Positions 1 to 64,000 of a DNA stretch of 64,000 nucleotides are shown here, piece after piece. This DNA is from a virus: positions 52,146 to 116,145 of the IMG/VR virus record IMGVR_UViG_3300025648_000015. One strand, 5' to 3'. How positions within the stretch are numbered: the first letter of the stretch is position 1; the number at the start of each line of letters is the position of its first letter. A program made the position numbers and the translations under genes. The notes beneath the pieces are model-generated. The model had not been told where the DNA came from, made no database searches, and worked only from the letters and a program-made list of their open reading frames with translations.

Positions 1-2
1 TA

Positions 3-356
3 AAAAATGTCCTTACATTTTTGAATAGATATGGTATGCGACCAATGGTCCAAGAGCAAAGTGTTATTCACAGTCATGCTATTGAATATTTATATGCTTT
101 ACAACAATTTATGCTTCAATGGGTTAACCAATTTGTTAGCACTGTCCAACTTACATTTATGCCTGAACTTTATCCAGGTATGAGAATAAAGATAAACATG
201 GATCAAAATAACGTTTATCATTTTTATGTAATGGGTGTTACTCACCAGGGTAGCCGTTCTGGTGGATTTACTACACAAGTACAATTAACTGCTCCTATGA
301 AGGGTAATAAGATTCTTCACTATGGGCTTGATCTAGTGCCGAATGTAATATCATGA
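3..356 (+). CDS. Baseplate hub / tail-tip protein, C-terminal part (5' truncated by window edge)
   Basis: Frame is open from position 3 (KNVLTFLNRYG...). PELYPGMRI...FYVMGVTH...GGFTTQVQL resembles the C-terminal beta-barrel of phage hub proteins; lies directly upstream of baseplate genes. Confidence 0.55.
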   Translation, partial: KNVLTFLNRYGMRPMVQEQSVIHSHAIEYLYALQQFMLQWVNQFVSTVQLTFMPELYPGMRIKINMDQNNVYHFYVMGVTHQGSRSGGFTTQVQLTAPMKGNKILHYGLDLVPNVIS

Positions 357-1621
357 GTGTTACAGGAAATCCATATGATAAAAAAATGGGCGTTATTAAA
401 GTACGCCTTACATCACTTCCACAACTTCATCCTTTTAGCCTAGCAAACAATGCTGCACAAAATTATTATTGTCTAGCTTTAGACACAAAAGGTTTTCAAG
501 TTGAAATCGATCTCCAAGCTATGCCACCAGGAGTTACACTTGCTCAATTACAACCTAACCAAGTTTGGTGGGTAGAAAAAAGAACAACATTATATAGGTT
601 ATATCTATACGGTGGCATATTTGATAGCACAAAAAATCAAGTAGTTAGTACAACACCTCTACCGAGCAGTGCAGCAACAGGAGGAGTACCTGCAGGAACG
701 CTTCTTGATTTTGCTGGCCCTGTTGCACCATCTGGGTATCTTCTATGTGATGGATCTAGTTATTCTACAACTACATATAGTGGTCTATTCAATGCCATTA
801 GTTATACATGGGGTGGAACTGGATCTAGTTTTAACGTACCTGATCTTAGAGGTCGTACAACGATTGGTGCAGGCAGTGGTACAGGGCTTACCCTTAGAGC
901 TTTAGCTACTTATAGCGGTGAAGAAACTCACGTATTGGTATCTGGAGAAACTCCTTTAGTAGCTCACTCCCATGGATTCTCAGTGCCTGCACAAACAGGC
1001 CTTACAACTAGTACAGGAACTAGCAATACTGTCAGTTTGAATACAGCCGGTGGATCTACTGGTTCAGGATCTACAGGAACTGGTACTACCAATTCAACTA
1101 CTACTGTGGCAGGTAGTGCTAGTATTAGTTCTGGTACTACAGGAACCGGTACTGCTAATATTAGTGCTAGTACAAGTGTAAGTATAACAGATCCTGGTCA
1201 CACACATAGTGCTGGATCTTATGCTTTTATGGTATACAACACTACTGGTGGTGGAAACCTTTATGGTACCGGAACCCCTAGTAACCACTTTGGTACTGCT
1301 AACCCAACTCAATCTGCAACAACAGGTATTACTTCTAGTGCTACTACTTCTGGTAGTGACTCTGGTCACACTCACAGTCTATCTGGTGTTAGTGTTAGCA
1401 TCCCTTCACTCACCGTTAATGGTGCTACTATACCTGCACTTTCGATTCCATCTCTTTCTATTGCTTCTCAAGCAGTTACCGGTAGCGTATCTATTCCTGG
1501 TCTTGCTTTTACAGTGCCTGCCCAAACGGGGCTTACAACCAGCGGAAACACCGCTACAACAGCTTCTGGCCACAATAATATGCAGCCATATGCCGTAGTT
1601 ACCAAGATCATCAAGTATTGA
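353..1621 (+). CDS. Tail fiber/spike protein with phage tail-collar domain
   Basis: Tail-collar motif GVPAGTLLDFAG..P.GYLLCDG.......Y..LF.AI...WGG.GSSFNVPDLRGR; HxH motifs; C-terminal HNNMQPY..V.KIIKY. Confidence 0.85.
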   Translation: MSVTGNPYDKKMGVIKVRLTSLPQLHPFSLANNAAQNYYCLALDTKGFQVEIDLQAMPPGVTLAQLQPNQVWWVEKRTTLYRLYLYGGIFDSTKNQVVSTTPLPSSAATGGVPAGTLLDFAGPVAPSGYLLCDGSSYSTTTYSGLFNAISYTWGGTGSSFNVPDLRGRTTIGAGSGTGLTLRALATYSGEETHVLVSGETPLVAHSHGFSVPAQTGLTTSTGTSNTVSLNTAGGSTGSGSTGTGTTNSTTTVAGSASISSGTTGTGTANISASTSVSITDPGHTHSAGSYAFMVYNTTGGGNLYGTGTPSNHFGTANPTQSATTGITSSATTSGSDSGHTHSLSGVSVSIPSLTVNGATIPALSIPSLSIASQAVTGSVSIPGLAFTVPAQTGLTTSGNTATTASGHNNMQPYAVVTKIIKY

Positions 1622-1651
1622 TGTATAAAAAGCCCTATTTTGCCTAAGATA
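1622..1651 (+). promoter_or_regulatory. Putative late promoter (TGTAWAA-N18-AGATA)
   Basis: Same motif with the same spacing at 37734 and nearly the same at 63109; all three precede structural/late-type genes. Confidence 0.45.
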
Positions 1652-1653
1652 CT

Positions 1654-2106
1654 ATGAAGACTATAACAGTTAGCAACGGTGATATTAAACTTAGTACAGG
1701 AAAAATACAGTTTTCCACAGGTAATGCTAAGTTAGTACAAGACATATCTTTATGGCTAAAAGAACCCATTGGCACTGGATTCACCACGCCTAACTTTGGT
1801 AGCCTATTGCCACAATTGGTTGGTGGGACACAATCTGCATCAACCATTAGTACAGTAACAAACGAAATCATTCGCGTATTACAACTATACCAGGGTCAAC
1901 AAGCATTATATCTACAACAAGCACAAAATACAGCACAGCTTGCCAACTGGAATAAAAGTGAAATTATACAAAACATTGTATCGGTAAATGTATCGATACA
2001 GAATACAACAATATTTGCCGCTATTGCTTTAAACACTTTGAATAACAATACGGTAAATCTTAATCTGACGATCAATAGCAACGGAGTGAATATAACTAAT
2101 GGCTGA
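1654..2106 (+). CDS. Baseplate wedge protein, gp25/gpW-like
   Basis: NGDI.L..G.I....G.AKLVQDI..WL.EP.G.....PNFGS motif; size and position before baseplate J. Confidence 0.75.
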   Translation: MKTITVSNGDIKLSTGKIQFSTGNAKLVQDISLWLKEPIGTGFTTPNFGSLLPQLVGGTQSASTISTVTNEIIRVLQLYQGQQALYLQQAQNTAQLANWNKSEIIQNIVSVNVSIQNTTIFAAIALNTLNNNTVNLNLTINSNGVNITNG

Positions 2107-4567
2107 TACCTCAGGAGTTCTCGCTAGGCTACAAGCCGCCCTTTCAGTATACGACCCCACCTGGGACGTCAGCGTTGGTACAGCCACGTATAAAATCCTA
2201 GAATCTGTTGCAAAAGAAATTGCTCTTGCTAACAATAACTCTGTTCTTCAAACATATAGTTATGATGTTAACACAAAGAATGGTATTGAATTAGATACAT
2301 TTTGTAACTTGTTTGGTGTTTATCGCCAATTTGGTAAAAGAGCTTCTGGGCTTGCAACTTTTTCTGTTAATACTCCATCAACTAACATTATTGATATCCC
2401 ACTAGGTACACAAATTGCTGTACCAATTGGCACTAATTATACGTCTGCAATTTACTACGCAACTTCTGCACCAGCAATTATTGGCGTTGGTAGCACATCC
2501 GTTGACGTTCCAATCATTGCAACACTACCTGGAGCTTATGGCAATGTACCAACTGGTGCAATTACTACAAAAGTTAGTTCACTTGTTGGTATTACATCAG
2601 TAGTTAACAATAGTGCAATAACTGGTGGTCTTGACCCAGAAAGTGATGCTTCTTTACGAGCTAGATGGCAAAGCACAGCTTTTAACAACAACATTGGTAC
2701 ACAAGGTAAGTATATTCTTACTGCTCTTCAAGATCCAAACGTAACTCTTGCTAACACAGTTAGTCAACAGACTTTCTATAGCGAACAACTACAAATTAAT
2801 TCATCAATCAGTGGAACAGGCAATGCATTTACCATGCTGCTTGTAGCTTATTCTGGTATGACTAGCGTAATTAGTGGTACTACTTTTAGTGGGACCACAG
2901 TCGTTGCAAGCAGTGGATTTACCGGTTCAGTTACTGGTAGTGCGTTAGCTTCTGGAATAACTGCAATGATCAGTGGTGTTGCACCAAACTATCAAATTGT
3001 TGCATCACCTAACTCAAATACTAATACAGTCAATGGAACAGGTGTTTTAATTAATTATAGCGCAGGTTTACCATATCGTATAATGATTGGTAGCGGTACT
3101 TCTATCCCAGGTGCAAGCGTTACTACCAGTGGCGTTACCACTGTAAGTGGTGTTAGTTACTATAGTTATATTCAAAGTGCAAACCCTGACATTGGTACTA
3201 GCGGTACATTGTCATATAATGGTACTTTTGGTGGATATGTCTACCCGCAGGGTAATGAATTAATTGGTTCAAACCTTAATACGCCTTCACAAATAGTATA
3301 CGCAAACAACACTGATTATTACTATCCTACAAACCCAACTGCCCCTCTAGTAGTAACTATTGCAAACAATGCCAACCAAACTGCACTATTTGCTGGCAAC
3401 CAAATACAATTAATTTCAGAATATTGCCCAGCATCAAGTAGGTCTATAACACTTGCTAGTGGTAATTTTATTGATATCTTTATTAATGGTACGTCAGCTT
3501 CTTCAGCAACTGAACAAGTTGTTTTTAATCCATCATTTACTTTAAGTTCAGGCAACGCGATTGCTAGTCTAAACACTGTTAACTACACATTGGCTAGTGG
3601 TGCTGTAGCAACTACAAACTCAACAATTGCTAATGATATTTATATCCCATTAAACCAACAACCTGTTATCAACTTCCCATCTCAGTTGTCTACATCAACT
3701 AGTGGAATAGCAGACAATATTTATCTTTACAATGTTGGCACAAGTAGTGGTACTACTTACCCAATTGCTTTAAATAAATATCCATGGGTAACGTTTACAG
3801 GTACGGTTGTATCAGGAGCAACTACGAATGGAACAACATTTATTCCAGTAACAAATGCCAATGGTCTATCACAGTTATACCCAGGTTTAGCACTCGCTAA
3901 TAGTGCAATTGCATCAGGATCTGGTTACTATATTACACAAGTAACATCCAGTGGTGTTTATGTAAATCAAAATATTACTGCACCATCAGGTACTGCAACT
4001 ACAGCAGCAATTAGCGGTAAAACTTTAGTTTACCCAATTTATGACACAACAGACAATAAAAATAGTGTACTACAAACAACTGGCCTTGCATTTGATGTAA
4101 CAACGCCACCAAGTGGTTGGCCTGCATTGCCAACACTTATGTCATGGTTGAAATACAACCATAATTATAATAGCGATGTAGTTTCTGTAGAAACGTTGGT
4201 ACAACAAAGTAGACCATTAGGAACAAACACTCTTGTTCACCAAGCAAACTATATCAACCTGGTTCTTAACCTTAGAATTGTGTTCTCATCTGGGTTTACT
4301 CCAACTTCAGTTGAAACAAATATTGCTAATAACCTTGCTACTTATTTTAGTAGTTTTTATTATCTTGGAAGTATTTCTTTCTCGACTCTTGCAGCTCAAA
4401 TCCTATCAGTGCCAGGGGTATCAAACGTTAAAGTAACAAGTATTAATACTGTTGCTTTAGATGGAACAATACTCACTACACAATCTAGTGATTTTAACCT
4501 TGCAAGCAACCAATTACCATTGCTTAACGCAATTAACTTTACAGTTAAGGGAAATAGTAATTTCTAA
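2099..4567 (+). CDS. Baseplate J-like protein with large Ser/Thr/Gly-rich insertion
   Basis: ELD....LFG..R..G..A.G..TF, G..GNV..G.IT, GG.DPESDASLRAR, and C-terminal ILSVPGVSNV are baseplate J hallmarks. Confidence 0.85.
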   Translation: MADTSGVLARLQAALSVYDPTWDVSVGTATYKILESVAKEIALANNNSVLQTYSYDVNTKNGIELDTFCNLFGVYRQFGKRASGLATFSVNTPSTNIIDIPLGTQIAVPIGTNYTSAIYYATSAPAIIGVGSTSVDVPIIATLPGAYGNVPTGAITTKVSSLVGITSVVNNSAITGGLDPESDASLRARWQSTAFNNNIGTQGKYILTALQDPNVTLANTVSQQTFYSEQLQINSSISGTGNAFTMLLVAYSGMTSVISGTTFSGTTVVASSGFTGSVTGSALASGITAMISGVAPNYQIVASPNSNTNTVNGTGVLINYSAGLPYRIMIGSGTSIPGASVTTSGVTTVSGVSYYSYIQSANPDIGTSGTLSYNGTFGGYVYPQGNELIGSNLNTPSQIVYANNTDYYYPTNPTAPLVVTIANNANQTALFAGNQIQLISEYCPASSRSITLASGNFIDIFINGTSASSATEQVVFNPSFTLSSGNAIASLNTVNYTLASGAVATTNSTIANDIYIPLNQQPVINFPSQLSTSTSGIADNIYLYNVGTSSGTTYPIALNKYPWVTFTGTVVSGATTNGTTFIPVTNANGLSQLYPGLALANSAIASGSGYYITQVTSSGVYVNQNITAPSGTATTAAISGKTLVYPIYDTTDNKNSVLQTTGLAFDVTTPPSGWPALPTLMSWLKYNHNYNSDVVSVETLVQQSRPLGTNTLVHQANYINLVLNLRIVFSSGFTPTSVETNIANNLATYFSSFYYLGSISFSTLAAQILSVPGVSNVKVTSINTVALDGTILTTQSSDFNLASNQLPLLNAINFTVKGNSNF

Positions 4568-5523
4568 TGGCTGGTAATCTTTTCCCCACTGCTTTGCACT
4601 CTACCTTTATACAAAAGGTAAGTAATTTTCCAGATGATATTTATGATTTTAATAGTGGTGATGACCTCACCACGTTAATGAATATTTTGCTTGGCAACAG
4701 TGGTACTGGACAACTTAACAACCTACAGCTTGCTGCAAGGCTTGGTCAGCAAAATATAGAATTTAATAATTTAGATACAATACTTGGATTAATTCTTAAT
4801 GTAAAAAGAACTGCTCCTGAAATCTATAGTTTTGCTACAAATCCTTTTATTGATCAATTGACTGATGCTCAATGGCAAGAAATCAGTACAAAAGATGCAA
4901 GTTATCGTGAAAGACTTATGGGAGCTGCAGAAGCTTTTCAAATAGGTTCAACGCTGTGGGGCGTTCTCACTATGTGTGAAGCATTAACACAAACAAAGTT
5001 TTATGTTGTAGAAAGTTGGAGAACACCCGGTTATGGAAGATCGGGCGTTAACCCAGCCCAAGAAATAGTTCTTATTCCTTTAATGGATTCTACTAACAAT
5101 AGTGGTTTCTTTACTTGGGATCAAAGCAAAGTTAATACAATTTTGAATACTATAAAGTATTTTACATTTAATAATTTTGTAATTAGCTTTGGTTCGCCTA
5201 TTAATACACTTACTCAAATTTCTGGAAACTACGTAGCAACTAACGGTGGTTATTCAGAATACTTTCATTTGCAAACATCTGTGAATGCAAACGGTTTGAA
5301 CTCACCTGGAAATATACAACCAGGTGCTAACACAAGATATTGGGTAAAGAATAATACAAGCAGCGTAGCTCCACATTTTGCTCACTTGCAAACACAAGAA
5401 ATAATTATTGACTTAACAGGGAATATTAATTTTGTTAGCAGTACTGATCCAACTGGTTTCCCAGAAAACAGCGTTGCTCTTCCTTCTATCCAAGTTACAT
5501 CAACAGTCTATGGTGCACAATAA
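4567..5523 (+). CDS. Baseplate wedge / tail protein (gpI-like position)
   Basis: Follows baseplate J; DASYRERL...A...G.T..G motif. Confidence 0.55.
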   Translation: MAGNLFPTALHSTFIQKVSNFPDDIYDFNSGDDLTTLMNILLGNSGTGQLNNLQLAARLGQQNIEFNNLDTILGLILNVKRTAPEIYSFATNPFIDQLTDAQWQEISTKDASYRERLMGAAEAFQIGSTLWGVLTMCEALTQTKFYVVESWRTPGYGRSGVNPAQEIVLIPLMDSTNNSGFFTWDQSKVNTILNTIKYFTFNNFVISFGSPINTLTQISGNYVATNGGYSEYFHLQTSVNANGLNSPGNIQPGANTRYWVKNNTSSVAPHFAHLQTQEIIIDLTGNINFVSSTDPTGFPENSVALPSIQVTSTVYGAQ

Positions 5524-8500
5524 TGCCAATTTTACCAAACAATACAGACCCCTCAAAAGAATACGTAACGCAATCGGTTAATCCGCCTTTAACTATTGAC
5601 GGTGTTGTCTATAATAAAATTTATTCACACACTGGTGTAATTGATACTTTATCAAATATTCAAAGCACTGGATATTCAGATCCCAATGTAAACATTTTTA
5701 ATCAATCAAATAGTATTATTAGTTTTGATCCACAACTACAAAAATCATGGATCTCAAGTACTGATTTTGGTGGACCTACAAGTAATCCTGTAGTAATTAC
5801 TTACGATATTGTAAATACTACTTATTACAACAATATTGTTTTTGATGTGCTTAACGTACCTTGTTTTGTTGAGATACTAGACGAGAATGATAATCCATTG
5901 CCCGGTTCCTCAACATTCTCAATTGCCGGTGGTGGAGACATTTACACAACTACTAATTGGTTGCGTTTAGAATACAATGCACCAACTAACCCAACACCAG
6001 CTACAGTATCAGGTACAAATGGAACAAGTAATTTTACTTATCCATTAACTGGTGTAAGCGAAATATCTATTCGCATTACAAGGAATAAAACTGTTCAATC
6101 TAACTCGGGTAATGGAAATACTTTAACAAATATTGCTTATTCAGTAGGTGTACAAAACTTTAGTATCAAATTAATTGTTAAAAATAATTCTGATATTCCT
6201 GCCGCGGTTGTTAGTGGTTCTAATTCTATTATTACACAAAATCGTTTTAATTTTGTAGAAACATATTCTTATTCAGTTAATAGTGTTTCTAATATGTTTG
6301 TTAATGATTCAACATATTGGAAATGTGCTCCACAACCTGTAAAAGACTCAATCGTATATTTTTATATGAAAGTTAGCGATCCAACGCCAAAAACAATTAA
6401 TAGACTATACATTGATCCATTGTACAGTGGTTGCAAATTTAATGTCTATTACACTATTCAATCAACAATTAGTGGTACAGTAGATCCAAGCACTTTCTCT
6501 TGGACGCCTATTCAAAGAGATTTTTCTTTAAGAAAAGGTTTATACGATTTACCAACCGTAAGCTGCACGTATTTAAAAATTGAATTTATAAAACTTATAC
6601 CAGAAGTATATGACCTGCCATTGGATTCAATTAATAAAACTATTAATGTTTTTCCTTATGATGTTGAAAATTACTTCTCTCAACTAGAAGCAAATATTAT
6701 TGACGGTAATGCAGTAAAATATGCAATTACTAACCCAGGTGCTATTGGTGTTTCAACTATCTTAAACCAACAGATTAGTAACTCAACTATCCTGGGTAAT
6801 GCAACTGCAAATATTGGTAATAATTCTACTTTTCCAAGTCTTGCAAATCTTAACTCAACACAGATTAATAATCCTACTACACAATCTATAAATACAAGTT
6901 CATATATCATTGACCCAAGTATTAGTTACAAACTATTAGATTCTAATGGTAATTATAACTATAGTTCATATAATGAATTCCTTCAAAGAAGATTTCCAGA
7001 CAATCGTGTCCATGTTTATAATCAAGTAAACATTAATCAAACTTGGCACCAAGCCTACTTTACTGGTATTAGATACATTACTTCATTTTTTGAAAATAAT
7101 TTTGATGATCTACGTGGAACACCACAAAATTTTATTTCAAGCAATGGATCAAACACAGGATTCTCTAGCCAAGGTGTTGATTACATTAACCTTAATGTTG
7201 ACGAAATTGCAGTAACACCATGGTTCTCTACCATTGATAGTTTTAACGCATTTAATATTGGTGGTTTAACTACTGACTGGCAAAGTTTTTTAACTCAAGG
7301 CAATACAATTAGCAATGATAATACATTGATGAATAACATTAGTGCTGCAACTTTAAGCACCATGCTCATTAATGCTAGCGGTACAAAAATAGGTACGCTT
7401 GGTACAAGTACTATTTATGCAATATCTGGTCAACCTAATACTCAATATGGTATCCAATCAGCAGCGTATTCTTTTGGCAATAATATTCTTAATTACTACA
7501 ACGCTAATTTCCTACCATACTCTGGATCAATTTTAAATTGGTCAGGTCTTGGTGGTACTACAATAACTGGTACATCTGTAAATTATTATAATCCATCAAC
7601 GGGTCTTAGTGGCACTGCTAGCGGACTAAGTGTTAGCGGTGGGAACTATACAGCAGCATTTAACTTTACTATACCAAACGTCAATGCAAGTGGTATCCAA
7701 ACTTGGCAATTGCAATTTGGTGCACCATCGTTTGGTGTAGTTGGTTATGCAAGCTATACACAAGCCGGTGGGTTTAATTACTACTTTTTAACCAATGTCC
7801 AAGCTTCTGGTTCTACTAATATTAGTCTAAAAACTAGATTTATTAATCCAACAACTAATAATGTAATCTCTGGAACTACTGTGAGTGGTAGTACAGTTGC
7901 TGTAACTTCTGGATTTAATATAGCTACTGTTACTGGAACTAATTATAGCACTTCAATACCATCAAATACAATTCAATTAGTGATTAGTGGTAGCGCAAGC
8001 GTACCATATTCACTATATCAATTAGGTGTTTTCACTCAACCAACTAATAAATGGATTGGGCCATCCGACCATAGCAATATGAGAGTTAGTGGAACAGTAC
8101 GTGTACTATTGCCAAAAAATAATGCAGGAACTTATAGAGCAAGTCTTATTGGCACTGATGTATTAGGTAACTTATCTGAACTAGCTTATAAAATTTATAC
8201 ACCAGGAACTATGCCAATAAATACTTGGTTCGATGTAGAACTAGAAGGATTTACCGGTAGCAATTACGTATCATTCGTAATGGTTATAAGGCAGATTGTA
8301 CCAACAATTAACGAAATTTTTTATGTAAGTATGCTTGCACCATTCTATCACCCAGTGCGTTATGAATTTACTAATACACAAAACAACAATATTACTGGAA
8401 AAACAGGTTGGTATCCAATCACTCTTGGTGTAAATGATGCAAATAGTTTTATAAGTACTGCATCTGGATTACCAGCCAGTGGAATACAAATACGTATGAC

Positions 8501-8735
8501 AGCTCTAGACCCTAATGTTTATGTAACTGGAGTAAGTATTATTCCACAATATAAACAAAACTCATATTACTCTAATCTTGATATAAATTACATTGGAGTG
8601 AGTAAAACCAATGAAATTAGTTCACGACGTAGTATTAGTAGTAAACCTTATTTTCAGTTGAATTCTGAATATCATCCAGCTATTTTTAATATAAATAGGA
8701 TCTCAAGCAATGTAAATCTTTACAACGTAGATTGA
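5523..8735 (+). CDS. Large virion structural protein (baseplate/fiber-associated, beta-rich)
   Basis: 1070 aa, N/S/T/G-rich, last gene of the baseplate operon. Confidence 0.55.
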   Translation: MPILPNNTDPSKEYVTQSVNPPLTIDGVVYNKIYSHTGVIDTLSNIQSTGYSDPNVNIFNQSNSIISFDPQLQKSWISSTDFGGPTSNPVVITYDIVNTTYYNNIVFDVLNVPCFVEILDENDNPLPGSSTFSIAGGGDIYTTTNWLRLEYNAPTNPTPATVSGTNGTSNFTYPLTGVSEISIRITRNKTVQSNSGNGNTLTNIAYSVGVQNFSIKLIVKNNSDIPAAVVSGSNSIITQNRFNFVETYSYSVNSVSNMFVNDSTYWKCAPQPVKDSIVYFYMKVSDPTPKTINRLYIDPLYSGCKFNVYYTIQSTISGTVDPSTFSWTPIQRDFSLRKGLYDLPTVSCTYLKIEFIKLIPEVYDLPLDSINKTINVFPYDVENYFSQLEANIIDGNAVKYAITNPGAIGVSTILNQQISNSTILGNATANIGNNSTFPSLANLNSTQINNPTTQSINTSSYIIDPSISYKLLDSNGNYNYSSYNEFLQRRFPDNRVHVYNQVNINQTWHQAYFTGIRYITSFFENNFDDLRGTPQNFISSNGSNTGFSSQGVDYINLNVDEIAVTPWFSTIDSFNAFNIGGLTTDWQSFLTQGNTISNDNTLMNNISAATLSTMLINASGTKIGTLGTSTIYAISGQPNTQYGIQSAAYSFGNNILNYYNANFLPYSGSILNWSGLGGTTITGTSVNYYNPSTGLSGTASGLSVSGGNYTAAFNFTIPNVNASGIQTWQLQFGAPSFGVVGYASYTQAGGFNYYFLTNVQASGSTNISLKTRFINPTTNNVISGTTVSGSTVAVTSGFNIATVTGTNYSTSIPSNTIQLVISGSASVPYSLYQLGVFTQPTNKWIGPSDHSNMRVSGTVRVLLPKNNAGTYRASLIGTDVLGNLSELAYKIYTPGTMPINTWFDVELEGFTGSNYVSFVMVIRQIVPTINEIFYVSMLAPFYHPVRYEFTNTQNNNITGKTGWYPITLGVNDANSFISTASGLPASGIQIRMTALDPNVYVTGVSIIPQYKQNSYYSNLDINYIGVSKTNEISSRRSISSKPYFQLNSEYHPAIFNINRISSNVNLYNVD

Positions 8736-8760
8736 TTTTCTCTGTTGTTTATGGTAATAT
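8732..8760 (+). promoter_or_regulatory. SigA/sigma70-type promoter TTGATT-N17-TAATAT
   Basis: -35/-10 with 17-bp spacer and extended TG, directly before the helicase gene; matches four other intergenic sites. Confidence 0.65.
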
Positions 8761-8766
8761 TTACTC

Positions 8767-10626
8767 ATGCCTTCAGAGAAGACTATATATGTTCAAAAGA
8801 GTAAATTACTCAATGGAGTACTAAGATACAGCTCCTTGGACCCTGAAGTCAAGAAAAAACTTTTGATGCTTGATAATTACGGTACTTTAAAAAACCGTGA
8901 CAGGATTGATGAGTTTGCTCAGCTTGTAGAAAATAATGATTATTCTTTAATTTTTGAGGATAAAGAAGCTGAAAACGATTTTATAGATTTACAGATGTGC
9001 AGTTCTGAACCATATGAAGTTAATAGCCCTTTTTTGGTTGAGAACCATTTATTCCCTTTTCAGCATGTTGGACTTAATTATGTCTGGAAGCAAATGCTCT
9101 CAGAAAACCCACAAGTATTAGTCCAGTGGGATACAGGTGCAGGCAAAACTTTATTGAGTTGCCTCACTAGCCAGAAACTGTTTGATCATGGTGCCATTGA
9201 CAAGGTGCTGGTCTTTTCAAAGAAGATCAAACAATACGACTGGGAACAGGAGTTTAAGCGGATGACACACTTAACTGTTGAACGTGTAACAGAAAAGATG
9301 ACTCGCAAAGCTCGCCACGCCATGTACGAAAAAAACACTAACCAAGTATTAGTTCTTAACTACGAAAAAGTACGTGAAGGCAATATGGCTAAAGTGCCAG
9401 GCCAGAGAAAGAAAGTTAAGTCCTACGACCGTACAGATTTATTGCAAATTCTGAACATGATCAAGGGGCAACGTGTACTTATCATTATTGATGAAGCACA
9501 AAAAATCAACAGCGGAGAAAGTCTGTTGGGAGAAGGTTTTCATACTCTTATTAACACACCGGATAGCGAAACAAAAGCTCTAGCATTAACGGCTACACCA
9601 TATACGACTAGCCCATTGAACATCCGTAATATTTTTTCTGTAGTAGCCCCTGGTATTCCTGACGTTAGTGACATGAAACGTGATGTTTTTAAACGTTTTT
9701 ACGGTAAAGAGTTCAGCATGTATAGCAATGGTTTTGTACAAGAACTATATGTAAAAGAATGGGATCGTGCAAAACTTTCTTTATTAGGTAAGAAACACGA
9801 AAATTGGACTCACATTGCAATGAAAAGCGATCCCATTATTGCTGCACAGTTCCCTGAAAGCACTCCAAAAAAGCTTGTATATGAACTTTCTGATATTGAC
9901 CGTGCTATTTATGATTGGGCTGAAGAACAAGCTCGTGAACGTTATAATCCAGATAACCAAGTTGCTAACTGGAGCTATATTGACGTACTCCGTATGATTT
10001 GCAATACCACTGAAGGTCTTAAAAACAGTAATGGTAAGTTTGCTAAAGAAATTGTTGCAGAGTTTGGTAATGACATCAGCATCCAGAATAGTGCAAAATA
10101 TCAGTTGATTATAAATAATCTTGACGTTTATTTTGAAAAAAATGAAAAAGTTGTTTTGTTTACATATTGGACAAACGGCACTCTATTTCCATATTACGAA
10201 GCGTTAAAAGCACAATACCCAGATGTTCTTATTTTGCCTATCTGGGGAGTTGGAATGAGCACTGATCAGTCAGCAGAAAACATGAAACTATTTAATGCTG
10301 CTAAAGGTCCAGCTGTATTAATTACAAGTGATGTACTCCAAGAAGGTGCAAACCTTTATGCACCATACCTTTGGAACATTGAAGTACCACGTACATATGC
10401 AGATTACAAACAACGTAAAGATCGTATCAATCGTGCCGATTCTCGCTCAAAAGGAGTTGACAAAACATGGGTATATCGTCCAGTAGCTGTAAATACTATT
10501 GAAGAAAGAGTAGATGCAAAAGTTTTGAGACGGAGAGCGGAAGCAGAAGCAATTCGTGGTATTATAGACGAGCATGCTGACATGGAAGACACTATTGATG
10601 TAACACCGTTTGGATTTTTGTTTTAA
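8767..10626 (+). CDS. SNF2/SF2-family helicase
   Basis: LFPFQ Q-motif, DTGAGKT Walker A, IIIDEAQK Walker B, LTATP motif III, EGANL motif V, QRKDRINR motif VI. Confidence 0.9.
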   Translation: MPSEKTIYVQKSKLLNGVLRYSSLDPEVKKKLLMLDNYGTLKNRDRIDEFAQLVENNDYSLIFEDKEAENDFIDLQMCSSEPYEVNSPFLVENHLFPFQHVGLNYVWKQMLSENPQVLVQWDTGAGKTLLSCLTSQKLFDHGAIDKVLVFSKKIKQYDWEQEFKRMTHLTVERVTEKMTRKARHAMYEKNTNQVLVLNYEKVREGNMAKVPGQRKKVKSYDRTDLLQILNMIKGQRVLIIIDEAQKINSGESLLGEGFHTLINTPDSETKALALTATPYTTSPLNIRNIFSVVAPGIPDVSDMKRDVFKRFYGKEFSMYSNGFVQELYVKEWDRAKLSLLGKKHENWTHIAMKSDPIIAAQFPESTPKKLVYELSDIDRAIYDWAEEQARERYNPDNQVANWSYIDVLRMICNTTEGLKNSNGKFAKEIVAEFGNDISIQNSAKYQLIINNLDVYFEKNEKVVLFTYWTNGTLFPYYEALKAQYPDVLILPIWGVGMSTDQSAENMKLFNAAKGPAVLITSDVLQEGANLYAPYLWNIEVPRTYADYKQRKDRINRADSRSKGVDKTWVYRPVAVNTIEERVDAKVLRRRAEAEAIRGIIDEHADMEDTIDVTPFGFLF

Positions 10627-10627
10627 T

Positions 10628-10656
10628 TTGACTCTGGTCCCATATCGTGATATGTT
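10628..10656 (+). promoter_or_regulatory. SigA-type promoter TTGACT-N17-TATGTT
   Basis: 17-bp spacer, TG extension, intergenic before the Rpf gene. Confidence 0.6.
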
Positions 10657-10724
10657 TTATAAACTTAAAGAAGGGAGATCTATTGAAAACTAACTGACCT
10701 TATTGTTAGAGAGATAGGATAATC

Positions 10725-11117
10725 TTGAGACGTTTAATTACAATCTCAGTATTAGCTGTCAGTATGGTTATTAATCATGTTGGAGCTAGCACCCCAAAAG
10801 TATTAACAAACAAAGAAACACCAAAAGTGGTTCAAAAGATTAAAAAAGTAGTATATCCAGTGATATTGTTTTCTAGGCCAATTATGTTGGCTTGGGAAAA
10901 AGTTAACATCTGTGAAATGGGTGGTAACTGGCATTACATAGGCCCCTACTACAGTGGTGGACTAGGAATGACTAATATTAACTGGATTAAATTTGGCGGT
11001 TTAAAATTTGCCAAGAATGCAGGATTAGCAACACCAGAAGAGCAGGTAACAATTGCTCGTGAGATCGAAAAAAGTGGCTACGTTCCTGACCAATATGGTT
11101 GCGGACAAGGCTGGTAG
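10725..11117 (+). CDS. Secreted resuscitation-promoting factor (Rpf)-like transglycosylase
   Basis: Signal-peptide-like N-terminus; WEKVNICEMGGNW....YYSGGL.....W..FGG......A..ATPEEQV.IA is the Rpf core with the catalytic Glu. Confidence 0.85.
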   Translation: MRRLITISVLAVSMVINHVGASTPKVLTNKETPKVVQKIKKVVYPVILFSRPIMLAWEKVNICEMGGNWHYIGPYYSGGLGMTNINWIKFGGLKFAKNAGLATPEEQVTIAREIEKSGYVPDQYGCGQGW

Positions 11118-11132
11118 AGGAGAAAATAATAA

Positions 11133-11348
11133 ATGGCAATTAATAAGTATGATCAGATCCAACGAGACATGATGGACATGATCACCAGTGGTCAGATGCA
11201 TAGTACCTTGATTGGTAAGACCATTGCTGTGGGCGGAAATAGCCCACGATCACTCCAAGAAATTGAAGATTTTGTAGAATATATCATAAATTTGCTTAAA
11301 AAAGCAGAGCAATTCCGAAAGGATAATGTAAAAAAGAGCAAAAGATAG
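11133..11348 (+). CDS. Hypothetical protein
   Basis: SD (GAGGAG) upstream, in operon. Confidence 0.6.
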   Translation: MAINKYDQIQRDMMDMITSGQMHSTLIGKTIAVGGNSPRSLQEIEDFVEYIINLLKKAEQFRKDNVKKSKR

Positions 11349-11381
11349 CTAATGAAGTGAGAGAGCTTTACAGCCTCTCCA

Positions 11382-11447
11382 GAAGGGCCTGGTCTTCCTC
11401 GGGAGTTGCAGTCGGTGTTCATACCTTGACTCCTCCCGAGGCCCTTC
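11382..11447 (+). other. GC-rich intergenic hairpin upstream of whiB
   Basis: GAAGGGCCT/AGGCCCTTC and CCTCGGGAG/CTCCCGAGG arms. Confidence 0.55.
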
Positions 11448-11471
11448 CAGCTATCAATCTTTCCAATAATT

Positions 11472-11957
11472 ATGGATACTAAAATTGATTATAAATGGCA
11501 AAAAGAGTCTGCCTGTAAAGGAATGGATATTGAGTTGTTCTATCCATCGCATGGTAAAGCTCCATCAAAACAACTATCAGACAAATGCGATGGTTGTCCA
11601 GTATCCACACAATGCCTTGATCATGCACTCAAATATGAAGAATATGGGCATTGGGCTAATACAGGACCAACTGAACGTAGAGAATTACGTAATAAACTTG
11701 GCATAGAATTGGTTAATATTAATATTGCGTTTCTAAATAATCAATATATTGAAGAAGAAGAAAAAGTTGAATCTACTTCTATAAAAATTAAAGGACGTGG
11801 TCGTAGACCAGCAGATTGTGGGACACGTTCTGGTTATGGTGCACACAGGCGAAAAAAAGAAATCCCATGCGAAGCATGCCGTGCTGCACAGAATGCAAGC
11901 GTTAAAGAGTTTAATAAAAATAAAAAAGACAAAGAAAGTGATCCATTTTATCAATGA
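11472..11957 (+). CDS. whiB: WhiB-family Fe-S transcription factor with C-terminal CGT..GY..H....PC..C domain
   Basis: W...AC.G.D.ELFYP...C..CPV..QCL.HAL...EYG.W....ER: four Cys of WhiB. Confidence 0.9.
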   Translation: MDTKIDYKWQKESACKGMDIELFYPSHGKAPSKQLSDKCDGCPVSTQCLDHALKYEEYGHWANTGPTERRELRNKLGIELVNINIAFLNNQYIEEEEKVESTSIKIKGRGRRPADCGTRSGYGAHRRKKEIPCEACRAAQNASVKEFNKNKKDKESDPFYQ

Positions 11958-12649
11958 AAATTGGCTTAGTAATTCCTGTTCTTAATAATTTTGATCAAGC
12001 AATAGATATGATCTATAGTGCTAATAGTGAGCATAATGTAAAGTTTTATATCCAACCACAATACCGTTATCAAGTTCCATTAGCTAAAGCATGGAATACT
12101 GGTATCAAGAATGCAATTACTGATGGGTGTGATGTAATCATTGTAAGCAATGATGATGTTCTATTTTCTGAAAAGACTATAGATTATTTAGCTCGTGAAA
12201 CTAAAGCAATGCCCGATGATTATGTAATGGCATTCCCAGTAGACATGTTTGATGCTTTAAGTGACCCATCACAAATCTTATGGGATGATGAAATAGTTGG
12301 CGATGTTTCATACGCTGTTGAAGATCAAAGTTACGCTTGTTTTGCAATACGACCAGACTTTTTTGAAAAGTGTGGAACGTTTGATGAGAATTTTGATCCA
12401 GCTTGGTGGGAAGATACTGATATGAAATATCGTATCAAGTTGCTTGGATACAAAACTATACAAACAAGCATCCCTTACGTGCATATTAGACACCAGACTA
12501 CAAAAAAACTCACTCAACCTCTTAATTCGTTGAAGAGCGGTCAGTATTATGAAAAAAAGTGGGGAAGTACTCGTAAAGACTTGAAAGAGGTCTATGCTAA
12601 GCCCTATAATGATCCTAATATGAGTCCAAGAGAATGGAAGAATTCATGA
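11954..12649 (+). CDS. Glycosyltransferase family 2
   Basis: IGLVIPVLN, AWN.GI, SNDDV DxD motif, G.FDENF.PAWWEDTD. Confidence 0.85.
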   Translation: MKIGLVIPVLNNFDQAIDMIYSANSEHNVKFYIQPQYRYQVPLAKAWNTGIKNAITDGCDVIIVSNDDVLFSEKTIDYLARETKAMPDDYVMAFPVDMFDALSDPSQILWDDEIVGDVSYAVEDQSYACFAIRPDFFEKCGTFDENFDPAWWEDTDMKYRIKLLGYKTIQTSIPYVHIRHQTTKKLTQPLNSLKSGQYYEKKWGSTRKDLKEVYAKPYNDPNMSPREWKNS

Positions 12650-13920
12650 GCAAGATTAAGGTACTAGCGTGGGGTGACTATGCTTGTAGCACAGGGTTTG
12701 GTACCGTGATGAAAAATATCATGGGAGAACTGTACAAGACTGGCAGCTATGACATTGACGTAGTTGGTGTTAATTATGATGGTGGGCCTTACGATACAAC
12801 TCTTTGGCCTGGTCGCCTATGGCCTGCTATTAGTGCTTTACGTACACAAGGACCATACGGAGATGTTTTTGGTCGTCAAGTGTTCCTAGACCTCCTTGCT
12901 CAAGGCGATTATGACATCGTATTTATTGTTCAAGATACGTTTATTGTATTGGATATTGTTCCTCAAATTCTTGAATTGCAACGTACTAAGCCAAATACGT
13001 TCTCGACTATTTACTACTATCCATTCGATTGTGCTCCACGTGAAGAATGGGTCAACCAATGTGTATCTAGTTTTGACTTCCCTGTTGCTTATACTGAGTA
13101 CGCAAAGAACGAAAGCCGTAAAGTAATTGGTAACATTGCTGATAAGCAAGATGTTATTTACCATGGAACCAATACTAAAGACTTCTTTCCACTATCACCA
13201 GAAGAAAAGAAACAAGCTAAAAGCATGATCTTCCCTATGCTTCAAGATAAATTTTTGATTACGAATGTTAATCGTAACCAAGGTCGCAAAGATGTTTCAA
13301 GAAGTCTTATGATCCTTAAAGAATTACGCAATATGGGAGTAGAGGATGCGTTCCTTTACATGCATATGCAAGAAAAAGACTTTGGTGGAAGTATTCTTGA
13401 AATGGCTCGTGCACTTGGGCTAGATCCAAATAAAGATTTTACTGTACCAGACCCAAGGCAATTTGGTGCACACAGCGGATTCCCAATTGAATTCCTTAAC
13501 CAAATCTACAACGCTAGCGATGTTTACCTTACCACTACTCACGGTGAAGGTTGGGGCCTAAGTATCACAGAAGCAATGTCTACTAAGACACCTGTTGTTG
13601 CTCCTGATAATACATCAGTCCCTGAAATTCTTGGCGATGACCGTGGTTGGAGAATCCCTAGTGGGCACACCCCATCTCATTGGATTATTAAAGATAATGA
13701 TAATGAACGTATGCGTCCATTAATGAGCGTTGAAGATGCTGCTAAGACTATTAAGCACATTATGGATAATCCAAAGGAAGCTGCAGAACGTGCAGAGAAA
13801 GCCTATGAATGGGCATCTACAAACACTTGGGAAGCCATTGGTAAGCAATGGATGAATGTATTTAATCGTGCTACCAATAAAGCTAAGATGGCACGAAAAC
13901 TTAAGGAACAGGCAAAGTGA
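12646..13920 (+). CDS. Glycosyltransferase family 4 (GT-B)
   Basis: TGFG.V, VNRNQGRKD, YNASDVYL.TTHGEGWGLSITEAMS..PVV; likely start at ATG 12646 (ATGA overlap). Confidence 0.9.
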   Translation: MSKIKVLAWGDYACSTGFGTVMKNIMGELYKTGSYDIDVVGVNYDGGPYDTTLWPGRLWPAISALRTQGPYGDVFGRQVFLDLLAQGDYDIVFIVQDTFIVLDIVPQILELQRTKPNTFSTIYYYPFDCAPREEWVNQCVSSFDFPVAYTEYAKNESRKVIGNIADKQDVIYHGTNTKDFFPLSPEEKKQAKSMIFPMLQDKFLITNVNRNQGRKDVSRSLMILKELRNMGVEDAFLYMHMQEKDFGGSILEMARALGLDPNKDFTVPDPRQFGAHSGFPIEFLNQIYNASDVYLTTTHGEGWGLSITEAMSTKTPVVAPDNTSVPEILGDDRGWRIPSGHTPSHWIIKDNDNERMRPLMSVEDAAKTIKHIMDNPKEAAERAEKAYEWASTNTWEAIGKQWMNVFNRATNKAKMARKLKEQAK

Positions 13921-14681
13921 CTCGACGTGTAGTTAGCATTACCCCATTTTATAACGAGACGCATATCCTTGAATTGCGGCTTGGCATTTTAGAAAATGTG
14001 GTTGATCGCTTCTACACGATTGAAGCTAACAAAACTTTTACTGGTCTTGATAAACCAATGCTTGCTAATACCATCAAGCACCCAAAACACACAGTTGTAG
14101 AGATTGAGTTTCCTGAGGGCCTTAGTGAGTGGGGCAAAGAAAATTATCAACGGGATGTTATTCTAGATTTATCAGAATATAATGATGATGATATTGTTCT
14201 TATTAATGACTTAGATGAAATTCCTAACCCTAAAACTATTGAATTTCTTATTGAGAACTTTGATCCTGATTTCACATATTCATTTGAAATGGTTATTCAT
14301 CAATATTATTTAAATAACCAAAACCTTGGTGAAGGTATATGGTGGAAGGCTAAGGCTTGCAGCGTAGGCGAATACCGTCGAGCTGGGTTTAATGCTACTC
14401 AACTTAGGTTAGGTGTAAACTCTTTAAATATCCCCAATGGTGGATGGCACTGGACTTTTTGTGGAGATACTACATTCATTAAAAACAAGATTGAAGCTTT
14501 TGCTCATACAGAATGTAATACTGACCAAATTAAATCAAACCTTGATTTGAATTTTGAGAACAATGCTGATACACTTGGTCGTGGATACGAACTAAAACTA
14601 GTAGATATAGATTCAGATTTTTATCCAGATTATCTAAAAGATAACAAGAAAAAATACAGTAAGTATATCAAGGAGCTATAA
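13917..14681 (+). CDS. Glycosyltransferase family 17 (MGAT3-like beta-1,4-GlcNAc transferase)
   Basis: FYNE..ILELRL..L..VVD.F..IEAN.TFTG..K, E.YQR, DLDEIP, GGWH.TF.G....I..KI.AFAH.E. Confidence 0.85.
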   Translation: MTRRVVSITPFYNETHILELRLGILENVVDRFYTIEANKTFTGLDKPMLANTIKHPKHTVVEIEFPEGLSEWGKENYQRDVILDLSEYNDDDIVLINDLDEIPNPKTIEFLIENFDPDFTYSFEMVIHQYYLNNQNLGEGIWWKAKACSVGEYRRAGFNATQLRLGVNSLNIPNGGWHWTFCGDTTFIKNKIEAFAHTECNTDQIKSNLDLNFENNADTLGRGYELKLVDIDSDFYPDYLKDNKKKYSKYIKEL

Positions 14682-14863
14682 TGGATTTTGATGAGTGGTT
14701 AAAATATGGAGTAGATAATGGTTTCTGCTCAGAACAGTTCTGCAGTACCCATGATGGTTTTCCTATGCATGATAGCGAAGAAAAGTCATGGGAAGACGGT
14801 GGAGACCCTTGTGCACATGTTGTGCGCTTGGGATCATATAATGATTGGAACATAGGAGAATAA
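14681..14863 (+). CDS. Small hypothetical protein (C/H-containing)
   Basis: Translationally coupled; SD AAGGAG. Confidence 0.65.
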   Translation: MDFDEWLKYGVDNGFCSEQFCSTHDGFPMHDSEEKSWEDGGDPCAHVVRLGSYNDWNIGE

Positions 14864-14865
14864 TA

Positions 14866-15051
14866 ATGGGTGCAGGACAAAACTTTTTGAATTGGTTGCA
14901 AGGAACTTTTGGTGGTAATAATGGACCCGGCATTCCAGACCTTCCACTTCCAATGGGAGATAAAGCTCCAACAGCAAAGCCAAAGAAAGATAAACCAGCA
15001 GTGAAGAAAGCAGCACCTAAGAAGGCTGCACCAAAGAAAAAGGAACAATAA
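14866..15051 (+). CDS. Small basic protein with histone-H1-like KKAAP repeats
   Basis: PAVKKAAPKKAAPKKK; SD AGGAG before ATG 14866. Confidence 0.6.
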   Translation: MGAGQNFLNWLQGTFGGNNGPGIPDLPLPMGDKAPTAKPKKDKPAVKKAAPKKAAPKKKEQ

Positions 15052-15218
15052 TGCACGTAATGTTAGTACTAATTTTACCAGCATTGTTTTTTATGGGTGT
15101 TGGCGCTTTTATTCATATGTTTAGCCAAGGTGTAAAGAATGGTATTTATCAAAAGACCAAAGCACCTGAGAAGAAAAACTCATGTGGTGGCAACTGTAAT
15201 TGTAAATGTAAGAAGTAA
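15051..15218 (+). CDS. Small membrane protein with Cys-rich tail (55 aa, not in ORF track)
   Basis: MHVMLVLILPALFFMGVGAF...SCGGNCNCKCKK; TAATG overlaps at both ends. Confidence 0.65.
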   Translation: MHVMLVLILPALFFMGVGAFIHMFSQGVKNGIYQKTKAPEKKNSCGGNCNCKCKK

Positions 15219-15454
15219 TGGCTAAAGATTTAAATTGGGCAGCAAAGACTATGCTAGAATTAGCACAGATCCCAGCTCAGCCAAAACTTATTGCTGCGTT
15301 TAGTAATTATAGTGCTAATACAATGTGGGTTAAAGGTGTTATCAAGTCTGCATCGCGTAGGGTTGTTAATGATATGAGCAACCCTTATTTTGAACAAGCA
15401 ATGGATATTTTACGTGAAAATGGCATAGACGTAAATATCTATGATACTAATTAA
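15218..15454 (+). CDS. Hypothetical protein
   Basis: Coupled ORF. Confidence 0.6.
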   Translation: MAKDLNWAAKTMLELAQIPAQPKLIAAFSNYSANTMWVKGVIKSASRRVVNDMSNPYFEQAMDILRENGIDVNIYDTN

Positions 15455-15460
15455 AGTATT

Positions 15461-15536
15461 GCCCTAGTAGCTCAACGGATAGAGCATCGGAGTTCTAACC
15501 CGCAGGTTGCAAGTTCGAGTCTTGCCTGGGGCACCA
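15461..15536 (+). tRNA. tRNA-Arg(TCT), CCA encoded
   Basis: GCCCTAG/CTGGGGC acceptor, GCTC/GAGC D stem with A20, T arm GCAAG-TTCGAGT-CTTGC, ACCA end; anticodon stem has two mismatches. Confidence 0.85.
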
Positions 15537-15538
15537 AT

Positions 15539-15567
15539 TTGACTTTTATAGTAGTCAACAGTAAAGT
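15539..15567 (+). promoter_or_regulatory. SigA-type promoter TTGACT-N17-TAAAGT
   Basis: 17-bp spacer, intergenic. Confidence 0.6.
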
Positions 15568-15587
15568 ATTAAAAAGTAAGGAGTTAT

Positions 15588-15941
15588 ATGAGAACCAAAA
15601 CAAGGTTGCTTAGAAGTGGTTTACAAATAGCACTAGGTGCTGAGCTTGTTTCAGTTAGTAAAAGGATGAAACAATATCAGAATGAGACTCAGCTTGCAAA
15701 AGCTACTCCCATAGAAGTGCCTGTAGCACCGCCAGTAAATAAAGAGTATCAGTATGTCATGCGTGAAAAAGCAATTAAGCAAATTAATACTGTACTTAAT
15801 GAACTAATTAATGCTACTATGATGAATGATATTTATATTGAACCAAACATCTTAAACCAGGCAAAAGAACTTATGGACTTGTTTGCTTGGATTATTGAAA
15901 GTAGTCCCGAAGAAAAGGAAGCATATGGAACTCAAGCTTAG
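15588..15941 (+). CDS. Hypothetical protein
   Basis: SD AAGGAG. Confidence 0.6.
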   Translation: MRTKTRLLRSGLQIALGAELVSVSKRMKQYQNETQLAKATPIEVPVAPPVNKEYQYVMREKAIKQINTVLNELINATMMNDIYIEPNILNQAKELMDLFAWIIESSPEEKEAYGTQA

Positions 15942-16230
15942 TGTAAGCATTGGAGGCACTCTCCAAGTAAAGAACGCCAAAGGCGAATGGGATTGGATCA
16001 AGCCAGAAGTTGGTTGTGAGATTATACTTCATCATGGTGAGATCACAGAACAATTGCAAGAGCAATTTGCTGCTATGTGGGATCAAGTCGTTGGTCCTCA
16101 ATTTAAGAATGTAGTCAGCGAACTTATTGCTGAACCAGTCGCTGTTGTAGAAGAAACTACAGAAGAAGAATCTACAGAAACGTCAGAGGAGAACGAAAAG
16201 CCTAATGTAGATGAGGATGATTACTACTAA
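15925..16230 (+). CDS. Hypothetical protein with acidic tail
   Basis: Probable start MELKL at 15925 after AAGGAAG. Confidence 0.6.
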   Translation: MELKLSVSIGGTLQVKNAKGEWDWIKPEVGCEIILHHGEITEQLQEQFAAMWDQVVGPQFKNVVSELIAEPVAVVEETTEEESTETSEENEKPNVDEDDYY

Positions 16231-16385
16231 TGACTGAATGTAAACATTGTGGCATGCCAATCGTTAAGTATCTAAACCCAGGTAGCTGGGACATTATTGG
16301 CGAAGACGACAATTGGGTCCACTTAGAAGATCAAAATACTATAACTAAACATACTGCTAAACCTGATTGGGATACTAAGTCATGA
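16230..16385 (+). CDS. Small CxxC...WxH protein (51 aa, not in ORF track)
   Basis: MTECKHCG...WVH...HTAKP; overlaps neighbours by TAATG/ATGA. Confidence 0.6.
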   Translation: MTECKHCGMPIVKYLNPGSWDIIGEDDNWVHLEDQNTITKHTAKPDWDTKS

Positions 16386-16948
16386 CCGTGCTATCTGCAG
16401 CTATTACAAAAATGGATGGCATTGTCATCGCTGCTGACTCTCAAATCTCCTTTGATTATTCTAAGAGCGATGAAGGCCCAGGTAAATTATGGATGGACAA
16501 AGACCGTAGGTATATATTCGGTGGCTGTGGAAGCATTAGAGCTATGCAAGTTATACAATATTGGACTGAATGGCCCGAGTTCCGTGAATTTCATGAAGTA
16601 GATAAATTTGCTGTAAAAGATATTGTTCCTGCTATGCGTGAAGCTTTGAATGAACACGGTGCTCTTGAAAGCTCAAAAAAAGTAGAGACTTTTGGTGCTG
16701 GCATTATTATGGCATGGGATAGCAATCTTTTAATTATTGATGAAGATTTCAGCGTTACTATTCCAGTTAGTGGAAGATGGGCAATGGGATCAGGAGCAAG
16801 CGAAGCATTTGGCAGTTTGGGTGATCAAGGCCCATGGACTAAAACAGATGTTATTAAAGCAGCACGCACTGCAGCAAAAACAGCTCAAGGTGTTGGTGGA
16901 GATATTTACTACATCACAACAAAGAGCATGGAAATCAGAAAGGCTTAA
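16382..16948 (+). CDS. HslV/proteasome beta-subunit-like Ntn peptidase
   Basis: N-terminal Thr after Met, GIVIAADSQ, catalytic-type K, G.CG..R..Q, AMGSG. Confidence 0.8.
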   Translation: MTVLSAAITKMDGIVIAADSQISFDYSKSDEGPGKLWMDKDRRYIFGGCGSIRAMQVIQYWTEWPEFREFHEVDKFAVKDIVPAMREALNEHGALESSKKVETFGAGIIMAWDSNLLIIDEDFSVTIPVSGRWAMGSGASEAFGSLGDQGPWTKTDVIKAARTAAKTAQGVGGDIYYITTKSMEIRKA

Positions 16949-16954
16949 GCCAGT

Positions 16955-16983
16955 TTGATTCCTTTCAACTATTATGTTAATAT
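16955..16983 (+). promoter_or_regulatory. SigA-type promoter TTGATT-N17-TAATAT
   Basis: Same -35/-10 as the 8732 site, 17-bp spacer, TG extension. Confidence 0.65.
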
Positions 16984-17012
16984 AAATACAAACACAAGTA
17001 AGGAGAATAATA

Positions 17013-17702
17013 ATGGGTCAACCAATCATGCCAAAGCGCAAGGGACTATCAACTGGGAACCTACAGGAGGTTACAGAACCTTTGTATGGAGAATCACCCA
17101 AAGCTGCTACCCGAGCTGAAGTCCGTAGAAATAGTGCAACCGATGTTAACTTAGTTAACCTTGATGAAGTTATGGGTTCTGTGTTGGAAGAGCTAGGCAA
17201 AACAGACATTAGTCAACCACACCCTGAAATCACACCTTTTCAAATTGATACACTTGCTACAGAGCTTGTAGCTGTACGCAATGCTAAAGACGTTATTGAA
17301 GGCCGTGAGAGTGCTCTTAAAGCATATGCAACAGAAGTAATTAATATGCGCATTGCATCTACAGGTAAAGATTACGCCACAGAAAGTGGTTACCTTGTAA
17401 GCCCTGAGAATGGCGTTAAATTATCCAAAGAAGTATCTGGTGGCAAACTTAATATTGATGTTGATCTTTTGTTTGATGTATTAGACCACGATCAATTTAT
17501 TTCAGTCGTTAACATTGTTGAGACAATTACAAAAACTCAAAAGCCTGATGGTGGTGTAAGCACAGTCGAGTCACGTGTCTATGAACTCAATGAAGAGTGT
17601 TTAGAAAAACAACTCAAGCTTGGCAATATTGGCATGGAGCAAATTGTAAAGGCAACAACCCCAGGCAAGGTGCGTTCAGCCTTTTATGTCAGAAGCATCT
17701 AA
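17013..17702 (+). CDS. Hypothetical protein
   Basis: Strong SD AAGGAG; long ORF. Confidence 0.7.
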   Translation: MGQPIMPKRKGLSTGNLQEVTEPLYGESPKAATRAEVRRNSATDVNLVNLDEVMGSVLEELGKTDISQPHPEITPFQIDTLATELVAVRNAKDVIEGRESALKAYATEVINMRIASTGKDYATESGYLVSPENGVKLSKEVSGGKLNIDVDLLFDVLDHDQFISVVNIVETITKTQKPDGGVSTVESRVYELNEECLEKQLKLGNIGMEQIVKATTPGKVRSAFYVRSI

Positions 17703-18033
17703 TAAACCAAAAAGATTAATAAAACTACGTGACGATGATCAAATCTACACGCAGACTATGGCTGCAGCATTTTTTGATTTAACTCCAAGAGCTTTTAAGA
17801 AAAAAGAAAAATATTTTATTGATTCAATGGGCAACCCTATTGAGATCGCTAGAACACCTGGTGGTTATCGTCATTACAGTCTAAATGACATTCTTAAAAT
17901 TGCTCATTCATTGCGTAGGGCAAATAAGATGACAGATAGGCAACTACGTTTAATAGTATTAAGAGTAGACGCTTTTAAAGAACCAATAAAGAAACATCGT
18001 CTAAGATATCGAAAAGGCAACAATCCAACATGA
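17686..18033 (+). CDS. MerR/BldC-like HTH DNA-binding protein
   Basis: YT..MAA.FF..TP....K and RTPGGYRHYSLNDI wing motif. Confidence 0.75.
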   Translation: MSEASNKPKRLIKLRDDDQIYTQTMAAAFFDLTPRAFKKKEKYFIDSMGNPIEIARTPGGYRHYSLNDILKIAHSLRRANKMTDRQLRLIVLRVDAFKEPIKKHRLRYRKGNNPT

Positions 18034-18977
18034 ACAAGAAAACATTATTACTGTTTGATGGGCATAATGTGTTCATTAGATCATTTAGTGGTTTGATGAG
18101 GCAGGGGCTGAGCGCTCCAGATGGTTCAGGCACTTGGGGAATCTATGGTGCTTTTAATGTAATTGCTAGTATGGTTAGAAAACATAAACCTACGCATGTT
18201 CTTATTGCTTTTGATAAAGGCCGTAGTGCCAAACGTTTAGCCATTGATCCTGAATACAAAGCTAATCGTGATAAGAAACGTGATCCAAAAAACACAATGG
18301 ATAACGCATTCTCTTTAGAGTTTAAACCGCAATTAGAAACATTTAAATTTCTTTGTTCTAAAAGCGGCATACCTTTTATGAGCATAGAAGACGTAGAAGC
18401 AGACGATATTATTTCTACTGCGGCATTGGGTAATGCTGGTATTTTTGATAAGATTGTAATCGTCAGTGCAGACCATGATTTACATCAATTGATACGACCA
18501 AATATAACTGTTATAAAACCTAGCATTAGCTACAAAGATATTGATGAAGAAGTCAATGACATGGAATCTATCATGTTAGAGTGGGGCGTAGAACCTTGGA
18601 GGCTTCCTGAGATCTGGGCTTTGATGGGTGACAAGGGTGACAATGTTAAAGGTATTCCTGGCATTGGACCTAAGAAGGCTACAAAACTTATTGCTGATTA
18701 TGGCAATTTAGAAGAAGTTCTTGAAAAAGAATCTAAAGTTAAAGATCATATAAATATAGTGCGCAAAGCAAAATCATTGATTGAGCTTAGCCATGATGAA
18801 GATTTACCATTCCCACCATTGGGGGATCTACAGTTTACGCCTGTACAACCTAAAACTGAAAACGCTGATGAATTAGAACAATTGTTTGATGAACTTGGGT
18901 TTATTCAGGTAAAAGATAGATGGAGACATTTCACTTTATGGAATGATGTGATCCCTTTTGGTAGGAAACTGCGATGA
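18030..18977 (+). CDS. 5'-3' exonuclease / flap endonuclease (PolA N-terminal-like)
   Basis: LLFDG, AFD.G...R....PEYKANR, EADDII, SADHDL.QL, L.GD..DN..GIPGIGPK.A. Confidence 0.92.
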   Translation: MNKKTLLLFDGHNVFIRSFSGLMRQGLSAPDGSGTWGIYGAFNVIASMVRKHKPTHVLIAFDKGRSAKRLAIDPEYKANRDKKRDPKNTMDNAFSLEFKPQLETFKFLCSKSGIPFMSIEDVEADDIISTAALGNAGIFDKIVIVSADHDLHQLIRPNITVIKPSISYKDIDEEVNDMESIMLEWGVEPWRLPEIWALMGDKGDNVKGIPGIGPKKATKLIADYGNLEEVLEKESKVKDHINIVRKAKSLIELSHDEDLPFPPLGDLQFTPVQPKTENADELEQLFDELGFIQVKDRWRHFTLWNDVIPFGRKLR

Positions 18978-20038
18978 TTAATGAATGGATTATTAATCCA
19001 TCGGTGGATATGGTTGCTGTTTTAGCACAATATGGCAGGTTTCTAGAAACTGACTATCGTATGCTAATCGAAAGTATGGGAGTACCTTCTACTTTTGAAG
19101 AATATACAGAAAAGACAGGTAGGCGGTTTCTTATTGTTGGCGCCAAAGAAACACCAGGTCTAATAGCAAAAAGTGCATACTTATGCCTCAAGCTAGCTGG
19201 TCCTGATAGTGTTGTCGTAAAAGTACCAACACTTGATGAAAGTTTTTTGTTGCAAAATGTATTTGAGCATCACGCTGGTGATGTACGAAATAAGATATTT
19301 GTATCGCATGGTGATGAATTAAAGCTTAGTAGCGAATGGCGAGATGAGATTGAAAATGCAACTGATATAATTGTATTTGGTAGCCAAAACGCTATGGAAG
19401 CATTTCGTGAGTACGAGACAGTTGATCGACGTGTATGGGAACATGGTTTTAAATTTAGTTTTGGTTTAGTGCGTGCTGAGTATTTGACTCCAAGCATTAT
19501 TAACGAAATATGTTTTGATTTTTTCAGTTACTACGGTGAAGGTTGTTTAGCACCAAAATTCTATTTTATTGTTGGTAAGCTAAGCAAAAAAATTGCTAAA
19601 CAATTTAGTGAAAACATGTCTTCATTCTATGGAGAGTACATCGAAGAATATAGAGAAAAGCTACCTTTAACAAGAAAAAGCGAACTCGTACAGGTAACTC
19701 TTGATTCAAAGTATGCATATGATTATGTTCGCCTTGGCGACTTGAATTCTGATGATATCTTTGATACTCTTTATGGTGATGTAAGATTAATTGTAGTAGA
19801 TGATTTAGATGAAGTCAGTTATTTCATTCATGAATGGAGTGACAATATCAGTACTGTTGCTATAAATATGCAAGATGATCCAGCTATGATGGATTTATTG
19901 GATGACCATATGGTTATCCGTATTTGTAATATTGGTGAGATGCAGTTCCCTGAATTCTTTGAACAATATGACAGCGTAGATGACTTTAATATTTATGTTG
20001 GTGACGAGATCGAAAATGATCCCTACGACAGTCTTTAG
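18974..20038 (+). CDS. Acyl-CoA reductase (LuxC)-like protein
   Basis: ATDIIVFGS..A...FR, HG.KFSFGLV, D.FSYYGEGC..P with the catalytic-type Cys, ISTVA, RIC..G.MQ.P. Confidence 0.7.
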   Translation: MINEWIINPSVDMVAVLAQYGRFLETDYRMLIESMGVPSTFEEYTEKTGRRFLIVGAKETPGLIAKSAYLCLKLAGPDSVVVKVPTLDESFLLQNVFEHHAGDVRNKIFVSHGDELKLSSEWRDEIENATDIIVFGSQNAMEAFREYETVDRRVWEHGFKFSFGLVRAEYLTPSIINEICFDFFSYYGEGCLAPKFYFIVGKLSKKIAKQFSENMSSFYGEYIEEYREKLPLTRKSELVQVTLDSKYAYDYVRLGDLNSDDIFDTLYGDVRLIVVDDLDEVSYFIHEWSDNISTVAINMQDDPAMMDLLDDHMVIRICNIGEMQFPEFFEQYDSVDDFNIYVGDEIENDPYDSL

Positions 20039-20072
20039 AACTTACAAAAGTAAGAAATAAAAGGAAGGTAAT

Positions 20073-20348
20073 ATGACAGTTTCTTCAAAACGAAGAAAAA
20101 AGATTAGAGTAATAATTAATAGTTATTCTCAATCAAAATTATTTAAAACAATGTTAACTATTGGTTTTGGCATTGCAACGATTATAATGCTACCATTGTT
20201 TATTGTTGCTATACCATTCATATTTGCATGGGATGTAGCAGGTATTTTTATGGAAAATAATATTATTAAGGAAGAAAGCATGGATGCTGTTAAAAGTAAG
20301 TGGGGAGAATTTTCTCTTGATTTCGATAGCTGGAAGAAGAACGTTTAA
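20073..20348 (+). CDS. Membrane protein
   Basis: Central hydrophobic segment. Confidence 0.6.
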   Translation: MTVSSKRRKKIRVIINSYSQSKLFKTMLTIGFGIATIIMLPLFIVAIPFIFAWDVAGIFMENNIIKEESMDAVKSKWGEFSLDFDSWKKNV

Positions 20349-20725
20349 TGGAAAATTTAGCTCAGCAAACTGAAACAATGTTTGAACGCAACATAGCTAT
20401 TATTGCAAGTAGAAAACAAGAAGTTCAGGTCTTTAGTGATGGTTTCGTTTATGTCGGGTATCTATGTGGGCTTGATGAAAAATGGGTACAATTATATGGC
20501 CACGAAGAGAATGACAAGAATAATGTTGATACCATGTGGCGTTTCCTGTTAATCAATAAGAATAATATCTCAGCAATTGGACCGAATGGTAATGGGCTAT
20601 ACGACATTGATCAAGTGACACGCGAATGGATTAGCAAGAAGATTCAGATGTTTTCAGATGTATGTGATAAGTTTCTATCAGTTAGAGGAATAAAGAAAAA
20701 TGACGATCGAAAAGAAAAGTTTTGA
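20348..20725 (+). CDS. Hypothetical protein
   Basis: Coupled ORF. Confidence 0.65.
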   Translation: MENLAQQTETMFERNIAIIASRKQEVQVFSDGFVYVGYLCGLDEKWVQLYGHEENDKNNVDTMWRFLLINKNNISAIGPNGNGLYDIDQVTREWISKKIQMFSDVCDKFLSVRGIKKNDDRKEKF

Positions 20726-21167
20726 TGGGCCTTTGGCCAATTACGACGACAATAGCTACGACGATGTTGTAGAAGTAGTCCCAGTAGAAAGCAAGAATGA
20801 GCTTGTAAAAGAGATTGATCTTGCTAATGCAGAACCACGTGAGCTTTTGATATATTTTGCATCCCGTTATAAAGAAGTGCATGGCTACGAATATGTGGTT
20901 GAATGGATTAAGGAAGTTGCTATCTTTAAAAGCTTTAAAGAGCGTTACAAAGTTGATGCAGGCCCTATGGTTGCTTTGCTATTCGATAAGCACAAAGGCA
21001 AAATCAACGACATGGTGATGACCGTAACAGCCTTTAGTAAAGGCAGTAAATGGATTCAGGACACCTTATACATTCAGTTACAACAAGATAAGATAAAAGA
21101 AGAAAACCGACCAAGTTCAGAAGGGTTAATGAATACAGATGACTTCCTTAAACGATTCGCTGTTTGA
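20700..21167 (+). CDS. Hypothetical protein, possible helicase-loader partner
   Basis: Directly upstream of the DnaC-like ATPase; function inferred from position only. Confidence 0.5.
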   Translation: MTIEKKSFDGPLANYDDNSYDDVVEVVPVESKNELVKEIDLANAEPRELLIYFASRYKEVHGYEYVVEWIKEVAIFKSFKERYKVDAGPMVALLFDKHKGKINDMVMTVTAFSKGSKWIQDTLYIQLQQDKIKEENRPSSEGLMNTDDFLKRFAV

Positions 21168-21939
21168 TTGGCAAAACGACTACGTAAATATTAAGTTTGA
21201 TTTCTTGTCAGACGATGAGATTGATTATTTAGAGCTTAAGTATCCTCAGTTTGAAACGTTTAATAAACGAGGCTGCCCAACGTGTGAAGGCCATAATTGT
21301 GGTGACTGTAAAGCGCAGTTGCAACTTTATAAGCATTACCTACGTGCAGGCATTGGACTAAATTATCAACGACTTGGTTTTGAAGACTTCCATGGCGATG
21401 CTAAAGCATTAGACCTTGCTAACGTTTATCTAAGCCAACACAAACAGTTTGTTAAGGGTGGCATGGGTCTGATGTACCACGGCTCATGGGGTACTGGTAA
21501 GACTCTTCTTACTAGCCTTATTGCTAAAGAACTAGTAAAGCTTGGCTACACAGTTTACTTTGCTACGTTTACCCAAATGGTTGATGAATTTACCCGAGGG
21601 TGGGGTAGTAATGAAGACAAGGCACGATTCGAGAGCAAGGTTGTTAAGAGCGATGTGTTCTTTTTAGATGACATCGGTAAAGAGTTTCGTACCAAGAATA
21701 ACTTGAGTGAAGCTACATTTGACCACGTGCTCCGTCAACGTGCATTGGACAATCGTCCTACTTTTATCACCACGAACATGACAATTGAGGAATTGAATGA
21801 GGGTTACGGTAGTGCTATATTTTCTCTCCTAAAGGAAAGAATGATTGTCCACAACATGGAGGGCGTTGATTACCGAGAGTTTGCTCGTAACCGTACGCTT
21901 GATGAAATTAAGAACGACACAGTACGCAAAATTATCTAA
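21139..21939 (+). CDS. DnaC/IstB-like helicase loader ATPase
   Basis: CxxC..C..C Zn site, GSWGTGKT, FLDDIGKE, R......PTFITTN. Confidence 0.88.
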   Translation: MTSLNDSLFDWQNDYVNIKFDFLSDDEIDYLELKYPQFETFNKRGCPTCEGHNCGDCKAQLQLYKHYLRAGIGLNYQRLGFEDFHGDAKALDLANVYLSQHKQFVKGGMGLMYHGSWGTGKTLLTSLIAKELVKLGYTVYFATFTQMVDEFTRGWGSNEDKARFESKVVKSDVFFLDDIGKEFRTKNNLSEATFDHVLRQRALDNRPTFITTNMTIEELNEGYGSAIFSLLKERMIVHNMEGVDYREFARNRTLDEIKNDTVRKII

Positions 21940-21953
21940 TAGAAAGTAAGAAG

Positions 21954-23234
21954 ATGGACATTGAAAAGTCGATAGTAAAGCATTTTGACAAGTTAGAAAG
22001 TTTCAACACAATTTGGGATAAGGGGGTACGTAGCGAACACTTCTTTGATGATGGTGTACGTGAACTGTTTGATTACAGCCTTGACTATTACGTTCGTAGT
22101 GAGTTCAAGAGTACAGTAACTCGTGACTTCCTAGAGACTAAATTTGAAGACTATTTTGTTCGTAATGAGTGGCCAGAAGAAGAATACTTAGTTGGTGTTC
22201 TTATCGAGGAACTTATGACTAAGTACCGCAAGGCAACCACCCAGAGCGCACTGCTTAAGGCAGCTAATGCGCTTGAGGAAGATCCTGAAGTCGGTATTAG
22301 TATGGCACTTAATAGCCTTACACGTATCCAAAGTGACACAAGTACACGTGAGCGTATTGAAATTTATGGTGATGGTTACGAACGTCGTGTTAATGAATAC
22401 ATGGACGAAGTATCTAACCCAACCAAAGATAAGAAGGGAATCTATCTTGGTTGGGATGCATTGAATGACCATATGTACGGCATCCAGAAAGGTGAACTTG
22501 CGGTTGTCGTAGGTATTCCTAACGTTGGTAAGTCATGGGTTGGATCGGTTATTGCTCTTGAAGCAGCACGACGTAAAACTAAAGTTTACTTTGCATCATT
22601 AGAGCTTCGTAAAGAACTAACTCTAATGCGTCTTGATTGTCTTGTTAGTGGTGTGCCGTATGCTCGCTACGAACGTGGACAACTAACTCCTAATGAGTTA
22701 AAACGTCTTAAGGAAGCTCGTGAAGAAGTTATGGAGTTTGGTGAATATCTTCTTATTGACTCACCTAGTCGTAAGTCTGAACGTAGCGTTATGGAGTTGT
22801 ACTCAAAAGCTAAGCACTGGGGTGCTGAACTAATGGTTGGGGACCAATTGTCATGGATCTCAACCGAGAAGAGTTATGGTTCAGCAAGTAACTTCCAAAC
22901 TCTACAGATGTCTGAAGTGATCACTGACGTAGCTTCTACTAACCGAGAGATGGGTATGGCTTCTGTATGGCTTGCTCAGTTCAACCGTGAAGCTATGAAG
23001 AAGAAGAATGGTCGTGGTGGTCTAGCTCAGATTGGTCTTAGTAGTACCATTGAACAAATTGTGGACATGGCTATTGGTATCGGTGCTACCAAAGAAATGA
23101 AGCAGCAAGAAGCACTTGTTATGGATATCCTTAAAAGCCGTCGTAGTGACCTAAAATCATGGATGATGGGTTTTGAGCTAAAGGATCGTACATCACTCCA
23201 AGTTGTTCGTGAATACGAGGATAATAATGATTGA
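21954..23234 (+). CDS. dnaB: Replicative DnaB-like helicase
   Basis: G...GEL.VV.G.PNVGKS, SLEL, GDQL, LAQFNR, IEQ..D, K.R. Confidence 0.9.
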   Translation: MDIEKSIVKHFDKLESFNTIWDKGVRSEHFFDDGVRELFDYSLDYYVRSEFKSTVTRDFLETKFEDYFVRNEWPEEEYLVGVLIEELMTKYRKATTQSALLKAANALEEDPEVGISMALNSLTRIQSDTSTRERIEIYGDGYERRVNEYMDEVSNPTKDKKGIYLGWDALNDHMYGIQKGELAVVVGIPNVGKSWVGSVIALEAARRKTKVYFASLELRKELTLMRLDCLVSGVPYARYERGQLTPNELKRLKEAREEVMEFGEYLLIDSPSRKSERSVMELYSKAKHWGAELMVGDQLSWISTEKSYGSASNFQTLQMSEVITDVASTNREMGMASVWLAQFNREAMKKKNGRGGLAQIGLSSTIEQIVDMAIGIGATKEMKQQEALVMDILKSRRSDLKSWMMGFELKDRTSLQVVREYEDNND

Positions 23235-23347
23235 GAAAACTCCTAAAGAAATGGGCGAAGATGCCCTTAGAGATTTAAGCCCAGAAGATAAAGCATTTTT
23301 AGAGAAGGTCAAAAAAGATAATAAAGACTTTTTAGAACATTTGAAGA

Positions 23348-24355
23348 ATGATAAGTTTATCTGATATCTTCACTAACTTAGACGCCAGGGTTGTTCTCCA
23401 AGACATTATTGGGGTAGGAGAACTAATAGAGAACGGTGATGAATATATTCACTCATGCCCACTCCCATTTGGCATGCATAAGAATGGTGACTCCAACCCA
23501 AGTGCTAGTTTAAATAAGGATACCCTACTTTTTAACTGCTTTACTTGTGGTGGAGGTAGCGTCATTTGGCTAGTCCAGAACTGCCTAAATGTCACTAAAG
23601 ATGAGGCTATTTCTGTCCTAAAGAATGAGGTAACAGAACTCAAGGTTATCTCGATTGAGGACTTCACCAAGAAGCTAGAGGGTGTTTTTGGTACCGCTCA
23701 GCAGAGCAAGACAGAAATCCCTATTTATAGCGAAAACCTCCTTAACAGATGGCAAGGAACTTGCGATTATTTGACCGTTAGAGGGGTCTCAGAGGCCGTT
23801 CAGCGGGAGATGCGCACAGGGGTAGAGAGAGCACGGCCCGAAATATCTAAAGTCCAAGGAGAAGAGCATATGGTGACCCTAGATAGGGTCGTACTGCCAC
23901 ACTTTATGAAGGGCAAGCTTATTGGCTGGGTAGCCAGAAAGATCGAAGATGTGCCAGGTGTTCCCAAGTATAGGAATTCCAAAGGGTTCCCTCGTGGGTC
24001 ATGGTTATACAACCTTGATAATAACCTTAACAGCGACCACGTGTATGTTGTGGAGAGTCCTATGAGCGTCCTTGTGCTCAAATCCAGGGGTATTGACAAT
24101 GTCGTTGCGACCTTCGGCGCAAAAGTAGACAATCAACAGATTAATCTGCTTCGCAGGTTTTCTAAGGTGACTATCTTTATGGATGGTGATGCACCTGGAA
24201 GAGCTGCTACGCAACATCTTGTAGACGAGTTGAGTTGTTACACAAAACTTGCTATCATTGAAACACCGGACGACGAAGATCCTGCTACACTGCTGGAGAT
24301 TCCTAGTTCAATGAACTCAATGGAATGGCAGTTAACACATCAAGGAGTATCATGA
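23348..24355 (+). CDS. dnaG: DNA primase (Zn finger + TOPRIM)
   Basis: CP....H..GD..PS...CF.C, PKY.NS, VVES, DGD.PG, DP. Confidence 0.88.
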   Translation: MISLSDIFTNLDARVVLQDIIGVGELIENGDEYIHSCPLPFGMHKNGDSNPSASLNKDTLLFNCFTCGGGSVIWLVQNCLNVTKDEAISVLKNEVTELKVISIEDFTKKLEGVFGTAQQSKTEIPIYSENLLNRWQGTCDYLTVRGVSEAVQREMRTGVERARPEISKVQGEEHMVTLDRVVLPHFMKGKLIGWVARKIEDVPGVPKYRNSKGFPRGSWLYNLDNNLNSDHVYVVESPMSVLVLKSRGIDNVVATFGAKVDNQQINLLRRFSKVTIFMDGDAPGRAATQHLVDELSCYTKLAIIETPDDEDPATLLEIPSSMNSMEWQLTHQGVS

Positions 24356-24455
24356 GTTTTATTACTAGCATTCATCACTGGCTTAATAGCCACGTTTTTG
24401 ATATGGTACTGGCCTATTGGTTTTATGCTTGGGCTAGAAGAATTTTTTAAGTAAT

Positions 24456-24485
24456 TTGATTTATGGTGGAGACATGTGGTACCGT
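24456..24485 (+). promoter_or_regulatory. SigA-type promoter TTGATT-N18-TACCGT
   Basis: TG-extended -10; upstream of the SSB gene. Confidence 0.5.
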
Positions 24486-24547
24486 AGTAATTGTCCTAGG
24501 ACAACTGAATTAATAAACTAAAATATAAACCAAAGGAATAAACTAAA

Positions 24548-25372
24548 ATGGCACTAAAAAAAGGAATGGCTGCAGTACGTGAAAGCATCGAGCGTTCACA
24601 GAAGAGTAGTGGTCCTCGTACATACGAGACAACCAACTGGTTCTACTGGTCCGCTGGTGAGAGCAAAGCTCTTCGTTTTCTAACTGACTCAGCTGATATT
24701 TATGTTGTACCTGTTCACGAGAATGTACCATCGCATGATGGTAAGAAGAAGACATTTGTATGCCGTGAAGCATTCGATGCTAAGTGCGAACTTTGTGCAC
24801 GCGAAGTTGGCGCACCTGGTCGTTACCGTCGTGATGTAGGCTACGGTATAGCTATTCTGCGTGAAGAAGTGCGTGAAGACGGCAAGATTACCGGATACCG
24901 TGACGTTACTTCTGAGTACACTGAGACTGTTGATGGCAAGGTTGTTACTAAGAAGAAGCCATACGTGGGTATTGTATCCCAGGGTATGCGTAATTTCTGG
25001 AATCAGATTGCTGTTATCTCAGAGAAGTATGGTTCACTCCGTGACCGTGAAATTGAAATCATGCGTCAAGGTGCTGGAACCGATACTACATACATGGCAT
25101 TCGCTCTACCTGAGAAGGAGATCGAAAACATGGATTCACGTTACGCTAAGTTCGTCCCTGATGTTGAGGCGTTCCTAAACCGTATCGGTAGCCAAGAGTA
25201 CTACGATGCTCAGCTACACGGTGTTGTCAAGGAAAAGGAGACTGGTGATAAACCAGCTTCTACTCCAGTTGCTACAAGCGACGATGATGAGTACGGTGAC
25301 GAAGAATACGTCGCAATTGAAGAGGAGACCACTGCTGAGCGACTCCGTCGAAAGATGGCTAACCAGCAGTAA
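24548..25372 (+). CDS. Single-stranded DNA-binding protein (gp32-like)
   Basis: LRFL, H...C......C.LC Zn site, I.R.G.G.DT.Y, acidic C-terminus; replication context. Confidence 0.75.
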   Translation: MALKKGMAAVRESIERSQKSSGPRTYETTNWFYWSAGESKALRFLTDSADIYVVPVHENVPSHDGKKKTFVCREAFDAKCELCAREVGAPGRYRRDVGYGIAILREEVREDGKITGYRDVTSEYTETVDGKVVTKKKPYVGIVSQGMRNFWNQIAVISEKYGSLRDREIEIMRQGAGTDTTYMAFALPEKEIENMDSRYAKFVPDVEAFLNRIGSQEYYDAQLHGVVKEKETGDKPASTPVATSDDDEYGDEEYVAIEEETTAERLRRKMANQQ

Positions 25373-25380
25373 GGTTTGAT

Positions 25381-25431
25381 TACCTGGTAGGGTGGGGGCT
25401 AACCCGACACGGCTTACTACTCTACCAGGTA
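25381..25431 (+). terminator. Long hairpin after ssb (terminator or processing site)
   Basis: TACCTGGTAGGGTGG / CTACTCTACCAGGTA 15-bp stem with G-U pairs; no U tract. Confidence 0.5.
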
Positions 25432-25525
25432 TTCATTACACATGAAAAATTTTATTATTGATTTAGGTGACTACTTTCATATCAAAGAAGGCTTACCAAT
25501 ATTCCTCAAACACGAAAGAGATGCT

Positions 25526-25816
25526 ATGCCATTTAATGCATTAGAAAACAAAGTAATTATTAAAGTCGCCGTTGTGGAAGAAAAAACCGAAAGCGGTCTA
25601 TTCATTCCTGACACTGCCACTGCCATGCCAGAGACTGGTACCGTTGTATCTGTAGGCCCAGGTCGAACGGCTGCCAATGGTCAAACTATCCCAACTGGAA
25701 TTAATGTAGGGGATACAGTATTGTTTGAACGACGCGCTGCACAAAAAGTAGAGATCGAGGAAGAAGAATATCTTGTGTTCCTTACGGATCACATCCTTGC
25801 TATTGTAGGAGAATAA
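25526..25816 (+). CDS. groS: Co-chaperonin GroES
   Basis: L..KVII.....EEKTESGLFIPDTA...P..G.VV.VGPG......VGD.VLF...; likely start MPFNAL. Confidence 0.92.
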   Translation: MPFNALENKVIIKVAVVEEKTESGLFIPDTATAMPETGTVVSVGPGRTAANGQTIPTGINVGDTVLFERRAAQKVEIEEEEYLVFLTDHILAIVGE

Positions 25817-25898
25817 CTATGAAGTTGTTTCTTCAAATACTTGTACCTATTCTAGCTTACCTAGGTATTGGCGCCATGGGAGCTAAAAATAAAGATGA

Positions 25899-26219
25899 TT
25901 GGAAATACATTATCTTTTTACCATTCTACTTGGCTATATTTTTAGGAATCTTTTGCCTACTAGTTCTATTTCTCAAATGGTTGTATGCATGAACACTGAA
26001 TGGTTTACCAATTATGATGGTAAACACATACACATAGTTGGTGCTAAACGGTTGCCACGTAAACGTAAAAAGTTAGTCACAATAATTTATCAATGTTTGC
26101 CAAACGATAAATCTAGGGAATATTTTGTAACTAGTCCCAAATATATTGATAGAGTAGAAAAACAATTAGTAGAAAAGAATAGCAATGACAGATCGGTTAG
26201 TACACTTACACACGCATAG
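25899..26219 (+). CDS. Hypothetical protein (start uncertain)
   Basis: ORF between groES and dnaE. Confidence 0.45.
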   Translation: MEIHYLFTILLGYIFRNLLPTSSISQMVVCMNTEWFTNYDGKHIHIVGAKRLPRKRKKLVTIIYQCLPNDKSREYFVTSPKYIDRVEKQLVEKNSNDRSVSTLTHA

Positions 26220-29200
26220 TGAGCATAGTTTTTTAGATGGTCTTTCAACGATTGACCAGGTAGTGAACCGCGTTGTAGATCTTGGGCAAGAAGCTGTTGC
26301 TATCACTGATCATGGTGAATGCAGCGGTCACCTTCGTCTTCAAAAAGCAGCTGACAAAGCTGGCATCAAACCTATCTTTGGTATGGAAGGTTATTTCACC
26401 GAAGATCGTTTTGAGAAGAGTGGTCGAAAAGGTGAAAACTATGACCACATGACTATTGTTGCTATGAATAACAAGGGACTCGAGAACCTTTGGGCATTGA
26501 GTAGCCTTGCTTATATTGAAGGTAGTTACTACACTAATGCACGTTTTGACTGGGAATTGTTAGAGCGTTACAACGAAGGTCTCATTGTTACTGGTGGTTG
26601 CATGGGTGGTTGCATTGGTAAACACCTTAAAGATGGTGAGAACCATGAGAAGGCTATTGAACGCATTGCTAGATACCAAGCTATTTTCGGTGACCGTTTC
26701 CATCTAGAATTGCATACTTATCTTGACCCTGAAAGCAATGAATGGAATCTTCGTGTTGCTGAAGCAGCATTAGACTACAGCGTTCCTCTTTTATCTGTTA
26801 GTGATTCTCACTACGCTGAGCCTGAGCAATGGTTTGCTCATGAACTCATGACTGCGGTGCAGATGGGTAAAACCATTCATGATCCTTCACGTTTTTCTTA
26901 TGGGCCTAATCAACTATGTATTTTTTCTGAGGAAGACACTCGCAGCAGGCTTAGCTATCTTCCTGAATCAATTGTTGACCAAGCTATCAATCGTACTAAT
27001 GAAGTTGCACAGATGTGTGACGCACGTATTCCTGGCTCACGTAAAATGCCAGTATTTTATTCATCACCTGCTATGGACGAGCGTAAGTTTCGTGAGACTG
27101 TAGAAGAAGGATTCAACCGTAAGATTGTTGGTCATGTAGCAGAAGATATGCTACAGACATACCGTGATCGTCTTGATTTTGAGATCGATGTTATTGTTAC
27201 TCGTGGTTTTCCTGGGTACTTCTTGACCGTTCAAGAAATTATTAATTGGAGTAAAGAAAATGAATTCTTGGTTGGTCCTAGCCGTGGCTCTGTGGGAGGT
27301 AGTCTTCTTGCTTATTGTATGGATATCACAACGGTAGACCCTATTCCTGCAAACCTTATCTTTGAACGTTTTCTAAATCCTGAGCGTGTGAGTATGCCCG
27401 ATATTGATATTGACATGCCTAAGAATGAACGATACCTTGTTCGACAGCACTTAGAAGAGCGTTACGGTAAACATAACATTGCAAGCATTGGCACTTTGAA
27501 TACTCTTGGGCCAAAGCAATCTTTGCGTGATATCTGTCGCGGCCTTGGTATTGACAAAGATGATACACAAAAGATGATCGATATCATTGATGATGACTGG
27601 AATATTAAAAACCGTGGAGCTACGTGGGAAGACGTAGAAAAACAATACGCTAAAGAGTATGCACCTTATATTATTAAATATCCAAAGCTATTTGAGAACT
27701 TACCTGAGTTTGTTAATCACATCCGGCATACTAGTGCACACGCTGCAGGTATTGTAATCAGTAAAGAATCTCTTCTAGGGGTTATGCCACTGCGTTATAG
27801 CCCACAGAATGATGATATCCGTACACAGTTTGACATGAATGAGATAGATGAGTTGGGTTTTGTAAAGATTGACTTGCTCGGTCTACGCACTCTCAGCACA
27901 CTAATGGTTGCGCTAGATCTTATCAAACGTAATAATGGTGGAACATTGCCTTTCAAGCATTTCTACGAATGGGACCATGACTGGGAAACCTATTACGATG
28001 ACCCAGCAGTATGGGATGCTATTTGCACAGGCCACAACATTGGTTTATTCCAGATTGAAACAGGTCAGCTACGCTCTTTGGTAAAACGTTTTCAACCACG
28101 CAGTATTGAAGACCTTTGTACAATGATTGCTATTTATCGTCCTGGCATTACTCGTTCTGTGGATAGCGAGACTGGTTTAAATCTACTTGAAATGTATATG
28201 CAAAAGCGTGAAGGCAAGCGTCCTGTCAAATACAAGCACCCAATGTTAGAGAAGATCCTTGGGGTGTCATACGGTTCATTCGTATACCAGGAACAGATTA
28301 TGGAAACTTGCCACATCCTTGCTGGTTATACCATTCCAGAAACTGACCGTGTTCGCAAGGCTGTTTCTAAGTCTAACTATGAAGACATGAAAGATGAAGC
28401 TGAGATCTTTGTACAAAAATGCATAGACAATGGTATTGATAAAAAGACTGCAGAATCTATCTTTGATGACATGCGTGCATTTGGTATGTATGGTTTTAAC
28501 AAGAGCCACGGTTACGGATACTCTATGCTATCTTACTGGACTGCTTGGGTTAAGTATTACTACCCACGTGAGTTTATGACTGCTCTATTCCGTACTAACC
28601 CATCTGACAGTGTTACCTACACTCGTGAAGCACGACGCATGGGCATCCAGGTTCTTGGGCCTGACATCAACGAAAGTGAAGGAAACTTTACACTCACATC
28701 ATCTGGTATTATCCGTTATGGACTTAGTAGTGTTAAATATGTTGCTAATGCTGCAGCGGAGTTACAGAAACTTGGTCCGTACAAAGACATGGAGGATTTC
28801 CTTGCCCGTGTACCTACCAGAAAAGTAAACAAACGTGCTGTTATGTCTATGATTAAGTGTGGCGTATTTGATAGCGTTTGTGGTGATACTAAGCAGGCAT
28901 TATATGAGTACTGCAAAACAAGGAAAGAGTTTAGGAAATTAGATGATAGTTGCAACGTTGACTGTACTTATTGTGCTGGTCGTTTTACTTTATTTGAGTG
29001 CTTCGCAGAGAACCAGGAATATATCACGCTACGGGGGCAACACGAGCAGGAGCTATTGGGAACTATGGTTAGTATTGATCCTCTTGCTGCTTATATTGAT
29101 GTAATCGAAGAGGAGCAGACTTATCCAGGAGAGAAACGTATGTTCCAGGGTGAGAAAGCTATGCTAGGTGGCATGGTTACTCAGATTAAACCATTGATTA

Positions 29201-29475
29201 CTAAAAAGGGTAAGAACCCTGGTGCTGAGATGTGCCAATTATGGATTGAATTACCGATTAATAATTTTGATGAGGATGGTTTGCTTGAAGAGGAAGATGA
29301 AGAAAGCTCTACGAAAGATGAAAGCGTTCAAATCGTGGCCTTCCCAACAACGTACGCAAGAGTCAAAAAAGATCTTGAGATCGGCACGCCGGTTTTGGTG
29401 GAAGTAGAAAAACTACAAGATGGGTTGAGCCTAAGAAGTTTATTTCGACTTGACTTATTAAAACCGGCAGTGTAA
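26185..29475 (+). CDS. dnaE: DNA polymerase III alpha subunit
   Basis: PHP HLHTHSEHSFLDG, TDHG; GP.RGS..GS; FERFLNPER.SMPDIDID; KIDLLGL; YGFNKSH; no intein visible. Confidence 0.97.
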   Translation: MTDRLVHLHTHSEHSFLDGLSTIDQVVNRVVDLGQEAVAITDHGECSGHLRLQKAADKAGIKPIFGMEGYFTEDRFEKSGRKGENYDHMTIVAMNNKGLENLWALSSLAYIEGSYYTNARFDWELLERYNEGLIVTGGCMGGCIGKHLKDGENHEKAIERIARYQAIFGDRFHLELHTYLDPESNEWNLRVAEAALDYSVPLLSVSDSHYAEPEQWFAHELMTAVQMGKTIHDPSRFSYGPNQLCIFSEEDTRSRLSYLPESIVDQAINRTNEVAQMCDARIPGSRKMPVFYSSPAMDERKFRETVEEGFNRKIVGHVAEDMLQTYRDRLDFEIDVIVTRGFPGYFLTVQEIINWSKENEFLVGPSRGSVGGSLLAYCMDITTVDPIPANLIFERFLNPERVSMPDIDIDMPKNERYLVRQHLEERYGKHNIASIGTLNTLGPKQSLRDICRGLGIDKDDTQKMIDIIDDDWNIKNRGATWEDVEKQYAKEYAPYIIKYPKLFENLPEFVNHIRHTSAHAAGIVISKESLLGVMPLRYSPQNDDIRTQFDMNEIDELGFVKIDLLGLRTLSTLMVALDLIKRNNGGTLPFKHFYEWDHDWETYYDDPAVWDAICTGHNIGLFQIETGQLRSLVKRFQPRSIEDLCTMIAIYRPGITRSVDSETGLNLLEMYMQKREGKRPVKYKHPMLEKILGVSYGSFVYQEQIMETCHILAGYTIPETDRVRKAVSKSNYEDMKDEAEIFVQKCIDNGIDKKTAESIFDDMRAFGMYGFNKSHGYGYSMLSYWTAWVKYYYPREFMTALFRTNPSDSVTYTREARRMGIQVLGPDINESEGNFTLTSSGIIRYGLSSVKYVANAAAELQKLGPYKDMEDFLARVPTRKVNKRAVMSMIKCGVFDSVCGDTKQALYEYCKTRKEFRKLDDSCNVDCTYCAGRFTLFECFAENQEYITLRGQHEQELLGTMVSIDPLAAYIDVIEEEQTYPGEKRMFQGEKAMLGGMVTQIKPLITKKGKNPGAEMCQLWIELPINNFDEDGLLEEEDEESSTKDESVQIVAFPTTYARVKKDLEIGTPVLVEVEKLQDGLSLRSLFRLDLLKPAV

Positions 29476-29777
29476 TCTGATAACAGTAAGAAAGGAAAAT
29501 ATATGTCAAAACTATCAGTGTGGCGTTGCCCTAAATGCAAGCAAGAGATACAAGCTCTTGCAACTGAGGTAACACACAAATGCCCAAGCAACAAAAATCT
29601 TCTTGTTCAATGGGAAAGTGCAGGCAAAGATGAATGAGATAATCATCAATGCTAATCTTAAATTGAGTCCAATAGCTTTAATCCGTTATGGTAAAGCTCT
29701 TAGAAAGTCAGGTTTAACGCCTGATGACTTTATTTTGCAAGCAGTAGCTACTATGATTTACGAGACTTTAGGAGAAG

Positions 29778-30080
29778 ATGAGTATGAAGTACAATGAGTT
29801 AGAACACAGCCATATTAGCCTCCGTACACATGAGGATGGCGAATGTTTAGGTGATGTATGCACTATCCATATGCGTAGTGATCACCATATGCGTGGCTTC
29901 CCACAATTTTATCGATTCGATCGTGGGATTATGGAACGCAAATGCACTCATGGAATTGGTCACCCAGACCCAGATGATATTAATATTATCAATGGTGCTG
30001 ACGATGGTGCACATGCTTGTGATGGTTGTTGCCTAAGATTTGCAACTGAAGAAGAATACAAAAGTGCTAAGGTAAAGTAA
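29778..30080 (+). CDS. Conserved actinophage Cys/His-rich protein
   Basis: H....C....C.IH..SDHHM...MERKC.HGIGHPDPD...H.CDGCC. Confidence 0.65.
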   Translation: MSMKYNELEHSHISLRTHEDGECLGDVCTIHMRSDHHMRGFPQFYRFDRGIMERKCTHGIGHPDPDDINIINGADDGAHACDGCCLRFATEEEYKSAKVK

Positions 30081-30502
30081 TGCAAACATTTTTACCATAC
30101 GAAAGTTTTACTAAATCTGCTTCTGTGCTTGACCGTCAACGTTTAGGGAAACAACGTGTAGAAAATCTACAAGTAATCAAAGCATTAATTACTCCTGGAT
30201 ATGGTTGGCAAAATCATCCAGCAGTAAAGATGTGGCGTGGTCACGAATACACACTTCTTAAATACCAAGAAGCTATCTGCAATGAATGGACTGGTCGTGG
30301 CTACAAAGATACATGCCTTGAAAAATCCATAGATTTACTTGCTGGTTATCCTATTGGCATAACCAAACCAGAATGGTTAGGTGACGTAGAGTTTCATGAA
30401 TCTCACCAAAGCAATCTTTTACGTAAATTCCCAGAACACTATTCACAATATTTTACAAATGTACCAGATAATCTTGAATACGTCTGGCCAATAGGAGCAT
30501 AA
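30080..30502 (+). CDS. Pyrimidine-dimer DNA glycosylase family protein (MSMEG_6728-like)
   Basis: MQTFLPY..F..SA..LD..RLGKQRVE..Q...GW.NHPAV.MWRG...H.SHQSNLLRK.P.HY...L.YVWP. Confidence 0.88.
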   Translation: MQTFLPYESFTKSASVLDRQRLGKQRVENLQVIKALITPGYGWQNHPAVKMWRGHEYTLLKYQEAICNEWTGRGYKDTCLEKSIDLLAGYPIGITKPEWLGDVEFHESHQSNLLRKFPEHYSQYFTNVPDNLEYVWPIGA

Positions 30503-30770
30503 TGAGTTACAACAGTAGAGAACGATACCACCAAATGATGCGTCGCAAAGAACGAGAAACTCAGCTATACATGGAAATGCATCCACCAAAGAATAATATG
30601 AGTGCAACTGAAGCGATGAGTCGTATTGTATTCCCAGAATATTACGAAAAGGAAGATGATGCAAATAACAATTGATATTGATCAACGTACATATAACCAC
30701 TTGAAATCAATGGCAGAAATTGATAGAATGACCGTTGAAGAATTTATTCAAGAACTTGTAGAGGAAAACT

Positions 30771-31880
30771 ATGGCTAAAGATGCTATTGAATCATTAATT
30801 AAAGAACTTAATAAGTTCACTCCTGAAGGTAGCACTAAGCCCATTGCTTTCCGTGGTAATAACATTGAGCGCATTAATGCTATCCCTACATTCACTCCAG
30901 CATTGTCTTACTTGCTTGCAGTTGGTGGATGGCCAGAAGGTAAACTAATCGAGTTCTTTGGCAAGGAACACTCAGGTAAAAGTTCATTCGCTTTGATGGC
31001 ATTGAAAGATTGCTATGACTACTACAAGGGTGAGAAGCTTGTTGCTTATGTAGACCTAGAACACCGTTTTAATCCTGAATGGGCTGAGAAGCTTGGGCTA
31101 AAGGTAGACGAAAGCCTTATCGTTGTGCAACCACCAGATGCTGAAACAGGAACTGACATGATGGTTAGCCTAATTAAGTCAAAAGAAGTTTGTGCAATCG
31201 TATGGGATTCGACTGGTGCTGCAGCTACAAAACATAGCATGCAACAACTTACTGATAAAAATGATCGCATGGGTGGCAACGCTGCAGTGATGAAACGCAA
31301 CGTCCAAACTGTTGCTCCATTAGCTAACCTTTATGGTGTGACTTGTTTCTACCTTAACCAACTTCGTGCAGACATGGATGGATACAACCGACCTATGACT
31401 CCAGGTGGCCACGCAGTAAAACACGCTATGTCAGTACGTATATATTTACGCCCTGGTAGTGACAAATACTTTGACAAAATTAATGGTGAGAATGTACAAG
31501 TTGGTTTCCCTGTTGTTATGAAGACAGTAAAAAATAGTTACGGTCCTCCATTCCGTGAAGGTTGGACTGATTTCTATAATCAGCCAAATGTATTTCTAGA
31601 TCACCCAGGTGTTGACACTAAACGTGATCTTGCTCGTATGGGTATCCTTTTAGGTGTAGCACAACGTGCCGGTGCATGGTTTTCTTGGAAAGATATCAAG
31701 GCACAGGGTCGTGACTCATTTTTTGATCAGATTTGGGAAAGTGGACGTGGTGCAGAGTTTGAAGCAGAAATCGTTGCTGCTATCAAAAAGGGTTCAAGTT
31801 TTGCTGAGGTAGAACAAGATGAATTCTTTGGTCGACCTTTGACCGTAGACAGCGATGACGTTAACGATCCGGACGTGTGA
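30771..31880 (+). CDS. recA: RecA-like recombinase
   Basis: GG.PEG..IE.FG.E.SGKS, DLEH, QP...E, DS, NQLR, TPGG.A.KH, G.WF. Confidence 0.93.
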   Translation: MAKDAIESLIKELNKFTPEGSTKPIAFRGNNIERINAIPTFTPALSYLLAVGGWPEGKLIEFFGKEHSGKSSFALMALKDCYDYYKGEKLVAYVDLEHRFNPEWAEKLGLKVDESLIVVQPPDAETGTDMMVSLIKSKEVCAIVWDSTGAAATKHSMQQLTDKNDRMGGNAAVMKRNVQTVAPLANLYGVTCFYLNQLRADMDGYNRPMTPGGHAVKHAMSVRIYLRPGSDKYFDKINGENVQVGFPVVMKTVKNSYGPPFREGWTDFYNQPNVFLDHPGVDTKRDLARMGILLGVAQRAGAWFSWKDIKAQGRDSFFDQIWESGRGAEFEAEIVAAIKKGSSFAEVEQDEFFGRPLTVDSDDVNDPDV

Positions 31881-32278
31881 TGATGACTGAAGAATACGAA
31901 GAAGAACAAGGTGTATCTATTGAGATTGATCCAGAAGGTTGGCCAGAAGATCTGGCTGGTATTCTAATCAATGGCAAAGCTTTCTATATTGTTGATGGAG
32001 TAGTAACGATTACAGGCGATCCTATTTGGAAGTTTGGGGTTATTGCCGATGACGATTAAACATTTTTGCCATAAATGCAATTTATATTTTTATCGTGCTG
32101 TAGACTTTATACTCCATAGACAAGAGCATATGAAAGAAGAACAAAATGAAATTGCGAAATGAAAAATCGTTTACCTATACCGATGAAAGCTTTCACATTG
32201 AAGCTACCGGTATTTCTTCAAAAGACTTTTTTAGAATTGTTAATGAATTAAAGAATAACCACGTCGAGGATGAAGAGA

Positions 32279-32449
32279 ATGACAACTGAATGGGAAACCG
32301 CTAAGTGTAAAAACTGCAGGCGTAAGCTTGGAGATGATCGAGAAATTATTAAGAGTGGTAGTGGTGTTTGGGTACACAATAACCCCATTAATTATGATCT
32401 TAAATGCCATCCGTTTCACCAATACGTAGCAGAACCATTGGAAGATTAA
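32279..32449 (+). CDS. Small CxxC...WxH...C protein (56 aa, not in track)
   Basis: KCKNC...WVH...KC...AEP. Confidence 0.6.
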   Translation: MTTEWETAKCKNCRRKLGDDREIIKSGSGVWVHNNPINYDLKCHPFHQYVAEPLED

Positions 32450-32465
32450 GAAGAGAGAAAAGATA

Positions 32466-32789
32466 ATGACAACTCCTAAGAAAGCACAAGATGTAACACC
32501 ATTTGAACAAGTGGTTGCTGAGATTATGGCTATGCATACAAAGAAGCAGGCTGATTATGGTCGTGCAGATGTTGGCGACCCATTCGCTAACGTACGTGCT
32601 AGTGAAGATTTTGGGATACCGGGGTGGATAGGTGCTGTAGTTAGAGCTAACGATAAAGTTAGGCGTCTACAAAAAGCTGCCCGTGGTGGTAAATTAGTTA
32701 ATGAATCTATTGAAGATTCATTGCTTGATGCAGCTGTTTATTTTATGATTGCTCTTTGTTTGTTTAGGGAAGAAAATGGGAATAAATAA
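32466..32789 (+). CDS. Nucleotide-modification-associated domain (DUF1599-like) protein
   Basis: H..K..DYG...DPF.N....R..DK..RL......ESIEDSLLD.A.Y. Confidence 0.75.
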   Translation: MTTPKKAQDVTPFEQVVAEIMAMHTKKQADYGRADVGDPFANVRASEDFGIPGWIGAVVRANDKVRRLQKAARGGKLVNESIEDSLLDAAVYFMIALCLFREENGNK

Positions 32790-32910
32790 GTGCCCCGAAT
32801 GCAATGAAGATCTTCGTCTTATCACCGAAGGAAGCGATGCTTATTGGATCCATGATGATGCTGACTTAGCAAACAATCCAGAATGTTTTTTAAGGAACGT
32901 TGCAGAATGA
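32776..32910 (+). CDS. Small CxxC...WxH...C protein (44 aa, not in track)
   Basis: KCPEC...WIH...EC...AE. Confidence 0.55.
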   Translation: MGINKCPECNEDLRLITEGSDAYWIHDDADLANNPECFLRNVAE

Positions 32911-33157
32911 TTGATGCTCAACAATGGTTAAAAGAATTTCGTAATAAAGATAAAGCCAATTGGGAAACTTTTGAAGTTGAATTGGAAGATGACGAGTTTG
33001 TAAAAGTCAAGCAAGCTGCATCTATTCTTGGTATGAATGTTGAAGAATACTGCAATTATGCTTTAGTAAAAGCTTTGGATGGGTATAAATGCCCTACATG
33101 CAATAAATTAAGGTTGGATATGTCTCAAAGTTGTAGTAATTGTGGGGAAATAGACTA

Positions 33158-33307
33158 ATGATTTGTGATAAATGCAAAGAACCTGTGCATGTCGGTGAAG
33201 TTTGGTGGGTGCACGATAAGACAAATGATACATGGTGTGACCCCTTGCAAAGTCAGTTCTCTATCGAGTATAATACAATTAAACCTGTGTTTGAAGAAGA
33301 GGATTAA
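33158..33307 (+). CDS. Small CxxC...WxH...C protein (49 aa, not in track)
   Basis: ICDKC...WVH...WC...KP. Confidence 0.55.
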   Translation: MICDKCKEPVHVGEVWWVHDKTNDTWCDPLQSQFSIEYNTIKPVFEEED

Positions 33308-33853
33308 TAATGGATGTCTGTAAGCACGGCAAGACTAATGAGTTTGGCACTTTCATGCCTTATTATTCATATTTCTGTCCTGACTGCAATAACCGTATTA
33401 TCCCACAAGAAATGAATCCATGCGACCATCCAAAGAGACGTGATGGAAGCTGCGTAAAGAAAGGCTGTAACGGTAAAGCATAATGAACGTTGGAGATCGT
33501 GTAGCACACGTTAACTTACTAGGAACTATTGTTGGAGTATCTGCAAAAGGACTACCAGTCATTGAATGGAATGATAGTGAATTCACTGAAGAAGATCCAG
33601 ACACACTCTTGGTAGTTGAATTGCCAGAAGAACTAAATCCAGAAAACGAAGTAGCCGAACCTACGGAGAATAATAATGGAACCACTGAACAAACCACTGA
33701 ACAAACCACTGAAACAACTAATAGTTGAAGCTCTAAAGAGCCTAGAAGGGTTCATGGAGACTGGCGCTGATAGTTCTTATCACAGTTACGATAGAGGGCG
33801 CTATGATACATATCATGTTGTGCTTGGGTGGATTAACCAATTAGAAAGAGAAA

Positions 33854-34267
33854 ATGGGGAAGTTCCAACAGAAGTTTAGCCAACGTCAAGAACGTGAGCT
33901 AGAAGAGCAATGGCCAATGGCCAAGAGAACTATTGGTTCAGGTGCTAAGTGGGAGAAGGCAGACCTTCAAACACAAGAGTACCAGAACATAGAGTTCATG
34001 ATTGAATGCAAGAGCACACAAAGCTCAAGCTTTTCCATTACTAAAACTATTTGGAACACTGTTAAAAGCCATGCTCAGAACAAGAGTTGGCTTAGTCGTC
34101 CGGTACTTGCTGTACGTTTGTACGGTCCTACTATTGAAATGACTGAGTGGGGGGAAAGAGAAAACACTCCTGAAACTTTACCAGTCGAGCTTGACCTTAT
34201 CGTAATAGATAAGGATGATTTTCTTGAATTATACGAAGATTACATAAGACTAAAAGAGAATGAATAA
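33854..34267 (+). CDS. PD-(D/E)XK nuclease, Holliday-junction-resolvase-like
   Basis: QE......A.RT.GSGA...K.D......IECKST. Confidence 0.7.
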   Translation: MGKFQQKFSQRQERELEEQWPMAKRTIGSGAKWEKADLQTQEYQNIEFMIECKSTQSSSFSITKTIWNTVKSHAQNKSWLSRPVLAVRLYGPTIEMTEWGERENTPETLPVELDLIVIDKDDFLELYEDYIRLKENE

Positions 34268-34482
34268 TGTGGTCGTGGATCCTAGCAGTTGTCGGAAGCT
34301 TTGGTGTTTTTACTATAGGTAGTAAAAATATCTATGGATGGGTTGTTCTATTCTTGAATGAATGTTTATGGGTTGCTTATGCTTTGCATACACATCAATA
34401 TGGTTTTATTTTTGCTTCTGCTTTATACATGGGTACATACATTAGAAACTATTTGAACTGGAAAAAAGATGATAAAGAATAG
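34267..34482 (+). CDS. Small PnuC-like membrane protein
   Basis: Three TM segments, K...GW....NE.LW..YA....QYGF. Confidence 0.55.
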   Translation: MWSWILAVVGSFGVFTIGSKNIYGWVVLFLNECLWVAYALHTHQYGFIFASALYMGTYIRNYLNWKKDDKE

Positions 34483-34554
34483 AATTGTTGATCTAATTTT
34501 TATGGTGCTGGGAACGGTACTTGTGACTGAAATTACTATGAGAAAGAAAAATAA

Positions 34555-35304
34555 GTGAGTTTTTTAGAACGCACTCTGGCTACATACCAGAACAATGAGC
34601 CTATTACTCCTCATATTGAGGAGGCTTTGATCCATGCAGATTGGCCTGAAGAATACCCTGTAAAGGTATTTAATAAAGAACGTAAGTTTGATAACATGTA
34701 TCATCCCTCATCAGACGTAACAGCTGGTGAGTTGCAATTATATTATAAATTCCATCCAGAATTGAGGTTACAATGTCAAGAAGAAAGAATAAGTCCAACA
34801 CTGCAAATGACCTTTCAAGTGGGTTCAGCTTTTCACAGTATTATTCAGAGCATGTTAATCCATTTAGGTTTTACGACTATGGAAGAAGTAGAAGTAAAGT
34901 TCAAAAACGAAGAAAGAATGTGCGCTGGCGCAGTAGATATCTTGAAACTACAAACTCCAGATGGAGAACAATTCTTAGTAGATATAAAAAGTTGTAATCA
35001 ACTACCTAAAGAAGCTAGTTACCAATACCAGATGCAATTGCGTACATACCAGGATAATTGTCCCGGTGCTCCAGATCGTATGGCATTGCTATTCATTCAA
35101 AAGTCTTACCCACATAAGATTAAAACCATTGAAGTATTTAAGGATCAAAATGAACTCGATAAACTCTACGATAAGTGGGATAGAGTTCGAGTGGCCATCA
35201 GAAATAATGATACCACTGGACTCAAACACTGCTGTAACGGCCCTACAGATGAAGTTTTTCTCAGCTGCCCTGCAAGGAAAATTTGCGAATATTGGAATAA
35301 ATGA
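34555..35304 (+). CDS. Cas4/RecB-like PD-(D/E)XK exonuclease
   Basis: G.AFH, G.VD, VDIKS, QL..Y, C-terminal CC......CP....C. Confidence 0.8.
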   Translation: MSFLERTLATYQNNEPITPHIEEALIHADWPEEYPVKVFNKERKFDNMYHPSSDVTAGELQLYYKFHPELRLQCQEERISPTLQMTFQVGSAFHSIIQSMLIHLGFTTMEEVEVKFKNEERMCAGAVDILKLQTPDGEQFLVDIKSCNQLPKEASYQYQMQLRTYQDNCPGAPDRMALLFIQKSYPHKIKTIEVFKDQNELDKLYDKWDRVRVAIRNNDTTGLKHCCNGPTDEVFLSCPARKICEYWNK

Positions 35305-35325
35305 GTACATGTTTGGGAAATTGTT

Positions 35326-35667
35326 TTGACATCACCACAAAAGGCTAAAGGCTCCCAATGGGAGAGAGACATTGCAAAATACTTTAACGAACGTGGCTAC
35401 CCAGATGTAGAACGTCGCTATGGTGCTGGAGCTACCCTGGATAAGGGTGACATCAATGGCGTTAAAGATACCGTGATTGAGGCTAAGAATGTAGCCAAGA
35501 TCACGCTTGCATCCATCATGGATGAAGCACTTGTTGAGCAGAAGAATGCCAAGAAACGATTTGGTATTAGTATCATTAAGCGTCGTAATAAAAGTGCTAA
35601 GGAAGCATATGTTGTTATGACGTTAGAACAATGGATTGATCTTTACTCATATTACGTAAATAATTAA
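35326..35667 (+). CDS. Holliday junction resolvase (Hjc-type)
   Basis: KAKG..WER.IA.Y....G....ERR....D.GDI.G....IEAKN. Confidence 0.85.
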   Translation: MTSPQKAKGSQWERDIAKYFNERGYPDVERRYGAGATLDKGDINGVKDTVIEAKNVAKITLASIMDEALVEQKNAKKRFGISIIKRRNKSAKEAYVVMTLEQWIDLYSYYVNN

Positions 35668-35713
35668 TGATTAACCTTTACAAATGCTATTATAAAATGG
35701 TATTTTTGTAAGG

Positions 35714-36274
35714 ATGAATAATAACAGATCGTTACGTAAGGGACTAAGTGGGCTTACAGAGCCCGAGCTTGGCATGGAGCACAACGATAAATTCAATGAA
35801 CTTCATTCGTTTGCAGTCCGTGCATTTGATTGGAAAGATCGTCCAGAAGAAAAAGAGATGCTCGACAGTATTGAAGTTCTCGTAGAGAAATTCTTGTATG
35901 ATTACCTAAATCCTGCTGAAGTTATCATAGCTAAATTCAACACTGATGCTAACATGGGTGAGGTAGAAGCTGAACGTTTATTTCTCAATCTACAGAGTAC
36001 AATCGTATCGATTGAAGAAGAAGTTACCCGTAGGTATCTTAAGGCACAATTTAGCTATTATATGCTAGATGATAAGTACTGGGAGAATTACCGAAAAGGT
36101 AATGGAACTACTAATGATCTAACTGCTCGTGCACGTATGGAGACTCGTGACGATCGTTATTTTTATTTTGTTCAATACGCTGCATGGCGTATCATCAATG
36201 ACAAAGTGCAAAGTCTAAAAGCTACGCAGAGGCATATACAAAACAAGATCTATCGTTCTGGGTACAGAACATGA
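35714..36274 (+). CDS. Hypothetical alpha-helical protein
   Basis: Long ORF overlapping the sigma-like gene. Confidence 0.65.
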   Translation: MNNNRSLRKGLSGLTEPELGMEHNDKFNELHSFAVRAFDWKDRPEEKEMLDSIEVLVEKFLYDYLNPAEVIIAKFNTDANMGEVEAERLFLNLQSTIVSIEEEVTRRYLKAQFSYYMLDDKYWENYRKGNGTTNDLTARARMETRDDRYFYFVQYAAWRIINDKVQSLKATQRHIQNKIYRSGYRT

Positions 36275-36639
36275 GCGACACGCCACCTCAAAGAAAAAGT
36301 CGTAAACAAGAAGTTATCAGAGGAAAGATGACATGGCAAATTCTTGAACGACTCTTGAATAATTATTGGGAGTGGTATGAAGTTTATCAAACAACAGGTA
36401 ACCCTGAGTTGCAACTGTTGAATGGAATTACCGTCAACATCTATGACATTTTGAAAGGAATAGATCGTTTGCCTCCTCGCCAGAAGCAAGCAGTCGTACT
36501 ATCATGTTTGGAAAACAGAAAAGAAGTAGAAGTAGCGAGGATAATGGGATTCACGAAGTGGAGCTCCCAGGTGGGGATGTACAAGAGGAAAGCACTGAAG
36601 ACGTTGTGCGAGACAGTGTGGAAGTCAGAAGTAGACTAA
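36271..36639 (+). CDS. Sigma-70 region 4 HTH protein (candidate late sigma factor)
   Basis: IDRLPPRQKQAVVL...E.....EVARIMG.....V.....KALK.L. Confidence 0.75.
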   Translation: MSDTPPQRKSRKQEVIRGKMTWQILERLLNNYWEWYEVYQTTGNPELQLLNGITVNIYDILKGIDRLPPRQKQAVVLSCLENRKEVEVARIMGFTKWSSQVGMYKRKALKTLCETVWKSEVD

Positions 36640-36981
36640 GCACTGACGATCAGTTCTCTGCTTTAGAAGAGAAATATTTTGAACGTTTACCACAAAATTG
36701 GGATGAAATGAACATGGGTGCTAAACTAGATTGGTTTGGTCACCGTATCCTGCTTGATCTTCGTGAAGAAACTGGTCGTGATGCCACTAGAGACTGGGGA
36801 TTCCTCAGTGATTACCAATTAGAGCGTCGCAGAAGACGAGAAGTACAAAGCAAACTTATTGGTGGGTGGGATGATCTACCACCAAGACAAGGTGTATTCC
36901 GTAGAGTACACGTAGACAAGAATAACTTTTTGACAGGCGATAATAAAACAAAGCCAGAAGATAAGAGGCCAGAGGGTAACA

Positions 36982-37710
36982 ATGGACAGAAGAACTAAAG
37001 AATACAAAGAGCTAGTCCACATGACTCCCACCACTCAGGAGTTGTTGAGCGAAGAAATTGATGGTGAACTATATCTGTATAAATATTCACCACAATGCAA
37101 GATTTGTAATACCAGTGAAGACCTCAGAAATATCATCGATTCACTCCTATTGTTTCCAAAGACCTATAAAGAAGTTCTTCAGTCAATCCAGTCGTTACAG
37201 GATAAATTAGGCATCGTAGGTGATGACCGTATAAATTATGAGAATATTCGTAACCACCAGAAGCGGCACCTTCCTTTTGATAAAGCGATGGTCAGAGAAA
37301 CTGTTGAGCGGCGTGCTCGTGAAAAGAATCGTAGTATTTTAGATACTAGTGAAAGATTACTCACTGCTGAAGCTTTCTATGAAGTTATTGTAGCCAAAGG
37401 ATGGGAAGAGATTGCCAAGGGTCACACTCAACCTACTTTGAACCAAACCATGGAAGCCATGGAGAGGTTACAAAAGCTTGAGAAAGAAGGACAAGAAGAC
37501 TATCGTCCAGAAGAGCTTATTAATCAATTGGATATTATTCTTATGGCTGTTCGTGAAGTATTGCCTCCAGATATGAAAGAAGCACTTTTTCGTAAAATTG
37601 AAGAGTTCCAAACTGCTGATAAGAAACATAAGAACCCACAGGCTCTCAGGGAAGCTGATATCGATATAGATGATTATGTCGATGAAGATCTTTTAGAAGA
37701 AGATCTATAA
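36982..37710 (+). CDS. Hypothetical protein, possible terminase small subunit
   Basis: N-terminal CKIC plus HTH-like segment ending NHQKRHL; helical; function is inference. Confidence 0.4.
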   Translation: MDRRTKEYKELVHMTPTTQELLSEEIDGELYLYKYSPQCKICNTSEDLRNIIDSLLLFPKTYKEVLQSIQSLQDKLGIVGDDRINYENIRNHQKRHLPFDKAMVRETVERRAREKNRSILDTSERLLTAEAFYEVIVAKGWEEIAKGHTQPTLNQTMEAMERLQKLEKEGQEDYRPEELINQLDIILMAVREVLPPDMKEALFRKIEEFQTADKKHKNPQALREADIDIDDYVDEDLLEEDL

Positions 37711-37733
37711 ACCCTCCATTTTCCATGTTTTAA

Positions 37734-37763
37734 TGTAAAAACTCCGTTAAAACGCTAAAGATA
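37734..37763 (+). promoter_or_regulatory. Putative late promoter (TGTAAAA-N18-AGATA)
   Basis: Same spacing as the 1622 site; starts the head/terminase cluster. Confidence 0.45.
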
Positions 37764-37783
37764 TTGTAGACGTAGGGGTATAT

Positions 37784-38266
37784 ATGGCTGAAAATCAACC
37801 AAAAAAGTGGTCTAGACAAAAGAATGTCGTAGAAACTGCTATTGAACCACGTCGTCTAAGCTATTCTGACCGTATTTTTGACCCATATGATCCAGATCAT
37901 CCAGATCCAGAAATGCGTTCTGGCGGTGGTGGCATCCAAATTAGCGATTATGCTGAGGATGCTGACCGTCAAAAATACAATAGAAACACTGGACATGCTT
38001 TATTTGATCGTCAAAACGAAGGTACTGGAACAGGTACTCCTAGCCTTTACTCATTCCAACGTGGTGTAAGAATCGCTGCAGGTTTATTGTCACGTCGTTC
38101 TAGAAACGATGCTTGTGTTAGGTGTGGTGTTGGGAAAAAACCACGAAAGATGAAGCAAGTAGAAATATCAGTCCCACCTTATTTTGCTTACGCTTGCAAA
38201 AGTAATTGCAGAGACTGGAATACTGAAAAGAATCCTTACGGCGCTAGACTTAGAAAAAACATGTAA
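37784..38266 (+). CDS. Hypothetical protein with C-terminal Zn ribbon
   Basis: CVRC...C...C. Confidence 0.65.
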   Translation: MAENQPKKWSRQKNVVETAIEPRRLSYSDRIFDPYDPDHPDPEMRSGGGGIQISDYAEDADRQKYNRNTGHALFDRQNEGTGTGTPSLYSFQRGVRIAAGLLSRRSRNDACVRCGVGKKPRKMKQVEISVPPYFAYACKSNCRDWNTEKNPYGARLRKNM

Positions 38267-39093
38267 TGCTTAACGAACCAGAAATAAGTAAGGTAGGTCA
38301 AGACTATGCTGTTAAAGCAGGTCGACTTTTGCCGCTCGTAAAAGATACTGGTAAATACAACATCACTTATCTTTATAAGAACCTTCACAAGAATGCTGAC
38401 AAAGTAACTAATCGTGGAGAGTTCAACTACCCAGTACTCCAACACAGTTTTGATGGCCAAAATCATTCATTCAGTAATTCACCAGAGTTTTCTGAACAAT
38501 TTAATAAATATATCCCACAATTAAAAACATTGTACGAGATGAATCTAGAAAATCAGAAGCCGGACGGCACAAGGGTTACAGCACCATGCGTGTCTTTGAA
38601 TAAGACACACGGCGATGATGAAACTTTAAATGATTACATGAAGCGTAAGTTACCACTTGATGATATTAAAGGTTTAAGAACACCTCAAATTAATGAAGAG
38701 GCTATCATTCCATGCCAAGAATTTCACTGCAATAAATGCAGTTCTTGCAAACCACACCAGGAAGAATTTGTTAAGTCTATGCAAGGTATCCTTTCACATG
38801 ATGCTAATACTGGCGATGGTATGAGAAACTTTCACGTAAAAAACCTTTTAACTACGTTAAATAGCTGGGCAGCTCACCAAGATGAGCGTGGGCATAATGA
38901 TGAAACTGTTGGTGACCATAAATTTGATCATGATCATTATGGGCATAGCTTATTTTCTACTGCATTGAGAGAGATGTCTAACAATCTACACAGAGCATAT
39001 GAAAATGACTGGATTAAATCAGGTGGTAAGGGCGGTGGCACTCATCGAGACCACCTTGGTCAAGAATACGGTAAGAAAACGGAAGCCTACTAA
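38266..39093 (+). CDS. Hypothetical His/Cys-rich protein
   Basis: Coupled ORF. Confidence 0.7.
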   Translation: MLNEPEISKVGQDYAVKAGRLLPLVKDTGKYNITYLYKNLHKNADKVTNRGEFNYPVLQHSFDGQNHSFSNSPEFSEQFNKYIPQLKTLYEMNLENQKPDGTRVTAPCVSLNKTHGDDETLNDYMKRKLPLDDIKGLRTPQINEEAIIPCQEFHCNKCSSCKPHQEEFVKSMQGILSHDANTGDGMRNFHVKNLLTTLNSWAAHQDERGHNDETVGDHKFDHDHYGHSLFSTALREMSNNLHRAYENDWIKSGGKGGGTHRDHLGQEYGKKTEAY

Positions 39094-41840
39094 TGAAGAT
39101 AAGTGAAATCTTTAAACGTCGCAATACACGTGAATCTGCAGGGCAATCAACTGAACCCAACCCATTCGGTATGGGTACTACAGTTGAACGTAAGAACCTA
39201 TTAGACGATAACCAAACAGTTGTACGTAATGAAATAACAACACCAGGTAGTCTAAAACCTATTGCTCTTGCTAGCCCAGAAGAATGCAACTGCGCTCAAA
39301 AACTAAACGTTTTGAGCTCTTCACCAAAACTTAGAATACCAAGTGATGCAAGTTCACAATCAATCAATGAACAATTGGAAAGTATTAAGAATACTCCTAA
39401 GGATAAAAAAGATTTCCATAAGCAAGTAGTTAACAAGTGGTTGGGAATGATGAATGAAACTGATGATAAGAAACGTCATGAGAATGTCAATGTTCTTCAA
39501 AGTCTAAAAAGAACCAACCCAACTGCAGATAATCGTTATGAATTCCAAAACCACTTACTCATGCATCTTTACAATGCTGGCATGTCTCATAGAGATCTTG
39601 GTATAAAAGACAGTGAACTTGGTGAACAATTTAAACAGACACAAGGTCTATCACAAGTTGAACAGAATGTTGCTAAGTCTACACACCAATATAATCAAAA
39701 TAACTGTGGTGTTTGCCAACAATATTTAGACTCTTTCAAAAACCATGTACGAAAGTATAAAGATGGTATTGACAATATTTCTATGATGACTACAAAAAAT
39801 AAACCAGAGGATTCTGGTAAGTCTGCTGATGAACTTGTTAAGTCACTTTATGATGATTACCAAACGGGTAACAAGTCAAGAACAAAAGATTCAAGCGCGG
39901 CATCTGCTATAGATACGTTATCTAACTGGGATGAACACAGTAAGAATGCACATGGTTATTCATTTAATAGCGATTATGATAAGTACACACCTGTTGCTAG
40001 AGACAAGTCATTTATTCGTAGTACATACGATAGGTTAAAGGGTTACTCTGGTGGTTGGTCAAGAGGAAAAAATGTACCACTAACAGGCAACCCATTCGAA
40101 GAGCGTAAGCCAGGTGGTGAATTAAGAACAGAGGAAGAACTTTCTACTAAAGAAAAAAAGAAAGTTGATATCATAAAGACTCGTCAAAAGTTCCAAGAAC
40201 CTTCTGCTATATCTACTAGAGAAACACTTTACCCATTACCACCTGTAGAAACTAAGGGTATGACTGCTGATGAAGCAGAAGCTGCCTATGAGAATAGAAG
40301 AAGCCTGTTAGAAAAAGACGAGCAAGGGCAAAGCATTCTTACTCCTATTCAAAAGAGAAAAGATACCGGTGGCACTCTTAGAACAGTTATAGAATTGCCT
40401 AATAAAACAATTACATATTTTCCGCAACAGAAAAAATACAATCAAGATTTTTCAGAAAACACTGTGGGTGGTCCATTTTCTGTAACACCAAAACCGCCTG
40501 TTCAAACATACAATGCTGCTGATGATCCACGCAATAAACTATTTCAAGATGTTGTTAGCGCTGGAGAACACCCAGAGATCATCAAGCCTAGCCTGCGTGA
40601 AGGTATAAATGCTACACTTCCACGTCAGCACAAGTACTTGTTCCAAAAGGCTGGCATTGAACCAGAGACTGCTGGTCTAAAGGAATACTCAGAAAAACTG
40701 CAAGCTTACAAGAATCAACCCACACACTACAGCGTTGATACAGGTAAGAAAGAAACAGTCGAAGAGCCACAGACCGAGAAGCGCAACTTAATTGAAAGAA
40801 ATGGTGAGCTTCTTCCATACGAAGAAACGTATCACAAAGAACACAAAGAATTCTTGCAAAAATTAAATACTGAAGGCAATGAATACTTACCCTTGCGAAG
40901 TGATGGCAAACCAGCAAAGCTCAAAAACATAGCACACGATTGGACTAGCGAAGAAGACGATAAGTGGATAAAAGATTGGCACTCAAAGAATTCAAAGACT
41001 GAAGTATCGTACTCAGCACCTTCAGATAAATTTTCTCCTCCTGTTAAGAATGAAAAACTCGTAGCACCAGTACGACAAGAAATTCCTAAGCTAGATAACA
41101 GTGGTAAGCAGATCACGAAGACTGTAACTAAATCAATCTACGAGGAACGTCCTATCCCTGCTGAACAAATGATCCCAGAACCATCACAGGAATCTTTAGC
41201 AAATGCTCAATCTAAATACAATGAATCATTTGATAATGCTTTGAGCAAGGTTTACCCAAACTATACCAAAGAACAAGCAATGAATGCTCTACAAAATGAG
41301 CACGAAGGCGTCGTAAATAACCTAGAAAAGCAACACCAACGCAGTCTGCAAACCCGTAACCGTCGTATTAACGCAAGCAAGGAAACAATTATGTTTAATT
41401 CAAAGAATAAGAAAGAATCACACATCGATCTGTCAGTCATTCCTGGCATGGTAGAACATGGTATAAAGGATGTTGGTCATATGCTCAACACCGTACGTAA
41501 CCAATGGGACCAAGCACGCCAGAATACTAACCAATCAATGAAAGGTGATGCAACCGTTCAACTTTTAGGTGAAGCTGCTGCTGCTGGTTTTGGTGGCAAA
41601 AAGTTGCTTGACAAGTACAAGAACTGGGTAAACACACCAGGCAAGCGTAAGGATGACGAAGAAGACGGTGAAGCACCACGTCAAGCTAGCCTACGCAATG
41701 CTAAAGCAAAGCTCGAAGCTGCAAAAAAGTCAAAAACTTGCGAAAAGTGTGGCAAGAAGTGTAGCGATGATAAGGAATGTAAGGCTAACATTGAAGAACG
41801 TAGACGTTCACAGTCAGCTGACAACGCTTACAACGATTAA
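39093..41840 (+). CDS. Large hydrophilic protein, probable internal head/ejection protein
   Basis: 915 aa, K/E/Q-rich, late cluster; internal SD+ATG at 41391. Confidence 0.6.
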   Translation: MKISEIFKRRNTRESAGQSTEPNPFGMGTTVERKNLLDDNQTVVRNEITTPGSLKPIALASPEECNCAQKLNVLSSSPKLRIPSDASSQSINEQLESIKNTPKDKKDFHKQVVNKWLGMMNETDDKKRHENVNVLQSLKRTNPTADNRYEFQNHLLMHLYNAGMSHRDLGIKDSELGEQFKQTQGLSQVEQNVAKSTHQYNQNNCGVCQQYLDSFKNHVRKYKDGIDNISMMTTKNKPEDSGKSADELVKSLYDDYQTGNKSRTKDSSAASAIDTLSNWDEHSKNAHGYSFNSDYDKYTPVARDKSFIRSTYDRLKGYSGGWSRGKNVPLTGNPFEERKPGGELRTEEELSTKEKKKVDIIKTRQKFQEPSAISTRETLYPLPPVETKGMTADEAEAAYENRRSLLEKDEQGQSILTPIQKRKDTGGTLRTVIELPNKTITYFPQQKKYNQDFSENTVGGPFSVTPKPPVQTYNAADDPRNKLFQDVVSAGEHPEIIKPSLREGINATLPRQHKYLFQKAGIEPETAGLKEYSEKLQAYKNQPTHYSVDTGKKETVEEPQTEKRNLIERNGELLPYEETYHKEHKEFLQKLNTEGNEYLPLRSDGKPAKLKNIAHDWTSEEDDKWIKDWHSKNSKTEVSYSAPSDKFSPPVKNEKLVAPVRQEIPKLDNSGKQITKTVTKSIYEERPIPAEQMIPEPSQESLANAQSKYNESFDNALSKVYPNYTKEQAMNALQNEHEGVVNNLEKQHQRSLQTRNRRINASKETIMFNSKNKKESHIDLSVIPGMVEHGIKDVGHMLNTVRNQWDQARQNTNQSMKGDATVQLLGEAAAAGFGGKKLLDKYKNWVNTPGKRKDDEEDGEAPRQASLRNAKAKLEAAKKSKTCEKCGKKCSDDKECKANIEERRRSQSADNAYND

Positions 41841-41859
41841 TAAATAAAGAAAGAAGACA

Positions 41860-42348
41860 ATGGCCATTACAGACCCAAATGAAATTGGTGGTATCCGCCC
41901 TGAAGATGTAAAGCAGACGCCTGAGCAGATTGCTCAAGTCAATGCATTCCTTGCACAACAGAAGCGTGAAGAAGAAGAGCTTGGTAAAGAACAACCTATC
42001 GAGCTTATGGAATCTGAACTCATGGGAGTATGGAAGCTACTTCAAGAACTACAGGCTAAGTATGGTAACCGTAAAGGTAGCTTTGAAAACCTCACGTCTC
42101 TAAAGAGTGAAGCAGACGAGAAGTTCCATGCTCTTGGATTTCAGGTCGTTGTCGACTGGGTTCTCCCAGGTATTAGTCAAAAGCCTACACCTCCAACGAT
42201 TACTATTGTAGGTCGTATTGATGGCAGCGAGTTCAACAATGAGCAAAACCGTTACGAGACTGGTAAGGGTGTTGCTGACGATTACTACGACATGAAGCGT
42301 AAGGCATTGAAGCTGCCTAACAAAAAGCTTATTCTTCCAGGACAGTAA
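41860..42348 (+). CDS. Hypothetical protein
   Basis: SD AGAAAGAAG. Confidence 0.7.
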   Translation: MAITDPNEIGGIRPEDVKQTPEQIAQVNAFLAQQKREEEELGKEQPIELMESELMGVWKLLQELQAKYGNRKGSFENLTSLKSEADEKFHALGFQVVVDWVLPGISQKPTPPTITIVGRIDGSEFNNEQNRYETGKGVADDYYDMKRKALKLPNKKLILPGQ

Positions 42349-42354
42349 ACTATC

Positions 42355-43560
42355 ATGGCAGACAAGATCAGTGGCTCTCACAATGAGAATAATGAAGAGG
42401 ACTTCGAATACCCGAAGCACGTCTACATGTCTCCTGCTGAGAAAATTAAAGATCTTGGCATGTCTGGTAGCGAAGTCAATGACATTAACGAAACTAAGAA
42501 TTTAAACTCTAACGATTATTTTAATGCTAGATACCAAGGTGCTACTCACAATGAAGTAATGGATGCTAGCTCATGGGATAGAGGATCTGTCAAGCCAGTC
42601 CCTGTAGAAGAAATGGTATACAACCCTGTAAAAAAGGTTCATATTAAATCTACATACATGTGGGACCCACACGTTTCTAATTATGCTAATGCAAGAGGCA
42701 ATGGTGCTTCTCACGAAGAAGCTAATGAGGTCCACTCAAAGGGACTTAACCTAAGTGATTACTCCATGGGTAGAAAAAGAGGATTGTCTCACGTTGATGC
42801 AATGGATTCTATCAGGCCAACGTTCAATTCAGTTGGAGAAACGGTTAGCGTAGAACCAACCACAGACGAGTATGCTGAAGCTAGAAGCCTAGATATTGAT
42901 CCAGATACATTTGATAAGGCCACATACAAGCGTGTACGAAACGCTGGTGCTCCTCACAAAAATGTAATTGATGCATCTAACCGTGGCATACCAGTTGAAG
43001 ATTATGAAGCTGCTCTAAAAAACAACGGTGGTAACCACTTGAAAGCAGTTGATGAAGCACTGCGTTATCAAGATGATTACAAAGAGAACATGTCTAACAA
43101 CTCTACTATCGTTGCTCACAATACAGAACAGATGAGCAATAACAAAAAATTGATCGATGACAACTCTGAAGCATTCAATGGATTAGTTTCAGAACTGTTT
43201 GGCCATCACATGTCATTGAAAGCTAAGCCATCGTTTGATAATGGTGGTGATGGGTACGTTGATGCTCCATGGCGTCGTCGTGCTAATGAATGGGTAATGA
43301 ACGAATGTTCTAAGCTAGATCCATCGCTTAAACCACACGTAGGCAAAAGCATCCATGACCCAGAAGCAATTCTTTCTCCTGATGATTACAGTCAAAAAGT
43401 AAATCACTTGCTCACAAAGAATCAATATGGCCATATGTTTGCAAATACTTTGAAAGATTATGTGTCACAAAGAAGGAAGCAGAATGCTCTTATCAATATT
43501 GGTGAGAGTCATTTCATTCCATCTGGATACAAGCACGAATTATATGAAGAGGAAAACTAA
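42355..43560 (+). CDS. Repeat-containing hypothetical protein
   Basis: Five Y..(A)R..G.(S/T)H.(E/D)-like repeats. Confidence 0.7.
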   Translation: MADKISGSHNENNEEDFEYPKHVYMSPAEKIKDLGMSGSEVNDINETKNLNSNDYFNARYQGATHNEVMDASSWDRGSVKPVPVEEMVYNPVKKVHIKSTYMWDPHVSNYANARGNGASHEEANEVHSKGLNLSDYSMGRKRGLSHVDAMDSIRPTFNSVGETVSVEPTTDEYAEARSLDIDPDTFDKATYKRVRNAGAPHKNVIDASNRGIPVEDYEAALKNNGGNHLKAVDEALRYQDDYKENMSNNSTIVAHNTEQMSNNKKLIDDNSEAFNGLVSELFGHHMSLKAKPSFDNGGDGYVDAPWRRRANEWVMNECSKLDPSLKPHVGKSIHDPEAILSPDDYSQKVNHLLTKNQYGHMFANTLKDYVSQRRKQNALINIGESHFIPSGYKHELYEEEN

Positions 43561-44327
43561 TGTTTAATTCTAAACTAAAAAGTTTTTTCCGTATTGGATC
43601 GCTTGATACACCTAAAGATCTAACTAAGCACTTCGAAGTACCTAAGCTGATGGTTGCATTCGATACTGAATCAACTGGCCTTAATACTAAAATAGGTTAT
43701 GATAAATATCAAAAGAGAGATATTAAAAAAGAAGATTTAGATGAACCGATTTCTTATGGTCTTGTTGTTTATCGTGATGGTGTACACCGACCAGAAGAGA
43801 ATCAACACTTTCTTGTAAAGCCTCAACAAAAAATAAACCCTGCTGCACAAGCAGTGCATGGATGGTCTGCGGAGAATTTAGAAGCTAGTCACAATGGTCA
43901 TTACTTTAAGATGGAACCAAATGGGTTTTACATGCCTGCGCTTGATCCAAAAATTGGTATCAATAAGATTGCTAACTTATTGAGTGATTATCAAAAACAA
44001 GGTGCAGTTATTGTTGGTGCTAACCACAAGAATTATGACATGGGTCTGCTAAAGAACACCTATATGAAGTATAACAATGGTATGCCATTGCACTCAAGTG
44101 GATTTAATCCAAGTTCAGCAAAGATGATTGATGTTATTGAACACGATAGAGCCATTGACCCAGGATATCCAAGTAACCACCCACAATACCGCAGCCGTAG
44201 CTTGACTAACCTATGTCAGCACTATGGTGTAGACCCAGGTGGACACAAAGCGCTTGATGATGCTCGTGCCTCTGCAGATGTTTTGCTTAAGCAAATAGAA
44301 TTTAATAAAAAGAAGGGGTCCCTCTAA
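43560..44327 (+). CDS. DnaQ-like DEDDh 3'-5' exonuclease
   Basis: AFDTESTG, VHG, GAN...YD, ID, L..LC..YG.....HKALDDA.A. Confidence 0.9.
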   Translation: MFNSKLKSFFRIGSLDTPKDLTKHFEVPKLMVAFDTESTGLNTKIGYDKYQKRDIKKEDLDEPISYGLVVYRDGVHRPEENQHFLVKPQQKINPAAQAVHGWSAENLEASHNGHYFKMEPNGFYMPALDPKIGINKIANLLSDYQKQGAVIVGANHKNYDMGLLKNTYMKYNNGMPLHSSGFNPSSAKMIDVIEHDRAIDPGYPSNHPQYRSRSLTNLCQHYGVDPGGHKALDDARASADVLLKQIEFNKKKGSL

Positions 44328-44566
44328 TGGATTGGAACCTACGTTACGCCACGGTAGGCGAAAGTGGTATTGATTACTCAAAAGCTTCTCCTTGTACAAA
44401 GGGTAAAGAATGCGGGTTTTGTAAGCATCTTGACAAGATTGAGGCAGGAAATAAGGACGAAACAGGCAAATCTGTTGACCAAGACCATGCAGAAACCATT
44501 AAAAGAGTACGTAAAATGCACCAAGGTAGTATAGAATCCCTTAAAAAGGAACAAAAAAATGCGTAA
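44327..44566 (+). CDS. Small protein with N-terminal WNxRYA motif
   Basis: MDWNLRYA; C....C.FC.H. Confidence 0.65.
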   Translation: MDWNLRYATVGESGIDYSKASPCTKGKECGFCKHLDKIEAGNKDETGKSVDQDHAETIKRVRKMHQGSIESLKKEQKNA

Positions 44567-45167
44567 AATCTCAAGAGCTGAAGAACAATACAATAGCCTA
44601 AATTTCCGTACAGCAGATGCTGATGAAGGTGAAAAGTGTATGTCTCCCAATGGAGTATCATACGAATCTGCTGCAGCCACTGGTGGAAGAACCACTTGTG
44701 GAAGACCAGCTGTAGGATATGGATTTAACAAGAAACCTACTTGTGGTGGAAAAACTTGTGCCAGGATAGAATATACACATTATTTAGGTTCTGTTAAACC
44801 ATGGGGGCAAGAAGAACACTTTCGTGTTGTAGATAATGATACTCCACTAACTGAAGGTGGCCCTAGATGTGAAGGCTGCGGAGGTAAAATGCAAGAACAT
44901 GGTAGCAATGGTTCTGTATGTAGGAATAGAGCATGCAATAAAAGGGATATGGTTATAACTTCTGCCATTACTAAAAATGTTCAAGAGAATAAATGGAAAT
45001 ATTATCCAACACTTTCGACCAATAACGGTGTCTCGCGTAAAGAAACAGAACACTGTGGTCGTTGCGATATTGTTATGGATGAATCTAAAAAGTCTAATCG
45101 ACCTATCAATAAAACATTTGGTAAAATCTGCAAAGATTGTCACGATGTATTAAAGTCTGGTGAATGA
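44559..45167 (+). CDS. Cys-rich multi-Zn-finger protein
   Basis: Several CxxC pairs. Confidence 0.65.
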   Translation: MRKISRAEEQYNSLNFRTADADEGEKCMSPNGVSYESAAATGGRTTCGRPAVGYGFNKKPTCGGKTCARIEYTHYLGSVKPWGQEEHFRVVDNDTPLTEGGPRCEGCGGKMQEHGSNGSVCRNRACNKRDMVITSAITKNVQENKWKYYPTLSTNNGVSRKETEHCGRCDIVMDESKKSNRPINKTFGKICKDCHDVLKSGE

Positions 45168-45880
45168 TGTCATTCAATGAAAGATATGCTAAAGAAGAAG
45201 GCAAAACCTTTACCCCTCCAAAGGGAGTACAATCTGCTGCTCGTAAGGCACTCAAGTGGATTGAAGAAGGACACGCTGGTAGTGGATTTACAGGCGTAGG
45301 CCGTGGTCGTGCTCACCAACTCGCTAATGGTGAGGCAGTTAGCTTAAGTACTATTAAGCGCATGCACTCATTCTTTTCACGTCACCGTGTAGACAAGCAA
45401 GGTAAAGATTGGAATAAGCCAAGCCCAGGCAAGGTTGCATGGTATGCATGGGGTGGAGACGCTGGTGCATCATGGGCAGCTGGCATTGCTGAGAGCCATG
45501 ACGGTAAGAAAAAAGAAGCTAGTCTTGCAGACATGGCACACAACGTTGTAACTCACCTTCCCACAGTAGTCCCTGCTGTTGCTGCTGAAGCAGCTGCTAT
45601 AACTGGGTTGGTAAAAACTATTAAAAAAAATAGAAATAAGCCTGCTCCTGCTACAGGCTCTGATGAAGCATACAATGCTACTGGATTTATGTCACCTAGT
45701 CAAATACAAGACTACAAAAACAAAGATGCTGTTGAAAAAAATTCTTCTTTTGATGAACGTTATGCTAACGAAAAGACTGAGGCTTCTTTTCGTGCTATGA
45801 TGCAAAGTAAGCATGGCAATGTGTTGTTTGATGACAGTGACTGGCGCAATGATTACAGTGATCTAGATTCAGACTGGTAA
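45164..45880 (+). CDS. Phage head-associated protein
   Basis: PP.GV..AA.KAL.W......G.T.VG..RA.QLA.G...S..T.KRM.SFF.RH...AW..WGG..G..WA domain, recalled from phage head-morphogenesis regions. Confidence 0.6.
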   Translation: MMSFNERYAKEEGKTFTPPKGVQSAARKALKWIEEGHAGSGFTGVGRGRAHQLANGEAVSLSTIKRMHSFFSRHRVDKQGKDWNKPSPGKVAWYAWGGDAGASWAAGIAESHDGKKKEASLADMAHNVVTHLPTVVPAVAAEAAAITGLVKTIKKNRNKPAPATGSDEAYNATGFMSPSQIQDYKNKDAVEKNSSFDERYANEKTEASFRAMMQSKHGNVLFDDSDWRNDYSDLDSDW

Positions 45881-45883
45881 ATA

Positions 45884-46231
45884 ATGAACTGGTCTGAGCG
45901 TTATGCTATTGCTAATGAACGTGAATTCAATCAAGCTATGGGCAATGAATTTGGTTCAATGAGCCGTGCATTCATGGATCACTATGCTGATATGTATGGT
46001 CGTCATCAAGAGGCTATAGGACAATTAAACCGTAGACTTATGAATACATATGATCCAGATAAAAAAGATATTATGCGTGAAGGAATTGGCAAACATGAAC
46101 ATTGCCGTTTTTTAATTAATGGTATTATGGGTAAACATAACGTTAATGCGGAGACTGGTGATGATGAAGACCATTACAAATCAGTCGCTAATGATGCATT
46201 TAATCACAGCAATGGTATACTAAGTAATTAA
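45884..46231 (+). CDS. Small protein with N-terminal WSERYA motif
   Basis: MNWSERYA. Confidence 0.65.
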   Translation: MNWSERYAIANEREFNQAMGNEFGSMSRAFMDHYADMYGRHQEAIGQLNRRLMNTYDPDKKDIMREGIGKHEHCRFLINGIMGKHNVNAETGDDEDHYKSVANDAFNHSNGILSN

Positions 46232-48222
46232 TGGCAAAAGTAACCAAAAATAGTAATGCTAATATTCTTAAGGGACAACAGGATTTCTTCGAGATAGCTA
46301 AGAAAAGCTTAATTGAAACGCCTGATCTCCCTGACATTGTCACGTTTGCTGAGCATCGTGAGTTCCTAGGGCGTAGGTTATATCCTCGTCAAAAGACCCT
46401 ACTTCGCCTTATATGCCTAGAAACAGAGCATATGACTGACTATGATCTAGAAGTTATAGATGAATGGACAAAGGGTTTTGATCGCAACGGCACTAGCATA
46501 GGTATCTCTCCAGATATCTGGGATCGTGTCAATTATCTTAAAGCTAATGGGTATAAGCATTTCCGTGAAGTGGTGAACATCACTGGCCGTCGTGGTGGTA
46601 AAGGCCACATCGGTGGTATCATCGGTGCTTATATTAACTGGGGTCTGCTTATGCTAGATGATCCTCAGTACCACTATGGAATCGATAAGTCAAAAGACAT
46701 GTATATGTTCTGTGTGGCTACCAACATTCAACAGGCCAAGCAATTTCAATTTGCTGACCTTGCCAACACTATCATTGATGCTCCATGCTTTCAACCATAT
46801 ATTGCTGATGCTAAAGAACACTTTGTTGCTCTGCGCACACCAGCAGACCTTAGAAGAATTGCTGCCTTTGAAGCCAGAGGCATTCGTCCTAGTCGATTAA
46901 TTGCCAGTGTTAGAAATATGGCAGTAACAAGTAACTCTAAGGCTAGTCGTGGAGCCGCTGCATTCGGCGTTATGTTTGATGAGTTTGCACACATGCTAGT
47001 GGGTACGGGTGGCTCACGTACAAGTGAAGAAGTATACAATGCTATTACTCCTGCATTGGACCAATTTGGTAAAGATGGGTTTATTTATATCCCAACATCG
47101 CCGTTTACTAAAGTTGGTAAAGCATATAGCCTATATGAATCAGCTATTGAGCGGGACGCAGAAACAGATACACCAGCTTATCCTGACATGATGATGGCAC
47201 AGCTACCATCGTGGGGACCTTACGAAGATTGGGATGATCCACGTGCCACTGGTGGTTTTGAATTCCGTGGCGCTCCTCAGACATATGATGATGCTATGAA
47301 GCGTTTAGAGAAACGTGAACCTGATGCATTTAAGGTAGAACGTCTTTCCCAATGGGCTGAAGTTACCAATGCTTATCTTAATCCTAAAATGGTTGAGCGT
47401 ATGTTTGAACCATTTGTAGATGCCGAAGGCGAGACCAGGATCCTTGAACAACAATACGAAGGTAAATTTAGCATAATTTATAACGGTCACTGTGACCCAT
47501 CAAAGAGTGGTGCAAACACCGCAGCGATGATTGGACACGTTGAGAAGATACCTGACCTAGAAGATGGTGAAGAATGGTATCACGTTATTATTGACTGGAT
47601 GAAAGTCTGGAACCCAGAAGATTACGATGAGCATCAGCTTGATTATGAAGAGATTGAAGAAGAACTTGTACGTACGCTATGCGATTTCCGTACAACTAAG
47701 GTATTTTCATTTGACCAGTACGGTGCATTTGTAACGCTGCCTAGGCTAAAGAAACGTCTAAAGCAAGTGAATCCTCCACATAAGGTTGTCATTCGTGAAG
47801 AGAAGTTTACTGCGCAAAGCAATATGCACAGAGCAGAACGTTTCAAGTCTGCAATTGGTATGAATTGGATCCACTCATACCGTGATAACTACGGTCCCGA
47901 TGGTAGTAGCTTATTGGAACAGGAGCTTAAGTTCCTACAAGAAGTCAATGGTCGAGTGCGCAAACAAGATTTTGGACCTATCCGTACAGAAGACCTTTCC
48001 GACTGCATCATGGTAATTGTTGATGGCTTGCTTGAAGACAACTTCGTTAAGCTAGAAATGCGTGACCGACTAAGCAATACTAATCTTTACCCAGGTGCTA
48101 AAGGTGGTTACCACACCCGTAATGGGTCAGACAACATACCACTTACTGCTAGAGATAAACTACGTAAGTTTGGTGCTCAAAGATCTGCAAAAGATTATGG
48201 TGGTATGAAGAGAGGTCGTTAA
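46231..48222 (+). CDS. terL: Terminase large subunit
   Basis: LYPRQ, GRRGGKG Walker A, VAT...QA, FDEFAH Walker B, TSP, C-terminal nuclease domain (HCDPS...FDQY...EDLSD). Confidence 0.9.
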   Translation: MAKVTKNSNANILKGQQDFFEIAKKSLIETPDLPDIVTFAEHREFLGRRLYPRQKTLLRLICLETEHMTDYDLEVIDEWTKGFDRNGTSIGISPDIWDRVNYLKANGYKHFREVVNITGRRGGKGHIGGIIGAYINWGLLMLDDPQYHYGIDKSKDMYMFCVATNIQQAKQFQFADLANTIIDAPCFQPYIADAKEHFVALRTPADLRRIAAFEARGIRPSRLIASVRNMAVTSNSKASRGAAAFGVMFDEFAHMLVGTGGSRTSEEVYNAITPALDQFGKDGFIYIPTSPFTKVGKAYSLYESAIERDAETDTPAYPDMMMAQLPSWGPYEDWDDPRATGGFEFRGAPQTYDDAMKRLEKREPDAFKVERLSQWAEVTNAYLNPKMVERMFEPFVDAEGETRILEQQYEGKFSIIYNGHCDPSKSGANTAAMIGHVEKIPDLEDGEEWYHVIIDWMKVWNPEDYDEHQLDYEEIEEELVRTLCDFRTTKVFSFDQYGAFVTLPRLKKRLKQVNPPHKVVIREEKFTAQSNMHRAERFKSAIGMNWIHSYRDNYGPDGSSLLEQELKFLQEVNGRVRKQDFGPIRTEDLSDCIMVIVDGLLEDNFVKLEMRDRLSNTNLYPGAKGGYHTRNGSDNIPLTARDKLRKFGAQRSAKDYGGMKRGR

Positions 48223-48223
48223 C

Positions 48224-48502
48224 CTATTCTTCTTCAATATCAAAGATATCTTTGTTATATTGAGTCGCTGCTGATAACGTATTGAGATATATATCCATTG
48301 CACCTTCTAAACCTAGGTCAGCTTCTAAACTGTTTCTAATTTCAGTAGGTGATTTCCCTGTATCTTTTGCAATTGTTATAATACATGTTAATAACATTTT
48401 ATTATAATAATCCACAATCTTTTCAATTGCTTCAAACCCTACTTCATGTGCTACCAAAGCCATACTAATTTGATCTTGTTTATTAACAAATGGATCTTCC
48501 AT
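48224..48502 (-). CDS. Hypothetical protein (last gene of the minus-strand block)
   Basis: SD AGAAAGGA. Confidence 0.65.
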   Translation of the reverse strand: MEDPFVNKQDQISMALVAHEVGFEAIEKIVDYYNKMLLTCIITIAKDTGKSPTEIRNSLEADLGLEGAMDIYLNTLSAATQYNKDIFDIEEE

Positions 48503-48514
48503 TACATTTCCTTT

Positions 48515-48712
48515 CTATTGTAAAACATGTGCTTCTATATACCAGATTTCACCATTGGGTAAAATAGTTTCCCAAAATCCCATAGTGTCCTCATGTTCTT
48601 GCCATCCTTCTAAATTCAAAGCATTCTTTGCTGCATCTAAGTTAGAATAAATGCCAGAGATTTCGGCAGCGCCATCTCCAACATCATATAGTAGGGCGTA
48701 TACTATTGTCAT
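48515..48712 (-). CDS. Hypothetical protein
   Basis: Operonic. Confidence 0.6.
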   Translation of the reverse strand: MTIVYALLYDVGDGAAEISGIYSNLDAAKNALNLEGWQEHEDTMGFWETILPNGEIWYIEAHVLQ

Positions 48713-49004
48713 TGTTAAATAACTCCTTCATTGCCCATTCTATACGTTCTTTAGCATCCATGCCACCCCACCAGCCTTCGTCTAGGTTGCGCACTGCTTC
48801 GTACCTACATTCCATCATAACAGGACAATCTTTGCATATATTTTTGAGCTTGTGACGTTGGCTTAATGTAGGCATAGAACTAGCATAAATAAAATCACTA
48901 GTGTTTTTACCATAACAATTGCCTTCTTCTGCCCAAGTAAGGCCTTTATTATCGGGTAAAGTTTGAACTAACTCTTTTAACTTCCACCTACTAATCTTAC
49001 TCAT
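48684..49004 (-). CDS. whiB: Second WhiB-family regulator
   Basis: W....NC......F...IC.DCPV..EC...A......GWWGG....ER. Confidence 0.85.
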   Translation of the reverse strand: MSKISRWKLKELVQTLPDNKGLTWAEEGNCYGKNTSDFIYASSMPTLSQRHKLKNICKDCPVMMECRYEAVRNLDEGWWGGMDAKERIEWAMKELFNNDNSIRPTI

Positions 49005-49008
49005 ATTA

Positions 49009-49692
49009 TTACCTTTCTATCGATGATTGATTTATATTTGCTTTCATACCACTATCTATTCCATCATTATATCCTGATGATGCTACAATTTTACGTTGAG
49101 TAGCAGGATGACGATCTAATTTTTGGAAATATTCTTCAATTGCATGTTGTTTATTTCTAACAACTAATGCAACTGATGTATTGTTTGTTTCATTAATAAC
49201 TTTTGTTTTTGATTCTCTTATACGTTCATTGATTGTTATACAATAACCGCCAAAGAAACCTTTAACCCAAGTTTTAGTATGTATTTTTTCTTTGCTATTC
49301 TTTTTAATTTTATTTAGCTTAATAAACATTTCATTGACCATGTCTAAAGATAAAATATTATATAATGTTAAACATAATTCAATATCACTCTTGTATCCAT
49401 AGATCATGCAATATTCTTCGCCTCGTAAAACTTTGCAAAAGTTATGCTTTGCAATTGAATTAAGCAATACACTCTTATCAATAGCATATGGTTTAGGTGT
49501 TTCAATACGTCTAGCAACAATATTTCCTTCACCAATATGATCATGAAGTTGAGCTTCTTCAATTTGATATTTGGTAATTAACTCTTGTGCTAATGATTGT
49601 GCTGAACTTACTTCACCAGGTTTGTCACTACTATCTGCAACGCGAAGTAGTTTCTGAACCTTAGAAATAATATCAGACAACTGCATAACCAT
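49009..49692 (-). CDS. DUF2786-domain protein
   Basis: II.KV.KLL..A.S....E...A...AQ.L..KY.I; F..G....I.ER; GY..G...G..A.I. Confidence 0.8.
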   Translation of the reverse strand: MVMQLSDIISKVQKLLRVADSSDKPGEVSSAQSLAQELITKYQIEEAQLHDHIGEGNIVARRIETPKPYAIDKSVLLNSIAKHNFCKVLRGEEYCMIYGYKSDIELCLTLYNILSLDMVNEMFIKLNKIKKNSKEKIHTKTWVKGFFGGYCITINERIRESKTKVINETNNTSVALVVRNKQHAIEEYFQKLDRHPATQRKIVASSGYNDGIDSGMKANINQSSIER

Positions 49693-49711
49693 AGTATTAC
49701 CTCCTTTCTTT

Positions 49712-49773
49712 TAGTCTAGCCTCATCGGTGTAGAGACAACTACCTTCTACATACGCCTCACGGCGTTTCGGCT
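49712..49773 (-). ncRNA. Hammerhead ribozyme HH1 (type II, U4C core variant)
   Basis: AGCC-GAAA-CGCC(GTGA)GGCG-TA^TGTAGA(AGGTAGTTGTC)TCTACA-CCGATGA-GGCT; loop TAGTT can pair with downstream GACTA. Confidence 0.85.
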
Positions 49774-49776
49774 TTA

Positions 49777-50019
49777 TTATAAAGCGTCTTTTAAATCACA
49801 GAATAACTTATGAAAATGATCCATTTGTTCTCCCATTGCATTGATTGCTTTATTAAACATATCTGATAAACTTTCATAAAAAGTGATATCAAGAGTGTTT
49901 TTGTTTTCGTTATAGATTTTAAACCCATTTAACAACTCATCTAAACGATAACCAATCGTAGAAATATTGTTGATAAGTTCGCTTACTTTCTCTAACTTTT
50001 CTTCATTACTTACTGTCAT
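49777..50019 (-). CDS. Hypothetical protein
   Basis: Stop 4 nt before HH1. Confidence 0.6.
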   Translation of the reverse strand: MTVSNEEKLEKVSELINNISTIGYRLDELLNGFKIYNENKNTLDITFYESLSDMFNKAINAMGEQMDHFHKLFCDLKDAL

Positions 50020-50260
50020 ATTACCTAACTTAAATATTTAATGCAACCAATTTAAAATTAATGTTTCATACTTACTATTTTACCTCCATAGGTTTATATT
50101 CACTACAATATGTCTCAAACTTGTTTTTACGAGTCCAAGATCCACATTCACGGCATTCTCCAGACTCTAAATCTTCAAATTCTGGATTCTGACTAATGTT
50201 CCATAAATGTGCTTCATATTCATGATCGCACCAACAATCTGGTTCATTCATATTTGCTCC

Positions 50261-50467
50261 TTACTTGATATTATCTAATGCATTATTAAGTATTTCAGTT
50301 ATTTCTTTTTCTTTATCTCCTGTTTCTGTATTTTGATCAGGAAAAACCCATTCATCAATATTAGGAATGTAAACAGTTTTACCTTTTTCAAATTTAGCAA
50401 AAGTAGTAGGCCAATCTATAAGCCAACCATTTTCTTCTGACCATTTTACTACACAATGATATTCCAT
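50261..50467 (-). CDS. Hypothetical protein
   Basis: Operonic. Confidence 0.6.
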   Translation of the reverse strand: MEYHCVVKWSEENGWLIDWPTTFAKFEKGKTVYIPNIDEWVFPDQNTETGDKEKEITEILNNALDNIK

Positions 50468-50792
50468 TATGTTTCCATTTCTATAATTATTTCTTCTAGT
50501 TGATTACAACGATCTAATAAATTAGATATAACATCTTTAGCTTCTGCTAATGTAGTTGGTTCTGTTAAACCAAAGTCATTTAATGTTAATTCTATCATTA
50601 TTAATTAAATCCATAATGCTCAAAGATTTGAGCTCTAGCATCTTCAAGTTCATTATTGAGGTCTTGCAATGTACGATTATCAATACTCTTATCATTACCA
50701 AACCAATCAATTAGATCTTGTCTAGTTACTTCATTCATTTTACTCCTTCTCTCTTATATTTGCTACTATGCGTAATGCTTCTGTTCCTTACT

Positions 50793-50853
50793 ATTAGCCT
50801 ATCTTATCAATGCATGGTGGCTAATCCATACAGACGCCTCCCGGCGTTTCGAT
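50793..50853 (-). ncRNA. Hammerhead ribozyme HH2 (type II, U3-A8 covariant core)
   Basis: ATC-GAAA-CGCC(GGGA)GGCG-TC^TGTATGG(ATTAGCCA)CCATGCA-TTGATAA-GAT; 7-bp pseudoknot ATTAGCC/GGCTAAT. Confidence 0.88.
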
Positions 50854-50859
50854 TCTTTA

Positions 50860-51042
50860 CTATTCTATTTCCTCAATAATTATATCATTGATAGTATTTT
50901 TAATAGCAAATCCATTGTGTTCTAACCATCCCAATGCTTCTTTTTCAATTACATCGTCATCTTCAGAGTCAGATGTAATCGTAGTTATGAGCACAGCATA
51001 GTCAAACACAAACTGTACATTATATATATATGTTTTACTCAT
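50860..51042 (-). CDS. Hypothetical protein (cassette gene between the direct repeats)
   Basis: SD AAGGAG lies inside the repeat. Confidence 0.65.
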   Translation of the reverse strand: MSKTYIYNVQFVFDYAVLITTITSDSEDDDVIEKEALGWLEHNGFAIKNTINDIIIEEIE

Positions 51043-51199
51043 TCTCCTTCTCTCTTATATTTGCTACTATGCGTAATGCTTCTGCAAATCCTTGAGCAAA
51101 TCCATTCTCAAAATCAGTTTGCTTAGCCATTGCTAAGTTAATGTGATGACGAGTTTCATTACTCAATTGATAAAAAGATTTGTCTAATTTTTTACCCAT
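51035..51199 (-). CDS. Hypothetical protein (54 aa, not in track)
   Basis: MGKKLDK...AEALRIVANIREKENE; its 3' end is the duplicated 41 bp. Confidence 0.6.
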   Translation of the reverse strand: MGKKLDKSFYQLSNETRHHINLAMAKQTDFENGFAQGFAEALRIVANIREKENE

Positions 51200-51201
51200 T
51201 A

Positions 51202-51618
51202 TTATTCCTTTGTTGTAACTAAACTATTAAGATAAATAAATACCTCAAAAGGTACTGGCTCTAGTTCCCAATTCCATACAACATCGTCTTCGTTGTAGTT
51301 TTGCCAGTCAACTTTATCATAGTTAACTACCTTAATACCAACAGTTTGGTCAATGTGATTTACAACAACTAACTTCCATGTATCACCATGAAGAGAAAGT
51401 CCGATACCATATCCAGTATCAGACATTACATCATCTTTAATCATTTCACTGAAGATAATACGGTTAAGGTATTCGTCATCACTCCAACGACCCTTGCCAC
51501 GTACTATAGCGTCAGCTACAACGTTTTCTAGATGACTAGCTCCCCAATGGGTATATAGATAGATAGAATGCTCTGATCCATATGTACCAATAAGTTGTAC
51601 TTGTCCACGGTCTCCCAT
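51202..51618 (-). CDS. Conserved phage hypothetical protein (MGDR...YLYTHW.G family)
   Basis: MGDRG, IYLYTHWG, RW.D..YL.RII, TGYGI. Confidence 0.7.
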   Translation of the reverse strand: MGDRGQVQLIGTYGSEHSIYLYTHWGASHLENVVADAIVRGKGRWSDDEYLNRIIFSEMIKDDVMSDTGYGIGLSLHGDTWKLVVVNHIDQTVGIKVVNYDKVDWQNYNEDDVVWNWELEPVPFEVFIYLNSLVTTKE

Positions 51619-51672
51619 GATTACCTACTTTCTTACTTGTTTGTTTATTTGTTTAACGTCTCCCGACGTAGT

Positions 51673-51713
51673 GCCTTGAGTAGGAGTCGAACCTACTCTA
51701 CGACCATCAAGGC
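51673..51713 (-). ncRNA. Anticodon-less tRNA mimic TL1, followed by a GGGA hairpin (51656-51669)
   Basis: GCCTT-GATGGTCGTA-GAGTAGG-TTCGACT-CCTACTC-AAGGC. Confidence 0.8.
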
Positions 51714-51719
51714 TACCAT

Positions 51720-52103
51720 TTACCACCAACTATCGTAATATATTTCCATATCTTGTCCAATAGCTTTCATAGCATCATCAATAAACTTAAGGTCAATTTC
51801 TCTATCTTCTGGTAAACTTTCACCAAAGAAAAAACCTTGAGTTACTGGGAGTTTTTCATGTATTACAGCATGTCTTAAATTAACAAGGTCTTGAAATGTT
51901 ACTCGAACTGGTTGACAGTTAAAAACACCTTCTCCACCTTTACTTTCATATAACTTTTCCATCCAACCTTGAATGTTAGGATGTTTACGCCATTGAGCAA
52001 TTAAAAAGACTTTATCTTCAGATTGTTCATGAGTCCAAACATAACTTAAATCTGTATTGTTTGGATGAGGCATAACAGCATATGCATATTGGTCTAATCC
52101 CAT
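51720..52103 (-). CDS. Conserved phage protein (MGLD.Y...WRK.....W...Y.SWW family)
   Basis: MGLDQY, WRKHPNIQGW, FNC, LP.T.GFFFG, YYDSWW. Confidence 0.75.
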   Translation of the reverse strand: MGLDQYAYAVMPHPNNTDLSYVWTHEQSEDKVFLIAQWRKHPNIQGWMEKLYESKGGEGVFNCQPVRVTFQDLVNLRHAVIHEKLPVTQGFFFGESLPEDREIDLKFIDDAMKAIGQDMEIYYDSWW

Positions 52104-52153
52104 TATGTTTCCTTTCTTACTTATTTATTTACTTGTTTGTGTCTCCCGACAGC

Positions 52154-52194
52154 ACCCCAAGATAGAATCGAACTATCTTACAACCATTTGGGGT
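52154..52194 (-). ncRNA. Anticodon-less tRNA mimic TL2, followed by a GGGA hairpin (52140-52151)
   Basis: ACCCCA-AATGGTTGTA-AGATAG-TTCGATT-CTATCT-TGGGGT. Confidence 0.8.
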
Positions 52195-52202
52195 TACCTT
52201 AG

Positions 52203-52859
52203 TTAGCTAGGCCAACTAATAGGAATTTCTTTACCATTAATAACAATGATTTTAGGTGTTTCCATTGCTTTATCAACAGCTTCAGATACTTCTTTAATTG
52301 TTTCCATCATAATAGATGGCATTGCTGCTAAACGTTGTTTCACCTCAGCTTCAACTGCTTGTTGCATTTCTGCATCAGACATAGTTGGAGCTAAAAACTC
52401 TTCCATAATTGGATCTTCTTCAATAGCATCTTCTGTTGTTACTGCTGCAGAAGTTGTTGCAGAAGGAACAGAAGTTTTATTTATATAACTTCCGTTAATA
52501 ATATAATATGGATAAAGTAAGGATTTCTTACCAGGAGCACCTTCATTTAACGATATAGACAACATCTTAGTAAGGAATTCTTCACGACCAGCTTCTTTGC
52601 TTGTGTGTTTAGAATTCACATCTTTGATGTAATCTTCAATTACAGCTTTAGCTGCTTTGTGATCAGTAAAGTAGAATCTACCAATTACACGACGAGCACG
52701 AGCATCTTCTGAATTGTACCACGTACAACGTACAAATACTTCAGAATAATAATCTCCGTGTTCTTTGTGTACAGTAAATGCTAGGTCTACAACATCACGA
52801 GTACGGTTGGAAGTCCAACCAGCACCATTAGCTTTAGCTACCCAAGTCATTTCTGACAT
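52203..52859 (-). CDS. Hypothetical protein
   Basis: Long ORF with A-rich leader. Confidence 0.7.
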   Translation of the reverse strand: MSEMTWVAKANGAGWTSNRTRDVVDLAFTVHKEHGDYYSEVFVRCTWYNSEDARARRVIGRFYFTDHKAAKAVIEDYIKDVNSKHTSKEAGREEFLTKMLSISLNEGAPGKKSLLYPYYIINGSYINKTSVPSATTSAAVTTEDAIEEDPIMEEFLAPTMSDAEMQQAVEAEVKQRLAAMPSIMMETIKEVSEAVDKAMETPKIIVINGKEIPISWPS

Positions 52860-52886
52860 ATTATCTCACTTTCTTTTTCTTACTAT

Positions 52887-52946
52887 TGACCTATCTCATC
52901 AGTGCATGGAGGTCATCCCATACATACCCCTCCCGGGGTTATCGAC
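52887..52946 (-). ncRNA. Hammerhead ribozyme HH3 (type II, GAUAA insertion variant)
   Basis: GTC-GATAA-CCCC(GGGA)GGGG-TA^TGTATGG(GATGACCT)CCATGCA-CTGATGA-GAT; pseudoknot TGACCT/AGGTCA. Confidence 0.88.
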
Positions 52947-52949
52947 TAA

Positions 52950-53108
52950 TTAATCGATTGACTGCAATGGTACACCAAAATAGTCATTAAGACCTTCTTG
53001 TACACCACAAGGTGAACAAATATCAGTCTTGTTATCAACCCTAGACAAAGCAGGATATCCTGTCCAAGATTCTTTACAAAGTGGACATATAAATGTTTTT
53101 ACTGTCAT
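52950..53108 (-). CDS. Small Zn-finger protein (CPLC...PALSR.DN.T.IC..CG; 52 aa, not in track)
   Basis: Common phage motif; ATGA overlap. Confidence 0.7.
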   Translation of the reverse strand: MTVKTFICPLCKESWTGYPALSRVDNKTDICSPCGVQEGLNDYFGVPLQSID

Positions 53109-53305
53109 GATTTTTCTATCATCCCTTCAGGCATTTTACAATAGCCATTTTCTATTAAATCCATAGCCATACGACCATAGTGTCCTTGTAGTTTCCAAGC
53201 CATACCATTGTCAATTAACTCTTGAAAAAGTTGGATAATTTCATTACCATCAAGTTCATCTTGTTCATAACTTATTATTTTATTTGTTAAATCATTAATA
53301 ATCAT
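53105..53305 (-). CDS. Conserved phage protein (FQ.LID.G.AW.LQG.YGR.A family)
   Basis: Motif recognisable. Confidence 0.7.
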   Translation of the reverse strand: MIINDLTNKIISYEQDELDGNEIIQLFQELIDNGMAWKLQGHYGRMAMDLIENGYCKMPEGMIEKS

Positions 53306-53694
53306 TATTTATCTTCTTCAAGTTGCCAATTAAATTTATCATCTTGTACTTGATTTAATTCATCATACAATGATTGAGCCATTTTTGCATGTTCTTCAGG
53401 CGTAGAAGGTACTTGTGACCTAAAATCAACACCAAATACAACGCCTACGTTACTAGCAAATGTAATAAGGTTTTGTAAAACCTCAGTACCTGCTTTAACA
53501 GCTTGGTCAAATGTATGTTTGAAGTCATCTGACTCTACATAACTATTAAACTCTGAAGGAAGTTCACCAGTTACATATTGACGATAAGCTTCAATGGTTG
53601 TCTGAATTGTGATTTGCATTTTAATACACATCATCAAATTATCAACTTCATTTTTAATGAGTTGTAATTTTAATTCATCTGACATGTTGTCCAT
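53305..53694 (-). CDS. Hypothetical protein
   Basis: Leader follows HH4. Confidence 0.65.
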   Translation of the reverse strand: MDNMSDELKLQLIKNEVDNLMMCIKMQITIQTTIEAYRQYVTGELPSEFNSYVESDDFKHTFDQAVKAGTEVLQNLITFASNVGVVFGVDFRSQVPSTPEEHAKMAQSLYDELNQVQDDKFNWQLEEDK

Positions 53695-53723
53695 CTTACT
53701 CTCTTTCTTGTTTAACTATTATC

Positions 53724-53784
53724 TGACTTGTCTCATCAGTACCCAAGTTGTCATCTTAGGTATACCCCTCACGGGGTTATCGAC
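53724..53784 (-). ncRNA. Hammerhead ribozyme HH4 (type II, GAUAA insertion variant)
   Basis: GTC-GATAA-CCCC(GTGA)GGGG-TA^TACCTAAG(ATGACAA)CTTGGGTA-CTGATGA-GAC; pseudoknot TGAC/GTCA. Confidence 0.88.
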
Positions 53785-54182
53785 TAACGATAATGTCTAT
53801 ATATTTTTGTATCATAAGATTCATCAAAATCTGGTTGTTCAGGAGATGGTGCTCCTTGCCATTCAGATAAAGTCTTAAGAAACCATGTTTCTGCTGCTGC
53901 ATCATCTTTACCATAAAAAACATAGCATAATGTTAACACAGCATCAACTGCTTCTTTAGCTATCCAACTACTTGTAAACTCCCTGGTCAAAAGTATTTCT
54001 TTCTTTTTTGTACCAGGAATAGGACGCATTACTTGTAATATAGCATTATGATTCATAAGATTACTTTGTACGCCTGCTTTTAATGATAAATATAAATTAA
54101 CATTAGTTCTATAATAAACAGTAGTCTTACAATTCCATGATACTTCATCACGAGAACGACGCCAATTAACTTGTCTTGACAT
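53784..54182 (-). CDS. Hypothetical protein
   Basis: Its TAG stop overlaps the first base of HH4. Confidence 0.65.
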   Translation of the reverse strand: MSRQVNWRRSRDEVSWNCKTTVYYRTNVNLYLSLKAGVQSNLMNHNAILQVMRPIPGTKKKEILLTREFTSSWIAKEAVDAVLTLCYVFYGKDDAAAETWFLKTLSEWQGAPSPEQPDFDESYDTKIYRHYR

Positions 54183-54430
54183 GTTCTTCCTTTATTTTAA
54201 TTATAACCAATTGCTAAAATCTTTTAATAATTGATGTATTTCTCCAGTTGTATAACCATCTTCAATGTTATTAACTTCTTCACCGTTAACGTTATATATA
54301 CCTGAATCTAAATTCCCTGCTAGTTTCTTTAATAAATCAAGAAACAATTCTTGAAATTTAGGAAGTTGGTCTGGAGTATCGAATGATATTTCGATCTTCA
54401 TCTTGTTTCCTTGTTGCTCACCGCTTACTC

Positions 54431-54772
54431 TCATAATTCCTCCTCATGGTTATTACTGCATTCACAATCTGATGCGTGAAAAGATTTATCACTAAATTCT
54501 TCTCCAAATAAATACTTAGCATGCTTTTGAATAATCTTAAGAAGAGTTGCCATGTTAATGTTTACAATCTCTGATATGCTTTTGATTGATTCACCAACAA
54601 TTGGTATTTTATCTTCATCAACTTCATGCCAATGCTCAACCGCACCATGTAACCACATAGTAGGTTCACCCATATCCATGAATAGTGTCTTAATTTCACC
54701 TATCATATTACCATAGTTGATTCTGTCACTAGTTTCATGGTCTAAGGCAGCAGTGAATTGCTGTTCATCCAT
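54431..54772 (-). CDS. Hypothetical protein
   Basis: SD AAGGAG. Confidence 0.65.
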   Translation of the reverse strand: MDEQQFTAALDHETSDRINYGNMIGEIKTLFMDMGEPTMWLHGAVEHWHEVDEDKIPIVGESIKSISEIVNINMATLLKIIQKHAKYLFGEEFSDKSFHASDCECSNNHEEEL

Positions 54773-54799
54773 AATTACTCCTTACTTGTTTTGTTTGTT

Positions 54800-55320
54800 T
54801 AAGTGGGCATTTTAACGTCATACCCAGGACGGAGAGTTACAAAAGCTCACTCACAAGGCTAGTGGTTACCTTCACACCACTCAGGTCGTTGGCTCACCTA
54901 TACCACCAACAGGTCGCTAATTAAGGTTTAGACTGACCTCCATGAGCTTCCCCTCATGATGAGTATGTAGTACGATACAAGCGTGTGGGTGCGTTTGAGT
55001 CTGCACCACAATTAGACTCGGTCCCATATAACCGATAAAAGTTATATGGGATTGCCACGTTTTTTGGGTCAGTGACCTAGACCTCATAGTGTGTTGTTAA
55101 GGATGTTACTTCCTACCTAAGCTTCCCCTTTAGGCTGGGTTTGTGAATACAAGACTTGCAACTAGGCACTCTGGATTAATACAACATCCAATCTGGCGGG
55201 TTGACATAGCTGGCATCACAGATCAATAAAGCCCCCTGGCCTATCCAGAAGGGCTATGGAGATGCAACAACAAGAAGGAAAAGCACTCTCCATAACCCAT
55301 CTCAATAGGCTATGTAGAGA
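54800..55320 (-). ncRNA. Large structured ncRNA candidate (tandem pseudoknots, anti-SD loop)
   Basis: ~550-bp ORF-free gap dense in hairpins and loop-to-downstream pairings. Confidence 0.6.
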
Positions 55321-55344
55321 CTTCATTCTTGTTAATAATTGATA

Positions 55345-55643
55345 TTAAAGAATCTCTTCTGCCGAGGCAATAATCTTCTTTAATTCACTTGGAAAATATA
55401 CTCCGTTATTCTCAAGAGATATTTGAAGCTCTTTAAGAATATCAACAAAATTACGAATCATCTCAATTAAGAGATTACGTTGCATTTCCAGTGATTCAGC
55501 CTTTTCATTGTAAAGGCCAACCAATTTATTAACCTTACCAAAAGTCTCAACTAGTTTCAATGCACGATTGCGCATTGCTTCAAGGTCTTCACTTTCAGTA
55601 AACTTGTCACGAATATTCTGCAACTGTTCTTCTGTTACTATCA
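55345..55643 (-). CDS. Hypothetical coiled-coil protein
   Basis: Probable start MIVTEE after the CAAGTAAGAAAG leader (start coordinate approximate). Confidence 0.6.
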
Positions 55644-55711
55644 TTTTATTTACTTTCTTACTTGTAGCCACACTTAATGGTAGTGACCTTCACCATGGGT
55701 AAAACAATTTA

Positions 55712-56086
55712 CTATTCACTATCTTTTGGCATGTAATGATCTTGATGGCCACAACGACCTTCGTTTTCATCACATAAAGGGTGGTGTTGATCATGAAGCA
55801 TGAATGGTGCACCAAGAACTTTAACAGCTTCTTTTTGCATTTCTTCATAAAACTCATTTAACTGATTAATTGCAAGCCCAAGCCCAAGTGGGAATACTTT
55901 TGTAATAAGATTTAAGTCATCTTCTGACCTATCCTCATCTAATAGCATTGCTGCAATTTTAGTAAATGGTTCCATGATTGTACCCATCTCAACGCCCCAA
56001 TCTTTAATACGATTGAGGTAATCAGCATGAGCAATACGTGCCTCTGCTGCTTCGTCAAGTGTTAGGTCGAGATCAAACTCTTCCAT
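55712..56086 (-). CDS. Hypothetical protein
   Basis: SD AAGGAG. Confidence 0.65.
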   Translation of the reverse strand: MEEFDLDLTLDEAAEARIAHADYLNRIKDWGVEMGTIMEPFTKIAAMLLDEDRSEDDLNLITKVFPLGLGLAINQLNEFYEEMQKEAVKVLGAPFMLHDQHHPLCDENEGRCGHQDHYMPKDSE

Positions 56087-56150
56087 ATTACTCCTTTTAT
56101 TGCTTACTTACAGGACCAATTACGGCCCACTGCATACCAAATAGTATGCA

Positions 56151-56216
56151 TGGCACCTGAGGGTCGCTTGATAGACCCCCAGGTCTCTGAGTTTATATAA
56201 CGTTACTCAGGGAACG
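56151..56216 (-). ncRNA. H-type pseudoknot followed by an 11-bp minihelix ending in GCCA
   Basis: CGTT(CCCTGAGT)AACG-TTATATAA-ACTCAG; ACCTGGGGGTC(TATCAAGC)GACCCTCAGGT-GCCA. Confidence 0.6.
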
Positions 56217-56221
56217 CGTGA

Positions 56222-57718
56222 TTAAGACTTGCCAAGCAAAGCAGAACGAATAGGACCGGCAGGCTTATTAATAAGCTTACCTTTCTTAAACATTGATACT
56301 GCTTCTTCAACACTAGGAATCATAATGATCTTGTGTTTCTTGACGAGTTTAGCACACTGAATGATTATTTGATCATTCTGTCCACTACCCATAGATGTAA
56401 CTTGGCCGTCACTGACCCAGACAATGTCTTCGCCATGCTTACGACGACGAATTGCCCACGTCAATGCAGTACCGTCAACACCATTGTTCATACCACCGAT
56501 GTCACCGGTGTCTCGAACACGCCAACCACGATCAGCGAGTAGCCAAGCGTTGGGGCTGTCGCCACCACAATCACTATATGCCATAATGACTGCGGCAGGA
56601 GCTGCCTCAACAATCTCTTCGATGTCTGACTGTTTCAAATTCATAGAACCTGATATGTCAATAACAACGATGCCACCCTTAACTTTGATTTTCTGTCCAA
56701 AGATCCTACGTTCTGGATCTGTAAGCAGACGTGATGGGTAAGAGACACGACGACCTGATTGCATACCACGCTTTTTACGGCGCATATAACCTTTAACCTC
56801 AACGGTTAGTGGCTTGTCATCAGCCCAGACTAACTTACCAAATTCGCCATTGTCATAGTCAAATTCGAAATCATCTGGCATATCATCAGTGTTGAGTGTA
56901 ACAGGTTGATCACCAAGTGTATTCTTGTCAGGATCAAACTTATCAGGATCACCATAGTTAGCTGCACGCTGCTCTTCTTTCTTGCTGTGTATATCCTTAA
57001 TGTCTTTAGGGGCTTTGTACCCAGAAGACACATAGTCAGCAATATCAGAAGCAGCATACAGAGTGTGACGAAAACCAGTTGGGATATTAAAATTACTGTT
57101 AAACCTTACTGGAATGGTATCACCTAACTCAGATGCTGTGCCATTGAAATTGGTTTTCATTGACTTATTGAGTTGACGCAGTCGTTGACTCCATTCAGGT
57201 CTAACGGAACGAATTCCGCTAGCAAAAGAGTCGAAACTCTTAGTGCTATGATTCTGAACAGTGAATTGAACTGCTGCATCCCAAGATCGCATATCACCAG
57301 CTGTAGCCAACCGCTTACCAAAAGTCTTTTCAGCTCCGGTAGGCTCGTGATCCAACTGCTTGACTTTAGCAAACTGTTCTGTAATCGCATTGATGCGAGC
57401 TTGCTCAGCAACACGTAATACATCGGCTGTAATACCGTTGTTATTGTATGCTTTAGCAATACCAGAATAGATTGATGAGTCAAGAGGAGTAACACGAGCT
57501 TCGATAAGCTTCTCAAGCTGTAGACGCTGTGAATGGCTATCCCCCGAAAGAGGAATAGCCATTATACCAGCAATGAAGTCTACTTTAGCTCCGAAGTCAC
57601 CGACAGTTGGAACAATTTCCCAATTGATTGGATCCTTAACATCCTCACGGAATGAAGTAATAACGTTTGGTAACGGCATTACTTCATCTTCAAGGTAGCT
57701 TGGAGTCACTTCACTCAT
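56222..57718 (-). CDS. vWA-domain protein (MoxR partner)
   Basis: MIDAS VVIDISGSM, SDG; adjacent to the AAA+ gene. Confidence 0.8.
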   Translation of the reverse strand: MSEVTPSYLEDEVMPLPNVITSFREDVKDPINWEIVPTVGDFGAKVDFIAGIMAIPLSGDSHSQRLQLEKLIEARVTPLDSSIYSGIAKAYNNNGITADVLRVAEQARINAITEQFAKVKQLDHEPTGAEKTFGKRLATAGDMRSWDAAVQFTVQNHSTKSFDSFASGIRSVRPEWSQRLRQLNKSMKTNFNGTASELGDTIPVRFNSNFNIPTGFRHTLYAASDIADYVSSGYKAPKDIKDIHSKKEEQRAANYGDPDKFDPDKNTLGDQPVTLNTDDMPDDFEFDYDNGEFGKLVWADDKPLTVEVKGYMRRKKRGMQSGRRVSYPSRLLTDPERRIFGQKIKVKGGIVVIDISGSMNLKQSDIEEIVEAAPAAVIMAYSDCGGDSPNAWLLADRGWRVRDTGDIGGMNNGVDGTALTWAIRRRKHGEDIVWVSDGQVTSMGSGQNDQIIIQCAKLVKKHKIIMIPSVEEAVSMFKKGKLINKPAGPIRSALLGKS

Positions 57719-58476
57719 GATAGTGTGAACTCAGGAGTGAGTGTACCAATCTTGAGAGCATCGATGATTGGATCAGCCATTTTGCCGAACACCATACGAG
57801 CTGCACGCTCTACGCCAAAGCCAGGAGCAGAACGAAGCTGCTCGAAAGCCTTGAATGAACGTAGAGAAGCACGTTGGCCAGGTCGGCCTGCAACAATAAC
57901 TGCTGCAAGCTGACGCAATTCCACAGGCAATGCTGCGATCAAAGCTGCTGGATGAGCAGCATCAATCTTGATTGCAATTGGGAATCTGTCCTTAAGTGCA
58001 GTTGGCAACTCGTCCATGTCTTCCAAGTTAGTGGTCATCACAGCCGAGAACCCTGGATTTGGAGTAAACAACTCTCCAGTGTAGGGGTGCTTGAATGATG
58101 ATGATTCAACACTGTCTAGGAATGCAAGCAAAGTTGACTGTACGTCACCACCAGCTTTGTCGATCTCGTCAACAACGAGTCGAGCACCAGTAGTACCATT
58201 GCCGATCCAGGAGCGTAATGCAGCACCTGGGACAAAGGTGAATCCACCAACCTCGTTAGGCATAACTGAACCTGATACGTCAGCATTTGTCATATCCTCT
58301 GAGCAGATAAGACGCTCGGAGCCAGCTTCATTGATGCCGAAGTTGAGGCCAGAGTATGTCTTACCAGTGCCTGGAGGGCCGTAAAGGATGACACGGTCTA
58401 CACCGGCCGCCAGCACGTCCTCCAAGTCCTTGTAGCATTGAGGGACAGGGATGCCTTGGTATGTTGCTTCACTCAT
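57715..58476 (-). CDS. MoxR/CbbQ-type AAA+ ATPase
   Basis: GPPGTGKT, LVVDEID, TTN, L..ALKDRF, S.R. Confidence 0.88.
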   Translation of the reverse strand: MSEATYQGIPVPQCYKDLEDVLAAGVDRVILYGPPGTGKTYSGLNFGINEAGSERLICSEDMTNADVSGSVMPNEVGGFTFVPGAALRSWIGNGTTGARLVVDEIDKAGGDVQSTLLAFLDSVESSSFKHPYTGELFTPNPGFSAVMTTNLEDMDELPTALKDRFPIAIKIDAAHPAALIAALPVELRQLAAVIVAGRPGQRASLRSFKAFEQLRSAPGFGVERAARMVFGKMADPIIDALKIGTLTPEFTLS

Positions 58477-58555
58477 GATTTACTTACTTTCTTCTTGTTT
58501 ATTTTAGTTTGTAGTGCTTCCTTAGCACCAGGGCAGTCACTTATGTGACTCCGGC

Positions 58556-58599
58556 ACTGCAGGTGGGAATCGAACCCACAACATCCTCCATGCTGCAGT
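58556..58599 (-). ncRNA. Anticodon-less tRNA mimic TL3
   Basis: ACTGCAG-CAT(GGAGG)ATG-TT-GTGGG-TTCGATT-CCCAC-CTGCAGT-GCC. Confidence 0.8.
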
Positions 58600-58621
58600 C
58601 CCCCTTATTTAGGGAAATATA

Positions 58622-59095
58622 CTACTTTATTGCATGTACAGTCATTTTGCCATTGTGACGGTCAAAGTTAACTTTAACTTTCTTGTAACCCTTGACTCGT
58701 GCCTCTTTACGCAATTTAGTTTCAATTGCTTGAGCATTCATCTGATGGATAGGCAAGATAGCAGCTAATTCCTTATAACCAATAACATGACTATTTCCAT
58801 CAAGGATTTCGTCAAGCCACCAATTCAATTCAGACCATTTAATTATTACTGATGGTTTTGTATAAGGACGACGCAATGATTTGCTACGTGCATTCATTGA
58901 ATTAACCTTAGTTGGCGGTTTAGCTTTGGTAGCTACGGCTGCTGTTCCCTTACTTGCAGGTTTAACAGAACTATCAAATGATTCAATCAATTCGATAACC
59001 TGAATAACTTGACTTCGGGTAGCAGGACGCCCAAGAACTGTGTCAGTTAACTCTAACGCAGTCTTGATCACCTGGCTCATCTTACTGTTGGACAT
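58622..59095 (-). CDS. Basic hypothetical protein
   Basis: SD AGGAGG. Confidence 0.7.
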   Translation of the reverse strand: MSNSKMSQVIKTALELTDTVLGRPATRSQVIQVIELIESFDSSVKPASKGTAAVATKAKPPTKVNSMNARSKSLRRPYTKPSVIIKWSELNWWLDEILDGNSHVIGYKELAAILPIHQMNAQAIETKLRKEARVKGYKKVKVNFDRHNGKMTVHAIK

Positions 59096-59142
59096 TATGT
59101 CCTCCTTCTTTGTTTGTTGTTTTTGTTGTGCCTCCCGGCAGC

Positions 59143-59183
59143 ACCCCAGGCAAGAGTCGAACTTACCTTACGACCATCGGGGA
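59143..59183 (-). ncRNA. Anticodon-less tRNA mimic TL4, followed by a GGGA hairpin
   Basis: TCCCC-GATGGTCGTA-AGGTAAG-TTCGACT-CTTGCCT-GGGGT-GC-TGCC(GGGA)GGCA. Confidence 0.8.
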
Positions 59184-59190
59184 TACCGTA

Positions 59191-59718
59191 TTACTTACAT
59201 ATCTTCAAATCTGGACCCCATTCGGGAACCAAACTGTGATTACGTTGGTAATACCAGACAGCCACAAGTGATTGTTGATCACCAGTTGCTGCCTGTGGTG
59301 TAGCAGGCAATCCATGTATGTACCCTCTAGCATAATTCCATATGGATGGAATAAACTGATACCAACCAGCCGCCTTAGTGTGTATCTCAACACTAGTTAA
59401 GTGGTTTCTAGACTCATGGTATCGAATACAGGCAAACTGTGCTTGTATATGGATAGGCAATTGTCTTGTTGGATCAGTTGCAGAAGGCCATGCGGCTGTT
59501 ACATCTGTGGACATTGTATTCCATTGCATCAGAGCAGGAACCTCGTGCTTAACCACAATTGGCATGGTTTTCTCATACCAGTGCAGATTAGCCTTAGTTA
59601 CTGTCTGAACCTGATGTGGAAGCGCGGGCGGGCGTGCAGCAAATACTTGCCCCGAAATTCCTAAACTTCCCATCAATAGCAATGAAGTACATATACACAG
59701 CTTACGCAGTGTTTCCAT
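59191..59718 (-). CDS. Secreted lysozyme-like transglycosylase (Rpf/SceD-like)
   Basis: Signal peptide; CIR.HES......A.G.YQF..S.W......P..A....Q...A. Confidence 0.8.
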   Translation of the reverse strand: METLRKLCICTSLLLMGSLGISGQVFAARPPALPHQVQTVTKANLHWYEKTMPIVVKHEVPALMQWNTMSTDVTAAWPSATDPTRQLPIHIQAQFACIRYHESRNHLTSVEIHTKAAGWYQFIPSIWNYARGYIHGLPATPQAATGDQQSLVAVWYYQRNHSLVPEWGPDLKICK

Positions 59719-59817
59719 GTACCTTGCTCCTTTCTTATTTGGAGTGATTCTTACTAACTTCTTTATTAATCACCCCATCGGCCCCCTCCCCTCATCGGGA
59801 GGAGACCTGTGCAATGA

Positions 59818-60219
59818 TTAAAACTGGCTTACACCATCACGCTCTGGATTGTACAAATCAATATGCTGATTCTGTACAAGATGGAAGAAAGAGTTCGCGA
59901 TCTTATGTTCCGTACAGCTATTAACTGACTGGAACGGACCGTGCTTAACCTCTGAACGGATCACTTTCTTAGTGTCCTGAAACAGAGATTTTGCGGTGAC
60001 CTCTTTCAACCTGGGAGTACTAGATATAAGTTGCCAGACACCCGCGGGGGAGACTTCCATCTTAACCACCGCAAAGGTATCTGACAAATCAAAACAACCA
60101 ACGTGTATATGATGACGGCCAAAGTACTCCAGCCACTCATCAAAGACATAGCCCAAAGGACTATCTTCTACACGTACTTGATTGTACTTCCAGCACGCGC
60201 TGTGAAGTGTCATTAGCAT
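59818..60219 (-). CDS. Hypothetical protein
   Basis: A-rich leader. Confidence 0.55.
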   Translation of the reverse strand: MLMTLHSACWKYNQVRVEDSPLGYVFDEWLEYFGRHHIHVGCFDLSDTFAVVKMEVSPAGVWQLISSTPRLKEVTAKSLFQDTKKVIRSEVKHGPFQSVNSCTEHKIANSFFHLVQNQHIDLYNPERDGVSQF

Positions 60220-60380
60220 AACACTACCTTACTTTCTTGTTATTTACTTAGCTTGCATACCCCCAAGCCAGGGAAGGATATATCTGTACTCCCGTACATA
60301 GATAACCCTGTAGCCACCACCATACCTTTATATGATGATGACTACACAGCCACCTATAAACTGCATGTATACCTAAGGTA

Positions 60381-60441
60381 TCCACACCACTTTACACCAC
60401 ATCGCTCCACATCAAACCACTATGCTCCATATGAGTACCAT
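60381..60441. repeat. Helically phased CCAC/CCAT repeats (iteron-like)
   Basis: CCAC ends at 60390, 60400, 60410, 60420; CCAT ends at 60430 and 60441. Confidence 0.6.
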
Positions 60442-60613
60442 TATAGTGGTAAAGAGAGTGCCTTAGATATGTGTAAACATGTCTCAAAATATGCCCATTT
60501 TTATAATATATAGGAAATAAACGGCCACATAGCATAATAAGCTATTACCTTACTATGATCCGATCTTATGCCCTAAGTAAATAAGCTATTATATGTATAT
60601 CGGATCGATATAA

Positions 60614-60629
60614 TGTTCCACGTGGAACA
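60614..60629. promoter_or_regulatory. parS site
   Basis: TGTTCCACGTGGAACA, perfect palindrome matching the bacterial parS consensus. Confidence 0.85.
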
Positions 60630-60713
60630 TACTGACTAACATATGCGGAGATCCAATACACCCGTATATTATTTCCTTACTAGGGTATTAGCTTATTAGC
60701 ATAATAGCCTATA

Positions 60714-60729
60714 CGTTCCACGTGAAACA
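60714..60729. promoter_or_regulatory. parS site (second copy)
   Basis: CGTTCCACGTGAAACA, exactly 100 bp from the first. Confidence 0.8.
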
Positions 60730-60742
60730 TATCGAACTTGAA

Positions 60743-61051
60743 TTAGAAGCTTAGCTCTATTCCATCCAGAGCCCACTCTGATACTAATGGGCATATGGTA
60801 TAGGTAAGTTTGATGGGCTTAGATGAGTAGTTTGTTTCCCCGACGACATGCGCGGAGATAGTATCTTCCTCATCATTAATAACCCACTTGGTAGGTGCTA
60901 TACCATAGAACTCAGTCATACTAATGACTGCCATTTCCACGGATGGAAAACTATCTTGTATAACACCACACCTGGTCTTAGCCTTATGGACAATCCTATC
61001 CCATAGAGTAGGCCGGTCAATCCAAGTTATCACAAATCGCTCTTCGATCAT
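60743..61051 (-). CDS. Hypothetical protein
   Basis: SD AAAGGA after TL5. Confidence 0.6.
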   Translation of the reverse strand: MIEERFVITWIDRPTLWDRIVHKAKTRCGVIQDSFPSVEMAVISMTEFYGIAPTKWVINDEEDTISAHVVGETNYSSKPIKLTYTICPLVSEWALDGIELSF

Positions 61052-61099
61052 GATTATATTCCTTTCTCTTACTTATATTTAGTTTCCCCATAAGGGAGC

Positions 61100-61144
61100 A
61101 CCTCGGAGGGGAATCGAACCCCTCCAAGCCCACCAGGGCGAGGT
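61100..61144 (-). ncRNA. Anticodon-less tRNA mimic TL5
   Basis: ACCTC-GCCC(TGGT)GGGC-TT-GGAGGGG-TTCGATT-CCCCTCC-GAGGT-GC. Confidence 0.82.
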
Positions 61145-61164
61145 TACCTACTACTTACAACCTA

Positions 61165-61932
61165 TTACAGGTTGTTCTTGATGCTCTTGAATGTCTCAAG
61201 GAATAGCATCTGCTGGAACAGCTTCTTCTGGTCCTCAGCCATCTCTTCCACAGTCTCCTGTGAGAGCTTGTTGAGTGCTTCAGAGTACGTGTTGATAACA
61301 CCGCTGGCCTGAACGTGGTTCAGAACGGTGTCGTACACTACAGGTGAACCGAGAGCGATTGCACGGTTCTTGGTAGCACCTGTCTCTGGAAGCATGTAGA
61401 ACTTCTGCTGTGCCAGATCCTTAACGTACAGCTTGATGCGTAGCTCAGCACCGTTCAGCTTCTCGTACTGCTCAATTGCAGTTACGATGCCACTGGTTAC
61501 GTACTGGCGCTGACGCAGCACCTCGTAGTACTGACGACCCTTCTTGTCCGTCAACAGTCCAGAGTTGATAATGAACTGTGTACGGGAACGGTTGTACTTA
61601 CCCGAGTACGCCATAGATGGAGTAACGATGTCGCTTGGCTCGATGCGAGTAGCAACTTCTACAAGCTTACGACCGTACTCGAGGTTCTGGTTAGTGAACA
61701 CATCGAATACACGTCCCATGCTGTAGTCGTTGTCTTGCTTAGCCATGCTGATAGCGTTGCCAGCAATCTGGTCGTAGGTGAATCCACCCAAGATCAGATA
61801 CTGAACAGCGTCCACCAACATCGTGTGCTCTGCTGACGACTCCACTGATGTGTCAACGAAGGCTGCACGTAATACTTCTTGTGCCTCCTCTGCTGTCATT
61901 GATACAGTGTTGGATACATTGAATTCTGACAT
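61165..61932 (-). CDS. Hypothetical protein with GC-richer, biased codon usage
   Basis: 255 aa; 31/60 GC in line 61201. Confidence 0.75.
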   Translation of the reverse strand: MSEFNVSNTVSMTAEEAQEVLRAAFVDTSVESSAEHTMLVDAVQYLILGGFTYDQIAGNAISMAKQDNDYSMGRVFDVFTNQNLEYGRKLVEVATRIEPSDIVTPSMAYSGKYNRSRTQFIINSGLLTDKKGRQYYEVLRQRQYVTSGIVTAIEQYEKLNGAELRIKLYVKDLAQQKFYMLPETGATKNRAIALGSPVVYDTVLNHVQASGVINTYSEALNKLSQETVEEMAEDQKKLFQQMLFLETFKSIKNNL

Positions 61933-62024
61933 ATTGTCTTCCTTCTTTTCTTATTTATTTGTTTCCTCAGTTCCGCTGAGTTACCGGTACTGCTGTTACT
62001 CCTGCATCCCTGCAGTGGTAACGT

Positions 62025-62089
62025 CCCTAGGTCAGATTTGACCCTGACCCTCCGTTGGACTGGAGTCTAGGTGGATAGCCTAGATAGGG
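62025..62089 (-). ncRNA. Perfect four-way-junction cloverleaf followed by a GGGA hairpin
   Basis: CCCTA-[TCTAGG/CCTAGA]-[CTCC/GGAG]-[GGTCAG/CTGACC]-TAGGG with no unpaired junction bases. Confidence 0.65.
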
Positions 62090-62096
62090 TAACCCG

Positions 62097-62378
62097 TTAG
62101 TCTGTCAAGACTACGAAGTTAGGCTTGATATCCTCTACCCTGACTTCGTTATAATCGTTGCATATGACGACCTCGATATCACCTGTGCCACTGATAACAG
62201 TGACACAAAGATCTGCCCCGAGTAGACCAGGTATAAACTTCCTATCTGGATCTTTGCGTACCGAGTTCCATCTGTTTTGTACAGCCAACAGAAGTGAACC
62301 TCCATACAGCTCTCTAGGTTGAGGCTCAGGTGTATCTGACCAGATCATTGTTGACCAGGCTAGAATTGTCTCTGACAT
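62097..62378 (-). CDS. Hypothetical protein
   Basis: CAAGTAAGAAAGGA leader. Confidence 0.65.
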   Translation of the reverse strand: MSETILAWSTMIWSDTPEPQPRELYGGSLLLAVQNRWNSVRKDPDRKFIPGLLGADLCVTVISGTGDIEVVICNDYNEVRVEDIKPNFVVLTD

Positions 62379-62470
62379 ATATTTCCTTTCTTACTTGTTA
62401 TTTACTGCAGATGTCTCACGACATGTAGCCACCACCGAGTTACCCCGGTGATGCCAGCCTGTCTAGAGGC

Positions 62471-62659
62471 TTAGTTACAACCACCACACTCACAACCGCA
62501 GTCAGAACAGCAGTGTGTGCGACGTGGTTCCTCAGGTTCAATTACTTCAACCATTGGGGGAGCAAGCTCACCAGACTCAAACTCATCTAGGAACTCATTC
62601 CAGTCATGGAGACCCTGAAGTTGATTGTATTTGTATAAGCTAATGCTCATATTTATCAT
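62471..62659 (-). CDS. Small protein with Cys-rich C-terminus
   Basis: CCSDCGCECGGC; SD AAGGA. Confidence 0.6.
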   Translation of the reverse strand: MINMSISLYKYNQLQGLHDWNEFLDEFESGELAPPMVEVIEPEEPRRTHCCSDCGCECGGCN

Positions 62660-62667
62660 TTCCTTAC

Positions 62668-62856
62668 TTATTTGTTATTGACAATCACAGTGATGAGCGT
62701 AGCCACGACTGAGGCCACACCTGCAACACAACAAACAATCTGTGCTATGCCCATAGTTGTGTACCACGCCATCTGTACAGCTACTGTTGCTGTTATTACA
62801 GACAACAATAAACTGCTCAATAAGACTATGATGATGTCTATACGGTTCATTTTCAT
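62668..62856 (-). CDS. Small two-TM membrane protein (first gene of the minus-strand block)
   Basis: Hydrophobic; SD AAGGAG. Confidence 0.6.
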   Translation of the reverse strand: MKMNRIDIIIVLLSSLLLSVITATVAVQMAWYTTMGIAQIVCCVAGVASVVATLITVIVNNK

Positions 62857-63108
62857 GCTCCTTGTTTTTCTTACTTGTGTATTTGATGTTGCAAGGCATG
62901 GTCCTTAGTTGTACTAACTATATGAGATAGTCCAAAGAAGTTCATAACCTTTTTGTCTATTCGACGCAAGCATCAAAGTAAGGCGTAAAATAGGGAGACA
63001 GATTTTTGCCTTTTCCAGAAACAAAGGGTTTTAGATGGGACCCCTATTGTAGGGAAAAGGTGCCTTAAAAAAAATGGCGGGGACCCCTTGGGGCATTTTT
63101 AGAAACAT

Positions 63109-63139
63109 TGTAAAATAGGGTGCTACTTACTATAGGATA
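63109..63139 (+). promoter_or_regulatory. Putative late promoter (TGTAAAA-N19-GGATA)
   Basis: Approximate match to the 1622/37734 motif. Confidence 0.35.
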
Positions 63140-63159
63140 TAGACACGAAAGGATTCGTC

Positions 63160-63585
63160 ATGCCATTTATCCCCGACCCACTATCCCCATTGGATATTAA
63201 GAATGTAAGAATAGCAAGTCTTTCTAAGACAGCTAATAATGCTCAACATCACGAAGATATGATAGCTCATCATCATAGCGTTGCCAAATCTTTGGATAAC
63301 CTTGCTCAAAGGTATCAAATAAATGGTGATAAAGATTCATACAACAACTTTACAAGTAAAGCAATGGAACACCGTAATATTGCTGATGCTCACAGAGAAG
63401 TAAGAGACTATATGAACAATGTACCAAAACCTGATGACAATCGAGACTATGTTAATTCTGCTGGTACATACCAAAGGGCTGAATGTGAACAATGCAATGG
63501 TAAAGGTGTTTCTAGGAAAAACACACAATGTGGACATTGCCGTGGCACTGGTTCTAAGATTACTTTCAATAATAATCCAAAATAA
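63160..63585 (+). CDS. Hypothetical protein with DnaJ-type CxxCxGxG Zn finger
   Basis: CEQCNGKG...CGHCRGTG. Confidence 0.7.
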   Translation: MPFIPDPLSPLDIKNVRIASLSKTANNAQHHEDMIAHHHSVAKSLDNLAQRYQINGDKDSYNNFTSKAMEHRNIADAHREVRDYMNNVPKPDDNRDYVNSAGTYQRAECEQCNGKGVSRKNTQCGHCRGTGSKITFNNNPK

Positions 63586-63866
63586 TGGCTACAGCAAAAC
63601 CAAAGACAACAAAGATAGAAGCACCTATAGAGGAAGCTCTACAAGGCCTCAGTGATGTTCTACAAGAAGAAGCTAAAGTAGAAGAAGTAGTTATTGCGGA
63701 AGCTGTCGAAGAAGCTTTGGTAGAAGAGCCTGTAGCCGTAGAAGCAATCGTAGAGGCCTCACAAGCCCCTGTAGAGGAAGTAACCCCTCCAGTAGCACCA
63801 TTCGGTAGCAAACCTATTTGGCATGGTGCAATGACAGGTCAAATCCATAAGCAAAGGAACCAGTAA
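63585..63866 (+). CDS. Acidic hypothetical protein
   Basis: E/V/A-rich; coupled. Confidence 0.65.
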   Translation: MATAKPKTTKIEAPIEEALQGLSDVLQEEAKVEEVVIAEAVEEALVEEPVAVEAIVEASQAPVEEVTPPVAPFGSKPIWHGAMTGQIHKQRNQ

Positions 63867-63867
63867 T

Positions 63868-64000
63868 ATGAACTGGAACCAACGTTACGCTAATGATAAT
63901 TCATTATATGACTTTTCTAACTTTTATGAAAAGTTCAATAGCGATGCTGATAAGTATAATAAAGGAAAAGCTGAAGAGTATGAAAATTACCATAATGGTA
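63868..64000 (+). CDS. Protein with N-terminal WNQRYA motif (3' truncated)
   Basis: MNWNQRYANDNSLY... runs off the window. Confidence 0.65.
   Translation, partial: MNWNQRYANDNSLYDFSNFYEKFNSDADKYNKGKAEEYENYHNG

Follow-up and report, generated by a model that had tools for sequence, protein, structure and literature searches.

Structured modules between genes on the minus strand

The window analysed here is a 64-kb stretch of the 116-kb record of a lake phage. On its minus strand, from 62.5 down to 49.7 kb, the genes are interspersed with exactly four type II hammerheads, exactly five anticodon-less tRNA-like elements (TLEs) and several further structured hairpin modules (Table 1). All of them are placed 3' of a stop codon and 5' of an A-rich leader followed by a start codon, and the analysis confirmed that these structured intergenic modules are real. 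The first-pass annotation of this DNA had described punctuation gene by gene; the modules instead bound blocks of one to five genes. We also checked the alternative that each gene has its own promoter or terminator. No promoter-like or terminator-like sites were found in the module gaps, nor any excess over shuffled sequences, in a scan that cannot detect phage-specific promoters. A palindrome-bearing gap of 523 nt (60220-60742) and a conserved non-coding stretch of 572 nt (54773-55344) could provide room for internal promoters, and the region may comprise more than one transcription unit.

Table 1. Structured modules and shared leaders of the window. R2 and R3 are the models described in the text; cleavage is given as the two positions flanking the predicted cut.
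Feature	Position	Strand	Support	Predicted cleavage	Remarks
Hammerhead, type II	49704-49773	minus	R3, E 9e-14; descriptor	49752/49751	U4C core variant; upstream of the DUF2786 gene (49009-49692)
Hammerhead, type II	50787-50853	minus	R3, E 3e-14; descriptor	50833/50832	Compensated U3-A8 core pair; pseudoknot of 7 bp
Hammerhead, type II	52878-52946	minus	R3, E 2e-15; descriptor	52925/52924	U13a insertion in the GAAA strand; pseudoknot of 6 bp
Hammerhead, type II	53716-53784	minus	R3, E 1e-11; descriptor	53763/53762	U13a insertion; first base of stem II is the G of the upstream stop codon
TLE and hairpin	51656-51717	minus	R2, E 5e-17		TLE 51670-51717; directly adjoining 5-bp GGGA-loop hairpin 51656-51669
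TLE and hairpin	52141-52198	minus	R2, E 2e-14		TLE 52151-52198; GGGA-loop hairpin 52141-52150
TLE and two hairpins	58512-58603	minus	R2, E 2e-4		TLE 58553-58603
TLE and hairpin	59130-59187	minus	R2, E 1e-13		TLE 59140-59187; GGGA-loop hairpin 59130-59139
TLE and hairpin	61087-61148	minus	R2, E 5e-8		TLE 61097-61148; hairpin 61087-61096; small hairpin kept in the linker
Four-hairpin module	56110-56210	minus	z -4.0		Second hairpin is an 11-bp minihelix ending in GCCA (56151-56184); next hairpin immediately after
Hairpin module	59745-59807	minus	z -5.5		11-bp hairpin, then a second hairpin
Four-way junction and two hairpins	61965-62089	minus	z -2.8		Junction 62025-62089; class unassigned
Double-hairpin module	62411-62453	minus	z -3.4		10-bp GNRA-loop hairpin, GCU, GUGA-loop hairpin
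Shared A-rich leader	51621-51644	minus	Direct-repeat families D1, D2 and D8		Weak Shine-Dalgarno at its end; related copies at 52117-52140, 55646-55669, 61939-61962 and 62379-62402

Type II hammerheads

A descriptor requiring all three stems of the type II hammerhead found four sites in the window and none in 100 dinucleotide shuffles; all four are on the minus strand and in intergenic gaps. The same four sites were returned by R3, a covariance model trained on six hammerheads from relatives (51-65 bits, E 2e-15 to 1e-11), with the next match at E 0.7, so that every hammerhead proposed at first pass was recovered by both approaches. The Rfam model Hammerhead_II (RF02276, gathering threshold 37 bits) matched only 52885-52947, at a sub-threshold 24 bits, and the other three are absent from the Rfam results up to E 10; a hammerhead of the related contig L071 reaches 49 bits in Rfam.

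The architecture is that of type II in all four: stem II is the open one, loops close stems I and III, and loop I pairs with the 3' tail in a pseudoknot of 4-7 bp, whose sequence differs among the copies and in their orthologs. Each has the catalytic core (CUGAUGA strand, GAAA strand, A15.1-U16.1 pair and a cleavage base other than G) with a single deviation, namely U3-A8, U4C or, in two copies, U13a. All three are documented natural variants; self-cleavage has been shown in vitro for the U3-A8 pair, and U4C leaves enough activity in vivo (PMC3088659). From their sequences, the four hammerheads are predicted to be self-cleaving ribozymes.

Anticodon-less tRNA-like elements

The TLE consists of an acceptor stem of 6-7 bp, a linker containing UGG and a canonical T arm. 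The five copies of the window all have this acceptor stem on a 5-bp T stem, with an invariant T-loop consensus, and thereby the form of a minihelix of around 12 bp capped by a canonical 7-nt T loop. They are not genuine tRNA genes: the D and anticodon arms are absent and only 10-15 nt separate the acceptor from the T stem. None of the five has an encoded CCA after the discriminator. The only genuine tRNA of the window, found by both ARAGORN and Rfam, is a tRNA-Arg at 15461.

A model of 56 elements taken exclusively from other viral contigs (R2) identified exactly five sites in the window (E 5e-17 to 2e-4), the very sites at which tRNA mimics had been claimed, and gave the tRNA-Arg only 15.7 bits. 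In Rfam, TLE 58553-58603 matched the tRNA model (23.9 bits) through the acceptor and T arm only. The four-way junction had no match in Rfam at E up to 10. The claim that a GNRA hairpin often follows the element holds for three of the five TLE gaps and is otherwise overstated, the other two being devoid of a GNRA loop. Among relatives, the element at 51670-51717 is identical in the same slot of L004, and the T stem of the module at 52141-52198 shows compensatory changes in L004 and L256.

Beyond the window, upwards of 100 unrelated viral contigs carry TLEs, as do bacterial mobile elements; they occur in phages and conjugative elements and are intergenic and co-oriented. More than 130 instances share this reduced architecture, with many copies per genome, and the copies within one locus are on the same strand. 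Among 103 copies from unrelated viral loci, 57% lie at most 25 nt past a same-strand stop codon, compared with 6% of random sites, and 80% are co-oriented with the flanking genes (vs 50%). Their structure is under selection. In the 56 unrelated copies, 88% of the cells are paired against 55% after shuffling, double changes occur in 15 of 15 pairs and the signal is lost when the partner is slid; pairing reaches 100% of the cells in the T stem and 85% in the acceptor stem. G.U pairs outnumber A.C pairs by 25 to 7 in the stems, an indication that the pairing takes place in the RNA of this strand. A hairpin follows the TLE in 32% of cases in other phages, a modest enrichment (against 20%), and a cut between two clamping structures is therefore not a general arrangement. 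Two unrelated contigs (L066 and L067) carry a hammerhead and a TLE on one strand within ~1.2 kb. The family is not in Rfam 15 and we found no paper on it; it appears to be hitherto undescribed and widespread in phages.

Other modules and exchange among relatives

The CCA-ended minihelix and the four-way junction were both predicted to fold as first proposed. The hairpins flanking the minihelix change compensatorily in L004 and L256, and the junction module differs from that of G001 by three compensatory pair changes. The module at 62411-62453 is identical in G001, and its 3' flank is laid out as in the TLE gaps.

Equivalent slots are occupied among relatives by a hammerhead, a TLE, a plain minihelix or a real tRNA. 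The slot after the vWA-like gene has a minihelix in the window and in L004 and a hammerhead in L005; the one after the homolog of the gene at 52950 has a hammerhead in the window and L004 and a TLE in L005; the one after the 127-aa gene has a TLE in the window and L004 and an aberrant tRNA in L005. The slot of the hammerhead at 49704-49773 has hammerheads in L004 and L005 as well, and L005 also has one where the window carries the four-hairpin module 56110-56210. In more distant relatives, real tRNAs lie ~20 nt before a Shine-Dalgarno and start codon of the same operon.

A model of mRNA processing and its alternatives

The earlier interpretation of the modules as RNA-processing punctuation is supported in part: their position, strand, structural conservation and exchange among slots all fit it. 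We consider it probable, though far from assured, that the modules direct single cuts that turn polycistronic RNA into end-protected mRNAs; we infer the cleavage events, the enzymes and the effect on stability from the structures and their placement. The minus-strand genes would be transcribed into one or a few long polycistronic RNAs, in which portable cis-acting modules at the borders of the one- to five-gene blocks would each specify one endonucleolytic cut, placed between two stable structures. The RNA would cut itself at four of the borders by means of the type II hammerhead, leaving the stem III hairpin and a 2',3'-cyclic phosphate at the 3' end of the upstream mRNA; the downstream mRNA would carry a 5'-OH and open directly with the stem I hairpin.

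At five further borders, a 48-nt element imitating the upper half of a tRNA would recruit the host enzymes that process tRNA ends. In this mimic the acceptor stem would stack on the canonical T arm, and the UGG of the linker could stand in for the D loop at the elbow. Because no TLE of the window is followed by CCA, the most likely event would be a cut by RNase Z/BN just past the discriminator, possibly with an additional RNase P cut on the 5' side. In the clade of the window, a 3-bp leader-trailer helix past a bulged A lengthens the acceptor stem. A TLE with such pairing is probably not an ideal substrate of bacterial RNase P, and the pairing thus favours a single RNase Z/BN-type cut over two-sided excision. 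After such a cut, the upstream mRNA would be closed by a tRNA-like cap, and the downstream one would start 2 nt before a hairpin. Plain minihelices of 10-12 bp and the four-way junction apparently play the same role at other borders. The outcome would be end-protected mRNAs with a 5' leader independent of the upstream context, a natural analogue of the insulators that have been engineered from ribozymes or tRNAs. Neither an RNase Z-like protein nor a CCA-adding enzyme nor RtcB is encoded in the 116-kb record, and the model therefore depends on the host.

Modules could also remain uncleaved and act as structures of the 5' untranslated region, insulating a cistron from upstream folding or providing ribosome standby sites or translation enhancers, with the TLE acting by its shape or through a bound host protein. 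The shared A-rich leader after every module of the window would suit such a role, as would several unrelated phages where only 13-23 nt, devoid of a Shine-Dalgarno, separate the TLE from the start codon. We nevertheless find this unlikely, because the hammerheads that occupy the same slots are made for cutting, the real tRNAs in equivalent slots of relatives are always processed, and the features conserved in TLEs are exactly those that tRNA-end enzymes read.

Three cassette indels are each bounded by duplicated modules. The gene at 58622-59095 and one TLE are absent from G001 and L256, which have a hybrid TLE instead; a perfect 41-bp repeat flanks one gene and a hammerhead; and in G001 two copies of the module at 59745-59807 surround an inserted small ORF, and one of these copies has a wholly different stem sequence with the same shape and flanks. 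This could mean that the modules are primarily genomic, i.e., conserved junctions for the recombinational exchange of cassettes, like the promoter-stem-loop cassettes of T4-type phages, and that their role in RNA is secondary. Such a primary role is distinctly improbable, given that the copies are alike in loops and shape but differ in stem sequence, and hence offer little homology for recombination, that selection on RNA pairing shows in the covariation and in the surplus of G.U over A.C pairs, and that every copy is co-oriented with transcription.

The element of G001 in the slot of TLE 61097-61148 has two extra small hairpins and is nearer to a cloverleaf. Such an intermediate, the core deviations of all four hammerheads and the full tRNAs in the operon of relatives could be read as stages in the decay of phage tRNA genes and ribozymes into functionless remnants. 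This is very unlikely for elements whose T loop is invariant, whose stems are kept by compensatory changes across high-GC and low-GC phages, whose reduced architecture is found so many times over, and among which the hammerheads keep their positions in three relatives despite differing sequences. Least credible of all is that TLEs are decoys, released or embedded, titrating host proteins that bind the acceptor/T-arm half (modification enzymes, EF-Tu, toxins or defence nucleases): their copy number, their presence in phages and conjugative elements and their precise mimicry of elbow and acceptor would fit, but they have neither a CCA end nor the anticodon arm targeted by most known tRNA-directed defence nucleases, and decoys would not need strict placement between stop and start codons.

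If the cuts of the processing model were confirmed, the principle of tRNA punctuation known from organelles would be at work in phages, its interchangeable parts being ribozymes and pared-down tRNA mimics. The many hammerheads of bacteria and phages that still await a function would thereby gain one, a large set of unannotated tRNA-like matches in viral metagenomes would be explained, and phage annotation would improve. The idea can be put to a direct test with models R2 and R3 and the cut sites predicted here. More tentatively, and with rather less confidence than in the cuts themselves, TLEs may be a distinct, very widespread and uncatalogued RNA class that forms, with hammerheads, minihelices and tRNAs, a modular toolkit of mRNA punctuation. 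Mobile cassettes would then carry their own processing site and be expressible from any polycistronic context, and whether the RNA cuts itself or is cut by a host enzyme would decide the chemistry of the ends, and so the lifetime of each mRNA.

Comparison with known systems

Clustered hammerheads flank genes in prophages and were proposed to cut long phage transcripts into gene-length mRNAs (Perreault et al. 2011; PMC3088659). The ribozyme half of the punctuation idea is therefore known, and the newer part is the TLE. The hammerheads of the window resemble those of prophages in being of type II, with the same pseudoknot and the same core variants (U3-A8, U4C, U13a), and in lying several close together in phage DNA, where they flank one gene or a short block of genes. 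They differ in that all four are core variants, none of which reaches the Rfam threshold, and in that TLEs or minihelices in equivalent slots were not described there (PMC3088659).

In plant mitochondria, t-elements are non-canonical tRNA-like structures with a conserved T arm at mRNA ends; they, and even plain acceptor-like stem-loops, direct cuts by RNase Z and RNase P, and real tRNAs do likewise at other genes (Forner et al. 2007; PMC1920247). TLEs share with them and with mitochondrial tRNA punctuation the tRNA-like structure and the conserved T arm, although their own cleavage is predicted from sequence. The t-elements are organellar, few per genome, mostly fuller cloverleaves and not interchangeable with ribozymes, whereas the TLE is a uniform top-half mimic of 45-50 nt with many copies in phages and bacterial mobile elements. 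A further parallel is given by mascRNA of MALAT1 and menRNA of NEAT1 (RF01684), where tRNA-end enzymes acting on a tRNA-like structure within a long RNA define the flanking ends. These belong to eukaryotic nuclear long non-coding RNAs and keep an anticodon-like stem; TLE 58553-58603 scores 20.8 bits with the mascRNA model, far under the 42.5-bit threshold, and has only the likeness to tRNA in common with it.

In the early RNA of T7, RNase III cuts a polycistronic RNA at intercistronic structures, giving mRNAs with hairpin-protected ends; both the nuclease and the class of structure are different from those considered here. Engineered insulators combine a ribozyme and a hairpin to standardise the 5' leader, and tRNA-spaced polycistrons also exist. 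These are artificial, whereas the layout of the window is natural and mixed, and its modules would, if processed as proposed, be compact natural insulator parts (45-70 nt) for the expression of several genes from one transcript.

Genomic setting of the RNA modules

The IMG/VR viral record is 116 kb long, and the window is its final 64 kb. On the minus strand, between about 62.9 kb and 49 kb, it carries an operon of about 30 genes, most of them small and without known function, among which an AAA_5 ATPase, the adjoining 498-aa protein and a DUF2786 protein can be named. The large terminase gene lies just past the operon on the opposite strand. Overlapping or abutting genes are common. The RNA modules sit in the longer gaps, and downstream of each comes an A-rich leader, common to all of them, whose Shine-Dalgarno sequence is weak. 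Searches of 50,697 phage records with megablast and blastn gave no cultured relative of the window, nor of two further loci rich in anticodon-less tRNA-like elements (TLEs), and no related viral loci were retrieved with the 255-aa protein as query. A metagenome scan yielded three DNA contigs, which served as relatives. Synteny with the window is seen in G001 (contigs L004 and L032), L256 and L257; G002 (contig L005) is more distant.

Features of the operon and of related contigs. Positions are in the window unless a contig is named; hairpin coordinates come from counting along the sequence.
Feature	Position	Strand	Description
Hammerhead	49.7 kb	-	core variant U4C
Hammerhead	50.8 kb	-	core variant U3 with A8
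Hammerhead	52.9 kb	-	extra U in the GAAA strand (U13a)
Hammerhead	53.7 kb	-	extra U in the GAAA strand (U13a); first base of stem II is the final base of the upstream stop codon
Hairpin row	56.1-56.2 kb		four hairpins in a row, one an 11-bp minihelix ending GCCA with the next hairpin immediately 3'
Hairpin pair	59.8 kb		hairpin of 10-11 bp, then a second hairpin
Four-way junction	62.0 kb		three compensatory changes relative to the ortholog
Hairpin pair	62.4 kb		hairpin of 10-11 bp, then a second hairpin; 3' flank is GCU plus a hairpin, as in TLEs
41-bp direct repeat, copies	50743-50783, 51044-51084		perfect; encloses exactly one 60-aa gene and one hammerhead
Gene missing in G001 and L256	58622-59095		absent there together with one TLE
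Segment with the missing gene	58477-59190		compared with L032:7859-7980 and L256:1782-1921
Long gap	60220-60742		523 nt
Non-coding stretch	54773-55344	-	572 nt
tRNA of L005	L005:6437-6526		90 nt, four-base anticodon, ACCA end

Hammerheads

Four gaps can be read from the sequence in the order of a type II hammerhead: the 3' strand of stem II, GAAA, the stem III hairpin with its GNRA loop, U and a non-G base, the stem I hairpin, CUGAUGA, the 5' strand of stem II and a tail complementary to loop I. The full descriptor matches four times in the window and never in 100 dinucleotide shuffles. Under a covariance model derived from six hammerheads in related contigs, the same four score 51-65 bits (E 2e-15 to 1e-11), and no other match in the window falls below E 0.7. 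The four hammerheads claimed in the first-pass annotation are thus borne out, and the four predicted cut sites were checked base by base against the sequence. Rfam matches just one of them, under threshold, because every copy deviates from the core consensus. All three deviations are known as natural variants: U3-A8 is compensatory, U4C has an activity lowered in vitro and sufficient in vivo, and the extra base of U13a is expected to point outside the core (Perreault et al. 2011, PMC3088659).

Structure and covariation of the TLEs

In five gaps, an acceptor-like stem of 6-7 bp is joined by a linker of 10-15 nt, always containing UGG, to a stem of 5 bp capped by a perfect T loop. After the 3' strand of the acceptor come a purine and then CU or CC, and in none of the five CCA. 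Neither ARAGORN nor Rfam calls a tRNA on these elements, one of which is aligned by the Rfam tRNA model with its D and anticodon arms deleted. A search for the linker and T-loop pattern matched over 100 viral contigs of very varied base composition; in most of them the architecture is the same and the stem sequences are unrelated. The stems covary strongly among 56 foreign copies, a signal lost with shuffled or slid partners, and contain 25 G.U pairs vs 7 A.C pairs; in this set, the search pattern itself accounts for part of the linker conservation. The model made from foreign copies alone finds exactly the five elements of the window, which confirms the five tRNA mimics of the first-pass annotation, and gives the genuine tRNA-Arg just 15.7 bits. 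Models from other contigs, related ones for the hammerheads and foreign ones for the TLEs, recover all four hammerheads and all five TLEs; that annotation had proposed models from related phage contigs as a check. A MITE-like repeat can be dismissed because the copies differ all along their stems, and an attP fragment because the acceptor has both its strands and the five copies are co-oriented.

Other modules

The CCA-ended minihelix and the four-way junction noted earlier are also present: the hairpins flanking the minihelix have compensatory changes in relatives, as does the junction, for which Rfam has no match. At gathering thresholds, Rfam has no matches in the region. Its only matches at E up to 10 are sub-threshold ones for hammerhead, tRNA, mascRNA and the tmRNA end plus microRNA noise, so that the twister, twister-sister, pistol, hatchet and HDV-like families are unsupported for any module. 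Among the families initially put forward for screening, Hammerhead_II and tRNA thus appear under threshold, and RAGATH, DUF3800 and Y RNA, like skipping-rope, find no support.

Exchange of modules between relatives

G001 and the window agree in the slots of their hammerheads and TLEs and differ in the stems and pseudoknots. Other slots are filled differently in L005: after the vWA-like gene, the minihelix module of the window is replaced by a hammerhead; after the homolog of the gene at 52950, the hammerhead by a TLE; and after the 127-aa gene, the TLE by an aberrant tRNA (ARAGORN, identity undetermined) with two strong intrinsic terminators on its 3' side. In more distant relatives, the same operon has genuine tRNAs about 20 nt upstream of a Shine-Dalgarno sequence and start codon. 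The related contig L071 carries four hammerheads, one above the Rfam threshold, and three TLEs in 10 kb, and two unrelated contigs (L066 and L067) have a hammerhead and a TLE together on one strand.

Cassette indels have module copies at their borders. Where G001 and L256 lack a gene and a TLE, they carry a single hybrid TLE, which agrees with the upstream copy of the window in its 5' half and with the downstream one in its 3' flank, as expected if the cassette was gained or lost through recombination between TLEs. Of the two copies of the 41-bp repeat, the downstream one repeats, in non-coding DNA, the end of an upstream gene; the arrangement of the repeat around a gene and its hammerhead suggests that a cassette of gene plus ribozyme was recently inserted or duplicated. 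Two copies of the 59.8-kb hairpin module flank a small ORF in G001.

In more distant relatives, the intergenic gaps (L008 and L015) have neither TLEs nor hammerheads. They contain long hairpins rich in GC, along with a GC-rich palindromic motif that recurs, and these may represent another kind of punctuation or promoter system.

Modules as proposed processing sites

The most economical reading is that the modules are interchangeable processing sites in a polycistronic RNA. In the window clade, each would give a single cut between two stable structures: between the stem III and stem I hairpins in hammerheads, and just past the discriminator in TLEs, between the tRNA-like cap and a hairpin starting 2 nt on. 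RNase E or J enters poorly on mRNAs that start directly with a hairpin and carry a 5'-OH, and structured 3' ends block exonucleases. For the TLEs we favour RNase Z/BN over RNase P, because none of the five precedes CCA and because the leader pairs with the trailer in the window clade. No CCA-adding enzyme, RtcB or RNase Z-like metallo-beta-lactamase is encoded in the 116-kb record.

A terminator role, which the first-pass annotation had named, together with a promoter for each gene, as a case against processing, is rejected because no U tract comes after the hairpins and the module gaps have no terminator-like matches. A scan of these gaps found no associated sigma-70-type promoter or intrinsic terminator signals, a result that leaves room for phage-specific promoters.

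Placement and spread of TLEs

Among 103 TLEs in unrelated loci, 57% have a same-strand stop codon at most 25 nt upstream (6% of random sites), 48% a same-strand start within 80 nt (16% of random sites) and 80% the orientation of the surrounding genes (vs 50%). Many loci have three to seven copies, invariably on one strand, and in some lineages just 13-23 nt separate the end of the TLE from the start codon. Bacterial genomes contain the pattern too; in Streptomyces, for example, TLEs adjoin GntR/UTRA regulators and DUF6284 or DUF2637 genes, as is typical of integrative conjugative elements in actinomycetes. Near-identical TLE copies recur in many Streptomyces genomes (L202, L165, L217 and other loci), and in L151 a TLE lies after an ArdC-like anti-restriction gene. 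Every TLE of one unrelated phage group (L121, L094, L038, L091 and L105) is followed by the same short C/U-rich word; an A/C-rich leader, about 15 nt long and without Shine-Dalgarno sequence, then leads to the start codon.

Parts of this organisation have precedents. The cutting of phage transcripts by clustered hammerheads was already proposed in 2011 (Perreault et al., PMC3088659), and tRNA-like processing signals, plain acceptor-like stem-loops included, are established in plant mitochondria (Forner et al. 2007, PMC1920247). A 2023 catalogue of viral structured RNAs treats tRNA-like candidates in general terms only. Rfam 15 and a full-text literature search gave neither a uniform top-half tRNA mimic widespread in phages and mobile elements nor one in the same slots as ribozymes; the literature search found no description of TLE punctuation in phages.

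Long non-coding stretches

A 14-bp palindrome occurs twice in the long gap of the operon, once perfectly and once with a mismatch, along with other repeats, and conservation of the gap in G001 is only patchy. The gap may be an operator, promoter or origin, and could split the operon into two transcription units. In the other long stretch, about 290 nt are nearly invariant in four relatives whose flanking proteins are just 45-76% identical. It has no Rfam match, and its consensus fold has 107 pairs, eight with compensatory changes; the stretch may represent a large structured RNA. Together, the two stretches could divide the region into several transcription units.

What the first reader, a model, noticed from the sequence alone, without database searches (positions are those of the whole stretch)
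49712..53784. Four type II hammerhead ribozymes within 4 kb, all with a loop-I/3'-tail pseudoknot
All four have stems I and III closed and a short open stem II (3-4 bp). Each has a different but complementary loop-I/downstream pair: TAGTT/GACTA, ATTAGCC/GGCTAAT, TGACCT/AGGTCA, TGAC/GTCA. Predicted cuts on the minus strand lie between 49752/49751, 50833/50832, 52925/52924 and 53763/53762. Cleavage would leave the stem III GNRA hairpin capping the upstream mRNA 3' end and stem I at the 5' end of the downstream mRNA.
Basis: partly seen in the sequence, partly recalled or inferred. Interest (0 to 1): 0.8.

Follow-up and report, generated by a model that had tools for sequence, protein, structure and literature searches.

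The report
Four variant-core hammerhead ribozymes, phage operon
Four self-cutting hammerhead RNAs of an already known phage type lie between genes of a freshwater phage operon and probably chop its long transcript into shorter messages; the only unusual point is that none of the four has the textbook catalytic core.

Summary
Four type II hammerhead motifs lie on the minus strand at 49773-49712, 50853-50793, 52946-52887 and 53784-53724. A relaxed descriptor finds 5 hits in the 116-kb phage contig against 0.02 expected. A covariance model built only from unrelated phage hammerheads scores the four at 51-67 bits; the next best hit scores 10.

HH1 has U4C, HH2 has the paired U3/A8 swap, and HH3 and HH4 have an extra U in GAAA (U13a). 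This is why Rfam scores them below its threshold. Each deviation is a documented natural variant (Perreault et al. 2011, PMC3088659).

A syntenic relative has hammerheads at the same four gene junctions. Their stems and pseudoknots differ but still pair.

Type II hammerheads with this pseudoknot, clustered around single genes in phages, are already described, and this scan has noted phage hammerheads on other DNA many times. I therefore call these new members of a known kind. Self-cleavage and mRNA processing are inferred, not shown. The same operon also holds tRNA-like minihelices and other folded gaps.

The parts
49712..49773 (-). HH1, type II hammerhead. Stem II 49773-49770 with 49721-49718. 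GAAA 49769-49766. Stem III 49766-49762 with 49757-49753 (GUGA loop). H17 = A at 49752, cut 49752/49751. Stem I 49751-49746 with 49734-49729. Core box 49728-49722 is CCGAUGA (U4C). Pseudoknot 49742-49738 with 49716-49712.
   Evidence: (53.3 bits, E 1e-12)
50793..50853 (-). HH2, type II hammerhead. Stem II 50853-50851 with 50803-50801. GAAA 50850-50847. Stem III 50847-50843 with 50838-50834 (GGGA loop). H17 = C at 50833, cut 50833/50832. Stem I 50832-50826 with 50817-50811. Core box 50810-50804 is UUGAUAA (U3 paired with A8). Pseudoknot 50825-50819 with 50799-50793.
   Evidence: (67 bits, E 2e-16); an identical copy lies in relative L122 at 7212-7276
52887..52946 (-). HH3, type II hammerhead. 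Stem II 52946-52944 with 52895-52893 (one G-U). GAUAA 52943-52939 (U13a insertion). Stem III 52939-52935 with 52930-52926 (GGGA loop). H17 = A at 52925, cut 52925/52924. Stem I 52924-52918 with 52909-52903. Canonical CUGAUGA 52902-52896. Pseudoknot 52915-52910 with 52892-52887.
   Evidence: Rfam RF02276, 24 bits, below threshold; 64.3 bits
53724..53784 (-). HH4, type II hammerhead. Stem II 53784-53782 with 53732-53730; its first base is the last base of the upstream stop codon. GAUAA 53781-53777 (U13a insertion). Stem III 53777-53773 with 53768-53764 (GUGA loop). H17 = A at 53763, cut 53763/53762. Stem I 53762-53755 with 53747-53740. Canonical CUGAUGA 53739-53733. Pseudoknot 53753-53750 with 53727-53724 (4 bp only).
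   Evidence: Rfam, 15 bits; 51.5 bits
50743..51084 (-). Insertion carrying HH2. A perfect 41-bp direct repeat (51084-51044 and 50783-50743) brackets one 60-aa gene (51042-50860) plus HH2.
   Evidence: exact repeat in the window, and the empty site in relative L128, where the 54-aa gene is followed directly by the 45-aa gene; the same insertion is in L122.

Best explanation
These are four genuine type II hammerhead self-cleaving ribozymes of the phage/prophage kind. They sit in four intergenic gaps of one long, co-directional block of small genes on the minus strand of an uncultured freshwater phage.

Proposed mechanism (inferred): as the polycistronic RNA is made, each motif folds. The pairing between loop I and the tail just after stem II holds stems I and II side by side. 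This compensates for the 3-4 bp open stem II and for the non-consensus cores. The RNA then cuts itself after H17.

The upstream message is left with a 21-27 nt tail that ends in the GNRA-capped stem III hairpin and a 2',3'-cyclic phosphate. The downstream message begins with a 5'-OH and the stem I hairpin, 59-94 nt before its start codon. Both ends should resist exonucleases and 5'-end-dependent decay. The operon would thus be cut into separately stable, separately translated pieces.

Shown here: the motifs, their statistical significance, their family membership, and their conservation with compensating changes. Inferred: cleavage, its rate, and its effect on mRNA fate.
For: (1) All four sites fit the full descriptor; the whole contig gives 5 hits against 0.02 expected.

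(2) Covariance model R1 was built only from 15 hammerheads of other viral contigs. It scores the sites at 67, 64, 53 and 52 bits (E 1e-12 to 1e-16), and the best other hit in the 64-kb window scores 10 bits.

(3) Contig L122 is a syntenic relative; its neighbouring proteins are 45-100% identical. It carries hammerheads at the same four junctions. Three of them have different stem I, stem II and pseudoknot sequences that still pair. Over the 8 distinct copies from the window, L122 and L127, 95% of cells are paired and 13 of 21 pairs changed on both sides. That includes 3 of 6 pseudoknot pairs, and the pseudoknot was not part of the model.

(4) The more distant relatives L127 and L128 keep one hammerhead at the junction between the homologues of the 132-aa and 218-aa genes.

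(5) Each core deviation has precedent. PMC3088659 reports natural U3/A8 covariation, a U13a insertion in GAAA among active variants, and a U4C viroid variant that works in vivo. In my own sample of 90 distinct phage type II hammerheads, 8 carry U4C. U13a also occurs in the unrelated GC-rich contig L121.

(6) PMC3088659 showed cleavage of all members of three tandem prophage hammerhead arrays transcribed in vitro, and cleavage in vivo in E. coli for one.

(7) The four gaps contain no terminator-like site on the gene strand, and promoter-like sites in the region do not exceed shuffles, which fits read-through transcription.
Against: No copy has the consensus core. Rfam's curated model does not reach its threshold for any of them. 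According to PMC3088659, U4C 'considerably decreases activity in vitro', so HH1 may cleave slowly. The HH4 pseudoknot is only 4 bp, and the HH1 pseudoknot is not significant on its own. Because many sequences were selected with descriptors that require pairing, part of the pairing statistics is true by construction. There is no direct evidence of transcription or cleavage.
Confidence: 0.8

Rival explanations
1. The motifs are hammerhead-derived but attenuated on purpose. The core variants make cleavage slow, partial or ion-dependent, so the phage sets the ratio of long to short transcripts, or the timing of expression, rather than simply cutting everything.
For: None of the 8 distinct hammerheads in this phage lineage (window, L122, L127) has a fully canonical core and stem II. 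In contrast, 31 of 35 hammerheads from other phage contigs that were not picked by my search pattern are canonical. The deviations are of five different kinds (U4C, U3/A8, U13a, an extra U after A9, a near-absent stem II), so they are not a single inherited accident. The abstract of PMC7151607 says a single core mutation can make a hammerhead favour Mn2+ over Mg2+.
Against: U3/A8 and U13a are described as compensatory or minimally disruptive, so they need not slow the reaction. The copies are paralogues and orthologues, so the count of 8 overstates independence. No kinetic data exist.
Confidence: 0.25
2. The motifs are inactive relics. They persist as stable intergenic hairpins (insulators, RNase barriers or decoys) and no longer cut.
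For: Every copy departs from the consensus core, and Rfam scores are below threshold. PMC3088659 also lists hammerhead-like sequences with core changes that were inactive.
Against: All residues known to be essential are kept in all copies and in the relatives: G5, A6, A9, G12, A13, A14, A15.1-U16.1 and a non-G H17. The weak stem II and the pseudoknot matter only for catalysis, yet both are maintained through compensating changes. The deviations seen are the ones reported as tolerated.
Confidence: 0.1
3. The hammerheads are passengers of small mobile gene cassettes. They mark cassette borders and spread by recombination, with little benefit to the phage.
For: HH2 and one 60-aa gene form a 301-bp insertion bracketed by a perfect 41-bp duplication, and relative L128 has the empty site. 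At the junction upstream of the 129-aa gene, L122 carries a hammerhead whose stem I and pseudoknot are those of window HH3, which points to module exchange.
Against: Mobility explains how a hammerhead arrives, not why fold and core are kept with compensating changes at the same junctions in relatives whose proteins are only 30-60% identical. This rival is compatible with the best explanation rather than opposed to it.
Confidence: 0.1

Closest known systems
Type II hammerhead ribozymes with a loop-I/3'-tail pseudoknot, clustered around single genes in prophages and phage metagenomes (Perreault et al. 2011, PMC3088659; Rfam Hammerhead_II RF02276)
   Same: Same permutation (stems I and III closed, stem II open and short). 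Same pseudoknot, placed immediately after stem II. Same intergenic position, with several copies flanking single genes or short gene blocks on the coding strand. Stem III and its GNRA loop are near-identical to those in at least 120 viral contigs.
   Different: All four copies carry a core deviation, so Rfam does not call them. Two of the four have the rare U13a insertion, which was 0 of 90 in my background sample (that sample was gathered around a pattern containing GAAA) and occurred in 2 contigs in a dedicated search.
Natural hammerhead core variants: U3/A8 covariation, U13a insertion, U4C (PMC3088659 and the viroid work it cites)
   Same: HH2 shows U3/A8, HH3 and HH4 show U13a, and HH1 shows U4C, at exactly the positions described.
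   Different: In the literature these are scattered single cases. Here three kinds occur together within 4 kb of one operon, and a syntenic relative adds a fourth kind, an extra U after A9.
Engineered ribozyme insulators (RiboJ-type hammerhead plus hairpin placed upstream of genes); this comparison rests on my own knowledge
   Same: A self-cleaving hammerhead placed just before a ribosome-binding site, leaving a defined 5'-OH end with a hairpin on the downstream message.
   Different: The engineered parts are built from a satellite-RNA hammerhead, which to my recollection is type III. Here the elements are natural, type II, and also leave a hairpin on the upstream message.

Membership tests
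Hammerhead ribozyme, type II (Rfam RF02276; Perreault et al. 2011) | Three helices around a junction, with stems I and III closed by loops and both chain ends in stem II | tested here: met
   Descriptor scan. Covariance-model alignments. Stems I and III are in the minimum-free-energy fold of all four. The 3-bp stem II is too weak to appear in the fold of HH3 and HH4, and in HH2 the fold predicts a competing 5'-strand pairing instead.
Hammerhead ribozyme, type II (Rfam RF02276; Perreault et al. 2011) | Essential core residues G5, A6, A9, G12, A13, A14, the A15.1-U16.1 pair and a non-G H17 at the cleavage site | tested here: met
   All are present in all four copies. H17 is A, C, A and A.
Hammerhead ribozyme, type II (Rfam RF02276; Perreault et al. 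2011) | Strict consensus boxes CUGANGA and GAAA with no change or insertion | tested here: not met
   HH1 has U4C, HH2 has U3/A8, and HH3 and HH4 have U13a. The paper that defines the type counts each of these as a natural variant inside the class, with activity reported. I therefore read this as variation within the family, not exclusion from it.
Hammerhead ribozyme, type II (Rfam RF02276; Perreault et al. 2011) | Pseudoknot of four or more pairs between loop I and the nucleotides just after stem II | tested here: met
   The pseudoknots are 5, 7, 6 and 4 bp, in one register. Three of six pseudoknot pairs show changes on both sides among the 8 lineage copies, and 3 of 5 do so among 15 unrelated phage copies.
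Hammerhead ribozyme, type II (Rfam RF02276; Perreault et al. 2011) | Score at or above Rfam's gathering threshold (37 bits) | tested here: not met
   HH3 scores 24 bits and HH4 15 bits; HH1 and HH2 are not reported. A model built from 15 phage type II hammerheads found here gives 51-67 bits.
Hammerhead ribozyme, type II (Rfam RF02276; Perreault et al. 2011) | Site-specific self-cleavage giving 2',3'-cyclic phosphate and 5'-OH ends | not testable with these tools
   This needs a transcription and cleavage assay, or end-mapping of the RNA.

The most novel reading that the evidence does not exclude
The hammerheads may be one of several interchangeable 'punctuation' modules in a phage operon where nearly every intergenic gap (about 49.7-62.5 kb, minus strand) holds an RNA element that creates or protects an mRNA end. 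The module types would be variant-core hammerheads, anticodon-less tRNA-like minihelices (candidate RNase P/Z sites), a small conserved pseudoknot just before the ribosome-binding site, and larger unknown folds. On this reading the consistently non-consensus hammerhead cores of the lineage would be tuned for partial or conditional cutting. That would make this a bacterial-virus counterpart of mitochondrial tRNA punctuation, built from mixed parts.
Probability: 0.35. Interest if true: 0.65.

Novelty: new member of a known kind. Interest (0 to 1): 0.35.

Why it matters
The finding adds four well-supported hammerheads, and four more in a relative, that the standard catalogue search misses. This shows that Rfam's type II model under-detects phage copies with tolerated core variants. 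One short stretch of natural sequence holds three documented core variants, each with a syntenic counterpart for comparison. That makes it a convenient natural test set for asking how a strong pseudoknot buffers core changes. It also places hammerheads next to tRNA-like elements in the same operon, which gives a concrete and testable setting for the long-open question of what phage hammerheads are for. Type, pseudoknot and clustering themselves are not new.

Tried and rejected
1. Rfam at gathering thresholds over the whole window found only a tRNA. At permissive E-values only HH3 and HH4 appear as weak Hammerhead_II hits, and no twister, pistol, hatchet or twister-sister hit appears anywhere in 48.5-64 kb.

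2. blastn of the region against deposited phage genomes: no match.

3. The search for related loci with the 218-aa protein: no relative. An exact pattern for the U13a copies with fixed stem III: no match. A looser pattern then found L121 and L122.

4. Sequencing runs: no RNA holder is listed. Only freshwater DNA metagenome contigs hold the stretch, so nothing can be said on expression or RNA ends.

5. Laying contigs of four runs gave two loose ends that looked like hammerheads replacing other modules. Both dissolved on checking. The one at 50834 is the L122-type hammerhead of the junction before the 227-aa gene; it aligned only through the shared stem III. The one at 52122 is the L127/L128 hammerhead; it aligned only through the similar ribosome-binding region, and in those contigs it sits before the homologue of the 218-aa gene, not in place of the tRNA-like element. 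I therefore found no junction where a hammerhead and a tRNA-like element replace each other.

6. The fifth descriptor hit (+ strand, 21992-22055) is rejected as chance.

7. Promoter and terminator scans of 48-64 kb do not exceed shuffles.

8. The supplementary files of PMC3088659 hold no text on U13a or U4C beyond the main text.

9. I recalled a resemblance between the small pseudoknot before some ribosome-binding sites and the plant-virus coremin motif. The text of PMC6546385 describes a different hairpin geometry (3-bp stem, 4-nt loop), so this remains an untested lead.
Full report
SOURCE. The window is bases 52146-116145 of a 116,145-base IMG/VR virus contig. Near-identical DNA occurs in about twenty freshwater metagenome runs. 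The finding lies in a long run of small co-directional genes on the minus strand, next to a terminase gene on the other strand. Most of these genes have no family. The 227-aa protein after HH1 carries DUF2786.

OBSERVATION. I wrote a descriptor for the type II permutation. It requires a stem II strand, GAAA or GANAA, a stem III hairpin closed by A-U, a non-G H17, a stem I hairpin, a relaxed seven-base box, and the second stem II strand. It also returned one weak extra hit on the + strand. The loops on stem III are GUGA or GGGA. Stem II has 4, 3, 3 and 3 pairs. The loop-I/tail pairings have 5, 7, 6 and 4 pairs and begin one or two bases after stem II.

In 100 dinucleotide-preserving shuffles the relaxed descriptor gave 0.02 hits per contig against 5 observed, and the strict descriptor with pseudoknot gave none against 4 observed. 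Stems I and III are in the minimum-free-energy fold of every copy. Taken singly, the pseudoknots have tail-shuffle P values of 0.12, 0.003, 0.009 and 0.055.

None of the four has the consensus core. HH1 reads CCGAUGA (U4C). HH2 reads UUGAUAA, so C3 and G8, which pair in the active fold, have both changed to U3 and A8. HH3 and HH4 read GAUAA, an extra U between A13 and A14. This explains why Rfam finds nothing at its thresholds and gives only 24 and 15 bits to HH3 and HH4.

FAMILY. The stem III sequence of HH1 and HH2 is very common in viral contigs. Among these loci my descriptor found 85 distinct complete type II hammerheads, many with several per contig. From 15 of them, none from this phage, I made an alignment and a covariance model, R1. 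In that alignment 92% of cells pair and 14 of 20 pairs change on both sides, the pseudoknot included. This is partly by construction, because the sequences were chosen for pairing.

With filters off, R1 scores the four window sites at 67, 64.3, 53.3 and 51.5 bits. The next best hit in 64 kb on both strands scores 10.2 bits. Other contigs carry 8 to 11 R1 hits within a few kilobases (L041, L065, L097, L004), so four in 4 kb is not exceptional.

RELATIVES. A looser pattern for the U13a form found two contigs. L121 is an unrelated GC-rich phage contig with a U13a hammerhead that has different stems. L122 is a syntenic relative of the window phage: 19 neighbouring proteins match at 43-100% identity in the same order. 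It has exactly four R1 hits, at the same four gene junctions.
- Before the 129/131-aa gene, both phages have U13a. The L122 copy, however, has the stem I and pseudoknot of window HH3, and its outer stem II pair is A-U rather than G-C.
- Before the 218/210-aa gene, both have U13a, but stem I is entirely different and the pseudoknot is shifted by one base.
- The HH2 copy is identical in both.
- Before the 227/229-aa gene, L122 has a canonical CUGAUGA followed by an extra U. Its stem I, stem II and pseudoknot all differ from window HH1, which has U4C.

The more distant contigs L127 and L128 (proteins 30-60% identical) keep one hammerhead between the homologues of the 132-aa and 218-aa genes. It has a bulged stem I and almost no stem II.

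For the 8 distinct copies of this lineage aligned to R1, 95% of cells pair and 13 of 21 pairs change on both sides. That includes 3 of the 6 pseudoknot pairs, which the model does not contain. Sliding the partners by one to three columns drops pairing to 32-45%.

CORE VARIANTS. Perreault et al. 2011 (PMC3088659) describe the following:
- type II hammerheads as common in bacteria;
- a consensus pseudoknot between loop I and the tail after stem II that is needed for fast cleavage;
- arrays of hammerheads flanking single genes in prophages, which cleaved in vitro, and in vivo in one case;
- natural U3/A8 covariation;
- a U13a insertion in GAAA, expected to point out of the core;
- a U4C viroid variant that is weak in vitro yet sufficient in vivo.

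In my own sample of 90 distinct R1 hits from 100 other contigs, 8 have C at position 4 and about 9 have an extra U after A9. Among the 35 that do not contain my search pattern, 31 are canonical and none has U13a or U3/A8. Each deviation here is therefore precedented. Still, a lineage in which none of 8 distinct copies is canonical is unusual. The copies are related, so this is not a clean statistic.

MECHANISM. The hammerheads begin 0-7 nt after the upstream stop codon; in HH4 the stop codon's last base is the first base of stem II. Each ends 20-60 nt before a purine-rich ribosome-binding region. After cutting, the upstream RNA would keep 21-27 nt past its stop codon and end in the stem III hairpin. 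The downstream RNA would start with the stem I hairpin, 59-94 nt before its start codon. The gaps contain no terminator-like site on the gene strand, and promoter-like sites do not exceed shuffles. I infer co-transcriptional self-cleavage that divides a polycistronic transcript into pieces with structured, exonuclease-resistant ends. Perreault et al. proposed this reading for such arrays. Cleavage, its rate and its consequences are not shown here, and no RNA data set holding this phage was on offer.

CONTEXT. HH2 and a 60-aa gene form a 301-bp insertion bracketed by a perfect 41-bp duplication of the end of the preceding gene plus its ribosome-binding site. L128 shows the uninterrupted junction. 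Hammerheads can therefore travel with single genes.

Other gaps of the same operon hold anticodon-less tRNA-like minihelices, each followed by a GNRA hairpin. One reaches 23.9 bits on the Rfam tRNA model, and the minihelices are conserved in L122 and L128. The gaps also hold a small conserved pseudoknot and larger conserved folds of unknown kind. I found no junction at which a hammerhead and a tRNA-like element replace each other. Two apparent cases from metagenome contigs dissolved on checking.

VERDICT. These are new members of a known kind: phage type II hammerheads with the known pseudoknot, in a known kind of array. The modest added value is threefold. Three documented core variants occur together with syntenic counterparts. 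Standard annotation misses all four. And they share an operon with tRNA-like elements. This scan has noted phage hammerheads on other DNA many times: 92 notes in at least 86 genomes match the words searched.

Noticed in passing
window 51656-51735, 52150-52215, 58555-58599, 59100-59190, 61060-61160 (minus strand): These are anticodon-less tRNA-like minihelices: a 6-7 bp acceptor-like stem, a short linker and a T arm with a UUCGA-type loop. Most are followed by a GNRA-capped hairpin, and all lie in intergenic gaps of the same operon as the hammerheads. One reaches 23.9 bits on Rfam tRNA and 20.8 on mascRNA, both below threshold. Counterparts sit at the same junctions in L122 and L128. They are candidate RNase P/Z processing sites.
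   Followed up: partly
window 50743-51084 (minus strand): A perfect 41-bp direct repeat brackets one 60-aa gene plus HH2. Relative L128 has the empty site, while L122 shares the insertion, so a gene-plus-ribozyme unit was inserted as a cassette.
   Followed up: yes
window about 54800-54830 (minus strand); L127 5368-5434; reverse complement of L128 at 2296-2340 and 10297-10370: A small conserved hairpin recurs just upstream of ribosome-binding regions. Its 8-nt loop (CUGGGUAU) can pair with a CCCA a few bases downstream of an A-rich linker, giving an H-type pseudoknot. In L128 it occupies the junction where the window has a tRNA-like element. I did not test this.
   Followed up: no
window 54773-54916, 55088-55215 and 56087-56221 (minus strand): These gene-free gaps of 128-144 nt are conserved at the nucleotide level in L122 and L127, although the neighbouring proteins are only 45-76% identical. 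They are probably structured RNAs. No Rfam family matches.
   Followed up: no
window 60536-60742 (minus strand); reverse complement of L128 at 2702-2815: This gap holds two near-identical palindromes (GTTYCACGTGGAAC type), conserved in L128. They may be operator or promoter-associated sites within the operon.
   Followed up: no
L013, L019, L023, L029, L076 (listing): Several otherwise well-formed phage type II hammerheads read CUGAAGU or CUGAAUAU where CUGANGA is expected, which suggests a change at A9. This may be a further recurrent core variant.
   Followed up: no
window 21992-22055 (+ strand): This is a weak hammerhead-like descriptor hit: a 3-bp stem III, a 4-bp stem I with a 22-nt loop, and U3 without A8. 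Covariance model R1 does not support it. I treat it as chance.
   Followed up: yes

Follow-up and report, generated by a model that had tools for sequence, protein, structure and literature searches.

A perfect 41-bp repeat around a small gene and a hammerhead-like RNA in a freshwater actinobacterial phage is probably the seam of illegitimate recombination

RESULTS

Gene content of the locus

The window, i.e., the whole stretch of DNA analyzed here, comprises the right-hand 64 kb of an IMG/VR virus record (IMGVR_UViG_3300025648_000015) of 116,145 bp, which is estimated to be 79% complete. All genes between approximately 62900 and 48224 are encoded on the minus strand, including a WhiB-family gene at 48684-49004 that was recognized by Pfam/PHROG search. 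When 49700-52200 was queried against GenBank phages by blastn, no match was obtained. Distant homologs of the g138 protein, encoded in the same region, are present in 36 GenBank phage records, all of which are actinobacteriophages (36/36), mostly Streptomyces phages of ~130 kb. In addition, the locus was found in 24 sequencing runs, each of them a freshwater metagenome (24/24). The window thus belongs to an uncultured freshwater actinobacterial phage. Among ten larger neighboring open reading frames (ORFs), the sole Pfam match is an AAA_5 ATPase, and the term "early region" used for this area in the original prediction was an inference of that prediction.

On the minus strand, the order is g138, g54, g60, the hammerhead-like element HH2, a 9-nt A-rich leader, the second repeat copy, 4 nt, and g45. 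The individual features are as follows.

51618-51202, minus strand: g138, the gene upstream of g54
51035..51199, minus strand: g54, 54 amino acids (aa), found in at least 24 viral contigs, with a downstream neighbor that depends on the lineage
51044..51084, minus strand: repeat copy 1, which spans the last 13 g54 codons (..EALRIVANIREKE) through the Shine-Dalgarno (SD) core GGAG
50860..51042, minus strand: g60, an acidic ORFan of 60 aa that makes up the coding portion of the inserted module
50793..50853, minus strand: HH2, called from its anatomy as a hammerhead-like RNA of type II, with U3-A8 in the core
50784..50792, minus strand: remnant of an A-rich leader, HH2's own (AGTAAGGAA), up to the probable illegitimate joint
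50743..50783, minus strand: repeat copy 2, a relic of the 3' end of g54 that does not code for protein but carries the SD for g45
50601..50738, minus strand: g45, 45 aa, the presumed original downstream neighbor of g54; other genes take its place in the related contig L003
50742..51618, minus strand: exchanged block of 877 bp (g138, g54, g60, HH2, and relic), 99.4% identical to L003

The g54 product has no Pfam or PHROG match, and the g60 product has no Pfam domain. A homing-endonuclease cassette was ruled out, as g60 lacks a nuclease domain. Across IMG/VR and JGI metagenome contigs, g60 was found outside the window only in L003, and a set of 5.8 billion proteins contains just two g60 clusters, on contigs of ~1 kb. 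One variant, P0002, has a different N terminus (MITYNVQF, compared to MSKTYIYNVQF in the window), which hints that the first codons of the window g60 may themselves be a recombination product. The first 13 nt of g60 (ATGAGTAAAACAT) also open another gene, a zinc-ribbon-like one, which comes after g54 in L013. We therefore tentatively regard this short 5' stretch of g60 as possibly recombinant.

The 41-nt direct repeat

As the original prediction had stated, the two copies (50743-50783 and 51044-51084) are 100% identical over 41 nt, with a start-to-start distance of 301. No match, even allowing three mismatches, was seen in 100 dinucleotide shuffles, and no third copy with three or fewer mismatches was found. 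The 41-mer occurs twice in the 116,145-bp record and is its longest exact direct repeat, the runner-up being 23 nt. Neither copy contains a promoter-like or terminator-like site on the coding strand. The region shows no significant structure (fold z-score of -0.4), leaving the SD exposed. No inverted repeat borders the unit of g60 and HH2; a transposon was ruled out because terminal inverted repeats are lacking at the unit ends, and to our knowledge a 41-bp "target duplication" has no transposase counterpart. In the record and the contigs of the relatives that were searched, no second cassette is flanked by the 41-mer.

Copy 1 is native coding sequence, since the g54 homologs in 24 viral loci share their C-terminal codons (...AEALRIVA...); homologous codons were identified in L013, L014, and L015, and the 41-mer itself differs at four positions in L013 and at two in L014. 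The g54 frame continues for two codons (NE*) past copy 1 and overlaps the start of g60, the ATG of which lies 1 nt after copy 1. Copy 2 is non-coding: read directly in the g54 frame, it lacks a start codon, and a TAA three codons upstream closes the frame. Given the ...AEALRIVA... codons common to the g54 homologs of the 24 loci, it is indeed a relic of coding sequence, as had been proposed. Its left end falls at an arbitrary point inside the g54 codons. Its right end is separated from the g45 ATG by 4 nt, and the leader from the HH2 pseudoknot to this ATG, relic included, measures 54 nt, compared to ~15-27 nt behind other hammerheads.

Between the copies lie one 60-aa gene and one hammerhead, in agreement with the earlier description, the hammerhead being assigned by anatomy.

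The hammerhead-like RNA HH2

Read directly, HH2 displays the GAA element, a 5-bp stem III with a GGGA loop, an A-U pair closing stem III, a 7-bp stem I, the core UUGAUAA, and an open stem II of 3 bp. A 7-bp pseudoknot links loop I to the 3' tail, and folding recovers stems I and III. Cleavage is predicted after GUC, between 50833 and 50832. The core differs from CUGAUGA at positions 3 and 8, which pair with each other (C3-G8 to U3-A8). This U3-A8 combination is reported as a natural hammerhead covariation for which activity had already been shown (Perreault et al. 2011, PMC3088659). When the Rfam hammerhead models were run on 50730-50900 (171 nt), HH2 was not reported even at an E value of ≤10. 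A sister element at 52885-52947 scores 24 bits, compared to a gathering score of 37 for the Rfam type II hammerhead (RF02276). The sequence does contain the elements of a hammerhead three-stem junction, namely, G12-A13-A14, the A15.1-U16.1 pair, an H17 cut site, the core in its U3-A8 form, and a tertiary contact. By its anatomy, HH2 is thus a putative hammerhead.

The same operon contains three more hammerhead-like elements and several tRNA-like minihelices, and a loose pattern sweep for hammerheads returned four elements, among them the window's site at 53782. Exact 13- to 15-mers are common among the leaders of the window, with 14 repeats of at least 13 nt compared to ~2 in shuffled sequence.

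Junctions downstream of g54 in related phages

The gene that follows g54 varies among relatives: the window and L003 have g60 in this position, L013 a zinc-ribbon-like gene, L014 g45, and L015-17 a g127 homolog, and several others occur. In L014, g54 ends in ...EEE* with GGAGTAAAATG and leads directly into the g45 homolog. This junction (GGAG, TAA, and then AATG opening the g45 homolog) is the same as that at copy 2 and represents the empty site, so that the one-copy g54-g45 arrangement that had been suggested as a check does exist in a relative. The context of copy 2 aligns to L014 without gaps from the first repeat bases (CA) through g45 (81/91 identical), including the SD and the 4-nt spacing of g45, and no similarity to L014 remains upstream of the copy 2 start. 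L013 has a junction of the copy 1 type, in which GGAG is followed by AATGAGTAAAACAT, opening the zinc-ribbon gene; the same bases open g60 in the window. The insert of g60 and HH2 is absent from the records containing L013, L014, L015, and L019.

Since the piece of g54 that forms copy 2 remains joined to g45, an intact g54-g45 arrangement must have come first. L014 itself cannot be polarized as ancestral, because its arrangement is also the exact product expected of excision at the repeat.

Single small genes come and go elsewhere in the region as well. A clean 159-bp g45 cassette, which begins directly behind GGAG and has no long repeat, distinguishes L013 from L014, as does another single-ORF indel. 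Such indels and replacements among relatives bear out the notion that the region gains and loses individual small genes as cassettes. In the distant relatives L031/32/35, three consecutive small ORFs, all ending in ...CGEKL*, directly follow the g54 homolog and share identical SD-ATGA boundaries of 21 to 28 nt; boundary duplications thus recur in this phage group.

A relic-free allele and the position of the joint

Two sequencing runs (X23 and X24) contain a 182-nt contig carrying HH2 with three differences, of which the change at 50841 turns GGGA into another GNRA loop. After the hammerhead tail, this allele reads, on the coding strand, ...GTAAGGAACA, followed by TAAATGGAAAAGACATTT (TAAATG) and a gene starting with MEKTF. 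It has an ordinary SD, a 6-nt spacer, and no g54 fragment. The allele departs from the window at 50783/50784, the left edge of copy 2, as judged from 30 nt of the contig's loose end at 50795. Its depths in the two runs are 6 and 10.2, compared to 10.7 and 16.1 for the window allele. An exact search of viral contigs with the loose-end 30-mer and a 38-nt HH2 stretch yielded nothing new.

At the joint, g54 reads ...TTTGCA|GAAGC, and the two partners have only CA in common. This is the signature of an illegitimate, microhomology-level join, and the g54-derived duplication proper would accordingly measure 39 to 41 nt.

Exchange of an 877-bp block with a second phage

L003, a 99.7-kb contig from a different metagenome assembly, shares synteny with the window. 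The proteins of the two phages are 31 to 76% identical across most of the region, whereas those of g138, g54, and g60 are 98 to 100% identical. At the DNA level, 51619-50742 contains five differences, none of them in 51160-50742, and the flanks are ~71% identical. Both block ends lie in SD-to-ATG spacers, the block starting in the spacer before the g138 ATG. Right after copy 2, L003 encodes a different 62-aa gene and a WhiB-like gene instead of g45, and it has an additional 117-aa gene with its own trailing leader. The near-identical block between flanks of ~71% identity shows that the scar-bearing segment was passed recently between two distinct phages. Together with the relic-free allele, g60 and HH2 are found ahead of three different downstream genes.

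Support for the repeat in independent assemblies

L003, a phage contig of independent assembly, has both copies at the same spacing. All four junctions between repeat and unique sequence are supported by Logan unitigs of four freshwater runs, of which two were not flagged as possible sources. One unitig of 320 nt begins within copy 2, spans HH2 and g60, and ends within copy 1; both outer junctions are covered by further unitigs. Logan contigs (k=31) of four runs, aligned to 50400-51500, necessarily break at the 41-mer, yielding pieces at 50400-50772, 50754-51073, 51044-51084, and 51055-51500. Their depths in X9 (flanks, 46.8 and 46.6; middle, 37.5; repeat, 65.5) and X1 (flanks, 12.5 and 10.4; middle, 17.6; repeat, 20.9) give no consistent mixture between the two.

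Junctions of the L005 type downstream of g54 were detected in X9 and X24, which indicates that relatives with other arrangements are present side by side and can encounter one another in a single host. Counting the HH2 variant as well, variant alleles are spread over X9, X23, and X24. A chimeric de Bruijn path among such co-occurring phages could in principle have produced the repeat, as several related alleles share these samples. However, an assembly artifact, which had been named as one condition that would overturn the original prediction, is very improbable. The same structure appears in two independent assemblies of two phages with flanks of ~71% identity and in the unitigs of four runs, and the junctions from HH2 to the relic and from the g54 tail to g60 are unique sequences that must exist on real molecules.

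DISCUSSION

Origin of the repeat

We consider it likely that the 41-bp repeat is the seam of an illegitimate DNA recombination, at the level of microhomology, within a hyperplastic cluster of small genes. Two prior arrangements would have been involved. In the first, g54, ending in ...KE*, would have run into g45, with its last codons doubling as the ribosome-binding region of g45. The second would have consisted of g54, g60, HH2, the A-rich leader, and another gene. A crossover would then have joined the leader just 3' of HH2 to a point 39 to 41 nt before the g54 end of a sister or near-identical genome. The product would contain an intact g54 (copy 1), g60, HH2, and a truncated g54 tail (copy 2) that gives g45 its SD and spacing. 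In a later step, the 0.88-kb block would have been exchanged between lineages that are otherwise ~70% identical, with both crossovers in SD-to-ATG spacers. Being closed by a stop, unstructured, and harmless, the relic would have persisted.

We infer both this order of events and the single crossover. One illegitimate crossover is the simplest account; insertion by two crossovers and replicative template switching would each yield an identical product. Two observations sit less easily with the proposed scar. The perfect identity of the copies requires near-identical parents, or else gene conversion or ongoing recombination, and the latter, if it keeps the copies alike, would suit a repeat that is still in use. 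Moreover, the relic-free allele is known from one 182-nt contig, read over 30 nt of its loose end. The original prediction had also read the perfect identity as evidence of a recent event, but with only 41 sites this argument is weak.

The earlier proposal that the unit was inserted at the repeat holds in part. Relative to the g54-g45 arrangement of L014, g60 and HH2 are indeed inserted. The repeat as the site of insertion is not supported, in view of its arbitrary end, the mere CA shared by the partners, and the lack of any other cassette that uses it.

A possible role for the relic in g45 translation

A possible complement to the illegitimate joint, though one we rate as somewhat unlikely, is that the duplication was selected: the relic would have been kept because g45 needs its native 40-nt upstream region once a hammerhead intervenes. 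If true, this would resolve the overlap between a coding end and a ribosome-binding region. Consistent with such a role, copy 2 retains the SD and 4-nt spacing seen for g45 in L014, the region is unstructured with its SD exposed, and the relic extends the leader well beyond the length found behind other hammerheads. On the other hand, the same relic precedes a different gene in L003, and g45 in L005 has an upstream sequence unrelated to copy 2, which indicates that g45 does not need this leader.

A possible function of the repeat as a working recombination site

Alternatively, the repeats could be working sites at which general homologous recombination repeatedly excises g60 and HH2 as a 301-bp DNA circle and reinserts it. 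The early region would in that case grow and shrink in the manner known from the mini-circles of PeSL (promoter-early stem-loop) cassettes in T4-type phages. The phage encodes a RecA-family protein (window 30783-31571), and in the 116-kb record, 79% complete, no tyrosine (PF00589) or serine recombinase, RecT, or ERF was found. The 41 bp of perfect identity exceed the minimum of ~30 bp quoted for RecA and Red (PMC2327257), so that a precise 301-bp deletion would be expected at some frequency. It is therefore plausible that the RecA-family recombinase could remove the 301 bp and regenerate the g54-g45 arrangement. The arrangement in L014 equals the predicted excision product, the unit precedes three different genes, and mini-circles generated from flanking regulatory repeats have been documented in RB49/phi1 (PMC2839356). 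The identical 21- to 28-nt boundaries in L031/32/35 would likewise fit cassettes bounded by repeats.

Nevertheless, we judge an active cassette of this kind to be unlikely. There are only two copies of the 41-mer, flanking no other cassette, and both the relic-free allele and the L013/L014 indel represent cassette movement that did without it. The left end of copy 2, arbitrary within codons, marks the repeat as a product of insertion rather than a prerequisite. Since the 41-mer is unique, has no promoter, terminator, or fold, and other cassettes move without a repeat, it appears to be a by-product and not the cause of the rearrangement.

Broader still, g60 and HH2 may be one of a set of "gene plus RNA-processing element" cassettes that RecA can excise through the repeat, a scenario that we consider about equally unlikely. 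If it were true, the ribozyme would insulate the mRNA of each gene, so that units could be inserted at nearly any point of the operon. Natural populations would then be expected to contain DNA mini-circles and to be polymorphic for the presence of the unit, and the system would be the RNA-processing counterpart of the promoter-based PeSL cassettes discussed below.

Movement through an RNA intermediate, in which gene and ribozyme were processed as RNA, ligated or circularized, and copied into DNA in the manner of a retrozyme, had also been raised and is extremely improbable: its sole attraction is the self-cleaving-type RNA within the unit, while the 79%-complete record contains no reverse transcriptase (RVT_1), Rnl-type RNA ligase, or RtcB, the predicted cut at 50833/50832 lies inside the unit and not at its borders, one ribozyme cannot release a unit-length RNA, and the borders (SD core and CA microhomology) are typical of DNA joints.

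Comparison with known systems

Integron cassettes are promoterless single-gene units with a structured 3' element (attC), and in plant retrozymes, hammerhead-bearing repeats bound the mobile unit. Unlike in integron cassettes, no integrase (PF00589) was found here and no attC-like imperfect palindrome lies at the borders; unlike in retrozymes, the hammerhead sits between the repeats rather than inside them, and no reverse transcriptase was found.

The closest published analog is that of genes 67/68 in mycobacteriophage Island3. Gene 68, which is absent from Brujita, is bracketed by the near-identical 3' ends of genes 67 and 68 (~50 bp). The authors propose recombination between these ~50-bp sequences by general enzymes, either as an intramolecular deletion or as an intermolecular insertion (Pope et al. 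2011, PMC3029335). In both cases, a small extra gene of an actinobacteriophage is bracketed by copies of the upstream gene's 3' end, and a relative lacks the gene. The second copy in Island3 is in frame and forms the C terminus of the inserted gene, whereas the copy 2 described here does not code for protein and, located after a hammerhead-like RNA, acts only as leader and SD of the next gene. A further difference is the relic-free, donor-type allele, seen here in addition. The present locus combines a copied gene end, a relative with one copy, and a donor-type context, and no site-specific recombinase or transposase was found in the 79%-complete record.

In the PeSL system of the T4-type phages RB49/phi1, ORFans of hyperplastic regions are gained, lost, or replaced between close relatives at repeats around the SD and ATG, and mini-circles have been detected (Arbiol et al. 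2010, PMC2839356; Comeau et al. 2014, PMC4122927). The mapped crossovers of this system lie between the -10 box and the SD or ATG (PMC2839356; PMC4122927), and the cassette joints described here similarly fall in SD-to-ATG spacers. However, a PeSL is a multi-copy combination of early promoter, stem-loop, and SD, in contrast to the 41-mer, a two-copy gene fragment without promoter or terminator. As for indels at repeats, the replacement between the window and L003 starts after copy 2, and the L013/L014 indels occur without a repeat.

Prophages carry several type II hammerheads in which loop I and the 3' tail form a pseudoknot, and these are located between single genes or short gene blocks of variable identity (Perreault et al. 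2011, PMC3088659). That study describes no repeat-bounded units of gene and ribozyme and no insertion scars, and HH2 differs in being below threshold in Rfam. The locus also conforms to the general model of phage mosaicism, in which blocks of 90 to 100% identity are embedded in genomes of ~50 to 70% identity (PMC3029335; homeologous exchange was tested in PMC2327257) and joints lie at or near gene boundaries, with in-gene joints occasionally leaving remnants. There is no difference in principle from this model, and here both parental junction types were recovered.

Implications for small-gene regions

The rearrangement is of a known kind, a clear and fairly ordinary case of phage gene shuffling that reveals no new mobility mechanism. 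It does provide an unusually complete natural record of one mosaic joint, in which the empty site, the other junction type, and a relic-free donor-type allele were recovered besides the product itself. Some of these states stem from shared lake samples, and a 2-nt microhomology marks the position of the crossover. The locus supports the view that near-random DNA joints rebuild the small-gene regions of actinobacterial phages, the surviving joints being those that fall just after an SD or otherwise spare translation signals. A modest added point is that the hammerhead-like RNA moves with its gene. It travels with the upstream gene through at least three downstream contexts, which bears on how ribozyme-punctuated phage operons are assembled.

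Exchange of small-gene cassettes among related phages

Comparison of the window with the related viral contig L003 revealed an 877-bp block (window 50742-51618, L003:6447-7322) with 99.4% identity, while the flanks of the two phages share only about 71%. Each end of this block lies within a spacer between a Shine-Dalgarno (SD) sequence and an ATG. The adjoining gene g127 (52103-51720) shows an intermediate identity between window and L003, approximately 91%.

On a smaller scale, a 58-aa protein encoded at window 50075-50251 is 96% identical to its counterpart in contig L013 (L013:3972-4154), compared to 37 to 60% for the proteins beside it. Judged from these sequences, its gene looks like another single-gene cassette that was exchanged recently. 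In addition, the close relatives L013 and L014 differ across positions 3160-3560 of both contigs by two clean indels of one gene each. The first is a 159-bp cassette carrying the small gene g45, inserted immediately 3' of the GGAG of g54, and the second is a 54-aa ORF present in L013 and missing from L014. The intergenic region after this extra ORF (L013:3505-3560) contains, by eye, a promoter-like sequence (TTGACA, 17 nt, TATAGT); L014 has the same site.

In the distant, GC-richer relatives L031, L032, and L035, three small ORFs, each ending in ...CGEKL*, follow in a row directly 3' of the g54 homologue (L031:3499-3853). Their boundaries are identical over 21 to 28 nt and consist of the SD GGAGAG followed by ATGA, in which the stop codon overlaps the start codon. 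Among the genes that follow, two have their first 10 nt in common. If the tails are not zinc-knuckle ends of paralogues, these boundaries look like products of the same boundary-duplication process as in the window.

Possible variable start of g60

In the freshwater metagenome runs X23 and X24, the unitig covering g60 branches at window position 51049, within the first repeat copy at the 3' end of g54. This suggests a further allele, in which a slightly different g54 tail (L013-like, GAGGAGGAG) precedes g60. Moreover, the start of g60 appears to vary, as indicated by a (TA)5 tract at 51021-51031, in the g60 start region (51019-51049), and by the shorter N-terminus of the g60-variant protein P0002.

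Hammerhead-like elements

None of the four hammerhead-like elements of the window has the textbook core. Apart from HH2, these are:

52885-52947, minus strand, hammerhead-like element with GAUAA in place of the core GAAA (extra U between A13 and A14)
53733-53790, minus strand, hammerhead-like element with the same GAUAA replacement and extra U
49700-49760, hammerhead-like element with CCGAUGA (C at position 4)

For HH2, a co-occurring allele in X23 and X24 changes the stem III loop at window 50841 from GGGA to GUGA, retaining the GNRA pattern. It is this allele that is without the g54 relic.

Recombination enzyme and leader repeats

A RecA-family recombinase gene (30783-31571, plus strand; PF00154, 120 bits) is the sole recombination enzyme found in the record. 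The minus-strand leaders between 48200 and 63000 contain 14 exact repeats of at least 13 nt, against about two in shuffles. Exact 13- to 15-mers, such as ACAAGTAAGAAAG, are common to the leaders of many genes and could provide short boundary homologies for cassette exchange.

What the first reader, a model, noticed from the sequence alone, without database searches (positions are those of the whole stretch)
54800..55200. ~400-nt non-coding stretch made of tandem hairpin/pseudoknot units
Minus strand, in order: GGTC(TAGGTCACT)GACC..GTGGC; an 11-bp hairpin TCCCATATAAC/GTTATATGGGA; GAGTCT(AATTGTGGTGC)AGACTC..GCACCCACA; GAGGT(CAGTCTAA)ACCTT..TTAGCGAC; GTTGGT(..TAGGT..)GCCAAC.ACCTG; AGTGGT(..AAGGT.)ACCACT.GCCTT; CGTC(CTGGGTAT)GACG..ATGCCCA. 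Two further hairpins share the sequence AGGGGAAGCT at their tips. Six loop-to-downstream pairings in a row look non-random, although two have very short linkers. There are no tmRNA or RNase P signature ends. Inference: this is a novel large phage ncRNA, perhaps a nuclease-resistant scaffold or protein sponge.
Basis: partly seen in the sequence, partly recalled or inferred. Interest (0 to 1): 0.72.

Follow-up and report, generated by a model that had tools for sequence, protein, structure and literature searches.

The report
Modular pseudoknot-array RNA of uncultured phages
The 572-base gene-free gap in this uncultured large phage encodes a real, conserved, heavily knotted RNA that matches no catalogued RNA family: a string of small pseudoknots arranged in repeatable units, which related phages carry in one to six copies and whose function is still unknown.

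Summary
Window 54773-55344 (minus strand) has no conserved ORF, is GC-rich against its flanks, and is the best-conserved DNA in its neighbourhood: 79-92% identity, against 65-69% for the flanking genes. It belongs to a family found in 33 distinct phage or metagenome contigs and in none of 185,579 prokaryote species genomes. It matches no Rfam family.

Layout:
- A 30-bp hairpin (H0) with an invariant pyrimidine loop.
- Then 1-6 "units". The window has 2.
- Each unit opens with an invariant head, CUC-A-N7-GGG-AAG-N7'. The 7-bp stem covaries at every position, and variant heads show that CUC pairs with GGG, so the head is a compact H-type pseudoknot.
- Interchangeable small pseudoknots and hairpins follow the head.
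- The last pseudoknot is coremin-like and sits 29 nt before the next start codon.

Three loop-to-downstream pairings are not supported.

Function is untested. My best guess (about 0.35) is a chain of decay-blocking knots in the early polycistronic transcript, with the invariant head read by an unknown factor.

This scan has reported the same family before on other DNA (e1-6016561, e1-5914764).

The parts
54773..55344 (-). Whole intercistronic structured RNA (572 nt)
   Evidence: No conserved ORF. GC-rich. nhmmer E = 1e-61 to 1e-68 against L002-L004. 79-92% nucleotide identity, against 65-69% in the flanking genes.
55225..55327 (-). H0: long irregular hairpin of about 30 bp. The apical loop region at 55263-55286 holds an invariant 17-18 nt pyrimidine-rich loop.
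   Evidence: RNAalifold on 11 loci: 30 pairs, 12 with changes on both sides, loop invariant. The loop is complementary to early-gene leaders. The array-proximal leader gives -12.7 kcal/mol, rank 4 of 76.
55140..55224 (-). Spacer with a predicted hairpin domain
   Evidence: Single-sequence fold only. Conserved in L045 and partly in other loci. No covariation test was made.
55115..55139 (-). Head 1 (variant): CCCA, a 7-bp stem with one bulged A, a GGGAAG loop, and the 3' strand
   Evidence: Model R1 scores it 30.2 bits, E = 4.9e-5. The C-C-C flank can pair with the loop GGG entirely by Watson-Crick pairs.
55100..55114 (-). P2a hairpin (AGGA...UCCU) next to head 1
   Evidence: Pairs 26-45 to 29-42 of A4, two of them with changes on both sides. 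A P2 hairpin is present in 61 of 64 heads, against 31 +/- 3 in shuffles.
55054..55083 (-). PK-A: H-type pseudoknot. S1 is GGUC/GACC, the linker L3 is A-rich (CAAAAAAC), and S2 is GUCAC/GUGGC.
   Evidence: A7, 12 sequences: every cell is paired, and two S2 pairs and one S1 pair change on both sides. The instances were chosen by complementarity.
55021..55052 (-).
   Evidence: RNAalifold on A4: 12 pairs, 9 with changes on both sides.
54984..55019 (-). PK-B: S1 is GAGUCU/AGACUC. S2 is UGUGG(UGC)/(GCA)CCCACA with one bulged C.
   Evidence: The second sequence type has S1 GUCCA/UGGAC and S2 GGUGG/CCACC, which are compensatory. The UGC/GCA extension is not kept.
54940..54963 (-). Head 2 (canonical): CUC-A-UCAUGAG-GGG-AAG-CUCAUGG
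   Evidence: R1 scores it 51.1 bits, E = 5e-10. A3, 62 distinct heads: all 7 stem pairs change on both sides. Variant heads support CUC:GGG pairing.
54913..54940 (-).
   Evidence: The hairpin is general. Its loop-to-downstream pairing (CUAA/UUAG) is weak: P2-loop pseudoknots occur in 17 of 64 heads, against 7.8 +/- 2.4 in shuffles.
54855..54914 (-). PK-D and PK-E: two similar modules of about 28 nt (ACCUG, a 5-bp stem, a loop containing AGGU, and the 3' strand)
   Evidence: The stems covary in L018 (CUGGU/ACCAG) and L023 (GGGGU/ACCUC). The partner of the loop AGG is ambiguous; the distant homologues keep the upstream partner.
54831..54854 (-). HPx: short hairpin (GAGU...ACUC)
   Evidence: It recurs in L023, L033 and L009, read by eye from the sequences. 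No formal test was made.
54804..54831 (-). PK-T: terminal coremin-like pseudoknot. S1 is CGUC/GACG, L1 is C, S2 is UGGGUAU/AUGCCCA, and L3 is UUAAA.
   Evidence: A5, 26 sequences: 4 of 4 S1 pairs change on both sides. S2 variants are GGACA/UGUCC, GAGCA/UGCUC and GGGCA/UGUCC. In 17 of 39 instances it sits 23-35 nt before a start codon.
54773..54803 (-). A/C-rich leader with the Shine-Dalgarno sequence AAGGAG of the next gene
   Evidence: Read directly from the sequence.
54431..54772 (-). Downstream gene: 113-aa paralogue of family F1
   Evidence: F1 is present in 27 of 33 loci. Alignment A6. The AF2 model is a helical hairpin, pLDDT 87, with no fold match.
55712..56086 (-). Upstream gene: 124-aa F1 paralogue with a C-terminal His/Cys motif that looks zinc-binding

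Best explanation
**What it is (confidence about 0.95).** It is a member of an undescribed family of modular structured RNAs of uncultured large phages, probably actinophages. It is transcribed with the early minus-strand genes.
- It starts with a 30-bp hairpin (H0) that carries an invariant pyrimidine loop.
- Two units follow. Each opens with an invariant 27-nt H-type pseudoknot: S1 is CUC/GGG, L1 is A, S2 is 7 bp of free sequence, and L3 is AAG. A second hairpin sits next to it.
- Interchangeable small pseudoknots and hairpins follow.
- The chain ends in a coremin-like pseudoknot whose end lies 29 nt before the next start codon.

**How it most likely works (inferred, about 0.35).** The knots are mechanical road-blocks.
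1. The long early transcript is cut upstream. H0 has the form of an RNase III substrate.
2. 5'-to-3' decay, or decay that depends on a free 5' end (RNase J or RNase E of the host), stalls at the knots.
3. The last knot therefore caps and stabilises the downstream message.
4. Knotted fragments accumulate. Their invariant heads offer several copies of one binding site to a factor not yet identified.
For: **Shown.**
- Conservation is higher than in the neighbouring genes.
- Covariation includes many G-U pairs in the head stem, H0, HP, PK-A, PK-B and PK-T. These would be A-C mismatches on the other strand.
- Variant heads change in a compensating way: CUUA with AGGAAG, twice independently. CUCA with GAGAAG, GAGCAG or GAGCAA changes U-G to U-A.
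- Unit number varies from 1 to 6 at one syntenic site.
- There is no room for a promoter between the upstream stop and H0, and no terminator before the next SD.
- PK-T also occurs in other gene-free gaps of related phages. In 17 of 39 instances it lies 23-35 nt before a start codon, followed by an A/C-rich linker.
- PK-T has the stem sequence of the plant-virus coremin motif, the 1-nt C loop and the UUAAA(C) linker. L023 shares 13 consecutive bases with the 20-nt coremin sequence quoted in PMC10520033.

**Background.**
- An exonuclease-resistant RNA fold stops bacterial RNase J1 in vitro (PMC5760640).
- The nearest cultured relatives of the DnaB helicase are large actinophages.
- Actinobacteria have RNase J (own knowledge).
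Against: - There is no transcript, 5'-end or nuclease data of any kind.
- In the plant-virus work, ordinary frameshifting pseudoknots do not stop Xrn1. The coremin motif needs a YGAD loop and a second hairpin right after the spacer (PMC10321173, PMC10520033). PK-T in the window has neither.
- A plain road-block would not need an invariant head sequence, or the invariant H0 loop. Both point to sequence-specific recognition.
- A single knot would be enough to cap an mRNA. Up to six units and 1.6 kb need another reason.
- The host is inferred only from helicase matches at about 30% identity.
Confidence: 0.4

Rival explanations
1. Multivalent protein scaffold or sponge. The invariant head (CUC-A-N7-GGG-AAG-N7' plus AGG) is a binding site for a phage or host protein. 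The array supplies 1-6 copies of it, and the other knots only space the sites and protect them.
For: The head loop residues and the AGG that follows the head are invariant or nearly invariant in 62 distinct heads, while the stem sequence is free. This is the pattern expected of a protein-recognised hairpin or pseudoknot. Copy number varies among close relatives, as it does in known sponge RNAs (own knowledge: CsrB/RsmZ). Family F1, a small helical protein with a His/Cys motif that looks zinc-binding, flanks the array in 27 of 33 loci and on both sides in the window.
Against: No partner is identified. The F1 model is a plain helical hairpin with no fold match. The whole region is syntenic, so adjacency by itself says little. 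Tertiary contacts within an RNA can also fix sequence.
Confidence: 0.25
2. Translational regulator. The invariant pyrimidine loop of H0 pairs with the purine-rich leader and Shine-Dalgarno regions of early genes, in cis or in trans. PK-T acts as a 5'-UTR operator like the pseudoknot of the T4 gene 32 leader.
For: The H0 loop against 76 leaders of the window gives a mean of -7.2 kcal/mol. Shuffled leaders give -5.9. Nine of the 12 best leaders belong to the 24 minus-strand early genes, and the array-proximal leader ranks fourth at -12.7. PK-T lies 23-35 nt before start codons. PK-T has a single-nucleotide loop 1 across a 7-bp stem 2, as in the T2/T4 gene 32 pseudoknot (own knowledge).
Against: Early leaders may simply be more purine-rich, so the enrichment is modest. 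The H0 loop is invariant while the leaders differ, so no covariation can be read. This reading does not explain 1-6 units. No SSB or gp32-like gene lies next to the array.
Confidence: 0.15
3. RNA-processing punctuation. The head is a new self-cleaving ribozyme or the recognition site of an endonuclease, and it cuts the transcript into unit-sized RNAs.
For: The same early operon has a sub-threshold hammerhead II match and tRNA-like minihelices in other gaps. New ribozyme classes have been found next to known ones (own knowledge: Weinberg et al. 2015). The invariant unpaired residues could form a catalytic core.
Against: No Rfam ribozyme model matches, even at E <= 10, in the window or in seven array-rich loci. 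A 27-nt pseudoknot with 3 + 7 bp leaves little room for an active site.
Confidence: 0.07
4. It is not an RNA element. It is instead a DNA-level site (origin, packaging site or protein-binding iterons), a set of decayed or short coding sequences, or chance.
For: The plus strand also folds better than shuffles, z = -2.7. A 56-aa ORF (54917-55087) exists.
Against: Many conserved pairs are G-U, which would be A-C on the other strand. Examples are 34 of 62 cells at the first head pair and U-G in H0. Unit lengths differ by numbers that are not multiples of 3, and the ORFs are not shared. L003 has a 75-aa ORF that the near-identical L002 and L004 lack. There are no tandem DNA repeats.
Confidence: 0.03

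Closest known systems
Coremin motif (xrRNA-C) and its Watson-Crick variant (xrRNA-WCC) of plant and other RNA viruses (PMC10520033, PMC10321173)
   Same: PK-T has a 4-bp hairpin with the same stem sequence, (C)GUC/GAC(G). It has a single C as loop 1 and the UUAAA(C) linker, then a segment that pairs with the hairpin loop. The L023 copy shares 13 consecutive bases with the 20-nt coremin sequence. Many other modules of the family also use a UUAAAC or A-rich linker.
   Different: The loop is 8 nt and forms 5-7 Watson-Crick pairs, against 3 or non-canonical pairs in coremin. There is no YGAD or YGNNAD loop, and no second hairpin after the spacer in the window. The stem sequence covaries freely in the family, so the identity with coremin may be coincidence. 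The setting is a DNA phage, where the relevant nuclease would be RNase J rather than Xrn1. Resistance is untested.
GOLLD (RF01998) and ROOL (RF03087): large ornate RNAs of phages and prophages
   Same: They are large, highly structured, phage-borne RNAs without a known function.
   Different: Neither model matches, even at E <= 10. Those RNAs are single large folds of fixed architecture. This one is a chain of small independent modules with a variable number of units.
Autoregulatory pseudoknot of the T2/T4 gene 32 mRNA leader (own knowledge)
   Same: It is a compact H-type pseudoknot in a phage 5' leader, with a 1-nt loop 1 across a 7-bp stem 2, followed by an A-rich unstructured stretch and the ribosome-binding site.
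   Different: There is no sequence similarity and no SSB gene next to it. Here the knot is one of many in a row.
Type III antitoxin RNAs (ToxI and relatives) and the phage pseudo-ToxI (PMC5086642 and PMC12283969, seen only in the listing)
   Same: They are tandem arrays of pseudoknot-forming RNA units, and phages can carry them.
   Different: Their units are 34-45 nt and nearly identical, and they lie next to a ToxN-type nuclease gene. Here the units are 120-310 nt and so diverged that Tandem Repeats Finder sees none. No flanking protein has a Pfam match.

Membership tests
Coremin motif, xrRNA-C | A 4-bp hairpin hp1 | tested here: met
   CGUC/GACG at 54828-54831 and 54814-54817. The stem covaries in the family.
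Coremin motif, xrRNA-C | Loop lp1 of 4 nt YGAD, or 6 nt YGNNAD (PMC10520033) | tested here: not met
   The loop is 8 nt, CUGGGUAU. Its second base is U, not G.
Coremin motif, xrRNA-C | Conserved spacer of about 8-10 nt (GUUAAACUAC) | tested here: inconclusive
   UUAAA is present, but the CUAC part is replaced by AUGCCCA, which pairs with the loop. L023 has GACGUUAAACUAC exactly.
Coremin motif, xrRNA-C | A second hairpin hp2 directly after the spacer | tested here: not met
   In the window the A/C-rich leader and SD follow. Internal copies in other loci are followed by other modules.
Coremin motif, xrRNA-C | Stalls a 5'-3' exoribonuclease | not testable with these tools
   Needs an in-vitro digestion assay.
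GOLLD / ROOL / any Rfam 15 family | Match to the covariance model | tested here: not met
   There is no match at gathering score in the window. There is none at E <= 10 in 54500-55600, at E <= 5 in 48500-64000, or at E <= 5 in seven array loci. The only hits are chance miRNA-like matches to H0.
tmRNA / tRNA | tRNA-like ends and a tag reading frame | tested here: not met
   ARAGORN finds only tRNA-Arg at 15461-15536. There is no Rfam tmRNA match in the region.
Type III antitoxin array (ToxI-like) | Near-identical short tandem repeats next to a ToxN-family toxin gene | tested here: not met
   Tandem Repeats Finder finds none. The flanking proteins have no Pfam or PHROG function.
New family defined here (pseudoknot-array RNA) | Head: CUCA, a 7-bp stem, a GGGAAG loop, and AGG | tested here: met
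   There are two heads in the window: 51.1 bits (E = 5e-10) and 30.2 bits (E = 4.9e-5) with model R1. No other hit reaches E < 0.1 in 64 kb.
New family defined here (pseudoknot-array RNA) | Syntenic site downstream of the AAA_5 ATPase and the ~500-aa protein, same strand as the genes | tested here: met

The most novel reading that the evidence does not exclude
The array is the first natural exoribonuclease-resistant RNA system of a DNA phage, a prokaryotic counterpart of flavivirus sfRNA. Tandem coremin-like and head pseudoknots stall host RNase J. This protects early messages and leaves knotted fragments that titrate the nuclease or another host factor. The number of units sets the dose.
Probability: 0.25. 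Interest if true: 0.9.

Novelty: categorically new. Interest (0 to 1): 0.78.

Why it matters
Very few large structured RNAs of phages are known, and none is built this way: a variable number of tandem units, each opened by the same 27-nt pseudoknot and filled with interchangeable knots. The family is strongly conserved, so it must do something important early in infection.

If the knots stop RNase J or a similar enzyme, RNA-structure-based nuclease resistance would extend from eukaryotic RNA viruses to bacteriophages. That would also explain why a plant-virus-like core sequence recurs in phage leaders. If the heads instead bind a protein, this is a new multivalent RNA-protein system.

Either way, the small, sequence-defined modules (27-32 nt) can be tested directly in vitro. 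They could also serve as RNA-stabilising parts.

Tried and rejected
**Database searches with no result.**
- Rfam at gathering and permissive thresholds: nothing.
- tRNA and tmRNA scan: nothing in the region.
- INPHARED phage records, with the DNA and both flanking proteins: no match.
- Flanking small proteins in IMG/VR by peptide patterns: no relatives. Relatives came only through the 498-aa protein and the head DNA pattern.
- Genome collection scan with the head pattern: one chance hit whose stem is not complementary.
- Tandem Repeats Finder: nothing.
- 498-aa protein: no PDB sequence match. The atlas search gave only viral hypothetical proteins and a faint VWA lead.
- Folds of family F1 and of the 80-aa downstream family: no significant structural match.

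**Ideas rejected.**
- A kissing interaction between the H0 loop (GCUUUUCC) and the head loops (GGGGAAGC). The loop GGG is better explained by pairing with the 5' CUC, and the duplex energies are unremarkable at -8.5 and -9.8 kcal/mol.
- A general pseudoknot formed by the loop of P2.
- The downstream partners of PK-D and PK-E.
- A coding explanation.

**Failed or not run.**
I re-ran it with slices of the window.
- Pseudoknot-aware folding against dinucleotide shuffles was not available. I used a home-made finder with mononucleotide shuffles.

Full report
**1. What is there**

On the minus strand the window holds a block of small early genes. Between the stop of ORF 55345-55671 and the ATG at 54772 lie 572 nt (54773-55344) without a credible gene.
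- The stretch has 0.42-0.48 GC, against 0.29-0.37 in the flanking genes.
- As RNA it folds better than dinucleotide shuffles: -182.6 against -157.5 +/- 7.1 kcal/mol, z = -3.5. The plus strand gives z = -2.7.
- ARAGORN finds only one tRNA-Arg far away.
- Rfam 15 gives nothing at gathering score. At E <= 10 it gives only chance miRNA-like matches to one long hairpin.
- The window is part of a 116-kb IMG/VR virus record. The element occurs once in that record.

**2. Relatives**

Cultured-phage records hold neither the DNA nor the two flanking proteins. The conserved 498-aa protein upstream (phrog_33218, next to an AAA_5 ATPase) led to five IMG/VR contigs with 52-58% protein identity.
- All five have a gene-free gap of 650-820 nt at the same place.
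- nhmmer matches the window RNA there with E down to 8e-68.
- At the DNA level the gap is the best-conserved segment of the neighbourhood: 79-92% identity, against 65-69% for the coding flanks.

A DNA pattern taken from the shared hairpin found 9 IMG/VR contigs, all of this family. The same pattern found 48 metagenome stretches, of which 45 carry true copies. After removing duplicates there are 33 distinct arrays, counting the window. In one genome each of 185,579 prokaryote species it gave a single hit, and that hit's stem is not complementary, so it is chance.

**3. Family architecture**

The family's hallmark is a "head": CUCA, a 7-bp stem, the hexaloop GGGAAG, the 3' strand, then (A/G/U)AGG.
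- Among all GGGAAG occurrences in the fetched loci, 133 of the 136 with a CUCA flank have 7 of 7 stem pairs. The other occurrences peak at 2-3 pairs.
- In 62 distinct heads all seven stem pairs show changes on both sides: 112 cells, covariation score 0.546 against 0.186 +/- 0.014 in shuffles, 0 of 500 shuffles as high.
- The flank and the loop are invariant, so that alignment cannot test them.

Rare variant heads can test them:
- CUUA goes with AGGAAG twice, on different stems (L006, L018). This is a compensatory change from C-G to U-A.
- CUCA goes with GAGAAG, GAGCAG or GAGCAA, changing U-G to U-A.
- The window's first head has CCCA, which gives all Watson-Crick pairs.

The head is therefore best read as a compact H-type pseudoknot. 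S1 is CUC/GGG (3 bp), loop 1 is a single A across the 7-bp S2, and loop 3 is AAG.

A second hairpin (AGGN...NCCU, usually followed by UUAA) abuts it in 61 of 64 heads, against 31 +/- 3 in shuffles. After this head domain come interchangeable small pseudoknots and hairpins. Heads recur every 142-426 nt, with 1-6 per array, in gaps of 390-1700 nt. Units are too diverged for Tandem Repeats Finder. Many arrays start with H0:
- It is a hairpin of about 30 bp with 12 pairs that change on both sides in 11 loci.
- Its pyrimidine loop of 17-18 nt is invariant.

**4. The window's copy**

| Element | Window coordinates |
|---|---|
| H0 | 55225-55327 |
| Spacer | 55140-55224 |
| Unit 1 | 54964-55139 |
| Head 1 | 55115-55139 |
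| P2a | 55100-55114 |
| PK-A | 55054-55083 |
| HP | 55021-55052 |
| PK-B | 54984-55019 |
| Unit 2 | 54804-54963 |
| Head 2 | 54940-54963 |
| P2b | 54913-54940 |
| PK-D and PK-E | 54855-54914 |
| HPx | 54831-54854 |
| PK-T | 54804-54831 |
| Leader with AAGGAG | 54773-54803 |

A covariance model of the head finds exactly these two heads in the 64 kb, at 51.1 and 30.2 bits.

**5.

- PK-A: both helices are kept in 12 sequences, and two S2 pairs change on both sides. Examples are GCUAC/GUAGC and CUAUG/CAUAG. The instances were collected by complementarity, so the 100% pairing is partly by construction. The different complementary versions are not.
- HP: 12 pairs, 9 with changes on both sides.
- PK-B: a second sequence type has compensating S1 and S2, but there are only two types, and the UGC/GCA extension is not kept.
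- PK-T: S1 changes on both sides at all four pairs. S2 has the versions GGGUA/UGCCC, GGACA/UGUCC, GAGCA/UGCUC and GGGCA/UGUCC.
- P2b: the hairpin is general, but its loop-to-downstream pairing is not.
- PK-D and PK-E: the stems are kept. The downstream partner of the loop AGG is missing in the two distant homologues, L023 and L018, which keep an upstream CCU. A 1-2 nt linker across a 5-6 bp stem is also strained.

A simple pseudoknot finder gives 12 candidates in the RNA, against 3.0 +/- 2.5 in shuffles.

**6. Strand, coding and context**

Many conserved pairs are G-U. Examples are 34 of 62 cells at the outer head pair and several pairs in H0. The fold therefore exists only on the minus-strand transcript.

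ORFs inside the gap are not shared between near-identical relatives. H0 starts about 15 nt after the upstream stop codon, and the SD of the next gene follows PK-T directly. The RNA is most simply part of the early polycistronic transcript.

PK-T-type knots also occur in other gaps of related phages. In 17 of 39 instances they lie 23-35 nt before a start codon, followed by an A/C-rich linker and the SD. The others are internal to arrays.

The phage has a tail collar protein, baseplate J, a DnaB-like helicase and a PolIII alpha subunit. Its helicase is closest, at about 30% identity, to large actinophages of Gordonia, Rhodococcus and Mycobacterium. An actinobacterial host is therefore likely but not shown.

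**7. Neighbouring proteins**

Family F1 is about 130 aa, a helical hairpin with a C-terminal His/Cys motif that looks zinc-binding. It lies next to the array in 27 of 33 loci and on both sides in the window (55712-56086 and 54431-54772). Its model is confident (pLDDT 87) but matches no known fold.

An 80-aa family follows the array directly in 20 loci (window 54201-54434). Its model also matches nothing.

**8. Comparison with known RNAs**

I checked this against the papers.
- The 20-nt coremin sequence, its 4-bp hairpin, the YGAD or YGNNAD loop, the 8-10 nt spacer and the required second hairpin are described in PMC10520033.
- The Watson-Crick variant, the single-nucleotide loop 1 and the adenosine-to-minor-groove idea are in PMC10321173.
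- PK-T shares the stem sequence, the C in loop 1 and the UUAAA(C) linker. L023 even shares 13 consecutive bases.
- However, the loop rule and the second hairpin are not met in the window.
- That paper also shows that ordinary frameshifting pseudoknots do not stop Xrn1.

PK-T is therefore not a member of that family. It may or may not work like one. A flavivirus resistant fold does stop bacterial RNase J1 in vitro (PMC5760640).

GOLLD and ROOL are the nearest phage RNAs in size, but their models do not match. They are single folds rather than chains. Type III antitoxin arrays differ in unit size, in the identity of their units and in their gene context.

**9. Explanation**

*Shown:* a conserved, strand-specific, modular pseudoknot RNA with an invariant head and a variable number of units.

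*Inferred:* the knots block 5'-dependent decay after upstream cleavage, the last knot caps the downstream message, and the heads are read by an unknown factor. I give about 0.35 for the mechanism and about 0.95 for the identity.

*Rivals:*
- Multivalent protein scaffold or sponge: 0.25.
- Translational control through the H0 loop and PK-T: 0.15. The H0 loop is preferentially complementary to early leaders.
- Ribozyme or processing signal: 0.07.
- Not an RNA element: 0.03.

**10. Novelty**

The family is in no Rfam model. I found no description of it in the held literature.

This scan has reported the same family on other DNA (e1-6016561, e1-5914764) and related coremin-like knots (e1-6023443). 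My tests agree with those notes. They add:
- the definition of the head;
- its pseudoknot pairing;
- H0;
- the re-reading of PK-D and PK-E;
- the absence of the family from prokaryote genomes.

Noticed in passing
window 52885-52947 (-): Sub-threshold match to the type II hammerhead ribozyme, 24.0 bits against a gathering score of 37, with the CUGAUGA and GAA core aligned. It lies in another gap of the same early operon.
   Followed up: partly
window 58555-58599 (-) and 51671-51713: Short tRNA-like minihelices (T-arm plus acceptor-like stem). They score Rfam tRNA 23.9 bits and mascRNA-like 20.8 bits, both below threshold. They lie in gene-free gaps of the early operon.
   Followed up: no
window 55712-56086 (-) and 54431-54772 (-): Two paralogues of a small helical protein family (F1) flank the RNA. 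The upstream type ends in a His/Cys motif that looks zinc-binding (H-x2-H-H-P-x-C-D-G-T-x3-C-G-H-Q-D-H). The family is next to the array in 27 of 33 loci, and the fold search was uninformative.
   Followed up: partly
window 56222-58476 (-): An AAA_5 (MoxR-like) ATPase and a 498-aa protein (phrog_33218, with only a faint VWA lead) are conserved just upstream of the array in 18 and 21 of the 33 loci.
   Followed up: partly
L002:10290-10321, L002:2287-2318, L005:10927-10958, L007:610-641, L033:1903-1934, L036:10181-10212: PK-T-type pseudoknots (N4-C-UGGGUAU-N4'-UUAAAC-UGCCCA) also occur in other gene-free gaps of related phages. At L002:10290 and L005:10927 they lie 27-35 nt before a start codon. 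In the window's own genome this type occurs only once.
   Followed up: partly
window start codons at 59095, 61932, 54772, 53694, 56086, 58476 (-): The invariant H0 loop is most complementary to the leaders of minus-strand early genes, with a best value of -16.7 kcal/mol at 59095. Nine of the 12 best leaders are early genes, although early genes are only 24 of the 76 tested.
   Followed up: partly
L015:70-1660 (-), same as L041: This is the largest array seen: six heads in about 1.6 kb without a gene, ending in the same PK-T, leader and 80-aa gene arrangement.
   Followed up: partly
window 60220-60742 and 61933-63159: Two further long stretches have no ORF of 100 aa or more in the same early arm. 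I did not examine them.
   Followed up: no
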